A stretch of 64,000 nt of DNA from Macrostomum hystrix (taxonomy: Eukaryota; Animalia; Platyhelminthes): assembly GCA_950097015.1 (NCBI GenBank), contig CATNEN010000002.1, forward strand, positions 930,001 through 994,000. Reading direction: 5' to 3'. The position numbers and the translations under genes were made by a program. The notes beneath the pieces are model-generated. The model ran no database searches. It saw only the letters and a program-made list of their open reading frames with translations, and had not been told where the DNA came from. Every line of letters starts with the position of its first letter. The first letter of the stretch is position 1. Shown here in pieces: positions 1 through 64,000 of this stretch.

Positions 1-2934
1 AGTCCCATGTTCATTCTCCGCACCGATTTGCGCCCTGATTTCGTCACCTAGATGAAAATCTCGGAAGAACCAAGCCGTACACCTACCGTCTTGCAAAGAA
101 GCAAATATTTTTGACACTCCGCGCCTCTCGGTAATGTCCGCCTCCATTAAGTTGTGTTCAGAGAGCGAGCACTGCTCGTAGTTCCCATTGTGAGGCAGAA
201 GATCTCTCTTCGCCTTCATCAGCTCATCCGGCCGAAAGAAAGTATCAAAACACAGGTTCGATACCCTAATGGGTCTAAAGCATCCCTTTTCTTGCTTTTT
301 TGGCTCCGACTCAATCTCAGCAGTTGAGTGCTGCAGAATCCGTGCCTTCCAGCTGCATATGGCCATCAGGAATTCCTTGTGAACTTCAGGCTTTCCGAGT
401 ATATTCATAGCACGAAACTTAATGTGCTTAGCAACCTTGGGCGAATGCTCAAGGAAATCGTGTTCGAAATAAATTCCTTCATCGTCCAAGGTCGAGATCT
501 GAACAAGAACTCTCTTTGGTCTCGCTGCTAGCTCCAGGCCGTAATCAGCACACGTGCAACTATCGTCAAGCTTTCGGCTCTTTTTCATCATAAAAGACAA
601 ATGTTCACAGACTCCTGTTATGTTAAAAACAGAATGGCTTGCTAACTTAGATTCTTCAAAGCCCTTTAAAGCCGAGCGAAGAGCTCGATGAACCATTAGG
701 TCGGCATAGCGTCTCATCGGACTCGTGAAGTGGACGTAGTCCTCCTTCTCCAGGCTGAAGTGGCGCCTTTGCTCCGACGTGCACTCGCTGTACTTTGCCG
801 GCTGGCTCAGCCCGTGCCAGTCGCTGATGGCCAGCCGTAAGTGTGGAAACCGTCTCTCGTCGTACAACAGCGATAGAGCGCCTTGCATATCGCCTCGCTG
901 ACAAAACGCTTTCAAGCTTTCTGCATCATCTTGATGCATTTGAAACGGCATATTCGAGTTCGGAACATCCTTCTCGACTAGATGCAATGCGCGACTCAAC
1001 TCGGCCGAGTGCTGCGCCTTGGATCCGTGTTTCTGCATCCATCGAGTCACGTCGATCTCACGCGGTCGCTGCTGCACTCGAATCGGATAGGCGGGAACCG
1101 AGTCCGCCCGCTGTCGCAGGAACTCTCCGACTGCTGAATTCGCCGCCACCATCAGCTCCTCGACAAGAGCGCTCGTCTCGGGGAACTGCTCGTCTCGCTG
1201 GCGCACAAACGCAGCCTGACCGAGACGCTTCACTCGCCACGCACGCGTCACTGACCACAGCCGAAGCAGCATGTTTGAGACGCGAGGCTCCACGGAGTCG
1301 GTGTTGCCAAGAATCACGCGTTGCACGTCCTCCTTGTTGAGTCTTTTGTCTGAGCGAATCAGTGTCAGGCACGGCCTCCAGTTCTCCACTACTCCATCGG
1401 CATTCATGTTGAACACCACTGACAAGCATCGCCTGTCCTGTCCTTCCACCAGACTGAGTGAGTTCTCAGCCAGTTGACGGGGCAGCATGTGGTTGGTAGG
1501 GACTCCTCTTTGTCTGGCTTCTTTGCTCGGATAGAATGTGGTCCCACGACGTCTGGCCTCTTGATCGATCGGAGTGTTTTCGCCAATGAACTCCGCCACA
1601 TCTGTGATGTGAACGCCGACAGTGAGTCTTCCATTCGCGTCCTCGTGCAAGCTGATGGCATCGTCCATATCCTTTGTCTCCGGGTTGTCGATCGTCACTG
1701 TCAGATGCTTTCGATAGTCTTTGCGATCCTTGGTTCTGATATTATTATTTACCAATTCAGAAATATGTTTTACTTCCCTCTTGGTATCTGCTTCATCTTG
1801 TGGAAATGGTATTCCGTGAATTAGGTGGAGTAGTTCGATTCCGTTTAAAAAGGAGTGGAGTTTCGAAACTACATGAATCACTTTGCCTCGTGGATAGTAC
1901 TTTTGCACAGGCCAATCCATGAAGCAAACAATAAAAAGGTATTGGCAGTTGTGTTTGGTAACTTTAAGTATCGACTTGCCTCTGAATTGGAACTGTCTTG
2001 TTGTTTCGTCGTACACTGGAGAGTAAATGGAAACCAGATTTTTGTTGGCATATTCATACGGCATTTCTTTCAACCGCTCTCTCTTAGTCGTGATACCAAG
2101 CTTTTTACGAAGTGATCTGTGGTTGGGAGACTTTCTTTTCTGAGAATTTTCAAAGCAAAGTCTTGCATACTTATTGTCGTATGAGATTTTCGGCACTGTG
2201 CTGCACAATGGACGCACGCACGTGCCTGGGGCGTCTAGCATCTCACAGACGAAAAGTTTGTAGCGCAAGTGTTCGCGTTGCTTCGAAACGCTGACAACGC
2301 GCCCACACGGTTCTGTGGTGCCTGTTGATCCAGTAGCTCCGGGTTCTCGACATGAAGAACGTAAGTTCTCGTCATTCATTATCTCGACAACTACTTCGTC
2401 ATCCTGGCAAGCTCTGCCACAGTTGCTCCGACCCTTTAGCTGAATCTTTGATATTCGGTCATCGATAGACAGCGGACGCGCCCAGCCAAGCTGAGGCCCT
2501 TCTAAATGAAGCTGGCAGATTTTGTACTTTTCCGGCTGATCATTCATCAAGCCTTGGAGTTGAGCGCGAGTCTTCATAGCCTGATATGGCGGGTTTTCCA
2601 TTAGCTTTCCCCAAAATACGCCAATAGGCTTAGGGACGCTTCTTCTGTCAATAATTTTCACCACAAACTGAGTGCCATGTGGGAGAGAAACTGGTTTGTC
2701 AAGCTGGACTTCTCTCACCGGTGAATTTTTGTCCACGGTCTTTGCTAGCAGGCACCTGCTCGCGTCAGTGCCCAGAGTGCATCGAATGTACTCATCGGGT
2801 TTGGATCTCAGCAGGTTTTTTAGATCGTTTTTTGGTTCCAGAATGCTACGCTCAAAGTCGTCCTCCACTTGACGGTTTTGAAACAATTTTGTTAGCTCTG
2901 CTAACTCGTGACTTTCTTGTTGCTCTTCGACCAT
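1..2934 (-). CDS. HELZ2: HELZ2-like RNB exoribonuclease/helicase paralog 1, first coding exon (978 codons, open at left window edge)
   Basis: Manual translation from the ATG at 2934 gives MVEEQQESHELAELTKLFQNRQVEDDFERSIL..., KYKICQLHLEGPQLGWA, KGRSNCGRACQDDEVVVE, the RNB motifs TIDNPETKDMDDAIS and HFTSPMRRYADL, and ends DFHLGDEIRAQIGAENEHGT, homologous to DIRLGDEMNAQIGSQNNHG in paralog 2. It is missing from the ORF track because no stop lies in the window. The symbol means 'like'; orthology is untested. Confidence 0.9.
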   Translation of the reverse strand, partial: MVEEQQESHELAELTKLFQNRQVEDDFERSILEPKNDLKNLLRSKPDEYIRCTLGTDASRCLLAKTVDKNSPVREVQLDKPVSLPHGTQFVVKIIDRRSVPKPIGVFWGKLMENPPYQAMKTRAQLQGLMNDQPEKYKICQLHLEGPQLGWARPLSIDDRISKIQLKGRSNCGRACQDDEVVVEIMNDENLRSSCREPGATGSTGTTEPCGRVVSVSKQREHLRYKLFVCEMLDAPGTCVRPLCSTVPKISYDNKYARLCFENSQKRKSPNHRSLRKKLGITTKRERLKEMPYEYANKNLVSIYSPVYDETTRQFQFRGKSILKVTKHNCQYLFIVCFMDWPVQKYYPRGKVIHVVSKLHSFLNGIELLHLIHGIPFPQDEADTKREVKHISELVNNNIRTKDRKDYRKHLTVTIDNPETKDMDDAISLHEDANGRLTVGVHITDVAEFIGENTPIDQEARRRGTTFYPSKEARQRGVPTNHMLPRQLAENSLSLVEGQDRRCLSVVFNMNADGVVENWRPCLTLIRSDKRLNKEDVQRVILGNTDSVEPRVSNMLLRLWSVTRAWRVKRLGQAAFVRQRDEQFPETSALVEELMVAANSAVGEFLRQRADSVPAYPIRVQQRPREIDVTRWMQKHGSKAQHSAELSRALHLVEKDVPNSNMPFQMHQDDAESLKAFCQRGDMQGALSLLYDERRFPHLRLAISDWHGLSQPAKYSECTSEQRRHFSLEKEDYVHFTSPMRRYADLMVHRALRSALKGFEESKLASHSVFNITGVCEHLSFMMKKSRKLDDSCTCADYGLELAARPKRVLVQISTLDDEGIYFEHDFLEHSPKVAKHIKFRAMNILGKPEVHKEFLMAICSWKARILQHSTAEIESEPKKQEKGCFRPIRVSNLCFDTFFRPDELMKAKRDLLPHNGNYEQCSLSEHNLMEADITERRGVSKIFASLQDGRCTAWFFRDFHLGDEIRAQIGAENEHGT

Positions 2935-3680
2935 CTTGACTCGAGTCGGTCTCGAAGTCTGTTGGACTTTTTATTTATTTTATTCCTTCTTTTCGCGTGC
3001 GCGTTAGGATCAAAATCTATATTTGAGAGTCAATACTTTCTGCTTTCATAAGTTTGTGTCTCAAGTTTTATAGTATACTAACTGGCAACATTTCCTAGAA
3101 ATTTTGCTGCAGCATATTTCATCCACTGTCCGAACGTTTCATACTCGCTGCAGGTTACTATAGTTGTACTATATGGTTCTAGCTAAGCGCTGTACGTATT
3201 CCGTCTGGTAAAAATCTGTGTGCACAACGGGAAACGCACACTTCTAAAGTGAATCACTGTCATGTACAGTAAAGCGAGGAAGTCATAAAAGAGGTTTTCT
3301 ATCCACCCATTTCTCGTACTAGCCAGACATCCAGTCCAGCTGGCAGCTTTTACGAAATGCTAATTTTAGCCAGCCGTAAGGGACAAAATTTGCCATCGGT
3401 GCGACAGGCTAATTAAAATGCAGATATTAATTATGAGTCGCGGTATGCCAATTTAGACAAAATCGACACGAAAAGGCGGTTGGAAGCAGTTAATAAGTAC
3501 GAGCTATTAAAGTTTTTGAGTGGTTCTATGCCATGAGGATTTAGAAAACAAAATAAAAAAGCAGCTCAGCAGCAAAAAAATGGTGTCAGCCCCAAAAACG
3601 GTGCATCAGATGGCTCGCTAACTGTACACACGAGTGAAAGCAACATTCGGTGGGAGATAGGCTATCTCTGCGGCTCGGAA

Positions 3681-3770
3681 TGCTGACCCTGTGGCAGGGG
3701 TCAGCAAAACTTGGTCCGCGGGCCAGAGGCGGCCCTCGAAGATCCTACAGTCGGCCCGTTGCCCCCTTCC
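3681..3770. mobile_element. possible hAT-type MITE termini
   Basis: CAGGGGTCAGCAAAACTTGGTCCGCGGGCC (from 3695) resembles hAT/Charlie-type ends. It is immediately preceded by the inverted copy TGCTGACCCTG (3681-3691). Confidence 0.3.
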
Positions 3771-3804
3771 GAAACCTACTGTATCCATTATCATAAATTT
3801 TCCC

Positions 3805-5020
3805 GGTCTCATCTCTACCTTATCTCATCTCTCTGTCTCATCTCTCCCCTGTCTCCTCTCTCCCCAGTCTCATCTCTGCCCTGGCTTATCTCTCCCAGTC
3901 TCATATCTTCCCTGTCTCATCTCTACCTTATCTCATCTCTCTGTCTCATCTCTCCCCTGTCTCATCTCTCCCCAGTCTCATCTCTGCCCTGGCTTATCTC
4001 TCCCAGTCTCATCTCTTCCCTGTCTCATCTCTACCTTATCTCATCTCTCTTTGTCTGATCTCTGGCCTGTCTCATCTCTTCCCAGTCTCATCTCTCCCCA
4101 GTCTCATCTCTCCCCAGTCGCATCTCTCCCCAGTCGCATCTCTGCCCTGTCTCATCTCTCCACTGTCTCATCTCTCCCCAGTCTCATCTCTCCCCAGTCG
4201 CATCTCTGCCCTGTCTCATCTCTCCACTGTCTCATCTCTCCCCTGTCTCATCTCTACCTTATCTCATCTCTCTCTGTTTTATCTCTCCCCTGTCTCATCT
4301 CTGCACTGTCTCATCTCTCCCCTGTCTCATCTCTACCTTATCTCATCTCTCTCTGTTTTATCTCTGCCCTGTCTCATCTCTCCACTGTCTCATCTCTCCC
4401 CTGTCTCATCTCTACCTTATCTCATCTCTCTCTGTTTTATCTCTGCCCTGTCTCATCTCTCCCCTGTCTCATCTATGCCCTGTCTCATCTCTCTCTGTCT
4501 CTTCTCTCCCCTGTCTCATCTCTCTCTGTCTCATCTCTGGTCTGTCTCATCTCTTCCCAGTCTCATCTCTCCCCAGTCTCATCTCTCCCCAGTCTCATCT
4601 CTCCCCAGTCTCATCTCTCCCCAGTCTCATCTCTCCCCTGTCTCATCTCTCCCCTGTCTCATCTCTCCCCAGTCTCATCTCTCCCCTGTCTCATCTCTCT
4701 CTGTCTCATCTCTGGTCTGTCTCATCTCTTCCCAGTCTCGTCTCTCCCCAGTCTCATCTCTCCCCTGTCTCATCTCTACCTTATCTCATCTCTCTCTGTT
4801 TTATCTCTCCCCTGTCTCATCTCTCCCCAGTCTCATCTCTCCCCTGTCTCATCTCTCCCCTGTCTCATCTCTCCCCAGTCTCATCTCTCCCCAGTCTCAT
4901 CTCTCCACTGTCTCATCTCTCCCCAGTCTCATCTCTCCCCTGTCTCATCTCTGCCCTGTCTCATCTCTCCCCTGTATCATCTCTGCCCTGTCTCATCTCT
5001 CCCCAGTCTCATCTCATCGC
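3805..5020. repeat. ~16-bp minisatellite (TCTCATCTCTCCCC[A/T]G)n
   Basis: Directly visible tandem units. It explains the spurious 456-aa and 185-aa Ser/Leu ORFs. Confidence 0.95.
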
Positions 5021-5710
5021 TCCCCTGTTTGAATCGCTTTTTTCCAGCTCGACGTATTTAGATAGCCGCCAAGATGGATACATGGGTGGAAAAATACCTT
5101 AGTTTTAGTAGCTATCGACAGCAAAAAAATTAGCTCGTATAAACACTGCAGCTCGCTTTGTTCCAAATTTATTGGAAAACTAATAGGCTCTCAGAAGTCT
5201 GCACTCGCAATTTGCGCTGAGTCAGTGACGCAAGCCTTGTGAGCAGAAGATCCACGCGACAATAGAAAATAAGCAGTGCAGGGCTACGCTTGTACTCGTA
5301 CATTATTCAACGGACAGGGCGACATTCTAAAAAGCAAAGACACAGTTGCAGAACTGTACAATTGTCAATACAAAGGCAATTCCTGCTATCTTTTTTCTAA
5401 GCCGCCGACGCTGTACTTTGTACTCCAGTCTTGGGGTGGGTAGCTGCAGAATTTACTGGAAATTCCACGTACTCCTAGATTGAAAATTCTCTATAAATGT
5501 ATGCCTCATTTTGTAATTTTTTGGCTAAATATTTTTTTAACTTCGTGGACTATATTGTATCCTGAAGAAGCCGCTGTCTATAGCTGGTGACTAGAAATTC
5601 GGTAAGCTTCGTTTGAGTTCCACAATGCTTTGAATTAAGCACTCATTACTGCTCATATTGACCTTCATGTTCTGGTAAAAAAAACCGACTCCATCTTTCT
5701 TCCTCAGACC

Positions 5711-8700
5711 ATGAGCAAGCCACCGGAGCCTGCAAATTTCCGGGATAAAAAGCTGCTCGAACTAGTGCACCTGTTTCACTATCGACAACAAGAGGACGAC
5801 TTCGAGAAAAGCATTTTGAATCCCGAAAACTGGCTTGCCAGCAAAGTGAGGGAATTTCCAGATAAGTACAAGATTTGCGTGCTAGGTCAGGATGCTGACA
5901 GTGATCAAATTGCTGTTCCCATCGATTCCGTTGGAGACTCCAAGCCGATACAAATCTACTTGGACAAGAAACTCACTATGACCCATGGATCGAAAATTGT
6001 CGTTGAGCTAACTCAATCCAACGCATTAGGCCAGTTTCGAGGAATATTTAAAGGTAGACTGCTGGACAAGCCTCCATACCAAATGAAGACCAAAGCGCAG
6101 CTGATCGAGCTGATGCAGCAGAGTCCGGAAAAGTACAAAATTTGTCGTTTGCAATTGGACGGACCGCAGCTCGGATGGGCCTACCCGCTCTCTTCCGAGG
6201 ATCCCATTCAGAGGATCCAGCTGAAAGGACGCAGCAACTGCGGCAGAGCGTGTGACGACGACGAAGTGATTGTCGAAGTGAAAGAAATAGACGAAAACGG
6301 AGTTGAGGCCCACGGAGCTGTGGTGGGAGTGTGGCGTCAGAAGGAAAAGCTGAAGTACAAGCTGTTTGTTTGCGAAGTCATTGAAGACTATGGGTCTCTA
6401 ATGAGACCCATATGCAAGAGTGTGCCGAAAATTTCGTATCTAAATCATTATGCGATCCGAATTCATCAATGGAAAATTAACCGCACTAGAACAGTTGCCG
6501 CGCTAGAAAGAATGTCGAGAGGAATGACTTCTACCGCCGAGGCCTTGTACCACGCAGCACATGATTATGCGAATCGCAATCTCGTATCTGTTTACGAACC
6601 TTTCGAGGATGATAGCACTGGAAAGATCTGCTTTCAAGAAAATAGAATTGAGAGGATACTAAAGCACGATTGTGATAGTCTCTTTATCGTTTGCTTTGAT
6701 GAATGGCCCGTGGATAGATGGTACCCACGCGGAAGAGTTGTCCACGTGGTGTCAAAAGAACAATCTTTTTTAAAAACACTAGATCTGATTCAGGTAAGGC
6801 ATGCCGTGCCCCCTCTGATCCAGTTAAAAACAAGCCCGATGACACGACAAACAATGGCAATTGAAAAACGAGCAAAGAAACGTGTTCATCATCAGTCAGA
6901 AGGCAGAATCGACTTCAGCGATCACTTAACAGTGACAATCGACAACCCGGAGACAAAGGATATGGACGATGCCATCAGCTTGCACGAGGACGCGAATGGA
7001 AGACTCACTGTCGGCGTTCACATCACAGATGTGGCGGAGTTCATTGGCGAAAACACTCCGATCGATCAAGAGGCCAGACGTCGTGGGACCACATTCTATC
7101 CGAGCAAAGAAGCCAGACAAAGAGGAGTCCCTACCAACCACATGCTGCCCCGTCAACTGGCTGAGAACTCACTCAGTCTGGTGGAAGGACAGGACAGGCG
7201 ATGCTTGTCAGTGGTGTTCAACATGAATGCCGATGGAGTAGTGGAGAACTGGAGGCCGTGCCTGACACTGATTCGCTCAGACAAAAGACTCAACAAGGAG
7301 GACGTGCAACGCGTGATTCTTGGCAACACCGACTCCGTGGAGCCTCGCGTCTCAAACATGCTGCTTCGGCTGTGGTCAGTGACGCGTGCGTGGCGAGTGA
7401 AGCGTCTCGGTCAGGCTGCGTTTGTGCGCCAGCGAGACGAGCAGTTCCCCGAGACGAGCGCTCTTGTCGAGGAGCTGATGGTGGCGGCGAATTCAGCAGT
7501 CGGAGAGTTCCTGCGACAGCGGGCGGACTCGGTTCCCGCCTATCCGATTCGAGTGCAGCAGCGACCGCGTGAGATCGACGTGACTCGATGGATGCAGAAA
7601 CACGGATCCAAGGCGCAGCACTCGGCCGAGTTGAGTCGCGCATTGCATCTAGTCGAGAAGGATGTTCCGAACTCGAATATGCCGTTTCAAATGCATCAAG
7701 ATGATGCAGAAAGCTTGAAAGCGTTTTGTCAGCGAGGCGATATGCAAGGCGCTCTATCGCTGTTGTACGACGAGAGACGGTTTCCACACTTACGGCTGGC
7801 CATCAGCGACTGGCACGGGCTGAGCCAGCCGGCAAAGTACAGCGAGTGCACGTCGGAGCAAAGGCGCCACTTCAGCCTGGAGAAGGAGGACTACGTCCAC
7901 TTCACGAGTCCGATGAGACGCTATGCCGACCTAATGGTTCATCGAGCACTCCGCATCTGTCTTGGGCGATTGAATGAACTATTTCAATTAGCTCTAGAAT
8001 GCGAACTGGCTAAAAATATCTGCGAGGCTCTGTCAGCAGCATCGATACGTACTCGTCGGTATCAAGTAAGCACTAAAAGTGCTGAAATAGCATTACTTTT
8101 AAGGTTAATGCCGAAAAAAGTAATTGTTCAAGTTTCGATGCTAGACGATGAAGGAATCGTTTTTGAGCACGAGATGCTTGACGGCGAGCCTAAAATTGCC
8201 AGACTCGTTCAGTTTCGATTCCTGAACCTTTGCGAAAAGCCTGAGGAAAAGGAGCCCTCTGTGCTAGTCGGCTGCAAGTGGAAGGCTCGAATACTTCGAC
8301 ATACCACAACTGTTGACGAACCGAGAACTGGGGAAGCACTCGCAGCAGCCGGTAGAACTTGGCATGATCCGATCAAGGTTGTCAGTGCATCGATTCTCAG
8401 AAGCTTTCGGCCTCGAGAGCTTCTGCTGGCAAAGGAGGAGCTTTTCAAAAATGAGTGGGACTTCTCGAAGTGCAGCATCTCGAGCGCCAAGTTCATGGAG
8501 GCTGATATTTCTGATAAGCGTGGCGTGTCAAAGGTCTACTCCACCACTGACGGTCACGGTAGCTCTGTGTGGTTCTATCGCGACATTCGTCTCGGTGATG
8601 AAATGAATGCCCAGATTGGATCCCAGAATAATCACGGAATGATGGCGCCGACGCTAAATCTCATCGAAATCTGTGACACCTTCTCAATTTGTCTCGCTCA

Positions 8701-11700
8701 CCGCCGTCGACCGGCTGACCGTTTCGAGCGAGTTGTTCGACGATACAGCCAACTTGTTTATCAAAGCATTGACGAGTACGTCGACATTTGGCAAAACATT
8801 GTTGCCTTGGAATCAGCCTCAGTGTCTATCGCAAACAACGAGACGTTTGTTCTGTGCGATGTTCCGCTATTGTGGCAGTGGGACCAGCGAAACAAACGAT
8901 GGCTTGGAATGTTTAACTTGACAGCCGACTTTTGCACCTCGAACAACCTGTCCTTCACAGACTCAGTTGTGATGGAGAAGATAAGCTCTTGGTCTAAAAA
9001 GATAGAGAAATTTCAGGACAGAGGACAGTCAATCGAAGATGTCTCTGATGCAGTGTTCTCGACAGCCATGAAGATGACGCGCTACTCAGAGTACATCTGC
9101 CTTCGCGCGAACATGAAATGTGCAGAGGCGGGTAACGACTACACATGGGTTGGACACGGAGGCGTTTTGCTTGTGTTCGACGGCCTTCACTGCCAGTCTA
9201 AAATGTGCAACAACAGGTCCTTGCACTTTTGCAACTTTGTTGTCTTTCAACTGAACGAGGTGAGCCCAGGTGAGAGTGCGCCTCAGGATGAGATCAGAGT
9301 CGCTACTGTGGAGCTAGTGATGAAGTTTCTGCCGAACAGAAGACACGAGCTGGTGCTGCAGGCAATGCGGCATCAAAGCGGAGTCAGCGCTTCGTGCTCT
9401 CTGGTTCGATGGGACCAGCAGAAGGACGCTGTTGGTGGTAAGCTTTGATTCTTTCACTTTCAGATTTCACTTCAAATAAAACGTCGCAGCCGCTTGGAGA
9501 ATTTAGGAAGATTTTTTTGGCAAAGGGGGTACTTTTGAGGAGATGCAGTACATGAGGAGACTAAAATAAAAAAAATTGAAATACAATTTCAGTCGACGCT
9601 TTGATCTATAAAACAACGCTAATGGAGAACAATGTTGATTCGTACGCGATTCACGTTACAAACAACGGGCGGAAGTCTGTTCGGACTGTGCCGTGCAACA
9701 AATGTCAGAATGACGCTCTCGAGAGGGCGATAGACAAGCGCGTTTCTCTCATTTGGGGGCCGCCTGGTAATCGAAATTCAGTTTCAGTTGATTTCTCACT
9801 TTTGATTATGATGATATAGGTTAATCTTTTTATTAGTTGCTTATTTTATCTCACTGGCTAGTGTATTAGCAGTATTGTCAGTCAAATTTTATTGCGCATT
9901 GCTTTAAATAATCGGCTTTAGGCTAGGCCAGTCAAAACACGCGAGTCAGTAGGTCAGCCAAACCACAGGTTGTCACACACCACAAATTTTCAGCAATGCG
10001 ACAGAGAAATTGATCTGATCAGAAAGCAGCATGGCAGGACCCTTGTGACAGTGCCATCACAGCACAAACAGTGCTATCGTCATAACTTATTGAGTCAAAA
10101 TCAGAACTTTGCATGGCCCTCTTTGAATAATTTTAGGTACAGGCAAAACCACCACTGGAGTGATGCTTGCCTTTTGGTTTTCGTTTATCAACCGATATCG
10201 CAGGGACGCCTTGCCGATGCCGGACTTTCAACAGCCAAGCGATGACGAAGAAGACGAGGACGACAATGAAGACTTAGAGACGGATTTTGAAGAGATCGAA
10301 GAAGTCGATGCGTCACTCACTGAAGCCAACCAAGACGGCTTCCAGACAGTACGCTATAGACATCGCCAGTCGCACAGCTCAACATCATCGACCGTTGTTT
10401 CTGACCGACGCAGATGGCAGAAGCTGGAGACGCGGGAGGTTCAGAGCCGACGCCAGATCCTGTGCTGCGGTCCATCGAACCGCTCAGTCGATGTGATTGT
10501 CGAAGCCTCTCGAGACCTTCTGCTGAACCAGTGTCCGTCAATGGTTCGCGTCTACAGCGAGCAGGTGGAGCGAGTTCACTATCCGATTCCCGGAGAGCTT
10601 GCCACTGCTGACGAAGTAGTCCCAGCGATGAGAAGGTATGCACTGCATGAGCTCATTCGGAGTGAGAACAGCGACGAAAGCTACATAATCTGCGGATTCG
10701 ACACGGCATTTCGCAAGTTCATCGGCAGCCCTGAAGAGCAGCCCATCACGATGGAACGCGCACTAAGAGAAGCAGCTGCGACCAACTCGCGCTTCGCTCA
10801 ATTTATTCGAAACAGACGACTTCGATCAACTCGGCGAGGCGCCTTGGAGCTCGCAGAAGAGGAGGCTGGCAGTGATGCACTCGTTCAGGGCTGTGTCAAG
10901 CTCTACAAAGATAAAGTGCTGAAAGCCAAGATGAGGGTGCTGCAGAACTTCGATGTCGTTCTGTGCACCACGTCTGTCAGCTGCAGCTCCGTTATCCAGC
11001 GCGCTTGTCGCTTCGTTCAGATCATCATCGACGAGGCGGGAATGTGCACTCAGCCGGAGCTGCTTGTTCCCATTGTTGGTCGATTGAGTGTCAACATCAC
11101 CGTTCCATCGAGTCTTGGCGCGAGCTCTCGTACCTTTGGAGGCACGGCCGCGTCACAATTTGCCGAGCGAGTTGTCCTGATCGGTGACCACAAGCAGCTG
11201 GCTCCGATCATTCAGAACAAGACGGCTGCAGAGCTGGGACTGAGCAAGACGTTTCTCGAGATGCACTGTCTCGACTCGGTTATGCTCAATCAGCAGTACC
11301 GCATGGTGAGTATTTGATTTGCTTATCTGCTCTGTAATGATAAACATAGTGTAAGGGAATGAATAATGATTGCGAAACTCGCTTACTTCTCAGCACCCGA
11401 GTCTGGCCGACTTTCCGTCCAAGCGCTTCTACACTGTCAGAGACTCTGGCGGACTGCGCACTCAGCCGTCCAAGTCTTGGACCGGAGTGCTCGATACTGA
11501 GACCAAGATGCAGGCAGGCTGCAGTTCCCAGTGGAATGGACTGAACTGGCACAAGCTGAATAAGGCTGAGCTCTTTGACAGCAAGGATGCCAGCGGAGTG
11601 AGACGTCATGGTCTACTGACGGAGCGCAACGCGAACGTGTTGCACGGATGCTGGCCAGGTGTGAGACGAGACAGGCCGTTCGACACGCTGCCAGATGTGC

Positions 11701-12624
11701 CGGTGAGCGAGTTTCATCCGATGGGTGAGGAGGAGAGAATCGTCTTCCTGCACATCGAAGGTCGAGAGGAGCGAACGTTCGTTGCCACTGAGGATGGTCG
11801 AGAGGACTCGTACAAGAACGAACAAGAAATCGACACAGTCGTGAGTGCCTTTTATGAGTATAGTTATTTGCTAATGATTCATTGTGCCGATTTGTTTTTA
11901 CGTGCTGCGGTCGAAATTTTTCGCCTACTTATTTCCACTACTTCAATCAATTTGGGTTTTCTGTTTCTGAATTCAGATTCGGGTCTACAGGGAGATTTTG
12001 CACCGACTGAGTGGCCCTGACAGGAATGATCCTCACCGATGCGTGGCGCTGATGTCGCAGTACCGGTTCCAGGTCGCTGCGATCAAACAACGCCTGCAGT
12101 CTGAGAGCCTGCCGATGCCCACGGTCAGCACGGTGATCGCCTGTCAGGGCAGCGAGTTCGCATATGTGCTGCTCAGCCTGGTCCGCTCCATGCCGAGCTA
12201 CGACATTGAGGAGAACCCGCTGCCCGGCTGGGAGCGGAAGTTCCTCGGCTTCATCACCGATGAGAACCAGACCAACGTGGCGCTGACGAGGGCTCAGCGG
12301 GGCCTAATTATCGTTGGTTAGTTGTTGGGTATCGAAAGAAAGCTGTACATGTACTCGAATTTCATGTAGTTGATGTCAACAGTTTACGAAGCCAACTTGA
12401 TGTTCATTTATTAGTCCAATGAACATGCCATTCTCAAGGTTTAATTTTTGCCCCCCCTCACTTTTTCCTGATTAACAGGCAACAAAAAGCTTCTGTGCCG
12501 CGATCCAAACTGGTCCCACTTGCTGCATGATCTTCAGGAGCGCGGTTGCATCCCAATGCATGCCAAGGACTTTCCTAACCACACAGGATTCAGGCGGGCG
12601 CTCACTAGGTCTGGTCGGCTATAA
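5711..12624 (+). CDS. HELZ2: HELZ2-like RNB exoribonuclease + UPF1-like SF1 helicase, paralog 2; join(5711..9437,9593..9766,10137..11305,11394..11840,11977..12316,12479..12624), 2000 aa
   Basis: All introns are GT..AG with consistent phases, and the total of 6003 nt is divisible by 3. The CSD/OB-like KGRSNCGRACDDDEVIVEV and RNB motifs TIDNPETKDMDDAIS, LVEELMVAAN and HFTSPMRRYADL are present. Walker A GPPG|TGKT is split by intron 2; other helicase motifs are IIIDEAG, GDHKQLAP, LNQQYRM|HP, QGSE and NVALTRAQ. Confidence 0.92.
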
Positions 12625-12749
12625 AACAGTCACGAGCAGACAAATGACAAGTAAAATTGACTAGTTTAGCAGCTTGTGCTTTGTATTTGACGTTTCGTAT
12701 GGCGGTAATGTATTTAAATTGATAAATGCGTATTTTTCTGCACTTTACG

Positions 12750-13092
12750 CGGAAGTTCCTCGGCTTCATCACCGATGAGAAACAGACCAACGTGGCGCTG
12801 ACGAGGGCTCAGTGGGGCCTCGTTATTATCGGTGAGGCCAGATATCGCTTTTTCATGATAAAAATGATAAAAATGCTTTTTACAAGGCAAAGCTTTTATG
12901 AGGAACAGGATCTATTATATTTTGGTCCCCTACGCAGGCAACAAGCTTCTGTTGCGACGCGATCCGATCTGGTCCTATCTGATGGACGATCTTAAGCAGC
13001 GCGGCTGCATTCCGAAACGCCCGGACGACTTTCCTAATCTGACGGTGGATATTCCTAATCAGCGCAAACTGACGAGGACTGGGAGGCTGTGA
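12750..13092 (+). CDS. duplicated 3' end of the helicase gene: partial penultimate exon (~12750-12831) plus intact alternative terminal exon 12938..13092
   Basis: RKFLGFITDEKQTNVALTRAQWGLVII followed by G|gtgag, then cag|GCAAC giving GNKLLLRRDPIWSYLMDDLKQRGCIPKRPDDFPNLTVDIPNQRKLTRTGRL*. It has the same splice phase as exon 6. Confidence 0.75.
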
Positions 13093-13628
13093 AACAGTTA
13101 TTGTTTCACACTAGAAATAATGATCACCCTTACTTCCAACACATTCCAGTTTTTCTTTTAAAAGGGCACTGGTGTGATTTCTGAAGCACAAAAGAGTTTT
13201 TTACTCCACCAAAAATTGAGGCCACTGCGGAGTTGCTTGGCTCTGGCCATTTTATTTAGCTCGTAACAGCTCGTTCGTGTAGTTTCGCATGTTATCTTTG
13301 ACCATAACTCCAACGACGTTCAGATTATTAGCTAGACTTACCTGACCGCCGTCTAAAATTTGATTTGTCATATTTAGCTGTCCGTACAACGGCCGAAATG
13401 TTTGTGTCGCATAATTTTACTAATCCAGGCAGGCAAGCGTGATTTTTAACATTATTTATTTTTTTTTCTATCAAGCCAAAAATTTCACAAAATTCTGTAA
13501 AGTTAAACTGAATGAGAAAAAAAGTTTACTCTTTTGGCTTGAATTTCACTTTTCATTTGTCTATTTAGTTTACCACAGTTCAAGATGTGTATTATTAGTG
13601 TCACACAATCAGAACAAACATCGAGTTT

Positions 13629-14085
13629 CTCCTCCTTCCTCCTTCCTCCTTCCTTCCTCCTCCTTCCTCCTTCCTCCTCCTGCCTCCTTTCTTCCTCCTT
13701 CCTCCTCCTTCCTTTCTCCTCCTTCCTCCTTCCTCCTCCTTCCTCCTCCTTCCTTCTCCTTCCTACTCCTACCTCCTTCCTCCTTCCTTTCTCCTCCTTC
13801 CTCCTTCCTTCTCCTTCCTCCTTCCTCCTCCCTTCCTTCCTCCTTCATCCTCCTTCCTCCTTCTTCCTCCTTCCTCCTCCCTTCCTTCCTCCTTCCTCCT
13901 CCTTCCTCCTTCCTCATCCTTCCTCCTTCCTCCTTCTTTCTCCTTCCTCCTCCCTTCCTTCCTCCTTTCTCCTCCCTTCCTTCCTCCTTCCTCCTCCCTT
14001 CCTCCTCCCTTCCTTCCTCCTTCCTCCTCCCTTCCTTCCTCCTTCCTCCTCCCTTCCTTCCACCTCCTCCCTTCCTCCTCCCTCA
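13629..14085. repeat. polypyrimidine (TTCCTCC/TCC)n tract
   Basis: Nearly pure T/C on the + strand. Confidence 0.95.
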
Positions 14086-14999
14086 GAGAGATGGGCCATC
14101 TCTCTGTAACAGAAACCTGCTGTCACATTGGGGAACAACAAGTAGTCACTGGGGGCCAGGTCAGGAGAATAGGCAGGGTGAGGCAGCAACTCGAAGCCTA
14201 GTCTCCTGATGACATCCATAGTTGCATTGCAGGTATGCGGCCTGGCGTTGTCCTGCTGCAGCACAATGCCCCTGGTGATCCTTCCCCGGCCCTCACTCTT
14301 GATCTTCTCATGCAGCCGTTCCAATATTTCACAGTAGCACTGGGCATTGATGGTTCTGCCTTCAGGTAGCTACTCGATCAGCAAGATGCCTTCTCTGTCC
14401 CAGAACACGGTGGCCATGCGCTTACCTGCTGACTGCACCGGCTTGGCCTTGACCGGTGGGGGTTCGTGAGTAGCCTTCCAGACGCTGCTCTGCTGTTTCG
14501 TTTCCGGTTCGTAGAAGTGAAACCACGTTTCATCACCAGTCACCAGGCGGCCAAGAAAGTCGGGCTCGTTTTGATATGCGTTGAGCACGTGGCGGCACAT
14601 ATGGACCCTCTCTTGCAGTTGGACAGGAGTCAGCAGTTTAGGGACCCATCGTGCAACAAATCGTGTCATATGCAGATGGTCGGAGATGATGCGATGAATG
14701 CTCTTCATTGGCATCTCCAACAAGTCCTCTAACTGCCTCAGGGTTGCTCCACGATCATCATCCAGGGCATGCTGCACACGCTGGATGTTGTCACGACCGC
14801 GGTGCACCTGGGCGCACCTGGGTGCATCATCAACTGTCTCCCAGCCGTCCTCAAAGCGCTGCACCCACTTTGACACAGTTTGTTTCTAATGTGCATCCTC
14901 GCCAAAGATTTGCAGCAGCTCGCTGTAAACATCAGCCTGCTTCTTCTGCTGCTTCCACCACACCAAATGACTGCGCTTGGCAGCTTCACTTTTCTCCAT
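14085..14999 (-). mobile_element. mariner (DD34D) transposase pseudogene, 3'-truncated
   Basis: A single frame carries WVPKLLT, TGDETW, QQDNARPH and [10 protein letters not shown], with 34 residues between the 2nd and 3rd Asp. It has two in-frame TAG stops (~14887 and 14370) and runs into the TCC tract after LLFP. No TIR was recognised. Confidence 0.9.
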
Positions 15000-15303
15000 A
15001 CTGGCTAACTAGAAGGCTGGTTTGAATGCCACTCGATTTCTGCCTTATCTCATTCCTCCAAAAACCTTCCAAAAACAAAAAGAAAAACAAATTGCAAGAA
15101 TGATACGCCATATTATCTTTTTTAAACATACCTATGCCAAATTAGCACATAAATTTATTGACATATTCATTGAATATCAAATTAAAGATCAAATGGCACA
15201 TTGTTTCTCTTTAAAACTTCAGACACATAAACAAAAAAGCCAATTGACCGAACCACTACTGCAAAGTCTCTGCTTCATCTACGATTGCTTCATCACTGCC
15301 GAC

Positions 15304-16866
15304 TCACTCCACATTCAGCACCACCAGTCGACTTTTCCAGACGTCAGCCACCACGAGCTGCTCGCGCGTGCCTCCCATCACCACCGCCAGACCACATGGA
15401 TATTTGAATCTGCCGACACCGCTGCCGCTCTCGCCCGGCACCCCCAGAGTCCACAGCAGCGACCCGTCGTCTGCAGCCACTGCTCGCACTGAGTCACCCA
15501 TCCACTCACTCACGAACAGGCGGCCTCTCCTGTCCACGGCCACACCCATCGGCCAAACAAACTCTTTGAGACCGCAACGCTCAGTCGGGTGCGAGGCGAC
15601 CACCTGCTGGGTGTCAATGCGCACTCTGTGCACCTGCTTGTGCTCACAGTCTGTCACGAGAATGCAGTTGTCGTGAATCGCCACTCTGCCCAGTCCAGCA
15701 TCAGGAAGCTCAGACAGCGTGATGACCGTCTCCATCTCGCCAGTCGCTTTGCTGAATGCAACAGTTTTGTTGCCACCAGACACAAACACGGAGGCTGCGT
15801 TGCCGCCGATTCCCTCAATGCCACGAAAGCCCTCGATTTGTGGTTCGACTCGACGCACCGTTCGACCGCTCAGGTCCGTCATTGTCACTGCGTCCTCTTG
15901 AGCAATGAACAGCAGCTGACGGTCACAGAGAAGACCCCAGATCCACTTCTTCCAGTCGATGTCGCAGCGGCACCGCAGCTTCTTCGAGCCGTCCACAGAC
16001 AACGCCTGAAGGTGGTCTTTGCTGTCTAGCGCTAAAAATGCGAAGATGCAGGGCTGAGGCAGAGCCTCACCGCCGTCACTCGCTGACTCGGCGGCCACCA
16101 CACGGCCCGAACGGTCACCAACGAATCCGCTGGTGTCGCTGCACACCGCCAGCCACTCAACCCAGCCATCCAGCTTCACTTCATGACTGAACACGATCGG
16201 ATCTAGCAATACCTGTCTCGCCATCGCCATCGCCTTCATTGCGTCGTCGATCTCCTCGGGTGTCGCCCTGACCTCAGCGTCTCTCCAGCCCTCACGAGTC
16301 CACACGTTCACACGAGCCAACGCTCTGCCGAACTTTTCCGACACCTGCCCCAGTCGCTCCAGCTGCTGCTCCGCTCCCAAGCTCTCCTCCAACGACTTCT
16401 GCAGCCGATCAAAGTCCGCCTTCAAGTCATCGAGCGACAACTCCATCGACATCGTCAGCTCGACAAGCTTCGACATGTCGCCTGCAGCCTCCGCCATCGC
16501 CGTCTCCTGCCTGTAGCTTCTCACATCGTCCATGTCCCGCTGCCACACACGCGCTGTCTCAATCCGAGCTATCATCGGACATGTCAGTCGATCTTCACTC
16601 GAATCTCGTGAATCCAATCTCCTCCACCACCTGCTGCACTGCCGCCTGCAGCTTCGGCTTGTGGGAAGGCACGCAGCTTCTCATCGACCTTCTCCTTCAG
16701 CTTGAGGGCATCCGCCACATCAACACTCAGGTGTTCCGAGCACAGGTAGTGCTCTGAGAACGGACCCCGGCCGACTGCAGCTTTTTGGCAGACGACGCAG
16801 ATTGGGATGGCTTCAGGAGGTCCTTCGGAACTCGAGCTGTCGCTGCATGGGGTCTCCACGCTGCAT
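15304..16866 (-). pseudogene. B-box-like/coiled-coil/NHL-repeat gene, frameshifted copy
   Basis: Near-identical to 21549..23168 but has a 4-bp insertion (GCAT, ~16845) and a 58-bp deletion (equivalent to 22854-22911). These split it into track ORFs 16584..16859 and 15304..16617. Confidence 0.8.
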
Positions 16867-17289
16867 TTTCAGATTCGAGGTCTGGAAAGAGAGTCGGAAA
16901 GAGGCCGTGAGAGTTGAAGACTGCTGCTGGAATCTGCCAGAACTCTAATATTATCTCAGTGTCAAAAATGCTCAACTTCAATCCGCTACCTCAGAAAGCT
17001 GGGAAGCAGAAAAGTTGCAGAGCTGCCGTAAGCAGGCCGATGCTGAGGCTCAGGTGAGAATGAGTTTCAATCAGACAGCAGTCAAAAGCTGTGCTCAGGT
17101 TTTTGAGATGACTCTCTCGTAAGCTAGGTGTCTCAGTTAAACTCTAATCTGTTGCTAAGCAACAGTGAGAAGCCTGAGTCTGGTCGCTATTGGAGAACAG
17201 AATGAAATCATTGAGCTGCTATTGCTGGAGGGACAGGAGGAGAGGAGACGGGAAGGAGAAGGAGGAAAGAGTACCTGAAACTCAGTGGA

Positions 17290-17490
17290 CATGTCAGTGC
17301 GTGTTAGGTGAAGCAGTGGGTGTCAGGGGAAGCAGTGGGTGTCAGGTGAATCAGTGGGTGTCAGGTGAAGCAGTGGGTGTCAGAGGAAGCAGTGGGTGTT
17401 AGGTGAAGCAGTGGGTGTTAGTTGAAGCCGTGGGTGGCAGGTGAATCAGTGGGTTTCAGGTGAAGCAGTGGGTGTCAGGTGAAGCAGTGG
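17290..17490. repeat. 19-bp minisatellite (TCAGGTGAAGCAGTGGGTG)n
   Basis: Visible tandem units; a longer homologous array lies at 23740-24140. Confidence 0.9.
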
Positions 17491-17684
17491 GCATCAGGAT
17501 ATTTACCTTATAGACTGGAGATTCACCATTTAGATGGGAGATTTACCTGTGAAACTGAATATTCACCTGTTAGATATGGCTCTAATTAAAAAATCGAATG
17601 CAGCAGAACCAGTGACACCTACTTGCTGAATTCCAGCTGCATCAAAATAAGCTCAGACTCAGGTTCAGAGACAAATCAGAAAAC

Positions 17685-18210
17685 CAGTTCTTGTGCCGTC
17701 TGCGAAAAAGCCGCAGTCGGCCGGGATCCTACCTGTGCTCGGAACACCTGAGTGTTGATGTGGCGGATGCCATCAAGCTGAAGAACCATGTTGATGAGGA
17801 GCTGAGTGCCTACTCTCAAGCCGAAGCTGCAGGTGTGCCGGATGTCAGGCAGAATCTGCTTCAAAGAATGCTCAAGCGAAATGCCGTTGTGGATAAGGCC
17901 TTCAATAACATTCAGCAAAGCCTTCATTCGCACCGCTCTCTCCTGACAGACTTCATGAATGCTCGAGTTGAGACAGTCAATGCATGGCAGCGGGACCTCG
18001 AAGACATCGAAAGTTACAAAGAAGAGGTCGCGGAGGCTGGCTTTGTCCATGGACTTGTCGCTTCCGGAGCTAGAGGCGGACTTTGATCGGGCGCAGAAGT
18101 TGGTTGACAATTCGGAAGTCGAGCAGCAGCTGGAGCGACTGCGCCGACTCGAGAATCTCGTGGACAGTGTTGCGGCTGCTGAAGTCGGGACTGTGGCATC
18201 CAGAGACTGA
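17685..18210 (+). pseudogene. truncated B-box-like/coiled-coil fragment related to the NHL gene (no NHL domain)
   Basis: CAVCEKAAVGR, then a frameshift to YLCSEHLSVDVADAIKLK...ARVETVNAWQRDLEDIESY, then a frameshift to LSLPELEADFDRAQKL. These match CVVCQKAAVGR/YLCSEHLSVDVAD/ARIETARVWQRDMDDV/LSLDDLKADFDRLQK of the intact gene. Confidence 0.75.
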
Positions 18211-18219
18211 TGCCATCAG

Positions 18220-18410
18220 GGTTCTTCTCCCCCTGATCCTTCAGGGTTCTACTCCCCCTGATCCTTCAGTGTTCTACTCCCCCTGATCCTTCAGAGTTCT
18301 ACTCCCCCTGATCCTTTAGTGTTCTACTCCCCCTGATCCTTCAGTGTTCTACTCCCACTGATCCTTGAGTGTTCTACTACCCCTTATCCAGCCCTTTCAA
18401 ACCCTGATCC
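18220..18410. repeat. 25-bp minisatellite (GTTCTACTCCCCCTGATCCTTCAGT)n
   Basis: Units start at 18246, 18271 and onward; a shorter homologous array lies at ~25050-25145. Confidence 0.9.
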
Positions 18411-19059
18411 CTCAATATTCTATTGCCCCCTTGATGCATGTCTCATCCTAGAAATTGTGTGCAATTTGAAGTAAGACATGCCATTATTAGTTTGTTTACA
18501 AAACGTGATAAATTTGTAATAAATCAATCCCACTGGCCACCTGAGTCCTACTCAAGATTCTCAAGTGCAAAGACTCGGGCAAGAATCTGTCTTCCCGCGG
18601 ATCAGCTAAGAATGTTTCTCGCTGAAACAGCAGCTGCAAAATTTGGGGATAATTACGCTTCTGAAATTTCCTTCCAGCTGTCCGGATTGCCACCTGAATC
18701 TGTTGTGGTGGGGCCGATTTCATAAAATACAGCTAACGGCTTTTTAGCTGCGACTTGGACTACTTTTCCATGACTTGGTTTCATAAACGCATAGCTATCA
18801 AGCCACAGCTTGATGTCTATGGTAAAAGCCGTTGAGGCCGCAGGGCCATGATATATATATTCGATTTCATAAAACTAGTCGTGGTAGAAAAGCAGTGTCT
18901 ATTTAGCAGTAAATTTCCAGCCTGCCTCGAACACGGCTAGCGAATGAATTTTTTTCATTTACACGGTCTACTTAATGAGCAAGAAGGCAGACAAGCTCGA
19001 GTCTTCCTGGACAGGCGTTATTTCGCTGTTACAGCAGATTTTGTGCAGAGATTCAGACT

Positions 19060-21305
19060 CCTTCCACCTCCTTCCTCCTTCCTCCTTCCTCCTTCCTCCT
19101 TCCTCCTTCCTCCTTCCTCCTTCCTCCTTCCTCCTTCCTCCTTCCTCCTTCCTCCTTCCTCCTTCCTCCTTCCTCCTTCCTCCTTCCTCCTTCCTCCTTC
19201 CTCCTTCCTCCTTCCTCCTTCCTCCTTCCTCCTTCCTCCTTCCTCCTTCCTCCTTCCTCCTTCCTCCTTCCTCCTTCCTCCTTCTTCCTCCCTTCCTCCT
19301 TCCTCCTTCCTCCTTCCTCCTCCGTCCTCCTTCCTCCTTCCTCCTTCCTCCTTCCTCCTTCCTCCTTCCTCCTTCCTCCTCCTTCCTTCCTCCTTTCTCC
19401 TTCCTCCTTCCTCCTCCCTCCTTCCTCCTGCCTCCTTCCTCCTTCCTCCTTCCTCCTCCTTCTTCCTTCCTTCCTCCTTCCTCTTCTTTCCTCCTTCCTT
19501 CCTCCTTCCTCCTTCCTCCTGCCTCCTTCCTTCCTTCCTTCCTCCTTCCTCCTTCCTCCTTCCTCCTTCCTCCTTCCTCCTCTTCCTCCTTCCTCCTTCT
19601 TCCTTCCTCCTCTTCCTCCTTCCTCCTTCCTCCTTCCTCCTTAATCCATTCTCCTTCTTCCTCCTTTCTCCTTCCTCCTTCCTCCTTCCTCCTTCCTCCT
19701 TCTTCCTCCCTTCCTCCTTCCTCCTTCCTCCTTCCTCCTCCGTCCTCCTTCCTCCTTCCTCCTTCCTCCTTCCTCCTTCCTCCTTCCTTCTTCCTCCTTC
19801 CTCCTTCCTCCCTCCTCCTTCCTCCTTCCTCCTCCTTCCTCCTTCCTCCTTCCTCCTTCCTCCTTCCTCCTTCCTCCTTCCTCCTTCCTCCTTCCTCCTT
19901 CCTCCTTCCTCCTTCCTCCTTCCTCCTCTTCCTCCTTCCTCCTCCTTCCTTCCTCCTTTCTCCTTCCCCCTTCCTCCTCCCTCCTTCCTCCTGCCTCCTT
20001 CCTCCTTCCTCCTTCCTCCTCCTTCTTCCTTCCTTCCTCCTTCCTCTTCTTTCCTCCTTCCTTCCTCCTTCCTCCTTCCTCCTGCCTCCTTCCTTCCTTC
20101 CTTCCTCCTTCCTCCTTCCTCCTTCCTCCTTCCTCCTTCCTCCTCTTCCTCCTTCCTCCTTCTTCCTTCCTCCTCTTCCTCCTTCCTCCTTCCTCCTTCC
20201 TCCTTAATCCATTCTCCTCCTTCCTCCTTTCTCCTTCCTCCTTCCTCCTTCCTCCTTCCTCCTTCTTCCTCCCTTCCTCCTTCCTCCTTCCTCCTTCCTC
20301 CTCCGTCCTCCTTCCTCCTTCCTCCTTCCTCCTTCCTCCTTCCTCCTTCCTCCTTCCTCCTTCCTCCTTCCTCCCTCCTCCTTCCTCCTTCCTCCTCCTT
20401 CCTCCTTCCTCCTTCCTCCTTCTTCCTTCCTCCTCTTCCTCCTTCCTCCTCCTTCCTTCCTCCTTTCTCCTTCCTCCTTCCTCCTCCCTCCTTCCTCCTG
20501 CCTCCTTCCTCCTTCCTCCTTCCTCCTCCTTCTTCCTTCCTTCCTCCTTCCTCTTCTTTCCTCCTTCCTTCCTCCTTCCTCCTTCCTCCTGCCTCCTTCC
20601 TTCCTTCCTTCCTCCTTCCTCCTTCCTCCTTCCTCCTTCCTCCTTCCTCCTCTTCCTCCTTCCTCCTTCTTCCTTCCTCCTCTTCCTCCTTCCTCCTTCC
20701 TCCTTCCTCCTTAATCCATTCTCCTTCTTCCTCCTTTCTCCTTCCTCCTTCCTCCTTCCTCCTTCCTCCTTCTTCCTCCCTTCCTCCTTCCTCCTTCCTC
20801 CTTCCTCCTCCGTCCTCCTTCCTCCTTCCTCCTTCCTCCTTCCTCCTTCCTCCTTCCTCCTTCCTCCTTCCTCCTTCCTCCCTCCTCCTTCCTCCTTCCT
20901 CCTCCTTCCTCCTTCCTCCTTCCTCCTCCTTCCTCCTTCCTTCCTCCTTCCTCTTCTTTCCTCCTTCCTTCCTCCTTCCTCCTTACTCCTGCCTCCTTCC
21001 TTCCTTCCTCCTTACTTCCTTCCTCCTTCCTCCTTCCTCCTCCTTCCTGCTCCTTCCACCTTCCTCCTTCTTCCTTCCTCCTTCCTCCTTCCTCCTTCCT
21101 CCTTCCTCCTTCCTCCTTGCTCCTTCCTCCTTCCTCCTTCCTCCTTCCTCCTTCCTCCTTCCTCCTTCCTCCTCCTTCCTCCTTCCTCCTTCCTCCTTCC
21201 TCCTTCCTCCTTCCTCCTTCCTCCTGCCTCCTTCCTCCTCCTTCCTCCTCCTTCCACCTTCCTCCCTCCTCCTCTTTTTTCCTTTCGCTTTACTCCTTCT
21301 TCCTC
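19060..21305. repeat. 2.2-kb polypyrimidine (TTCCTCC)n tract with internal higher-order duplications
   Basis: The marker TTAATCCATTCTCC recurs at 19641, 20204 and 20711. The tract explains the 799-aa and 410-aa PPSSFLL ORFs. Confidence 0.95.
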
Positions 21306-21548
21306 TTTTCTCCAAAAACATTCCAAAAAAGAAAAAACAATAACAATTAACAAAATGCAGCAATGATGCGCTATATTGTCATTCTTTATCATACCCATGC
21401 TTAATTACCATATACATTTATTGACATATTCAATAAAATAGGACAATTTGTTCCTCTCGTTAAAACTTCAAACGCATAAACAAAAGAGCCTTTTCACCGA
21501 ACAACTCCTGCAAAGTCTCTGCTTCATCTACGCTCACTGACTGACGAC

Positions 21549-23168
21549 TCACTCCATATTCAGCACCACCAGTCGACTGTTGCCGGTGTCAGTCACCACC
21601 AGCTGCTCGCGCGCGCCTCCCGTCACCACCGCCAGACCGCATGGACCATTGAATCTGCCGCAACCGCTGCCGCTCTCGCCCGGCACCCCTAGAGTCCACA
21701 GCAGCGACCCGTCGTCTGCAGCCACCGCTCGCACTGAGTCACCCATCCACTCACTCACGAACAGGCGGCCTCTCCTGTCCACGGCCACACCCATCGGCCA
21801 AACAAACTCTTTGAGACCGCAACGCTCAGTCGGGTGCGAGGCGACCACCTGCTGGGTGTCAATGCGCACTCTGTGCACCTGCTTGTGCTCACAGTCTGTC
21901 ACCAGAATGCAGTTGTCGTGAATCGCCACTCTGCCCAGTCCAGCATCAGGAAGCTCAGACAGCGTGATGACCGTCTCCATCACGCCAGTTGCTTTGCTGA
22001 AGGCAACAATTTTGTTGCCAACAGACACAAACACGGAGGCTGCGTTGCCGCCGATTCCCTCAATGCCACGAAAGCCCTCGATTTGTGGTTTGATTCGACG
22101 CACCTTTCGACCGCTCAGGTCCGTCACTGTCACTGCGTCAGATTGAGCAATGAACAGCAGCTGACGGTCACAGAGAAGACCCCAGATCCACTTCTTCCAG
22201 TCGATGTCGCAGCGGCACCGCAGCTTCTTCGAGCCGTCCACAGACACCACCTGAAGGTGGTCTATGTCACTACTTGGTGAAAATGATGCGAAGATGCAGG
22301 GCTGAGGCAGAGCCTCACCGCCGTCACTCGCTGCCTCGGTGGCCACCACACGGCCCGAACGGTCACCAACGAATCCACTGGTGTCGCTGCACACCGCCAG
22401 CCACTCAACCCAGCCATCCAGCTTCACTTCATGACTGAACACGATCGGATCGAACAATGCCTGTCTCGCCATCGCCATCGCCTTCATTGCGTCGTCGATC
22501 TCCTCGGGTGTCGCGCTGACCTCAGCGTCTCTCCAGCCCTCACGAGTCCACACGTTCACACGAGCCAACGCTCTGCCGAACTTTTCCGACACCTGCCCCA
22601 GTCGCTCCAGCTGTTGCTCCGCTCCCAAGCTCTCCTCCAACGACTTCTGCAGCCGATCAAAGTCCGCCTTCAAGTCATCGAGCGACAACTCCATCGACAT
22701 CGTCAGCTCGACAAGCTTCGACATGTCGCCTGCAGCCTCCGCCATCGCCGTCTCCTGCCTGTAGCTTCTCACATCGTCCATGTCCCGCTGCCACACACGC
22801 GCTGTCTCAATCCGAGCTATCATCGGACCTGTCAGTCGATCTTCACTCGAATCCAGGTATCTCCGCATTGTCTCATACAGCTGCTTCGCCCGTCGCAGCT
22901 GCTCCTCCATCTCGTGAATCCAATCTCCTCCACCACCTGCTGCACTGCCGCCTGCAGCTTCGGCTTGTGGGAAGGCACGCAGCTTCTCATCGACCTTCTC
23001 CTTCAGCTTGAGGACATCCGCCACATCAACACTCAGGTGTTCCGAGCACAGGTAGCGCTCGGAGAACGGACCCCGGCCGACTGCAGCTTTTTGGCAGACG
23101 ACGCAGATTGGGATGGCTTCAGGAGGTCCTTCGGAACTCGAGCTGTCGCTGGGGTCTCCACGCTGCAT
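21549..23168 (-). CDS. B-box-like zinc finger + coiled coil + NHL beta-propeller protein (TRIM-NHL-like, no RING), 539 aa
   Basis: The N-terminus has CVVC-x16-CSEH and a heptad-rich middle. NHL-type repeats are FVWPMGVAVDRRGRLFVSEWMGDSVRAV and FNGPCGLAV...LVVTDTGNSRLVVL. The ORF is intact, with an acceptor-like ctctttccag about 15 nt upstream of the ATG. Confidence 0.85.
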   Translation of the reverse strand: MQRGDPSDSSSSEGPPEAIPICVVCQKAAVGRGPFSERYLCSEHLSVDVADVLKLKEKVDEKLRAFPQAEAAGGSAAGGGGDWIHEMEEQLRRAKQLYETMRRYLDSSEDRLTGPMIARIETARVWQRDMDDVRSYRQETAMAEAAGDMSKLVELTMSMELSLDDLKADFDRLQKSLEESLGAEQQLERLGQVSEKFGRALARVNVWTREGWRDAEVSATPEEIDDAMKAMAMARQALFDPIVFSHEVKLDGWVEWLAVCSDTSGFVGDRSGRVVATEAASDGGEALPQPCIFASFSPSSDIDHLQVVSVDGSKKLRCRCDIDWKKWIWGLLCDRQLLFIAQSDAVTVTDLSGRKVRRIKPQIEGFRGIEGIGGNAASVFVSVGNKIVAFSKATGVMETVITLSELPDAGLGRVAIHDNCILVTDCEHKQVHRVRIDTQQVVASHPTERCGLKEFVWPMGVAVDRRGRLFVSEWMGDSVRAVAADDGSLLWTLGVPGESGSGCGRFNGPCGLAVVTGGAREQLVVTDTGNSRLVVLNME

Positions 23169-23739
23169 TTTCAGATTCGAGGTCTGGAAAGAGAGTCGGA
23201 AAGAGGCCGTGAGAGTTGAAGACTGCTGCTGGAATCTGCCAGAACTCTAATATTATCTCAGTGTCAAAAATGCTCAACTTCAATCCGCTACCTCAGAAAG
23301 CTGGGAAGCAGAAAAGTTGCAGAGCTGCCGTAAGCAGGCCGATGCTGAGGCTCAGGTGAGAATGAGTTTCAATCAGACAGCAGTCAAAAGCTGTGCTCAG
23401 GTTTTTGAGATGACTCTCTCGTAAGCTAGGTGTCTCAGTTAAACTCTAATCTGTTGCTAAGCAACAGTGAGAAGCCTGAGTCTGGTCGCTATTGGAGAAC
23501 AGAAATCATTGAGCTGCTATTGCTGGAGGGATAGGAGGAGAGGAGACGGGATGGAGGAGGAGGAAAGAGTACCTGAAACAAAGGGCGCGCAGGTAGGAAG
23601 GGAACAGCAGTTAATGTACTGCGTGGTGTGTGCAGTGCCTGAGTTTACAGTTCCAATTACATTGTTCCCGCCTCTACATGCATTGTAATTTTTTCTCTTT
23701 GACGCTGACTTGGACTCAGTGGAGATGTCAGCGCGTGTC

Positions 23740-24140
23740 AGGTGAAGCAGTGGGTATCTGGTGAAGCAGTGGGTGTCAGGTGAATCAGTGGGTGTCAGGT
23801 GAATCAGTGGGTGTCAGGTGAAGCAGTGGGTAACAGGTGAATCAGTGGGTGTCAGAGGAAGCAGTGGGTGTCAGGTGAAGCAGTGGGTGTCAGATGAAGC
23901 AGTGGGTGTCAGGTGAATCAGTGGGTGTCAGGTGAATCAGTGGGTGTCAGGTGAATCAGTGGGTGTCAGGTGAATCAGTGGGTGTCAGGTGAATCAGTGG
24001 GTGTCAGATGAAGCAGTGGGTGTCAGGTGAATCAGTGGGTATCTGGTGAAGCAGTGGGTGTCAGGTGAATCAGTGGGTGTCAGGTGAATCAGTGGGTGTC
24101 AGGTGAATCAGTGCGTGTCAGGTGAAGCAGTGGGTGTCAG
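23740..24140. repeat. 19-bp minisatellite (TCAGGTGAA[G/T]CAGTGGGTG)n
   Basis: Visible tandem units. Confidence 0.9.
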
Positions 24141-24514
24141 AGAAACGCAACGCAAAATGAGTGGGAGCAGAGAGCTCGGGTGTGAGCAGTTTGTATTGTA
24201 TTCTGCAGAATTATTCAGTAGAAACCAGTTTTGTCCGGTTTACAACTGAACTGAACTGAATAACAACACAACTGAATAATATTGCTCCAAATTTAACTGC
24301 AAAATGTAAACACTTGACACTGCGACACTCAAGGTAGCAACTCACAACTCTGAATCGGCAATCCCTAGTCTGGAACGAATTCGCCATAACATAATATAAG
24401 CGTCAAACACTCAAGTCGGCACTGAGTGAGCAGCAGAACCAGTGACACCTAATTGCTGAATTCCAGCTGCATCAAAATAAGCTCAGACTCAGGTTCAGAG
24501 ACAAATCAGAAAAC

Positions 24515-25040
24515 CAGTTCTTGTGTCGTCTGTGAAAAAGCCGCAGTCGGCCGGGATCCTACCTGTGCTCGGAACACCTGAGTGTTGATGTGGCGGATGC
24601 CATCAAGCTGAAGAACCATGTTGATGAGGAGCTGAGTGCCTACTCTCAAGCCGAAGCTGCAGGTGTGCCGGATGTCAGGCAGAATCTGCTTCAAAGAATG
24701 CTCAAGCGAAATGCCGTTGTGGATAAGGCCTTCAATAACATTCAGCAAAGCCTTCATTCGCACCGCTCTCTCCTGACAGACTTCATGAATGCTCGAGTTG
24801 AGACAGTCAATGCATGGCAGCGGGACCTCGAAGACATCGAAAGTTACAAAGAAGAGGTCGCGGAGGCTGGCCTTGTCCATGGACTTGTCGCTTCCGGAGC
24901 TAGAGGCGGACTTTGATCGGGCGCAGAAGTTGGTTGACAATCGGAAGTCGAGCAGCAGCTGGAGCGACTGCGCCGACTCGAGAATCTCGTGGACAGTGTT
25001 GCGGCTGCTGAAGTCGGGACTGTGGCATCCAGAGACTGAT
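24515..25040 (+). pseudogene. second truncated B-box-like/coiled-coil fragment
   Basis: Near-identical to 17685-18210 and shares the same frameshift after the CxxC. Confidence 0.75.
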
Positions 25041-26004
25041 GCCATCAGGGTTCTTCTCCCCCTGATCCTTCAGGGTTCTACTCCCCCTGATCCTTCAGTG
25101 TTATTCTCCCCGGGTCCGTCAGTGTTCTACTCCCCCTGATCCCTCAATATTCTATTGCCCCCCTGATGTATGTCTCATCCTAGAAATTGTGTGCAATTTA
25201 AAGTAAGACATGCCATTATTAGTTTGTTTACAAAACGTGATAAATTTGTAATAAATCAATCCCACTGGCCACCTGAGTCCTGCTCAAGATGCTCAAGTGC
25301 AAAGACTCGGGCAAGAATCTGTCTTCTCGCGGATCAGCTAAGAATGTCTCTCGCTGAAACAGCAGCTGCAAAATTTGGGGATAATTACGCTTCTGAAATT
25401 TCCTTCCAGCTCTCCGGATTGCCACCTGGAGTAAGAAGTAGCTTCAGAGATTCGTCGAACGTGCCGTCATCGACTTGTTTCAAGCCCTCCTGTCTGATCG
25501 TGTTTTTGGTTGACTAGCAAAGTAAAACAAATGACAGTTTTTCATTGAAACTAATTTCAACTTGTCACAAGAAGATGTTATTGTGTTCTTGGTTGATATT
25601 TAGCTTAGCATGAGCAGTTTTTAGAAACGTTGATGGCTACTTTTTCTTACGCCCTATTTAAAAAGTTTCATTATTCGGAAATATACAATTCATTTTGCCC
25701 TCTTATATTTCACATCAAAGTCACATGACTCTTTAGAAAAATAAAGTTCTCAATCTACAATGAGCTCGTATTAAAGCGTAGACAATTTTCTAGGAATGTT
25801 GATGTGATCCCTGATGAATAAAGTCGATCCGCAGTGTTAGAACATAAGCAGTAACAATATAGTCAGGAGGGCACTGATACATTGGTGACAGTGGAACGGC
25901 AGCTAGTGACTGGCTATCCTAGCCTTTCCGCTCACTCACTCCGCTCAATCACAAGAATACTGTGCGCAGGTACATAATGACACAGAGGCTGTGCAAGGAC
26001 CACA

Positions 26005-26082
26005 AGTAGTAGTAGAAGTAGTAGTAGTGGTAGTAGTAGTAGTGGTAGTAGTAGTAGCAGTAGTAGTAGCAGTAGTAGTAGC

Positions 26083-26135
<53 letters not shown>

Positions 26136-26148
26136 TAGTAGTAGTAGC

Positions 26149-26186
<38 letters not shown>

Positions 26187-26245
26187 TAGTAGTAGTAGCA
26201 GTAGTAGTAGTAGTAGTAGTGGTAGTAGTAGTAGTAGTAGCAGTA
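26005..26245. repeat. (GTA)n microsatellite
   Basis: Directly visible. It is probably the (CTA)n 3' tail of a minus-strand SINE. Confidence 0.95.
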
Positions 26246-26472
26246 GTTGTCTACTTAAGTGTTTCATAGGGCTGTGCTTCGTCCCCAACTTGCTCATTGT
26301 CAGGCAGGCACTCTCACTGGGCCTTGCAAGTTAAACCCTCAAATTGCACGACAAATCCACCAGACTTCTCTGCACACTGGTGCTTCTAATTATGAAGCCA
26401 CAATGCGGAATCGAGCTCAGGGACCTTGGTGGGAGAGGCAATTGGCGTTAAGCGCTCTGTCAGCCACCCCCC
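26005..26472 (-). mobile_element. putative tRNA-derived SINE with long (CTA)n tail
   Basis: The minus-strand head GGGGGGTGGCTGACAGAGCGCTTAACG...GAGCTCGATTCC has A-box/B-box-like spacing and resembles the head at 28428. It ends in a simple-repeat tail; no TSD was found. Confidence 0.45.
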
Positions 26473-26689
26473 TTCTGAAGTGAGATATAAAGTGCGTAAT
26501 ACAACTGGCTCTCATAATAAATCAATCTAACCTTTATAATATTTTTCAGTATTTAGATTTTAGATGATCCAAATCTTCAATCTGTAGCATATGTGAAAAT
26601 GTGAAAATCGAGTAAATTAAAACATATTGTACAACAACAACAACAACGACAACAACAACAGAGGAAGCAGGCAGATTCCTCTGTTCTCC

Positions 26690-27002
26690 TCAAACCGTCC
26701 GGTTTCTTATGAATGATGTGCGCTATAGTCCACTCCATGGGCGCCGCCTCACCGAAAAGCACGCGGTTCATCACACGGGCGACCTCACTGGCCACACAGT
26801 GGATGCGCAGCGCCTCGATGGGCACCTCGTCTGGACCCAGCGCTTTGCCGCCCGCTGTCTTATGGGCGAGCATTACTACATCAGCCATGGTGACTGGTGC
26901 TACACTGAAGCTCTCCCCCGACGGCAACGGCGACTCTGGCGGCAGCATCAGGATGTTGAGCAGCGGAGGACATTGAACTATTGTACCAACTTTCTTATGC
27001 AA
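26690..27002 (-). mobile_element. non-LTR retrotransposon (LINE, RTE-like) ORF2 fragment, pre-RT region
   Basis: GGKALGPDEVPIEALR...APMEWTIAHIIHKK matches the KAPGPDGIP...W...I..I.KK motif found upstream of LINE RT domains. Confidence 0.7.
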
Positions 27003-28427
27003 ACATCGTCAAACCTCCAGTGATGGTCACCGCTAAATATTTTGGTAGCGTAAAAAATATTTTTTAATATTTTTTAATTTTAAATATTTAAAACAAAGTT
27101 AGCGGCCGCTATTTTAGTTTCAAAGTTAGCGAAGTAAGCGCGGCTAAATTCAAAATTTCCTAAAACATGAAAAAATATTCATTTTTACCGTTTCCTTTCT
27201 TTAGTTTAAGCAGTGAGAATATTAGAAAGATTTAACTTTATACGCTCGTATCTATTAAGATAAAACGCAAATTTGTTACAAATTCGTCAAATTTTAAAAG
27301 TAAATTGTTGCACTTATACCGCGCAAAGCCTAAGGATATAATGTAAGGTAACCGGTACAGTAGCACTAACACTAGCAGTAGTACCGTACTAAGTTTAGTA
27401 ACTTTTTACTTAGTAATTTGCCATTGCCAGGAAATAAAAATTTAAAATAAACATTTTTTTGGGAGATAAAATAATTATTCAGACAAAAAACAAACAGCAA
27501 GAACAAAAGCAGCAAAAAACGAGAGAAGAAACACAAACAAAAAAGAAAAGTTAGACTCATCACTCAATAATTTGAGGAGAAGGATTAGGGTTTCGATTCC
27601 TGCAGAGATAGGCAAGAAACAAAACATCGTTTTAAGTTTAGCGCAAGACACAGCTGGTGGTGCTTTCTGATTGATGGGTGGCTCTGAGGCCAAGGGGATT
27701 TGACAGAAATTGGTTGTCAAATAGCCAACTGTCCTCCACTGGTTGGCCAATTTTAACAAATGGCACGAAGTCTAAAATGCTAAAACTGTTTCGCAAATTT
27801 AACGACTTAAATCAGTCGACTCAACTCGACTCAGCTCTATGCGTCTGTTACGTTTTACTACTGTAACAAGCACGATGCACTCATATTGCATGCATATTGT
27901 ACTTGTGCATATGGCACAAAGTAACTAACTAATTGTGGCTCCTCTAAAGCATGTGTGCCAAATAAATTTAGTTGCAATTTTGTTAACTAGGCATAGTCCC
28001 TTTGCAGCTAGTACCTAGACTTCCCTTAGTAGCTCTTGAATTGTATCTCTTGCAAGGTCTTTGTTTCAAGACTAGCATCCGCGCCGGCTTTGCTATCACC
28101 CTACTGAAATATTTCAGAGATGAAAAAAGACAACACAAAGGCCGAATATCGACTAAGAAAGGTGCGCCAATATGTGCAGTATGTTTGCCAATCCGCCTAG
28201 TAAACTACCAGTTTTTACCAGGCAGGGAAGTTGCGGTAAACTTTGGCGGGCCCGTTTTGGAATAAAACAAGCATCTCTTGAGCATTCAGGTTTATTTACC
28301 TCGGGAGAAAATGCTCCCTTTATCAAGAATTTGCATCTCCTGGCTAATCATTGTGTTATCGGCTCGGCCGAGCAACAGACAATCCGCCGAGGAGGTCTAG
28401 CGCAACTGTTTTCTGAGCTTACTAGTG

Positions 28428-28882
28428 GGGGGCGAGTGGGGTCAGCGGCTAACGTCGCTGCCTCGCACTCCAAAGGACGCTAGTTCGATTCTCCCTTGTG
28501 TGCGTTGGCGCTGGGGCGTTAGACCTTGCGGCGGGTGGCTGGAGGGCGGGTGTACACCGCCGCGCGCTCCCTGGAATTCCGTCAGCGCGATTGGATAAGT
28601 GTACACTCATCACCCGGCCCCGCCCCTGAGGACTGATTTCTTATCAGCCTTCCGCCCCGGCTTGGTCTGCTCTGTGCGTGTGGGGCTGGGATGGGGGACA
28701 CTGCTGCCTATTCTGGGTGCCTCCTGCCCTCCCCGGCTGGTCTGTGCTGCTGTGTGTGGTGCCTGCTCAGGGGAGGCGGCGCGATGGGCGCTAAAGCGCC
28801 TAGTTCGCCGGTCTGGGGGCGTGCCGCTCCGTCGCTTGTGCGACAAGTGCCCCGGGCCCCCCTGCAGATAGATAGAGATAGA
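28428..28882 (+). mobile_element. full-length tRNA-derived SINE with 13-bp target-site duplication
   Basis: GAGCTTACTAGTG occurs at 28415-28427 and 28883-28895. The head has an A-box-like TGGGGTCAGCGG and a B-box-like AGTTCGATTCT, followed by a GC-rich body and a GATA/GA tail. Confidence 0.8.
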
Positions 28883-29849
28883 GAGCTTACTAGTGTAACG
28901 AAATGCAAAAAATTCATAGGAGGATTCGATAAACTGGACTCGTGAGGGTCACAATCATAGGAAGCAGTGCTTTATAGCTTCAAATATTAGTTATTTCGTC
29001 CACTACTACACTTCTACTCTAACTCTGAACTAGTGCAGTAGGGTGAGAGTGCATAGCAGCGTGGATAATTGGTACTAGGAACTGTTAAGACTGAGTAATT
29101 TCAGGGAGAGAATTGAAGAGTTCCGGAAGAAGAAGGGTCTCGTAAAATGTTAGTGCCTCCAGTACAGTGAACGACGAAAGCTGAATCTGTACAGCTAGGT
29201 AAGAAAGTACTCAAGAAGTTTACTATATTTTGATGTTATGTCTAAATTTAGATTGTCGCAGGATGTGTGTAGCAGACAAAAGAGAAAGGCTGCGGTTTTC
29301 TCTTGGCCAGCTGTTGAGCAAACAGGCTATTATTTGTTCCCTTCCCCGCCGCAGCGTACGTACACTCTCACCTCACCGACAGCAGTAGCGTTTTATTCCC
29401 GCCAATCTACCTTGCAGGCTGTGTTTTCGCGCAGTTTTTTTTCTTTCTTTCTCTTTTATCTGTGAAATTTCAAAAATAATACGATTAAATACAAGAGAGG
29501 TGTCGAGCTGTTGCTTCGCGTTCGCAAAATTCCTTAAGGGCGCTAGATGATTACCTTGCAGTTTAGGTCGCTACCAAGTGCTCATTGGTAAGTGTTATAT
29601 GCGGGCTATATCCTCATTTCATGAAATAATTTTGAATACAATTTCAAAACTTCACTGTTCACCTTAAAATAGAGGCTTTGCAATTAGATTTAAAACTTAT
29701 ATTGATTTGAGGAAGATTGTTGTAAATATATTGTAATCTATTTTGATAGTTGATTAGTAAAAGGGTACAGAGATTTAATTGATACTGAAGGGGCAAAGCC
29801 AGGGGGGTAAGAATTGACACACAATACCCGGGCCCAGCCAATCAGATGG

Positions 29850-30345
29850 CGGCTACAGGGCACCGAGCAGGGATGGGGGAGGAAGGTGAGAAAGGGCGAG
29901 GCCAAGGCCAAGCCCAAGAAGTCGGCTTCAAACACAATATTCTTGGCCATTCGCTTCTCTTTTGAATGTTGTATAACAAAGGCAAACTGCTCAACTCGGA
30001 GCGGGCCCGATTGCTGTCTGTATTTAGAATGACTTTTAGTAGTGCCTCAAAAGCTCTTGATGTCCACCACATCAAAAGCTGCGGTCCCAGGTTCCATGAT
30101 ATTAGAGCCCCACAATCTCTTAGCGTGGTGCTCGAAGGATCGATACTTAGGGATAAGACAGGAGAGGGGACAGACTTGCCATTTGTGATGCTGCTGAATG
30201 CCTGGCCATTTGAGAAATTCAGCTGAAACATAGCTCCTGAATACTTGCGTCGTAATCCTTCGATTATTTTTGGCCTGATCTTTAACTTCCCAAGGCACTG
30301 GAACAGTAAGGCGTGACGGACCATAAAATCGCATTTTAAGTTCGA
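29850..30345 (-). mobile_element. possible degenerate LINE RT fragment
   Basis: VRHALLFQCLGKLKIRPKIIEGLRRKYSG...NGQAFS loosely resembles the AFDxVxH..L...L...GI....I..I..LY region of RT, but the sequence is frameshifted and the match is weak. Confidence 0.3.
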
Positions 30346-30655
30346 TTAAATCCTAAATTTTTTTCTGTGAAGGGAGGGAGTAGCAATGTGGTCGAATTTT
30401 CTGTAGCCCTTATAGGCTAGGCTCTCTGAGCGCGAGTTAAGAGTTGAGTTTCTAGCATTTCATAAGTGAGGCAAGCAAGCGAGCCAAGACAGGCAGCAAG
30501 CTTATGGCTCTGTAGATTTTATAGTCACCACTTGATCTCTTTTTATAGATTGACGTGAATAGGACAAATTAACGGACGATTGTGCAAGACTTTGCCCGAG
30601 GCACCTTTCCGCTGTCCCTGGGTATTTTACGCACTTTACAATTCTATTTTAGAGC

Positions 30656-33600
30656 ATGAATGGACACAGCCAACGAGACACTTTGCGCGATGATGTGCTC
30701 AAAGAACTGGTGCATCTGTTTGAGGACCGACAGCTCGAGGACGACTTCGAAAGCAATATACTGAATCCGAGTAACTGGCTGATAAACAGAGTGAAAGAAT
30801 CGCCACAAAAATTCAAGGTTTGCGTTATTGGTCAGGATGCCGATTCAAATCAGGTTGCAGTACCTGTTGAAAACAATGAATTTAATCATACAAATTACAT
30901 TTATATCGGCAAGAAGATTAATGTGACATGCGGCTCAAAATTCGTCGTTGAGCTTATTAATACCAATGATTTGGGAAAAGTTTGTGGCGACTTCCGAGGC
31001 AGATTGAAGACCAAGATGCCGTACCACAGAATGAGGACCAGAGCGCAGCTGATCGAGCTGATGCAGCAGAGTCCGGAAAAGTACAAAATTTGTCGTTTGC
31101 AATTGGACGGACCGCAGCTCGGATGGGCCTACCCGCTCTCTTCCGAGGATCCCATTCCGATGATCCAGCTGAAAGGACGCAGCAACTGCGGCCGAGCATG
31201 TGACGACGACGAGGTGATTGTCGAAGTGAAAGAAATAGATGAAAACGGAGTTGAGGCCCACGGAGCTGTGGTGGGAGTGTGGCGTCAGAAGGAGAAGCTG
31301 AAGTACAAGCTGTTTGTTTGCGAAGTCATTGAAGACTATGGGTGTCTAATGAGACCCATTTGTCAAACGTTTCCAAAAATCTCTTATGACAATCAGTTTG
31401 CAATTTCAACGCATCTAAGACAATTGAAACGAAACAACCCAGAAATGAATAAAAAAGAAAAGTGCGGGCTGCTCACTTCTCGAGACGTTTTCAGTCAGTA
31501 TGCCCATGAATATAGCAATCGAAATTTTGTGTCTGTTTATGAACCCATTGAAGATAGCGTCACTCAAGAAATTTGCTTTGAAGGGAAACGCGTAGAAAGG
31601 GTGCTAAAACACGATTGTGACAAGCTTTTTATTGTCTGCTTTGACAACTGGATCATCGAAAACTGGTATCCAAGAGGCCGCGTTGTGCACGTTGTATCAA
31701 AAAGATTGTCATTTTTGGAAACCATCGACCTTATACAGATTAGCCACTCAGTACCGCCGCTCATGCAACTGAATAACTGTGCAATTACTAGACAAACAAT
31801 CGCCATCGAGGGACGGGTCAAGCGTAAGGCGGATCCAAAGTCTGAGGGTCGAGAAGACTTCCGGGCCTATTTCACAGCAACTATCGACAACCCAGAGACA
31901 AAGGACATGGACGATGCCATCAGCTTGCACGAGGACGCGAATGGAAGACTCACTGTCGGCGTTCACATCACAGATGTGGCAGAGTTCATTGGCGAAAACA
32001 CTCCGATCGATCAAGAGGCCAGACGTCGTGGGACCACATTCTATCCGAGCAAAGAAGCCAGACAAAGAGGAGTCCCTACCAACCACATGCTGCCCCGTCA
32101 ACTGGCTGAGAACTCACTCAGTCTGGTGGAAGGACAGGACAGGCGATGCTTGTCAGTGGTGTTCAACATGAATGCCGATGGAGTAGTGGAGAACTGGAGG
32201 CCGTGCCTGACACTGATTCGCTCAGACAAAAGACTCAACAAGGAGGACGTGCAACGCGTGATTCTTGGCAACACCGACTCCGTGGAGCCTCGCGTCTCAA
32301 ACATGCTGCTTCGGCTGTGGTCAGTGACGCGTGCGTGGCGAGTGAAGCGTCTCGGTCAGGCTGCGTTTGTGCGCCAGCGAGACGAGCAGTTCCCCGAGAC
32401 GAGCGCTCTTGTCGAGGAGCTGATGGTTGCGGCGAATTCAGCAGTCGGAGAGTTCCTGCGACAGCGGGCGGACTCGGTTCCCGCCTATCCGACTCGAGTG
32501 CAGCAGCGACCGCGTGAGATCGACGTGACTCGATGGATGCAGAAACACGGATCCAAGGTGCAGCACTCGGCCGAGTTGAGTCGCGCATTGCATCTAGTCG
32601 AGAAGGATGTTCCGAACTCGAATATGCCGTTTCAAATGCATCAAGATGATGCAGAAAGCTTGAAAGCGTTTTGTCAGCGAGGCGATATGCAAGGCGCTCT
32701 ATCGCTGTTGTACGACGAGAGACGGTTTCCACACTTACGGCTGGCCATCAGCGACTGGCACGGGCTGAGCCAGCCGGCAAAGTACAGCGAGTGCACGTCG
32801 GAGCAAAGGTGCCACTTCAGCCTGGAGAAGGAGGACTACGTCCAGTTCACGAGTCCGATGAGACGCTATGCTGATTTACTAGTTCATCGTGCACTCCGAT
32901 CTCACCTGAAAGACAAGGGCAAGGGAATATATGTTTCGTTTCCTTACTGTCCTGAGACTCCTGAAAAGTTGTGTAAATTTTTAACAACAGTTTCCATGCG
33001 CGACCGAAATTTTGAGAGTAGAAGCAGAAGTGCTGCTGCAGCATTAGAACTAAGATTATTCCCGAGAAAAGTAATTGTTCAAGTTTCGATGCTAGACGAT
33101 GAAGGAATCGTTTTTGAGCACGAGATGCTTGACGGCGAGCCTAAAATTGCCAGACTCGTTCAGTTTCGATTCCTGAACCTTTGCGAAAAGCCTGAGGAAA
33201 AGGAGCCCTCTGTGCTAGTCGGCTGCAAGTGGAAGGCTCGAATACTTCGACATACCACAACTGTTGACGAACCGAGAACTGGGGAAGCACTTGCGGCGGC
33301 CGGTAGAACTTGGCATGATCCGATCAAGGTTGTCAGTGCATCGATTCTCAGAAGCTTTCGGCCTCGAGAGCTTCTGCTGGCAAAGGAGGAGCTTCTCAAA
33401 AACCAGTGGGACTTCTCGAAGTGCAGCATCTCGAGCGCCAAGTTCATGGAGGCTGATATTTCTGATAAGCGTGGCGTGTCAAAGGTCTACTCCACCACTG
33501 ACGGTCACGGTAGCTCTGTGTGGTTCTATCGCGACATTCGTCTCGGTGATGAAATGAATGCCCAGATTGGATCCCAGAATAATCACGGAATGATGGCGCC

Positions 33601-36600
33601 GACGCTAAATCTCATCGAAATCTGTGACACCTTCTCAATTTGTCTCGCTCACCGCCGTCGACCGGCTGACCGTTTCGAGCGAGTTGTTCGACGATACAGC
33701 CAACTTGTTTATCAAAGCATTGACCAGTACGTCGACATTTGGCAAAACATTGTTGCCTTGGAATCAGCCTCAGTGTCTGTCGCAAACAACGAGACGTTTG
33801 TTCTGTGCGATGTTCCGCTATTGTGGCAGTGGGACCAGCGAAACAAACGATGGCTTGGAATGTTTAACTTGACAGCCAACTTTTGCACCTCGAACAACCT
33901 GTCCTTCACAGACTCAGTTGTGATGGAGAAGATAAGCTCTTGGTCTAAAAAGATAGAGAAATTTCAGGACAGAGGACAGTCAATCGAAGATGCCTCTGAT
34001 GCAGTGTTCTCGACAGCCATGAAGATGACGCGCTACTCAGAGTACATCTGCCTTCGCGCGAACATGAAATGTGCAGAGGCGGGTAACGACTACACATGGG
34101 TTGGACACGGAGGCGTTTTGCTTGTGTTCGACGGCCTTCACTGCCAGTCTAAAATGTGCAACAACAGGTCCTTGCACTTTTGCAACTTTGTTGTCTTTCA
34201 CCTGAACGAGGTGAGCCCAGGTGAGAGTGCGCCTCAGGATGAGATCAGAGTCGCTACTGTGGAGCTAGTGATGAAGTTTCTGCCGAACAGAAGACACGAG
34301 CTGGTGCTGCAGGCAATGCGGCATCAAAGCGGAGTCAGCGCTTCGTGCTCTCTGGTTCGATGGGACCAGCAGAAGGACGCTGTTGGTGGTAAGCTTTGAT
34401 TCTTTCACTTTCAGATTTCACTTCAAATAAAACGTCGCAGCCGCTTGGAGAATTTAGTAACTTTATTTTTTTGCAAGTGGGTACTTTTGAGGAGATGAGG
34501 TACATGATGAGACTAAAATAAGAAAATGGAAATACAATTCCAGTTGACGCTTTGATCTATAAAACAACGCTAATGGAGAACAATGTTGATTCGTACGCGA
34601 TTCACGTTACAAACAACGGGCAGAAGTCTGTTCGGACTGTGCCGTGCAACAAATGTCAGAATGACGCTCTCGAGAGGGCGATGGACAAGCGCGTTTCTCT
34701 CATTTGGGGGCCGCCGGGTAATCGAAATTCAGTTTCTGTTGATTAGTCACATAATCTCTTAATTTGTTTTATTTTTGCTGGCTAATCTAGCTTGGATTGA
34801 ACTGAAATAGACGACTGGCGAGTGGAGTCCAAATTTACTTGGAATTTATTAATTATTAAGCGACAATTGAAAACTTACACTAATGAAAGATAAAAGTCAA
34901 TCAGACTGCGAGCAACAAGTCAGAAAACTCGGCCTAAACACGCAAGGCCGTAGCTCCGCCAAACCATAGGTTGCACTGATCAGATGGCAGCATACGGCTC
35001 GTAGAAGACCCTTACAACACCAAAAGAGCAAATTCAGTGACAGTGACATTTTTTTATTTTAAAGCTTCAGAATTTGCAAATTTGCATAGCCCTCTTTGAA
35101 TAATTTTAGGTACAGGCAAAACCACCACTGGAGTGATGCTTGTCTTTTGGTTTTCGTTTATCAACCGACATCGCAGGGACGCCTTGCCGATGCCGGACTT
35201 TCAACAGCCAAGCGATGACGAAGAAGTCGAGGACGACAATGAAGACTTAGAGACGGATTTTGAAGAGATCGAAGAAGTCGATGCGTCACTCACTGAAGCC
35301 AACCAAGACGGCTTCCAGACAGTACGCTATAGACATCGCCAGTCGCACAGCTCAACATCATCGACCGTTGTTTCTGACCGACGCAGATGGCAGAAGCTGG
35401 AGACGCGGGAGGTTCAGAGCCGACGCCAGATCCTGTGCTGCGGTCCATCGAACCGCTCAGTCGACGTAATTGTCGAAGCCTCTCGAGACCTTCTGCTGAA
35501 CCAGTGTCCGTCAATGGTTCGCGTCTACAGCGAGCAGGTGGAGCGCGTTCACTATCCGATTCCCGGAGAGCTTGCCACTGCTGACGAAGTAGTCCCAGCG
35601 ATGAGAAGGTATGCACTGCATGAGCTCATTCGGAGTGAGAACAGCGACGAAAGCTACATAATCTGCGGATTCGACACGGCATTTCGCAAGTTCATCGGCA
35701 GCCCTGAAGAGCAGCCCATCACGATGGAACGCGCACTAAGAGAAGCAGCTGCGACCAACTCGCGCTTCGCTCAATTTATTCGAAACAGACGACTTCGATC
35801 AACTCGGCGAGGCGCCTTGGAGCTCGCAGAAGAGGAGGCTGGCAGTGATGCACTCGTTCAGGGCTGTGTCAAGCTCTACAAAGATAAAGTGCTGAAAGCC
35901 AAGATGAGGGTGCTGCAGAACTTCGATGTCGTTCTGTGCACCACGTCTGTCAGCTGCAGCTCCGTTATCCAGCGCGCTTGTCGCTTCGTTCAGATCATCA
36001 TCGACGAGGCGGGAATGTGCACTCAGCCGGAGCTGCTTGTTCCCATTGTTGGTCGATTGAGTGTGAACATCACCGTTCCATCGAGTCTTGGCGCGAGCTC
36101 TCGTACTTTTGGAGGCACGGCCGCGTCACAATTTGCCGAGCGAGTTGTCCTGATCGGTGACCACAAGCAGCTGGCTCCGATCATTCAGAACAAGACGGCT
36201 GCAGAGCTGGGACTGAGCAAGACGTTTCTCGAGATGCACTGTCTCGATTCGGTCATGCTCAACCAGCAGTACCGCATGGTGAGTATTTAATTTGCTTATC
36301 TGCTCTGCAATGATACATACTGTAAGGGAATGAATAATGATTGCGAAACTCGCTTACTTCTCAGCACCCGAGTCTGGCCGACTTTCCGTCTAAGCGCTTC
36401 TACACTGTCAGAGACTCTGGCGGACTGCGCACTCAGCCGTCCAAGTCTTGGACCGGAGTGCTCGATACTGAGACCAAGATGCAGGCAGGCTGCAGTTCCC
36501 AGTGGAATGGACTGAACTGGCACAAGCTGAATAAGGCTGAGCTCTTTGACAGCAAGGATGCCAGCGGAGTGAGACGTCATGGTCTACTGACGGAGCGCAA

Positions 36601-37762
36601 CGCGAACGTGTTGCACGGATGCTGGCCAGGTGTGAGACGAGACAGGCCGTTCGACACGCTGCCAGATGTGCCGGTGAGCGAGTTTCATCCGATGGGTGAG
36701 GAGGAGAGAATCGTCTTCCTGCACATCGAAGGTCGAGAGGAGCGAACGTTCGTTGCCACTGAGGATGGTCGAGAGGACTCGTACAAGAACGATCAAGAAA
36801 TCGACACAGTCGTGAGTCCCTTTTATGAATATAGTAATTTGCAAATGATATCCATTGTGCCGTTTTGTTTTGCAATTTGCTTTACAACTTATTAATGAGT
36901 TACAACATCGGCAACTTATTTCCGCTACTGTAATCTATTTGAGTTTGCTGTTTCTGTTTCTGGATTCAGATTCGGGTCTACAGGGAGATTTTGAGCCGAC
37001 TGAGTGGCCCTGACAGGAAGGATCCTCGCCGATGCGTGGCGCTGATGTCGCAGTACCGGTTCCAGGTCGCTGAGATCAAACGACGCCTGCAGTCTGAGAG
37101 CCTGCCGATGCCCACGGTCAGCACGGTGATCGCCTGTCAGGGCAGCGAGTTTGCATATGTGCTGCTCAGCCTGGTCCGCTCCATGCCGAGCTACGACATT
37201 GAGGAGAACCCGCTGCCCGGCTGGGAGCGGAAGTTCCTCGGCTTCATCACCGATGAGAACCAGACCAACGTGGCGCTGACGAGGGCTCAGCGAGGCCTAA
37301 TTATTATCGGTGAGTGCTATTTCGAAGGCCAATAGTCGTTCAGCGTTTAGCATTTCAACTTGCTTTTTATTAAACTGCGCTTGCTTTCAGTTTTGTTTTA
37401 GCTTAAATGCATGTATAACGAGTTGAAACAGAAGTTCTTGTGAGTTTTCATGGCGAATGTAAGAGCTGTGTGTGTTCCAAATAGTTTTTTGAATTTTTCT
37501 GTGTCCACATTTTTTTATTAAACGAATCATAACTTTATATGAAATGAAACGTTTGCTATTTACGTATAGTATTTTAAAACAGCATATCATTTATTCGCAC
37601 GAATATGCATCAGGCAATAAAAAGCTTCTCCGCCGGGATCTGAACTGGTCGTATCTTTTGCGCGATCTCAAGCTGCGTGGCTGCATTCCGAAGCGCGCTG
37701 AAGACTTTCCTGGCCGCACTGGCAGGAAACTGCGAGCGATGACTCGGACGGGAACATTGTGA
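30656..37762 (+). CDS. HELZ2: HELZ2-like RNB exoribonuclease + UPF1-like SF1 helicase, paralog 3; join(30656..34388,34544..34717,35110..36278,36365..36811,36970..37309,37614..37762), 2003 aa
   Basis: Same exon structure, phases and motifs as paralog 2 (6012 nt). The RNB terminal motif reads QFTSPMRRY instead of HFTSP. Confidence 0.92.
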
Positions 37763-40155
37763 AAAATAGGTTTGTGTGTGCTGTGTATTCTGTACGAATC
37801 CTATGTCTGTTTGTGGACCATATCAGAAAACGCAAATGTTTGTTCATACTTTTTAGTTTCTTCTTTGATGAGCCTTTTTAATAAGTAAATCCGTTCTGCC
37901 GGCTTCGCTTCACCCTCACTGTGCTGCTTTTCAAGATTCATTGTGGGTTGCTTGCAGTCGGCAATAAAACAAACTGGCAACTAATTAATTAAAACATTGA
38001 ACATTACATATAAAAAGTAGGCAATAAAATTTTTTTTCTAAATTCCAGATTTTACTCGTACAGGTGTGCGTTTCCTTTTTTAGTCATTTTTGTTCATTTT
38101 AACACATTTCTTCTTCTGTCGCTGTTTTAATTCCTACAAAATATACTCAGTCTTACTGACAATAATTGAATACTCAATAATGTTGCTTCTACATGTGTGT
38201 TATATAGCCCAAGATATTATCTCAAGAGCATTGTTCATACGCAACTAGCATTATTAATTCACTAAGCTCCACTTAATAGCCATAACTGACTTCAAGAACT
38301 AACTACGACAACATGAACAATGTTACGTTGGGGTCTGCGCACTACTCAGTTCTACCGTCTGTGCACCAAGGTTGTGAACTTACTCTAGACTTACTCTTGA
38401 CTAATCCTCTTTATAGCACATTTTTATATAATTCCACGTTTCTTTCCACTTTCTACTGTTTCACTGCTGGTTCTTACTCTCGCTGTGTATTATAGGTAAA
38501 AAAAAATCTGATAATTTGATTTGATTGGATTTGATCAAATATCACAAAAAAAATTATTTACCACAAGTTTTAAATCGAGCACCGGCTTTAACAAAATTAG
38601 TACGAAACACTCGCTTTTCATTCGGATTTAGTTAATTTTTTCTTTCACTACCCACTGGCAGGTGAATAGACTTAGAATTTTCTACTTAGTTGAAAATGAT
38701 GATTTCCATTTTCAACCTTGCTGACCGCGAGCTGAAAGAAACTTAAGGGAGAGATAAGAAGAAAGTAGATTTACAAGATTTCTTGTTTTTGTAGTTAAAA
38801 CTAGGCATCGAACTTTGACGCACAGGAAATGGGCATTCCGTTTGATAATCTGAAGTCTGAAGTTCCTGAGCGCTCCCAGAGCGATTGGAGATTGTTGACA
38901 GTTTTTACGCCACATCAATCAGCTGAAATGCTTATTAATGAGGCAGTGAGTAATTAGGACACTTTTTCATTTTGAATTCCCGCCACTTTTTCTCACGCGC
39001 TAGCTATTTGTCGTAACCTCACGCGGTGCTCTTTGTTCGTTTTATGCGCACTCAAGCGGAACATGCACCCACCCCAATTTTGCTATATATACAGAGAAAA
39101 ATATAATGCGATCTTCACCTTCGGTCCCCAACCACACCGTTAACAATGGTTAACTCTGTTTACCCTGTTTGATCTGCTATACGTTCTTGACGTTTAGCTC
39201 TACGAAATATAAGCGATTACACTTCCTAACTCTTGCCCTGTTTCGCTATTAAATATACCGAGTTCCTTATTTATTTTCCTAATAAGAGGAAAACAGTTAA
39301 GATACCTTTGCCTTCCCAATCCTCTCCCAAAGATCTCTCATCGGCCTTCTTTACCCAAATCCACCCTATTATATGATCCCTTTGAAATCCCAATATACCG
39401 TCCTAAAATCCCGTCTAAAAAGTCCACCTGAAGTCTATCTGAAGTCCACCTAAAGTTCCCTAAATACCCCCCTGAAGTCCCAAAACTCTGCCTTTATCCC
39501 TCATGAGACTGTACTAATTCCGGACCCCATAGAGGAAAGTAAGTGAGAGTGCGAAGGACGTTCACCAGGCAACTTCAATCCATCCTGATACGCCCCACGG
39601 ACTGTGTGCCCCAGATCAGTGACCTAAGCCCTCGTGCCAGCAACAGTCGATTCTTCTCCCATTGTTAGTATCTAGTGTCTTGCCGCTCGGGCATTAGCGC
39701 TACCTTAGGTATAACCCGAACAGGGTGGAAAATACCTATTCTCACCCTCATAACTTACGCTACCATCCCCCCCAAATACTCAGCTCACCAATCCCAAATC
39801 CAACAAATAGAGAGAGAGCTGAGAGGTCTGCTAGAATTTTCGAGGCTTTTACGTATAGAACGTGACTGCTGCGGCCACTGCGATCACCTAAACTTTTCAC
39901 AAAAAAAATTAAGTCCAAACAAAAAGCTGTTTTTAGAACCAATGAAATCCTAATAAAATTAAGCTCAAGCACAAACACATTTTCAACCATAGACTTCCGG
40001 GCTTCGGATAGCTTAGAATTTGTACAGCTAATCAGGCAAATTAATTAGAGCATTATAAATGAAAAACTAACTAAGCAGAATAGTTAATGCAGTTTGCGCT
40101 ACGCAGAAGCCATCTATGCTGCCGCAAATTCCGATTGGATCAACAGCAAAATTAA

Positions 40156-41857
40156 ATGACGCTGGAGCATTGTAAAAAGAACATCAAAAGAAAGCCTCGA
40201 CAATGCTTTCATCGGCTGTTTGCTTGTGTAGACGGATTCGAATCTGAAAGTGAGGAAAAAGCATCATGCATTGTATCCTACGCAGACTCCGACACAGGCA
40301 AATATGAGAAACATCCTCAGTGCGCAAGAATACGCTCAGACCTGGAGCAACGCGTCCGGCCCCGTAAAAGCTGCTTAATTCAAAATCGCAGGCCGATAAT
40401 AGATGCTGAAAATGAAAACAACGTTAGCTGTCACGAAATTGAAAACTGCGATACCGACAACGAGAGGCGACGATGGACGCGGCGTCGGCTGAAACAAGAA
40501 CACCTGCATAACCAACGTTGTTATCATGGCAGCCACCAACCATGTCAGAGCTGTTGTCCTTCGAAATTAGCAGCTAAATCCCCGACCTATGCAGCTGGAG
40601 TAGCTAAACATCGCCACAAAAAGCGCCTTATGGTTGCCATGCTAGATGACGGTGGAATCGGCCCATATACTGACTGTGATGCAGGCTGCCAAATGAATGT
40701 TTGCACGACTTACGATGATATTAATATTCGGCAAATATTTCAACAGATCACCGACACAATGGACGCCAAGTGTAGGAGCGAATCTCCGATGGAAATTTCC
40801 AGATCATCCACACAGAAAGCTTCGCGTCCAACTTACTCGTCAGCTCAGAAAACTTCCTACACAATGACATTGCCTTATTCATCGCCGCCTCACAAATCGG
40901 CTGATAAATTTGAGCAACAAGTTCAGCAGACCGCATTCCTGACTCGGGGGGCGCCAGAATTGCCTCCGTCACAGACCTGTCAACCGCTGCCACTGCCACA
41001 GACCTGTCAACCCCTATCACTGCCACAGACCTGTCAACCCCTATCACTGCCACAGACCTGTCAACCCCTATCACTGCCACAGACCTGTCAACCGCTACCA
41101 CTGCAACAGACCTGTCAACCGCTACCACTGCAACAGACCTGTCAACCGCTACCACTGCAACAGACCTGTCAACCGCTACCTCCGCCACAGACTAGTCAAC
41201 CTTTAACAACATCACTTGTGACTCAGCAACTGCTGCCGTTCCAGATACATCAAGCTGTATTTACTTCAGAGGCAACTCAATCGTTTCCCTCAAGCCAAAT
41301 TCCTGCAACTCATACATCAAACCTGCCCGTGAAGTATTTCGCGCCGAAGTCGTCACCAGAGCAGCAGCCGCATAGTCAGATTCAGCAGCAGACAGAGTCA
41401 CATCAAGTACAAAAGTCACCCGAATGGTCGCGCGTCAGTCAAACTTCGATCTTGCGTCAGCAATTAAAAAACAAAAATGAGCTGGAATTAGTACGACCAC
41501 AAGTGACTGTCGCTGGCTGTTATCCTACTCGAAACTGCGCCAACACGAAGAGGGGTAAGTGATTTAGAAGCTATCATATTTTTCTATCCAATCTTTATCA
41601 CCATGGCAACTATAATTGTACTAACGGTTCTCTCAGCAATGCTTGGCGTGGCTCGTCGTGGCTATCGCCTATTCCGTCGGGATTTCACACCCTCCTGCAA
41701 TTACTACGGGACTCAAATCACGCCAATGGAGTCAATCAGGCTCAGCAAGGACGAGGACCAGTGGGAGGACTTGGAGATTCAGGTCAAAGGACACAGCGGT
41801 GTCAAAGCGATGAAGCCAAAAGTGAGCAGTCTAGATCAGCCTAATATAGCCTGCTAG
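40156..41857 (+). CDS. uncharacterised Gln/Pro/Ser-rich protein; join(40156..41554,41637..41857), 539 aa
   Basis: A long non-satellite ORF with G|gtaagt at 41555, a TACTAAC branch point and tctcag at 41636. Splicing fuses it in frame to the 41603..41857 ORF. No family was recognised, and the 5' end is uncertain. Confidence 0.6.
40975..41190 (+). repeat. 27-bp coding repeat (QTCQPL[P/S]L[P/Q])x8
   Basis: CAGACCTGTCAACC units are in frame within the ORF. Confidence 0.9.
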
Positions 41858-43197
41858 CAGCCATTACTGTCTAAACGAGAACTAGTAATTTTCAGTGAAA
41901 AATGTTCTGAATCTAGCATTGTTTTCTGTGTATTCGGAGTCAGAAATTTACTTGCTTTTTGCATGAATGATAATTAGCGAATAATGTAAAGCTACAAACT
42001 GTAAAAAATAACTAGACATCTGCAAAACTCAAAGCCTGCGACGGGAAGCAGCGACTGGGCTCTGGCGGGCAAGCAAGAAATGCCTCGTGTGCGCAGTGTT
42101 ACGGGACACCTTCAGGTGACACTCCGGAGCAGCAGCTAGCGAATGTGGCACCAACCCAGGCTCATCTTTATAGGCAGCAGCAGCAGCAACAGCGATATCA
42201 AGTTCAGTTCGATAGGCTCGCAAGGACAAAGCACGACAGGGCTGCCGACTTAAATGTAACAGGAAATAACAGTTATGAGATACAGGTGAACTCAATACTT
42301 GAATTGCTCATAGTATATTGTGGCTGGCACTAATTATGATCACTATCAAAACCAAAAAATTCACAGAACTATGGTGCTCAAGTGCACTTTAGCCATTCTC
42401 ATCACCAATTCAGCACTAATATGTCGGCGTATCATCAGACCGCCCCAGGGGCAGCCGAAGTCTTTGTTCGTCAGAGAGCTGTCCTTCAGCCGCGGTTACC
42501 GACTTGCAGCTCGCCCAGGTTTCAAAGGGATCGGCAAGTTCAGGATTTCGAATTTGCCGCTAGCAGCCGCTACGGAAAACTTTAAATCTGTGATTCTCGT
42601 GACTTTTGAACGCAACAGACTTTACTGCGGCTTTTAAGATGAGTTTGAACATTCTGAACTTTGAAGTTAGAAGGATACAGCATTTTTTTCTGTTTCTGAA
42701 GCTTGAAAACATTGGCAAATGATCACAGCAACGGCAGTTTCAGTACGAATTTTTTAAAGCCAGAGTGCATCGGTTTTAGAAATGTTTTCAAGCAGAAGTT
42801 CTATTACTGGCATTAAGGTTCTACAAAGCTATTATGCATTCAATTTTTTCTTTCGACCACGACAACTGACCCTGACCTGCGTCACGGTGGTTCTCAGTTG
42901 TACTGTCAAGCATGCTATATGAGCGTATAAATATATTTTGTTTATAAAAATCCGACCAACTATTTGGGGTGTCTGGTCCTGGACCTTCCACCTTTAGATA
43001 TTTTTTATCAAAGGGGAAGCGATGAAGACGGCTCGTCCGTCTCCATTCGGAAGCAACTTGCCTTCAACAAGCGGAACCTCCAGTCCCACGGCGACCTCAG
43101 CCTTTGGGACCTGGACGCAGCAGGAGGCCTCAAAATTCTCTCAGACGGAATTCCGTCGACGCTGTGCCCACCGCTCAAATTCAAAACCAGCACTCCG

Positions 43198-43465
43198 CGC
43201 ATACCGCTGCTCCACCGACGACAGAGCTCTGCTGGCATAGGCCACGGGACGGCTGCTGCCGTCTGGCTGCTTCTGGGTGAGAATGGCGCCGAGTCCGATC
43301 GGAGATGCGTCCACCAGGAGCTCTGTGTGCCGCTTGCGATCGAAGAATGCTAGCGTGTCGGCGTTGGAAATTGCACTTTTGATGCTGTTGAATGCCTTGG
43401 TGTGGCTGGCGGTCCATTCCCACGGCTGGCCCTTTTTAGTCAGTTGGCGCAGCGGGGCTGACACT
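43198..43465 (-). mobile_element. Ty3/Gypsy pol fragment (RT connection + RNase H)
   Basis: APLRQLTKKGQPWEWT...AFNSIK...LLVDASPIGLGAILTQ...RPVAYASRALSSVEQRY. Confidence 0.9.
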
Positions 43466-45795
43466 CAGTAAGCGGCGCCTTCACTCAGGACAAGGCTCAC
43501 CTATCTCGGCCCAAACCCGGATCTCCCCCGACGTTTTCAGGCCTGAGAACATCTGCCAGCTCGTCCGTTACCTAAGGGCCACCGGGCGAGCAACTCTCCA
43601 CCTCCTGGACTCTCCGGAGGAGGACCACGCTGCGGACGCCGGCATCACCGGATCCGAAGGATCCCCCTTGCAGCTAAGTGAAGTAAGTCAAGTTGGGGTG
43701 TCTGGGCAACAAGATTTCCTATTTTTATGATGTACGCCGAGACAGGCCTCTAAGAGAAAGTTTTCAACTTAAATATCGGGCCAATTTTTTACAGATCTGT
43801 TGCGTTTCTAACATAATGAATTTGAATTAGTTTCATTCTTAACTAAACATCGCTGAAGGCATTTTAATATAGCTATGCTTAAATGCACAGAATGTTCTCG
43901 GAACTTGTGAGGAGAATAACAAGAAGTAGAGAGGCTATATATTTAGTGATTTAGAGCTGCAGTGAGAAATGTCAATGTCTCTGCTCGCGCGAGACATTCA
44001 GATAGCGTTTAAAAGCTAACGAGTTCATGTACTCACGAGTTGACACTGGGAACTGTCTATATATTATATGATATATGATTTATATATATTACGAGCGTGT
44101 ATATCCTCGTCGGTACTGATGTTGGTATGTGCGGTATATCATATACAGAGTGAGAATTAGTTTTTAGTATTTTTTTTTGCTCGCCGATGTTCTGATCGAG
44201 GTATTATATATTTAAGACTGAAATTTGAAGTATTTAGTATTTAGTATTTATAAAGTAGCCCCTGGCTGAAAAAATTGACTATATATATAACTGATCGATT
44301 GACTGATTTAAGTGCTTATAACTGCATGCGCGAGCAGTTAGTTATTTTTTAATAGGACATTTCTGTATAAATTTGTCACAATAGAACGCGAATAAAGCGC
44401 TTGTACAATCCAGGTCTGCTTATATTTATTGTAGCTAGAAAATTCTGGAAAATTCTTGTAAACGACGTCCTAATTCTTCTGCATGAAATTTTTTCTATTA
44501 CGGAAATTTCGATTGTTTGCGGTACGGTATTGTATTCCAGATGATCTCTCCAGCTACAGAATGAATATAAATATATATTTTAGGTTAATCTATAATTAAG
44601 TAACACTGCCAAGGACCACTGCGAGTACGACCACCGAATTTTATAAAGCTTCACTCACAAACTGTTGATCTTCGTATTTTTTTACTTTATTTACTATCAA
44701 GCACAATAACTAATAGGTTGAGAGCAATCTAGTGACTTAATTTCAAATCAATTTCAATTAAGTATTTGTGAATTAGTACTTTTTTATTTAAAAAACCTAC
44801 TTCTCCTAGTCATCCGTGTATGAAGCGTTGTGTGTGCTGTTGCGACCTGAAACCTTTGACCTTCATAAAATTACACGACCGAATTAAGGTGAATTACTGG
44901 ATTGCGTATTTTTTCATTTCGTTTTTGTTTCATTATCTCTGGAAAATCAAGAGAGATAAGGAAAAACATGCCTGAAACGCGAGTAAAAATTCTTTTGTTT
45001 AAAAAAAAATTTGTGTAAAATTATGGTTCTTCCAATTTCTAGGAAGTAGTTCGAAAGCGTTGTCCAGGTACTACGAATATGACATCCAGCAAGCAATGGC
45101 TTTAATGTGTGAAATAAAAATAATCCGAAGCAAATATGAAAGTTTCTGTGCCACAGATTTTTTCCTGAAAATTTTCATTTTTAATTTATATTTAAAATGT
45201 TATTAAGAACACGTTTTTTAAAGAGTTTTTAGCACAATACGACAACGACAGTAAGACATCACATATTTAACAGACCTTTAGCAAGAAATATAGAAAAAAG
45301 AAGCTTTGATTATGTCTAGTGATATAATCAATTATGTCGGATTACAGTGCTAACACAAATCGAATCAGCCATTTGTGTTAGCATTTAAATTTAGCCCTAA
45401 AAATTTGGCTAAATAACTCATGTCAACAGAAGGCTTTAAACTGAAAACAAATTAACAATAAATTGTACTAGACAAGAGCACACACGCTGTAATCTTGAGT
45501 TAGCTAGGCATTTATACTTAACTGTATCTAACTAGACTATCTATTAATGCTTTGTATTAAAACCATCTCTGAAAAAATATTATACTTTAAAATCACATTT
45601 ATCAAAAAGTAACATAGGCCTAACCTAGTTCTAATTATTCTAATTTTGTTGTCTAAAAATACAATAATTTGACAGTCCCTTATAAAGTGCTAACACAAAT
45701 GTTAAATAATGTCTCAGTATGAATGCTATGAATTATGATAAGTAGGCCTAATGATACCAACAACAATTTCAGTCATAAAAAGTCAGTAAGCCAAA

Positions 45796-48700
45796 ATGTT
45801 AACTCCAATTGATTTTCAACAAAATCCTCAACTAAAGAATTGTTCAGCTAGGCCTAGTCAACATAGCAACATTTTTCTTAGAAAGAAACTTGAGTCCTGT
45901 AGCAATTTGTTTGTTAAAAGTCTAAATCAACACACTGGCTCTGTAAATGCTATTGAATTTGACAAAAAGAATGATTTTCTTGCTAGTGGTAAGTTGTGCT
46001 TGTAATTCCCTATTGCCTGAAAGTTAAAGTACACAATATAAATATCCAACCCTATGTACAATGCTGACAACAAGCTCTCACATAGTCCTTCTAACCTACA
46101 CCCAATATTTTAAACCCTGCACCCAGTTCTTCAAACCCTGTACCCAATCCTTCAAACCCTGCACCCAATCCTTCAAACCCTGCACCCAGTCCTTCAAACC
46201 CTGCACCCAATCTTTTAAACCCTGCACCCAGTTCTGCAAACCCTGTACCCAATCCTTCAAACCCTGCACCCAATCCTTCAAACCCTGCACCCAATCTTTT
46301 AAACCCTGCACCCAATCTTTTAAACCCTGCACCCAATCTTTTAAACCCTGCACCCAGTCCTTCAAACCCTGCACCCAATCTTTTAAACCCTGCACCCAGT
46401 CCTTCAAACCCTGCACCCAATCTTTTAAACCCTGCACCCAATCCTTTAAACCCTGCACCCAATCTTTGAAACCGTGCACCCAATCTTTTAAACCCTGCAC
46501 CCAGTCCTTCAAACCCTGCACCCAATCTTTTAAACCCTGCACCCAATCCTTTAAACCCTGCACCTAATCTTTGAAACCGTGCACCCAATCTTTTAAACCC
46601 TGTACCCAGTCCTTCAAACCCTGCACCCAATCTTTTAAACCGTGCACCCAATCTTTTAAACCCTGCACCAATCTTTTAAACCCTGCACCCAATCTTTTAA
46701 ACCCTGCACCCAGTTCTTCAAACCCTGCACCCAATCTTTTAAACCTGCACCTAATCTTTTAAACCCTGCACCCAATCTTTTAAACCCTGCACCCAATCTT
46801 TTAAACCCTGTACCCAGTTCTTCAAACCCTGCACCCAATCTTTTAAACCCTGCACCCAATCCTTTAAACCCTGCACCAATCTTTTAAACCCGCACCCAGT
46901 TCTTCAAACCCTGCACCCAATCTTTTAAACCCTGCACCAATCTTTTAAACCCTGCACCCAGTTCTTCAAACCCTGCACCCAATCTTTTAAACCCTGCACC
47001 CAATCTTTTAAACCCTGCACCCAGTTCTTCAAACCCTGCACCCAATCTTTTAAACCCTGCACCCAATCTTTTAAACCCCAGGTGGAGATGACAAGTCTAT
47101 ACGTCTGTGGAGCATTGAGCGCGACATCCTTGCCGAAGATTCCGTTGGACAGTCACCGTCAGGCCGGATGGCTGAGCGTCACATGTCGAACATCTTTGCT
47201 TTGCAATTCGACTGCCTCAGCGGCACCATCGTGTCTGGTGGCAACGATGGCATCATATTTTTGCACAGTGTTGGCACTGGTCAGCTAATACGCGGTATGG
47301 TGAGAACTCAACCAGTTCTCAGCCTTTCCTGCCACCCCACCAATCCGTCATTGCTCTCTGCGGCGTTTAACGACGGTCGGATTATTCAATACGATACTAG
47401 GGCCGCTGAGAGACCTCCGGCTGTCTCACTGCTGACAGGATGTGGCCTAGCCAGCTGTGTGGCTTATCATCCTACTCAGGACCATCTGCTGCTGACTGCC
47501 ACCGCACAGAATGGAGTTTGCCTGATTGACACAAGGCGACCAACGCGAAATTATTGCAGTGTTGAGCCCCCATCTTCTAGTACTGGAGGTTTGTTGTATT
47601 CCAGCTGCGATTCCTGTAGCTTTAGGAATGGGATTTCTGTAGCATTAGGAATGGGATTTCTGTAGCTTTAGGAATGGGATTTCTGTAGCTTTAGGAATGG
47701 GATTTCTGTAGCTTTAGGAATGGAATTTCTGTAGCTTTAGGAATGGGATTTCTGTAGCTTTAGGAATGGGATTTCTGTAGCTTTAGGAATGGGATTCTGT
47801 AGCTTTAGGAATGGGATTTCTGTAGCTTTAGGAATGGGATTTCTGTAGCTTTAGGAATGGGATTTCTGTAGCTTTAGGAATGGGATTTCTGTAGCTTTAG
47901 GAATGGGATTTCTGTAGCTTTAGGAATGGGATTTCTGTAGCTTTAGGAATGGGATTTCTGTAGCTTTAGGAATGGGATTTCTGTAGCTTTAGGAATGGGA
48001 TTTCTGTAGCTCTAGGAATGGAATTTCTGTAGCTTTAGGAATGGGATTTCTGTAGCTCTAGGAATGGAATTTCTGTAGCTTTAGGAATGGGATTTCTGTA
48101 GCTTTAGGAATGGGATTTCTGTAGCTTTAGGAATGGGATTTCTGTAGCTTTAGGAATGGGATTTCTGTAGCTCTAGGAATGGGATTTCTGTAGCTCTAGG
48201 AATGGGATTTCTGTAGCTTTAGGAATGGGATTTCTGTAGCTTTAGGAATGGGATTTCTGTAGCTTTAGGAATGGGATTTCTGTAGCTCTAGGAATGGGAT
48301 TCTGTAGCTCTAGGAATGGGATTTCTTTAACTTTATGAATGGGATTTCTGTAGCTTTAGGAATGGGATTTCTGTAGCTTTAGGAATGGGATTTCTGTAGC
48401 TCTAGGAATGGGATTTCTGTAGCTTTAGGAATGGGATTTCTGTAGCTTTAGGAATGGGATTTCTGTAGCTTTAGGAATGGGATTTCTGTAGCTTTAGGAA
48501 TGGGATTTCTGTAGCTCTAGGAATGGGATTCTGTAGCTCTAGGAATGGGATTTCTTTAACTTTATGAATGGGATTTCTGTAGCTTTAGGAATGGGATTTC
48601 TGTAGCTTTAGGAATGGGATTTCTGTAGCTTTAGGAATGGGATTTCTGTAGCTTTAGTTCTGTTCATTTTGTTATTGCAGTAATGTGTCTTTAGGAAAAT

Positions 48701-51300
48701 GATTAATGAACTTTCAGAACTTTCAGAATAATTTTTTTACTTTAAAACTTATATTTCTTTGAGATAGGGAATTTTGTTAAATTGCTTCTTAGAAAAGGGG
48801 TTTCTGTGAATTTAGTTTCGTTTCAGTAAAAAATATTCTTTCATCGCCTTGAAGCATGTCGTTTAATGGTTGTAAAACATGTAGTTTCAAGGCTGTAAAA
48901 CCTGTAGTTTCAAGGCTGTAAAACATGTAATTTCAAGGCTGTAAAACATGTAGTTTCATGGCTGTAAAACATGTAGTTTCATGGCTGTAAAACATGTAGT
49001 TTCAAGGCTGTAAAACATGTAGTTTCAAGGCTGTAAAACATGTAGTTTCAAGGCTGTAAAACCTGTAGTTTCAAGGCTGTAAAACCTGTAGTTTCAAGGC
49101 TGTAAAACATGTAGTTTCAAGGCTGTAAAACATGTAGTTTCATGGCTGTAAAACATGTAGTTTCAAGGCTGTAAAACATGTAGTTTCAAGGCTGTAAAAC
49201 CTACATTTTCAAGTCTGCGACAAACCTGTTATGCAGATGGCAGTTCCCTCAATGCTGTACTCAGCTCCATCGGTGATTTGGTCCTGGTCGTTGGTCGCCA
49301 GCGCTGCCCGGCCCTTTACAGCCTGTCCGCAGACAACAGCTCAGCCCACAGGTTAGCTGTGTTTGATGATGCCTGTTATTACAGCTCCTGCACCAGCAAG
49401 TCCTGCTGTTTCGCTGGCCCGGACGACTCATTTGTGGCCACTGGCAGCGATTCGTGTCAGGCATTCCTGTGGCGCAGGCCCAGCTGTTCGACATCTTGCG
49501 AAGTGGCCGTGTCAAGGGCAAGCCTGACACTGACTGGGCATCAGTCAGTTGTCAATCAGGTGAGAATTGGGTTCTTCTACGCTCGTAATTCACGTATAAA
49601 ATAAAAATATATATAAAAATTGCAGGAGTGCTGCGGGCAATGGCACATCATTTAGTGACACTAGACCCGCAGCCAGCGAGTAGGCAATTCTGCCCATTTC
49701 GCTGACTCCTGAGCACACACGCACACAGATACCATCTGCCCTGACTTTCTCATCGTCAGACAGTGTACAATCTCACCGTACCTTGAAGGTTGGCCTTCGA
49801 GGGCCAAAAAAAGCTATGATTAAGACTGAGAAATGGGATTTCTGTAGCTTTATCAATAAGTTTGATGTTGCCTGTAAAAGCCTGGTCCACGGACAAAACA
49901 GCCTGTACACAGCTTTTGTAAGCGCTGCACAGTTAACATCTGGCTCCTAGCTCAAGTGTAAGTTCCTTAGTTTTTTCCTAAATTATCCCTATTCTCATCG
50001 GTCCCAGGTTCGCTACAGTCCCAGGTTCTGTCTCCTGGCCACCTCTGGTGTTGACCTGTCCGTCAAGATCTGGTCGCCCTTCACCGCCGGGCCAGGATTC
50101 GCCACACTGGTTGACGAGAACAGTCAGGGCAGTTCAGCGGGGGTCAGGCAGGTGCACACCTACGATGAGTTTCTGCGCGGTGGAGTCCGGACATCGCCCG
50201 GGCATCAGCTGGCGAAGGAGCGTCAGCTGGCCGCCTATTTTGATTCGCTTCTGCAGCGCGACGTCTGCAGTTCGGCAGCGAAGAACAGCTCCACGTCGGC
50301 GTCTTCTTCAGATTCGTCGTCCGACGACGAGTCATCAAGAGCTAGTCGGCGTCCTCAGACCAGGCGACAGTTGACAAGCAGCCGCCTAGACAGGATTCGA
50401 CCCCACCTGCCGCCGAGGTGGGCGGAGGTCAGCGAGTCGGACGATTCTAGCAGTGAGCTGAGCAGCGACAATGACATCGGAAAATCTCGCAACGCGCCGA
50501 ATGCCGACGAAAATTTCGACAGATGCTTGCACAGCTATTCGAAGCGTCGTCGAGGCATTGTCGAAAAACCGACACAGCAGCGCAAACGACGCCACGGACC
50601 GTGCGGTTGTCGCGTGCGACAATTTCGTCTAGCAGGCGCCAGCAATGGACCCGGCTCCATCGATCGGGACCTCGTCATGAGCCGACTGCGCCAGCTGCTG
50701 GGCGAAGCGCAACAACGCCTCGGCAGAGCTGACGCACTGGCAGCCGCTAATGTCTCTTACTCAAACTCGTCCATGATGCTCGCCTCCAATCCTCTGTTGT
50801 CTCTGCGGCCCGCCTCCATGCAGCAGCTGATCTCGGTGGCTCGCCTGCTGCATCACCGCGGACCCATGCCTGCCAAGTCTCCCCCGCCTGGCCAGCTGCT
50901 GTTGCCCGGATCTACCGACCTGCTCGCCACTGTGACTGACCTGCGCACATTTCCCTGCCTAAGCTGGCGCTGTCACCGCCGCTTCATTGTCCGCACAGTC
51001 AGCACCTTCGCCTTCCTGCTCTACGCCGACTGCTCAGCGCTGACTGCCGCCCTGTCGCCGCGACCACCTCCGCCGCCGCCGCCGCCTCCGCCGAATTTGC
51101 CATCGCCAATGTCGTCTTCCTCGTCGAGCTCATCGTCTGGTTCGTCGACTGATTCGGAGGAGGAGGCAGGGCGCGATCGAGGCAACGACATGACGGTCGC
51201 TCGCCTTCTGCAGATGCCGCTGGTGTTTTTCAGCGAAGACGAAGATGATGACGTCGACGAGAGTTCCAGCACTTCCACTTCTGAGTCATCTGATGTTTGA
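45796..51300 (+). CDS. DCAF5: DCAF5/WDR22-like WD40 substrate receptor; join(45796..45988,47082..47588,49237..49559,50008..51300), 771 aa
   Basis: HTGSVNAIEF...LAS|GGDDKSIRLW, HMSNIFALQF...SGGND, YYSSCTSKSCCFAGPDDSFVATGSD, GHQSVVNQ|VRY...TSGVDLSVKIWSP and AYFDSLLQRD all match the remembered DCAF5 pattern. Introns are GT..AG with consistent phases (2316 nt). Confidence 0.88.
46105..47080. repeat. 21-bp minisatellite (AAACCCTGCACCCAATCTTTT)n filling DCAF5 intron 1
   Basis: Tandem units run up to the acceptor ttttaaaccccag at 47081. Confidence 0.95.
47618..48655. repeat. 23-bp minisatellite (TGTAGCTTTAGGAATGGGATTTC)n in DCAF5 intron 2
   Basis: Visible tandem units. Confidence 0.95.
48875..49205. 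repeat. 23-bp minisatellite (GCTGTAAAACATGTAGTTTCAAG)n in DCAF5 intron 2
   Basis: Visible tandem units ending about 30 nt before the exon 3 acceptor. Confidence 0.95.
49630..49756. repeat. dispersed repeat copy A (homologous to 61771-61929)
   Basis: GCTGCGGGCAATG...GGCAATTCTGCCCATTTCGCTGA...CTGACTTTCTCATCG is shared with 61771-61929. Confidence 0.8.
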
Positions 51301-51689
51301 GACGGTTTTTAGCTGTGGAAAGTCCACAGGCTATATATGTCTGTTGCTAGTTTGTATGTGTCACGTAGACCTTCTTTGTGTGACATCATGTGTTGATTGT
51401 TCAGGAAAACAACCGCTATCTTAACTTTGTTTAGTTTCGATATTGGTTGTTTAAATCGTCAATCTTACTAATAGTTTGTATAGCCATTTATTTCAAACTC
51501 CGTGTCTTTCGATGTCAGCTGAGGAGTGTGCTGTGAACATTTATAAATATACGCAGATTTGACACAGCTAATGCGACACTGCCCTTCTATGCATTCAGTG
51601 TGATTGATGCGTCTTAATAGTCGCTGCATGTACATAGCTTGCAAACCGTTTACAAGAATTTAGATTGTCTTTCATTTAGCTCTGATTCT

Positions 51690-53828
51690 CAACCAATCTG
51701 AGTATCTGGGAGAGTGACTGAACCAATCTGATGATCTGGGAGAGTGACTGAACCAATCTGAGTATCTGGGAGAGTGACTGAACCAATTTGAGGATCTGGG
51801 AGAGTGACTGAACCAATCTGAGTATCTGGGAGAGTGACTGAACCAATCTGATGATCTGGGAGAGTGACTGAACCAATCTGAGTATCTGGGAGAGTGACTG
51901 AACCAATTTGAGGATCTGGGAGAGTGACTGAACCAATCTGAGTATCTGGGAGAGTGACTGAACCAATCTGAGTATCTGGGAGAGTGACTGAACCAATCTG
52001 AGCATCTGGGAGAGTGACTGAACCAGTCTGATGATCTGGGAGAGTGACTGAACCAATCTGAGCATCTGGGAGAGTGACTGAACCAGTCTGATGATCTGGG
52101 AGAGTGACTGAACCAATCTGCGGATCTGGGAGAGTGACTTAACCAATCTGCGGATCTGGGAGAGTGACTGAACCAATCTGAGTATCTGGGAGAGTGACTG
52201 AACCAATCTGAGCATCTGGGAGAGTGACTGAACCAATCTGAGTATCTGGGAGAGTGACTGAACCAATCTGAGTATCTGGGAGAGTGACTGAACCAATCTG
52301 ATGATCTGGGAGAGTGACTGAACCAATCTGAGTATCTGGGAGAGTGACTGAACCAATCTGAGTATCTGGGAGAGTGACTGAACCAATCTGAGCATCTGGG
52401 AGAGTGACTGAACCAGTCTGATGATCTGGGAGAGTGACTGAACCAATCTGCGGATCTGGGAGAGTGACTGAACCAATCTGCGGATCTGGGAGAGTGACTG
52501 AACCAATCTGAGTATCTGGGAGAGTGACTGAACCAATCTGAGCATCTGGGAGAGTGACTGAACCAATCTGAGTATCTGGGAGAGTGACTGAACCAATCTG
52601 AGTATCTGGGAGAGTGACTGAACCAATCTGAGTATCTGGGAGAGTGACTGAACCAGTCTGATGATCTGGGAGAGTGACTGAACCAATCTAAGGATCTGGG
52701 AGAGTGACTGAACCAATTTGAGGATCTGGGAGAGTGACTGAACCAATCTAAGGATCTGGGAGAGTGACTGAACCAATCTGAGGATCTGGGAGAGTGACTG
52801 AACCAATCTGAGCATCTGGGAGAGTGACTGAACCAATCTGAGTATCTGGGAGAGTGACTGAACCAATCTGAGCATCTGGGAGAGTGACTGAACCAGTCTG
52901 ATGATCTGGGAGAGTGACTGAACCAATCTGCGGATCTGGGAGAGTGACTTAACCAATCTGCGGATCTGGGAGAGTGACTGAACCAATCTGAGTATCTGGG
53001 AGAGTGACTGAACCAATCTGAGCATCTGGGAGAGTGACTGAACCAATCTGAGTATCTGGGAGAGTGACTGAACCAATCTGAGTATCTGGGAGAGTGACTG
53101 AACCAATCTGATGATCTGGGAGAGTGACTGAACCAATCTGAGTATCTGGGAGAGTGACTGAACCAATCTGAGTATCTGGGAGAGTGACTGAACCAATCTG
53201 AGCATCTGGGAGAGTGACTGAACCAGTCTGATGATCTGGGAGAGTGACTGAACCAATCTGCGGATCTGGGAGAGTGACTGAACCAATCTGCGGATCTGGG
53301 AGAGTGACTGAACCAATCTGAGTATCTGGGAGAGTGACTGAACCAATCTGAGCATCTGGGAGAGTGACTGAACCAATCTGAGTATCTGGGAGAGTGACTG
53401 AACCAATCTGAGTATCTGGGAGAGTGACTGAACCAATCTGAGTATCTGGGAGAGTGACTGAACCAGTCTGATGATCTGGGAGAGTGACTGAACCAATCTA
53501 AGGATCTGGGAGAGTGACTGAACCAATCTAAGGATCTGGGAGAGTGACTGAACCAATCTGAGGATCTGGGAGAGTGACTGAACCAATCTGAGTATCTGGG
53601 AGAGTGACTGAACCAGTCTGATGATCTGGGAGAGTGACTGAACCAATCTAAGGATCTGGGAGAGTGACTGAACCAATTTGAGGATCTGGGAGAGTGACTG
53701 AACCAATCTAAGGATCTGGGAGAGTGACTGAACCAATCTGAGGATCTGGGAGAGTGACTGAACCAATCTGAGGATCTGGGAGAGTGACTGAACCAATCTG
53801 CGGATCTGGGAGAGTGACTGAACCAAAT
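51690..53828. repeat. 30-bp satellite (~71 units), same unit as the syndecan acceptor array, with an 810-bp higher-order repeat
   Basis: Unit GGGAGAGTGACTGAACCAATCTGAG[T/C/G]ATCT; the rare variant GTGACTT occurs at 52140 and 52950. Confidence 0.95.
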
Positions 53829-54694
53829 CTGATAGTGAATAAACCAATCTTCTAGATGTTAAAACTGACCAGAGCTCAGGGAAAAATATAATGAATTACA
53901 ATTTCCTGCTATATTTGCAGGAAAATTTTTATTTCTTGTCAGATACGCCATTTCAATGAGGCAGCGCCTGCTGTTTTTTCAGATTTCTGCACACGTAAAA
54001 AACAATATTTGCTTACTGAAAAGTCTTAGCAATTAGGCAAAATATTGATGGGTAGCATACATGTACAGGTAGCAGTATTGTGAGACCACTCAGCAGGGTA
54101 GATATAGAGGTTTGCTAGTTATGAAACGCAAATGTTTAATCCTCACAAAATACTGCAAGCCTCACGCAGGCAATGTAAGCAGTGGATTGCAATTGCAAAT
54201 AAAATATTTTAGAATGTTACGAATAAAAATTTCTGAATTTCGCAAACATTAATCGCATTGCTAGTGCACATGGAACTGAACTTTTCCATTGTAGTAAATC
54301 AGTTTTACTTAACATCCATAAATTATTTGTACTATTGCAAGCGAAAGCACCATTATTTCTTATACAACAAATTATTTTCTGCTGCAGAAGTAGAAATTTT
54401 CTAATAAATTACGCGCTATAGTACGCGATGGATACTACTGAAGTCCGCATTTATAAGTAGCAAGTTACGCAAAGCACATAATGTTTTGGTGTTAAAGCAA
54501 TTAACAATTAACTTTCACACGATTGGGAATCATTGAGTAATTCATTTTTCCTGAAGTCAAAAAATGAAGTTTTCGTTTAACAAAAGAATTTATATTCGTC
54601 AATTCTTTTTTCGAAAAATAGCTTAAGCCCTGACTTCGCCTCTACAATCTTGTCCAATTAGCTGCAAGCCTCACATCTTCGATATTTTTCTATT

Positions 54695-55250
54695 GGCTAC
54701 AAGCCCCTCCTCTGCGATCATTTTCTATTGGCTACCAGCCCCCCTCTACGATCCTTTCCTATTGGCTACAAGCCTCTCTACGATCCTTTCCTATTGGCTG
54801 AAAGCCCCCTCTCCCATCCTTTCCTATTGGCTGAAAGCCCCCTCTCCCATCCTTTCCTATTGGCTACTAGCCCCCCCTCTCCCATCCTTTCCTATTGGCT
54901 ACTAGCCCCCCCTCTCCCATCCTTTCCTATTGGCTGCAAGCCCCCTCTCCGATCCTTTCCTATTGGTGCAAGCCCCCCTCTCCGATCCTTTCCTATTGGC
55001 TGCAGGCCCCCCTCTCCGATCCTTTCCTATTGGCTGCAACTGCAAGCCCCCCTCTCCGATCCTTTCCTGTTGGTGCAGGCCCCCCTCTCCGATCCTTTCG
55101 TATTGGCTACCAGCCCCCCTCTCCGATCCTTTCCTATTGGCTACCAGCCCCCTCTCTCCCATCCTTTCCTATTGGCTGCAAGCCCCCCTCTCCGATCCTT
55201 TCCTATTGGCTGCAAGCCCCCCTCTCCGATCCTTTCCTATTGGTGCAGTC
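54695..55250. repeat. ~33-34-bp minisatellite (ATCCTTTCCTATTGGCTGCAAGCCCCCCTCTCCG)n
   Basis: Visible tandem units. Confidence 0.9.
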
Positions 55251-55924
55251 CCCCTTCCATTTTCTATCGCTTCTGTAGGAACGTAAGCTCAGTAACTTTC
55301 AGTCAGCCAGTTTAAAAAAAGTGCGGCGCATAAATAGACAGTGCAATGCCAAGCAGAAATATTAGCGCAGTTTAGTTAAGAAAATACAGCAGTAAAAAGA
55401 ACACAGAATTACAAAACAATCAAGAGATTCGACAGAAGAAAAAAGAATTTTAATTATCGATTTCGCAGAAATAGCTCTTTTCGACTAGCTACAGTATATT
55501 AACAGCAGTATGACTAACGCCGTTCATGGTTTAAATTTGCAAAATAAACTTTTTTTGACAGCTCGAACATAAAATAAACCATGAAATAGTACCATAATTG
55601 TAGTTTTCGAAGAACATACGGACACGTAAGTTAAGCTCAGGAATAATTTGAGAACTGGCTGGTCCCAAAACGATTTATATTTTGTTGGCTTTAGAATGCC
55701 CTCAAAACCTGATTGGCCGAGAGAAATGAACTTGTAGCTATTTTTAGAAACGCTCCTCGGGGAAACCCTCGAACTGTGCCCTAACAAACCGAGGCAGATA
55801 AGGAACAGACAGAATCAATCGAAGAAAGACACAACTCACGGAGACGACATTGAGACACAGTTTCATATGAGTCACTGCCGATATTGCACACTGCGGACAT
55901 TGTGGGGTGAGTTTTGTTGAACCA

Positions 55925-56214
55925 TCAGGCGTAGAATTCCCTGCTGGGTGCTTTCTCATAGGCTGGCACATTTGCAGCCTTCTTAGCCGGGTCCAAGGAG
56001 TACGAGCCCTCGTCCGCTTTCCGTATGCGGTAGACGCAGAACACAATCAGCAGGATGACCAGCGCCAGGGCTCCGATGCCGCCGCCAACAATGGCGCCAA
56101 GGATTGCCGGACTGGGGACCAAGCTGTCCGAGCCGTCAATGACAGCCCCCGCTTCAGCACTCGGTGTGGTCTTGTACATGTCTGCTGGAGTGCGCGGGAG
56201 TGCGTTGTGAGCAT
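55925..56214 (-). CDS. SDC: syndecan, terminal exon (juxtamembrane ectodomain, TM, cytoplasmic tail)
   Basis: TM ILGAIVGGGIGALALVILLIVFCV, C1 YRIRKADEGSY and C2/PDZ-binding EFYA*. The acceptor ctctcccag at 56215-56216 is phase 1. Upstream exons were not resolved. Confidence 0.9.
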
Positions 56215-58215
56215 CTGGGAGAGTGACTGAACCAATCTGAGGATCTGGGAGAGTGACTGAACCAATCTGAGGATCCGGGAGAGTGACTGAACCAATCTGA
56301 ACATCTGGGAGAGTGACTGAACCAATCTGAGTATCTGGGAGAGTGACTGAACCAATCTGAGGATCTGGGAGAGTGACTGAACCCAATCTGATGATCTGGG
56401 AGAGTGACTGAACCAATCTGAGGATCTGGGAGAGTGACCGAACCAATCTGAGCATCTGGGAGAGTGACAGAACCAATCTGAGGATCTGGGAGAGTGACTG
56501 AACCAATTTGAGGATCTGGGAGAGTGACCGAACCAATCTGAGCATCTGGGAGAGTGAAAGAACCAATCTGAGGATCTGGGAGAGTGGCTGAACCAGTCTG
56601 AGGATCTGGGAGAGTGACTGAACCAATCTGAGGATCTGGGAGAGTGACTGAACCAATCTGATGATCTGGGAGAGTGACTGAACCAACCTGAGGATCTGGG
56701 AGAGTGACTGAACCAGTCTGATGATCTGGGAGAGTGACTGAACCAATCTGAGCATCTGGGAGAGTGACTGAACCAATCTGAGTATCTGGGAGAGTGACTG
56801 AACCAATCTGAGTATCTGGGAGAGTGACTGAACCAATCTGAGTATCTGGGAGAGTGACTGAACCAATCTGAGTATCTGGGAGAGTGACTGAACCTATCTG
56901 AGTATCTGGGAGAGTGACTGAACCAGTCTGATGATCTGGGAGAGTGACTGAACCAATCTGAGGATCTGGGAGAGTGACTGAACCCAATCTGATGATCTGG
57001 GAGAGTGACTGAACCAATCTGAGGATCTGGGAGAGTGACCGAACCAATCTGAGCATCTGGGAGAGTGACAGAACCAATCTGAGGATCTGGGAGAGTGACT
57101 GAACCAATTTGAGGATCTGGGAGAGTGACCGAACCAATCTGAGCATCTGGGAGAGTGAAAGAACCAATCTGAGGATCTGGGAGAGTGGCTGAACCAGTCT
57201 GAGGATCTGGGAGAGTGACTGAACCAATCTGAGGATCTGGGAGAGTGACTGAACCAATCTGATGATCTGGGAGAGTGACTGAACCAACCTGAGGATCTGG
57301 GAGAGTGACTGAACCAGTCTGATGATCTGGGAGAGTGACTGAACCAATCTGAGCATCTGGGAGAGTGACTGAACCAATCTGAGTATCTGGGAGAGTGACT
57401 GAACCAATCTGAGTATCTGGGAGAGTGACTGAACCAATCTGAGTATCTGGGAGAGTGACTGAACCAATCTGAGTATCTGGGAGAGTGACTGAACCTATCT
57501 GAGTATCTGGGAGAGTGACTGAACCAGTCTGATGATCTGGGAGAGTGACTGAACCAATCTGAGCATCTGGGAGAGTGACTGAACCAATCTGAGTATCTGG
57601 GAGAGTGACTGAACCAATCTGATGATCTGGGAGAGTGACTGAACCAATCTGAGGATCTGGGAGAGTGACTGAACCAATCTGAGGATCTGGGAGAGTGACC
57701 GAACCAATCTGAGCATCTGGGAGAGTGACTGAACCAATCTGAACATCTGGGAGAGTGACTGAACCAATCTGAGGATCTGGGAGAGTGACTGAACCAATCT
57801 GAACATCTGGGAGAGTGACTGAACCAATCTAAGGATCTGGGAGAGTGACTGAACCAATCTGATGATCTGGGAGAGTGACTGAACCAATCTGAGCATCTGG
57901 GAGAGTGACTGAACCAATCTGAGCATCTGGGAGAGTGACTGAATGATCTGGGAGAGTGACTGAATGATCTGGGAGAGTGACTGAACCAATCTGAGCATCT
58001 GGGAGAGTGACTGAACCAATCTGAGCATCTGGGAGAGTGACTGAATGATCTGGGAGAGTGACTGAACCAATCTGAGCATCTGGGAGAGTGACTGAACCAA
58101 TCTGAGCATCTGGGAGAGTGACTGAACCAATCTGAGTATCTGGGAGAGTGACTGAGCCAATCTGAGGATCTGGGAGAGTGACTGAACCAATCTGAGTATC
58201 TGGGAGAGTGACTGA
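56215..58215. repeat. 30-bp satellite (~66 units) built from the syndecan intron/exon junction
   Basis: The minus-strand unit TTGGTTCAGTCACTCTCCCAG|AT[G/A/C]C[T/A]CAGA equals the acceptor plus the first exon bases. One-base insertions lie at ~56383 and ~56984. Confidence 0.95.
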
Positions 58216-58814
58216 ACAAATCTAAGAGTGACATAGCTAGCAATGAGATAAAGTTTTGCGGTTTACCTTGTTTCAAATTGCGAGCATCATATAGCTGAAA
58301 TTTGAATGAGGTTTGAGTTTTTTTAAATGAGGAACTAACTATGAATGCAGACAGCTTTGGCTGTCTAAGTGTTGTTTTTATAGAATACATTTAAGGCTAT
58401 TTAATAAATTTAAATAAAATTTCGCAAATGTTCCTGTCTGGAGCAAATTGTTAGGAAGCCAAAAAAGCACATTCAATCAATATTACTTTGGCAGTCGTAT
58501 AGACTAGACATGCAATTTTTAGATGGGAATAAATAAACTGCCGCTTCACAGAGAACAGGCTTCTGTCCATGCTACCCCAGTCAGTGCTATGATAATCCAG
58601 AAATTTTTAAGCGCATCGGTATCTGGCTTCGGTGATAAAATGCCCAGACGCACTTTTAACTGATGTACGAGTGTATTAGCTGGCTAGCAACAAGTACAAA
58701 CCCACTTGATTGGCTATGCTAGTGTAATTCCTAAAATGTTAATTGCGCCTCCCTACTGTGTTTCTTCACGGGTCGACGGAACCGGCAATATTGAACAGAT
58801 AGAGTATCGATAAG

Positions 58815-60235
58815 GAGGGTAGACAGAGACGAGTAAACAGAGGAGGGTAGACAGAGGAGAGTAGACAGAGGAGGGTAGACAGAGGAGAGTAGACAGAGGA
58901 GAGTAGACAGAGGAGAGTAGACAGAGGAGGGTAGACAGAGGAGAGTAGACAGAGGAGAGTAGACAGAGGAGAGTAGACAGAGGAGAGTAGACAGAGGAGA
59001 GTAGACAGAGGAGAGTAGACAGAGGAAAGTAGACAGAGAAGAGTAGACAGAGGAGGGTAGACAGAGGAGGGTAGACAGAGGAGAGTAGACAGAGGAGGGT
59101 AGACAGAGGAGAGTAGACAGAGGAGGGTAGACAGAGGAGGGTAGACAGAGGAGAGTAGACAGAGGAGGGTAGACAGAGGAGAGTAGACAGAGGAGAGTAG
59201 ACAGAGGAGAGTAGACAGAGGAGAGTAGATAGAGGAGAGTAGACAGAGGAGGGTAGACAGAGGAGGGTAGACAGAGGAGGGTAGACAGAGGAGAGTAGAC
59301 AGAGGAGAGTAGACATAGGAGAGTAGACAGAGGAGAGTAGACAGAGGAGAGTAGACAGAGGAGAGTAGACAGAGGAGAGTAGACAGAGGAGAGTAGACAG
59401 AGGAGAGTAGACAGAGGAGGGTAGACAGAGGAGAGTAGACAGAGGAGAGTAGACAGAGGAGGGTAGACAGAGGAGGGTAGACAGAGGAGAGTAGACAGAG
59501 GAGGGTAGACAGAGGAGGGTAGACAGAGGAGAGTAGACAGAGGAGGGTAGACAGAGGAGGGTAGACAGAGGAGAGTAGACAGAGGAGGGTAGACAGAGGA
59601 GAGTAGACAGAGGAGAGTAGACAGAGGAGAGTAGACAGAGGAGAGTAGATAGAGGAGAGTAGACAGAGGAGGGTAGACAGAGGAGGGTAGACAGAGGAGG
59701 GTAGACAGAGGAGAGTAGACAGAGGAGGGTAGACAGAGGAGGGTAGACAGAGGAGAGTAGACAGAGGAGGGTAGACAGAGGAGGGTAGACAGAGGAGAGT
59801 AGACAGAGGAGGGTAGACAGAGGAGGGTAGACAGAGGAGAGTAGACAGAGGAGGGTAGACAGAGGAGAGTAGACAGAGGAGAGTAGACAGAGGAGAGTAG
59901 ATAGAGGAGAGTAGACAGAGGAGGGTAGACAGAGGAGAGTAGATAGAGGAGAGTAGACAGAGGAGGGTAGACAGAGGAGGGTAGACAGAGGAGGGTAGAC
60001 AGAGGAGGGTAGACAGAGGAGAGTAGACAGAGGAGAGTAGACAGAGGAGGGTAGACAGAGGAGAGTAGACAGAGGAGAGTAGACATAGGAGAGTAGACAG
60101 AGGAGAGTAGACAGAGGAGAGTAGACAGAGGAGGGTAGACAGAGGAGGGTAGACAGAGGAGGGTAGACAGAGGAGGGTAGACAGAGGAGAGTAGACAGAG
60201 GAGAGTAGACAGAGGAGAGTAGACAGAGGATTAGA
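58815..60235. repeat. 14-bp minisatellite (AGACAGAGGAG[A/G]GT)n
   Basis: Visible tandem units. It explains the STLLCLLSSVY ORFs. Confidence 0.95.
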
Positions 60236-61244
60236 CGGAGGAGTAGACGGAGGATGGGAGACAGGTGAGGTAAATGCAGGAAAAATTGTTCAAGAGGACG
60301 AACGCTACTTACAAGTTCAGAGCCTGAGAGTCACGTCAAATCAGCGAATTGCAGTCAACTTTGCTCTTTCGAAATCACAAATAATCACCACTTGCTAAAC
60401 TAATAAATAAATGGTAAGAATTTCGAACAGGCAGACTGACAGACACGAACCTTGGCCTTGGAGAGCAAAGTTGCATGGGATTTGACTATAAAAATATTCT
60501 TATGTAAGGTGGGCATTGGTGACTGGGACGCTGGGGTAGGGAATCAGGGGGCTAGAGAGTGTGGGGGGGAAGGGAATGTACGTTTGCTGGGGCGCGCGGA
60601 CAGGCAGTGGTCGTGGACTGGCTATATCCTAGAAAAATCCCTTCAGAATCGAAAGCGCGTGTGGCATGCCTGGTAAGAGGAGGGTGGGATGAGAGTTGAG
60701 GGGAGAGAAAAATATGGAGGATTGAAGACTGGGGGTGAGGAAATTTTTTTGGTAATACAACAGACTAAAACACAAGGCTATGCGGTGTGGCACTGCTGCT
60801 GTGTCAACAAGAAACCGGTTGGAATCTATTAAATAAGAATTTTCTTGTTCTTAACACTGCTCATTACTCTAACCTGAATTTACTGCGCGGTCTCTACCAG
60901 CTCAAATGCAGTGTGTGTGTTTGTGTGCGTGTGTGCGTGTGCGCGCATTTTCACAAGAAATTTGCTCAAGAGAACCCCAACAAAAGCTTTATAGATGCAG
61001 CATTTCACTTGTTGCTTGCATCTCAGCCTCATTAGACTCCGCCACTCTAATTATGCAAATGGCTTCTCAAACCGTCTGCAGACACGAAATGGAATTAAGT
61101 GCCACTCGGTGTCTGTGGACCTGCCCCCCCGCTGCCGCATCGCTTTGAATCTGGCTGGTTGGTGGGTACAGCTGACAGTTGATGGCTTGTTGGCAGGCTA
61201 AACAATGCTGCCGCCTTTTAATTACTGAATCACTGCTTAACTGT

Positions 61245-61545
61245 CTACCTCTCTCTACCTCTCTCTCTCTACCTCTCTCTACCTCTCTCTACCTCTCTCT
61301 ACCTCTCTCTACCTCTCTCTACCTCTCTCTACCTCTCTCTACCTCCCTCTCTCTACCTCTCTCTACCTCTCTCTACCTCCCTCTCTGTACCTCTCTCTAC
61401 CTCTCTCTTATCTTCCTAACTATCGCAGGCTATCATCACAGTCTACTTCTCTTCTATCACAGTCTACTTCTCTTCTATCACAGTCTACTTCTCTTCTATC
61501 ATCACAGTCTACTTCTCTTCTATCACAGTCTACTTCTCTGCAATT
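61245..61545. repeat. (CTCTCTCTAC)n followed by 21-bp (ATCACAGTCTACTTCTCTTCT)n
   Basis: Visible tandem units. Confidence 0.9.
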
Positions 61546-61770
61546 ACATTCTACTTCAATATTTTCTTCTCTTCTCTCATTTTTTACTTCTCTATTATAA
61601 CATTGTGCCGTAATCATTGTTTTGTTATCATAATTTACCTCTTTATCATTGATCAACGATTTTCAAAAAGCATTTCAATCGAATAAAATATTAACATTAA
61701 TCCTACTAAAAGTAGTAGCCGAAGATATTGATAACATTAAAATGTCATTTTAAAAAATATTTACAACGTG

Positions 61771-61929
61771 GCTGCGGGCAATGACACATTATTTGGTGAC
61801 ACTAGATCCGCAACCAGCGAGGAGGCAATTCTGCCCATTTCGCTGATTCCTGAGCACACACTCACACAGATACCGTACGCAGGCACACGCTCACACAGGT
61901 GTGTACATCTGGCCTGACTTTCTCATCGG
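61771..61929. repeat. dispersed repeat copy B (homologous to 49630-49756)
   Basis: Same conserved blocks as copy A, with an extra ~30-nt CACAC-rich segment. Confidence 0.8.
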
Positions 61930-62061
61930 TAGGCAGTGTGCCTTCTCTCCGCGGCTGCGCCCCAAATAGAGGTTGACCGCTGTGCCAGTCATTCCCCAGC
62001 CCAAGACATTGTCAAGCATTTTTTTCAGTCGTAGCAGATCATCCTGACCAAAGAAGGCTCA

Positions 62062-62328
62062 CCGATTGGCCAGAATTCAGACCTTGCCAGTCAGATCCAT
62101 CGCCGTGACCCGGAAACCCAGCCTGGAATCTGTACAGGGTCGGGTCGAACTGAAGTCCGGTAATTAGATTAGCACCGCTTGACCGCAGACGGTTGTCCAG
62201 TAGGTTCTTCAGCTGGTGCGGGTCCTCAGAGAGTTCAGCAGGATGACCGACGGAAGTCAGGATCAGATCAGCCAGGATGGAGCCGGAACTGGATCGAGCG
62301 GTCGGTTGGATTGGCATTTTTAATTGGC
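62062..62328 (-). CDS. candidate exon encoding a SEA-domain-like C-terminal half
   Basis: GSILADLIL...QLKNLLDNRLRSSG...LQFDPTLYRF resembles the SEA pattern (GSVVV strand, helix, terminal strand). It is a GC-rich island in AT-rich DNA with a possible acceptor ttccaaaag and donor CG|gtgagc. Confidence 0.35.
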
Positions 62329-63509
62329 TTTTGGAAAGGAATTTTTGTGTTCTAGAGCCACGCGAACCGTCCAACACATTTAAGATGTGTTCGTTATTTT
62401 ACTTTAATTTAGAATCGGACACGTTAACTTATAATAATTTAACACGTTAGTTTACAGTTTAGGTCGGTAATTTAGAGTATTTATCGATAACTTAAAATGT
62501 AACACTTTAGTTAAAAATGTACCTTGCTAATTAATTAGAATGTGAAATGTTAGTTTAGAATGTAGCACATTAATTTGGAATGTAACATGGTAATTTAGAA
62601 AATATGGCATGGTATTTTTTGTATAAAGTACGGTCCAATATAGACTATAAACAAAAATTTAACATATTACATGGTAATTAAAAATATAAAACTGAAATAT
62701 AAATTTATAATGTAGTAATTTAAAATATAACCTTATAATTTAAATTATAATATTATAATTTAGAATATGACACTGTTCTTTTGAATATAAAACAAATAAA
62801 ATATAAAAGTGTAATTTAAACTATAAAACTGTAATTTTGAAAATAAAACTGAAATTAAAAATGTAACTATATAATTTAGAACATAACACGGTAATTTTGT
62901 GTTGAACACGTTGATCCATTGTTTAAAATAATTAAAAACTTTAACTTATTCTGTGTTTAAAACGTTGAAAGTGTAACATTAATTTATAGGGTATACGCTA
63001 ACTTAGAGTCTAGAGTGTTAATTTAGAGCCTAATTTAGAACACAATGGGGCCAGCGTAAAGCTTTTTGAGTTTGAGGCAAAGTCAATCTCGACATCAAAA
63101 CTGGCATTTCTAGACAGCATGCGTATAAAATTTAACTTCACTGCCTGAGAATTTTTTTTCTTCTCTTGCCTACTTACAACAAAAACAGTAGCGTAGTGGG
63201 ATTTTTTTCTACTTGTTAAAAAAATAAGAAACGATGAAAAAGCAAACATCCGGACAAGCGAGGTGAAATTCGGATGGAGGTCGGGCAATTCAGAGGCCGC
63301 CTTTAGAAGCAGACCATTGGAAACAAACGTTGCTTCTCATAGTACAAAAGACCTGTCGTAGTTTGTGGAGCAAGATTTGTGAGAAAACTTGGGAGATATG
63401 AAAGTAAGCCGGAAAGTTAAAAAAAAATTGTCGGGAGCAAAGAGGGTTGAGTTCTATTAGAACGGTTGAAGGGAACGGAGGAAGGGCAAGATGAAGGGGA
63501 AATGGTAGA

Positions 63510-63900
63510 CGAAGAATTTTAGAAGGGTATAGAGGAAGGGGAGAAGGGTAGAGGAAGGGGAGAAGGGTAGAGGAAGGGTGAGAAGGGTAGCGGAAGGGGG
63601 AGAAGGGTAGCGGAAGGGGAGAAGGGCAGAGGAAGGGGGAGAAGGGTAGCGGAAGGGGGAGAAGGGCAGAGGAAGGGGGAGAAGGGTAGAGGAAGGGGGA
63701 GAAGGGCAGAGGAAGCGGGAGAAGGGTAGAGGAAGGGGAGAAGGGCAGAGGAAGGGGGAGAAGGGTAGCGGAAGGGGGAGAAGGGTAGCGGAAGGTGGAG
63801 AAGGGCAGAGAAAGGGGGAGAAGGGTAGCGGAAGGGGGAGAAGGGCAGAGGAAGGGGGAGAAGGGTAGAGGAAGGGGGAGAAGGGTAGAGGAAGAGGGAT
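63510..63900. repeat. ~20-bp purine-rich minisatellite (GAAGGGGGAGAAGGGTAGAG)n
   Basis: Visible tandem units. Confidence 0.9.
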
Positions 63901-64000
63901 GGGAAATTATGTAGCGAATCAATTTCAATATGATTTAGAATCAAAAGCAATAGGAAGCGAAACAAGTAGAAGCTATCAAAGTGCTATCAATCTATCAATT

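Follow-up and report, generated by a model that had tools for sequence, protein, structure and literature searches.

Domain-scale homogenization of three HELZ2-like genes in the flatworm Macrostomum hystrix, very probably by repeated interlocus gene conversion

Mosaic interlocus conversion is known from the tandem paralogs GOT1p1/GOT1p2 of Tigriopus californicus (PMC3728101) and from HMA4 of Arabidopsis halleri (bioRxiv 10.1101/2025.10.29.685298), and the theory of interlocus conversion has been reviewed (PMC3924837). The M. hystrix locus described here lies in a stretch of 64,000 nucleotides (contig CATNEN010000002.1, positions 930,001–994,000, forward strand; referred to as the window hereafter). 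It resembles those two systems in that blocks of low and high divergence alternate, the low blocks are identical at silent sites, and the islands of divergence persist despite the probable conversion. It differs from them in several respects. One is that the paralogs separated before, or at the same time as, a deep species split with saturated dS. Another is that the tract recurs in a second species, and that one pair of the genes is inverted, head to head. The last is the non-homologous junction, with its leftover exon cassette, that remained after one of the transfers. Lasting concerted evolution of a part of a gene has been described in prokaryotic cases (PMC6053082) and in mtrA duplicates (PMC4632066). 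As in those cases, the within-genome paralogs cluster in the converted part, though the genes were duplicated before the species separated; unlike them, the present locus is an animal nuclear one with introns, and several tracts that differ in age and partner occur within a single gene.

Palindromes, inverted gene pairs and other close inverted copies on one chromosome are kept identical by arm-to-arm conversion, and a crossover between inverted repeats inverts the spacer and does not delete it. Here, in contrast to palindromes and inverted pairs, only two internal gene segments form the repeat arms, and the remainder has diverged beyond recognition. Ectopic conversion in Drosophila duplicates has also been reviewed (PMC3924832). 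Vertebrate HELZ2, to which we liken the flatworm genes by sequence, is an interferon-induced RNB 3′-5′ exoribonuclease with helicase domains (PMC10516660) and restricts LINE-1 (PMC9839780). The present locus was not found in the literature on Macrostomum and gene conversion.

The three genes (copies 1, 2 and 3) can be classed as HELZ2-like from their translations: the predicted domain order is two to three OB/cold-shock folds, an RNB 3′-5′ exoribonuclease, an uncharacterized middle region and a UPF1-type helicase. Their nearest relatives are Macrostomum lignano proteins. Copies 1 and 2 are arranged head to head with 2.8 kb between them, where divergent promoters are presumably located, and copy 3 follows 25 kb downstream, oriented like copy 2 (Table 1). 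The copy 1 ORF (1273 aa) begins at 2934 and continues past the left edge of the window as far as window coordinate −887, and the remaining exons of this gene are located further left, outside the window (contig ~925,800–928,500). The exons of copy 2 are ~5711–9436 (followed by the donor GTAAG at 9437), 9571–9786, 10052–11305, 11376–11858, 11977–12318 and 12472–12618, and those of copy 3 are ~30656–34387, 34522–34737, 35109–36278, 36341–36838, 36970–37311 and 37613–37753.

The RNB domain (PF00773) scored 210–219 bits in the three copies (Pfam gathering cutoff, 29.3), and residues 397–775 of copy 2 are homologous to the solved structures of RNase R, DIS3 and DIS3L2. N-terminal to it, the HELZ2-type OB fold (PF25049) scored 84–98 bits (cutoff, 29.3); a weaker second OB fold was found at residues 40–105, and the CSD2 match was also weak. 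Nuclease activity is predicted from the translations, in which TIDNPETKDMDDAIS, with the motif I aspartates, and SPMRRYADL, with the motif IV arginine, occur in 3/3 copies. The flatworm motif I (DNPETKDMDD) has all four aspartates, the second of which is Asn in human HELZ2. C-terminal to the RNB domain, a UPF1-type SF1 helicase is represented by AAA_11 in exon 3; the M. lignano homologues contain AAA_11 and AAA_12, and map exon by exon onto the three copies. No helicase was found upstream of the RNB domain in the proteins or in the M. lignano models, and the ORFs begin at the OB region. Since vertebrate HELZ2 has a second helicase N-terminal to the RNB domain and none was found there or upstream of the OB folds in the flatworm genes, these are regarded as HELZ2-like and not as strict HELZ2 orthologues. 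The post-RNB region (residues 749–1245 of copy 2) gave no Pfam match at E ≤ 1, and its structure prediction from a 6-row alignment had a mean pLDDT of 46.6, too poor for a fold search. Rfam detected no RNA family in positions 1–40000. In a search of the 220-Mb genome, the RNB core was found in these three copies only, the other paralogues being distant (33–38% protein identity).

Table 1 Positions of the genes and of the tracts shared among them (window coordinates)
Feature	Position	Strand	Remarks
Copy 1, first exon	1..2934	-	OB_HELZ2 and RNB by Pfam
Copy 2, gene	5711..12618	+	tblastn with M. lignano P0001 and P0002; Pfam OB_HELZ2, RNB, AAA_11
Copy 3, gene	30656..37753	+	
Spacer between copies 1 and 2	2935..5710	.	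Holds a 16-nt minisatellite, 3802-5015, ~77 copies
Copy 1, RNB-core conversion tract	676..1701	-	Motif I to motif IV
Copy 2, RNB-core conversion tract	6929..7954	+	Reverse complement of 676-1701, 99.7% over 1026 bp
Copy 3, RNB-core tract	31874..32901	+	98.1-98.4% to copies 1 and 2
OB_HELZ2 block, copies 2 and 3 only	6082..6439	+	Copy 3 at 31030-31387, 94.7%, dS 0.08
Tract of copies 2 and 3: post-RNB region, intron 1, exon 2	8100..9793	+	Copy 3 at 33051-34744, 97.9%
Copy 2, helicase 3′ tract shared with copy 1	10442..12750	+	Copy 1 at window coordinates -2010 to -4315
Leftover original 3′ cassette of copy 2	12749..13086	+	Second exon 5 end and own-type exon 6

The first-pass annotation of the window had noted that 683–1701, when inverted, is essentially identical to 6929–7947, that a third copy differs at only a handful of sites, and that the identity is bounded by the first and last RNB motifs. 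These observations are borne out. The 1019-bp span contains one mismatch, and the longest exact run between copies 1 and 2 in the assembly is 1010 nt (683–1692 versus 6938–7947), whereas the longest run obtained by shuffling the match/mismatch states 2000 times was 42 nt. Copy 3 differs from them at ~13 sites inside the block (about 1–2%). In protein terms, the block extends from LTVTIDNPETKDMDD (RNB motif I) to SPMRRYADLMVHRALR (motif IV). The two antisense ORFs over the repeats, 843–1340 (+) and 7290–7787 (−), of 165 aa each, are identical, as had been noted, because the underlying DNA is identical. Fourfold-degenerate sites are identical at 157/157 positions in the core and at 50/179 in the flanks (Fisher 1e-51), and the block-wise pS/pN between copies 1 and 2 is 0/0 in the core and 0.73–0.88/0.29–0.59 in the flanks. 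The edges of the core are sharp in the edge tracks, and the synonymous sites of the flanks are saturated (pS 0.70–0.90).

The core also differs from its surroundings in base composition. Its GC3 is 0.65–0.67, raised in every copy, compared with 0.42–0.44 in the never-homogenized blocks (p 1e-9 to 1e-11) and with 0.39 in the core of a non-converting paralog (p 2e-13). This elevation fits GC-biased conversion, and amino-acid or codon composition could be the source of part of the excess. A mobile cassette was considered as the carrier of the core and dropped: the core occurs in three genes only, lies inside one continuous exon, and its ends are free of repeat or element features.

The RNB core had been taken as the sole homogenized part, which proved too narrow. 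The 3′ part of the helicase is homogenized in all three copies, with identities from 88% to 100%. Between copies 1 and 2, the helicase tract is 94.5% identical overall over 2315 bp: exon 3b and intron 3 stand at ~88%, and the stretch from exon 4 to the 3′ flank, introns included, at 98–100%. The non-coding identity is 100% in intron 4, 99.3% in intron 5 and 98.5% in the 3′ flank, and then falls to ~36%. Directly downstream of this pasted cassette of copy 1 type, copy 2 retains a second exon 5 end (12749–12836; 94% to 37227–37314 of copy 3) and a copy 2-type exon 6 (~12940–13086; 78% to copy 3). Since these leftover exons lie beyond the copy 1-type cassette, the 3′ transfer ran from copy 1 to copy 2, and the leftover cassette marks the non-homologous right junction of this transfer. 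It is for this 3′ cassette alone that the direction is shown.

The comparison between copies 2 and 3 gave a patchwork, in which three coding blocks and most downstream exons are near-identical and three other blocks are saturated. The earlier description of the paralogs as otherwise diverged does not apply to copies 2 and 3. The OB_HELZ2 block that these two share is saturated against copy 1, and their long tract at 8100–9793 has a protein identity of only ~54% to copy 1. The never-exchanged blocks are the OB-fold/CSD regions and the segment toward the S1-like region. Upstream of the start codons, no homology was found among the copies. Altogether, at least five tracts of differing ages are present. 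The divergence in the core is 0 between copies 1 and 2, ~1.3–1.8% for copy 3 and 10% for the M. lignano pair, and the helicase identities range over 88–100%, so that the claim of recurrence, made from the core at first, is upheld.

The comparison with M. lignano gave opposite groupings for the core and for the flanks. In protein identity, copy 1 is nearest to MlB (P0002) and copies 2 and 3 are nearest to MlA (P0001-like) in all flank blocks. In the core protein, the three copies are 99–100% identical (copies 1 and 2 being the same), each is 74% identical to both M. lignano genes, and MlA and MlB are 88% identical to each other. Accordingly divided trees were obtained: the flank trees are {c1,MlB}|{c2,c3,MlA} (c1–c3, copies 1–3) with supports of 92–100, and the core tree groups by species, {MlA,MlB}|{c1,c2,c3}, with support of 100/100. 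The AU test rejected copy 1 with MlB for the core data (p = 7e-42), and rejected MlA with MlB (9e-9) and the three copies together (2e-8) for the flank data. The flanks are ancient and make up stable orthology groups common to M. lignano. This, together with the presence of only three copies, gives no support to the immune-receptor-like diversification that had been proposed. The M. lignano contig NIVC01000591.1 carries a head-to-head pair like copies 1 and 2. Its RNB tract is 90% identical over 1044 bp at matching alignment positions, its helicase tracts are 96–97% identical, and its flanks are ≤72% identical or undetected. This RNB tract is patchy (62–91% in the 5′ third and 91–100% elsewhere), so the motif-to-motif sharpness is particular to the latest events in the M. 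hystrix genome. In the variable blocks, the distance of copy 2 to copy 3 equals that to MlA; copies 2 and 3 group there with a support of just 69/71, while the V2 block alone places copy 2 with MlA (79/85). Dating gave no clear order for the split of copies 2 and 3 versus the species split.

Taken together, we consider it highly probable that three anciently diverged HELZ2-like paralogs have been homogenized by repeated interlocus gene conversion, the cause already suggested from the core: the synonymous divergence is zero inside the core and saturated outside it, the trees conflict, the AU tests reject the exchanged groupings, and the tract is found in M. lignano. Non-allelic conversion would copy DNA from paralog to paralog only where the similarity still allows pairing. 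All three copies would have exchanged the ~1.03 kb of the RNB core that motifs I and IV delimit, as well as the 3′ part of the helicase together with the introns and 3′ flank there, the latest event in this second part being that from copy 1 into copy 2; further blocks would have been exchanged between copies 2 and 3 alone. No exchange since before or around the M. lignano split would have taken place in the CSD2 region, in the first OB fold, in the segment right after motif IV and, in the case of copy 1, in the whole middle region. As for the ends of the tract at motifs I and IV, we infer that protein constraint keeps enough nucleotide identity there to anchor a heteroduplex. The divergence of the flanks, neutral or selected, would now stop the extension of the tracts, and the pattern would sustain itself. 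The whole looks like homology-limited patchwork conversion rather than a dedicated 'constant core' mechanism.

Selection might nevertheless uphold this modularity, with conversion favored in the catalytic engines and disfavored in OB/CSD modules that have differing RNA targets. The never-exchanged blocks are the parts expected under this idea, since the OB/CSD/S1-like parts guide the substrate in RNB enzymes (PMC10516660); the pattern persists in two lineages, and divergence islands under conversion have been interpreted as selection in other systems (PMC3728101, PMC3924837). However, the strong OB_HELZ2 block has passed between copies 2 and 3, which means that being an OB fold does not in itself prevent exchange, and the same pattern would be expected from loss of homology alone. 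The dN/dS ratio is not estimable here because the flank dS is saturated. We therefore hold this role of selection to be possible, with the balance leaning against it. A bolder idea, which we regard as doubtful, is a combinatorial RNA-surveillance module, in which selection would keep shared nuclease and helicase engines behind three OB/CSD front ends, and inversions would swap the front ends. If this were true, the inverted repeats (the 1-kb core of copies 1 and 2 and the helicase pair) would permit inversions that swap the front ends in frame, and such inversions would yield segregating chimeric enzymes.

Against the conversion reading, it may be argued that the assembly or its polishing falsely equalized distinct cores with reads from one copy: copies 1 and 2 are suspiciously perfect, with zero differences over 1010 nt. 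We examined this using Logan contigs of four runs from two independent studies, a check that rests on contigs unphased by copy. One core contig forks at 683–712 and at 1663–1701 into the flanks of copies 1, 2 and 3, and in run X2 the word depth of the core is ~3x that of the flanks. In the core interior (802–1668), the alternative letters are the known copy 3 variants only, and the additional changes of run X4 are confined to the right edge of the tract (753–801). The contigs of the two studies thus support the near-identity and all three junctions. At 1147 and 1594, the core contig of 4/4 runs contradicts the assembly, having the copy 3-type letter where the assembly has that of copies 1 and 2; either the copy that carries these variants differs from animal to animal, or the consensus of the assembly has small errors at these sites. 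The differing placement of the core variants from run to run is compatible with ongoing exchange, without demonstrating it. The ~13 private differences kept by copy 3 mean that no blanket collapse occurred, the separate assembly of M. lignano has the same tract at 90%, and GC3 is elevated in the cores of all copies. An artefact is accordingly very improbable.

Equally improbable is that the genes are recent duplicates, with flanks that diverged fast or were replaced from unsampled donors and with identical blocks that are an unaltered remnant. The long stretches of 97–100% identity between copies 2 and 3, some including introns, do resemble a young segmental duplication. Nevertheless, the saturated synonymous sites of the flanks, the affinity of the copy 1 flanks to MlB and of the others to MlA, and the variable blocks in which copy 2 is as distant from copy 3 as from MlA speak against it. 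No alternative donor exceeding 38% protein identity was found in the genome, the leftover exon 6 of copy 2 is merely 78% identical to that of copy 3, and the regions upstream of the start codons are without homology. Extreme purifying selection on amino acids and synonymous sites (e.g., for RNA structure or codon use), acting with no DNA exchange, has a negligible chance: although the tract matches the catalytic portion of the RNB domain and ends within its two most conserved motifs, the core is not unusually constrained, its between-species pS (0.63–0.66) and pN (0.14–0.15) being akin to those of the flanks and equal for orthologous and paralogous pairs, the core tree follows the species, and the introns and 3′ flank of the helicase tract are equally identical.

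Repeated interlocus conversion, the reading that we prefer, is a known process, and the locus is a clean example of it that opens no new mechanism. It provides a very clean and internally controlled animal case of concerted evolution at the scale of domains, with an unusual combination at one locus: tract ends placed at catalytic motifs, replication across a deep species split, and a junction that reveals the direction of a transfer. Phylogenies and dN/dS scans of the HELZ2-like family will be misleading unless the tracts are masked, and short-read mapping and variant calling will merge the three copies. Finally, the locus indicates that HELZ2-like nucleases have undergone a small expansion in flatworms, which, given the antiviral and anti-LINE-1 roles of vertebrate HELZ2, may merit a functional look.

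Three long ORFs carrying OB_HELZ2 and RNB domains, hereafter c1, c2 and c3, were found in the window (table). Within the protein collection, close relatives come from Macrostomum lignano alone: proteins of ~2000 aa (55–64% identity) with the domains OB_HELZ2, RNB, AAA_11 and AAA_12. The source is thus probably a flatworm belonging to Macrostomum or close to it, and a species other than M. lignano. When these proteins were mapped exon by exon, each ORF proved to be exon 1 of a six-exon gene whose helicase lies in the later exons; the exons were compared one at a time. In all three translations, the four aspartates of motif I are present and motif IV is intact. Unlike vertebrate HELZ2, the three copies have no N-terminal helicase (PMC10516660). 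In the genome (G000; 220 Mb, 42 contigs; the window is G000:C2:930001-994000), the further paralogues are only distant (33–38%). The c1 and c2 genes stand head to head across a 2.8-kb spacer, which is largely filled by a minisatellite. Minisatellites are abundant across the window, and a tandem duplication lies between c2 and c3.

Positions of the features in window coordinates, unless another contig is named
Feature	Position	Strand	Remarks
c1 ORF	starts 2934, leaves window at left edge	minus	1273 aa after adding G000:C2:925001-930000
c2 ORF	5711-9448	plus	1245 aa
c3 ORF	30656-34399	plus	1247 aa
RNB core, c1	676-1701	minus	
RNB core, c2	6929-7954	plus	
RNB core, c3	31874-32901	plus	
RNB tract, M. 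lignano	NIVC01000591.1 4703-5745 vs 11204-12246		
Helicase tract, c1	-2010 to -4315	minus	left of window
Helicase tract, c2	10442-12750	plus	
Leftover 3′ cassette, c2	12749-13086	plus	
Duplicate exon 5 end, c2	12749-12836	plus	
Own-type exon 6, c2	~12940-13086	plus	
Spacer minisatellite	3802-5015		16-nt CCCTGTCTCATCTCTC, ~77 copies, composition strongly strand-asymmetric
Tandem duplication	15071-18696 vs 21333-25428		92-98% identity; also holds 19-nt and 14-nt minisatellites
ORFs in the duplication	15304-16617, 21549-23168	minus	weak NHL-repeat matches
Large minisatellite arrays	46084-47078, 47606-48657		
Large minisatellite arrays	51688-53832, 56208-58223		30-nt period, 92-93% mutually alike

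The near-identity of the RNB core reported in the first-pass annotation was confirmed: the c1 and c2 cores, in inverted orientation, agree at 99.7%. Their longest perfect run in the assembled sequence is 1010 nt, within which c3 has ~13 differing sites, while the longest identical run among shuffles is 42 nt. In the codon alignment, the core extends from LTVTIDNPETKDMDD to MVHRALR. The fourfold-degenerate sites of conserved codons are identical at 157 of 157 positions within the core versus 50 of 179 outside (p = 1e-51), and the c1–c2 pS rises from 0 in the core to 0.73–0.90 in every flank block (the coding blocks outside the core).

A possible assembly artefact was checked with Logan contigs from four runs of two studies, which do not phase the copies. 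In the four runs, the core is a single contig (731 or 802 to 1668) with branch points at 683–712 and 1663–1701, and the loose ends there are exactly the c2 flank 6899–6928 and the c3 flanks 31853–31882 and 32890–32919. The word depth in the deepest run is 252 in the core versus 81–89 in the flanks, and in the interior of the core the only alternative letters are known c3 variants. The near-identity of the cores and the three junctions are independently supported, and this support stops short of exact c1–c2 identity. The variants on the majority path differ by run: every run has 1147 and 1594, three have 765, and two have 1016 and 1082. At 1147 and 1594 the c3-type letter is found in every run, the possible source sample among them; the assembled c1 has C. 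This variation fits different copies carrying the variants in different animals; small consensus errors in the assembly could also account for it, including the letters at 1147 and 1594. In one run (X4, 2020 study), a contig over 683–831 differs from each of the assembled copies c1, c2 and c3 and bears seven extra changes in 753–801, where the RNB tract has its right edge. Six of the seven are plus-strand G>A changes; the group may reflect clustered mutation or a tract end peculiar to one strain.

The M. lignano contig NIVC01000591.1 bears the same head-to-head pair, in which MlA is of the c2/c3 type and MlB (P0002) of the c1 type. In every flank block, the nearest relative of c1 is MlB, and that of c2 and c3 is MlA. 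In the core, c1 and c2 are the same and c3 nearly so (99–100%), each is 74% identical to MlA and MlB, and MlA and MlB share 88%. The maximum-likelihood trees conflict as the first-pass annotation had anticipated: {c1,MlB}|{c2,c3,MlA} for the flanks (support 92–100) and {MlA,MlB}|{c1,c2,c3} for the core (100/100). In AU tests, the core data reject the flank topology (p = 7e-42), and the flank data reject the species topology (p = 9e-9 and 2e-8). The core is under no unusual constraint, since its between-species pS is 0.63–0.66 and its pN ~0.15 regardless of the pair chosen; selection on synonymous sites is excluded as the cause of the identity. MlA and MlB themselves have a common tract of 1044 bp (90%) at the same alignment positions, with pS of 0.24 versus 0.68–0.81 in the flanks. 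Its 5′ third is patchier (62–91%) than the remainder (91–100%), which suggests a younger sub-tract nested within an older one. The GC3 is 0.65–0.67 in the core, 0.42–0.44 in never-exchanging blocks and 0.39 in the core of a non-converting paralogue, a pattern that GC-biased conversion would produce. The trees, the AU tests, the pS values and the M. lignano tract thus demonstrate repeated copying of DNA between paralogues in both lineages, and the earlier interpretation as recurrent gene conversion is strongly supported. Its likening of the flanks to diversifying immune-receptor families is unsupported: the flanks form stable orthology groups, there are three copies, and dN/dS is not measurable.

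The earlier view of one homogenised block holds for the RNB core, and it overlooked a second tract, in the 3′ part of the helicase, as well as those between c2 and c3. In the second tract, c1 and c2 agree at 94.5% over 2315 bp: exon 3b, 87.7%; intron 3, 88.2%; exon 4, 99.8%; intron 4, 100%; exon 5, 98.2%; intron 5, 99.3%; exon 6, 100%; and 132 nt of 3′ flank, 98.5%, falling to ~36% past the tract end. This identity includes introns and the 3′ flank, which directly proves that the exchange took place between DNA sequences. Matching helicase tracts were also found in M. lignano. Directly past the tract, c2 carries a duplicate exon 5 end and its own-type exon 6, which resemble c3 and not c1. These c3-like leftovers beyond a c1-like tract indicate that a c1-type 3′ cassette was pasted into c2; the direction of transfer is from c1 to c2, with one end resolved without homology. 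The leftover cassette (exon 5 end, intron and open exon 6) lies past the current stop codon of c2 and might be an alternative terminal exon.

Between c2 and c3, near-identical codon blocks (columns 126–245, 421–764 and 823–1268; dS 0.08, 0.055 and 0.014, respectively) alternate with strongly diverged ones (columns 1–125, 246–420 and 765–822; pS 0.75, 0.80 and 0.70). Downstream, most exons agree at 92–99% and introns 1 and 3 at 91–96%, whereas the agreement is 50–66% in exon 6 and in introns 2 and 5. The variable blocks place c2 roughly as far from MlA as from c3. By this pattern, c2 and c3 are likewise old paralogues sharing several tracts rather than a young duplication. At least five tracts, differing in age and partner, are visible.

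For the positions of the tract boundaries, and for any part played by selection, we infer the following. Double-strand breaks would be repaired with a paralogue as template, heteroduplex formation and extension being confined to stretches of high identity. The RNB tract ends sit in the two most constrained motifs, where protein selection would keep the nucleotides alike and so anchor pairing; the core interior would stay similar through the conversions themselves, and outside it divergence, neutral or selected, would now bar exchange. The close inverted c1/c2 layout would tolerate conversion, since a crossover would turn the spacer around without removing it. The literature documents mosaic divergence under interlocus conversion well (PMC3728101, PMC3924837, bioRxiv 10.1101/2025.10.29.685298), and likewise concerted evolution of long duration (PMC6053082, PMC4632066); the c1/c2/c3 locus is a further, unusually tidy case of such mosaic interlocus conversion.
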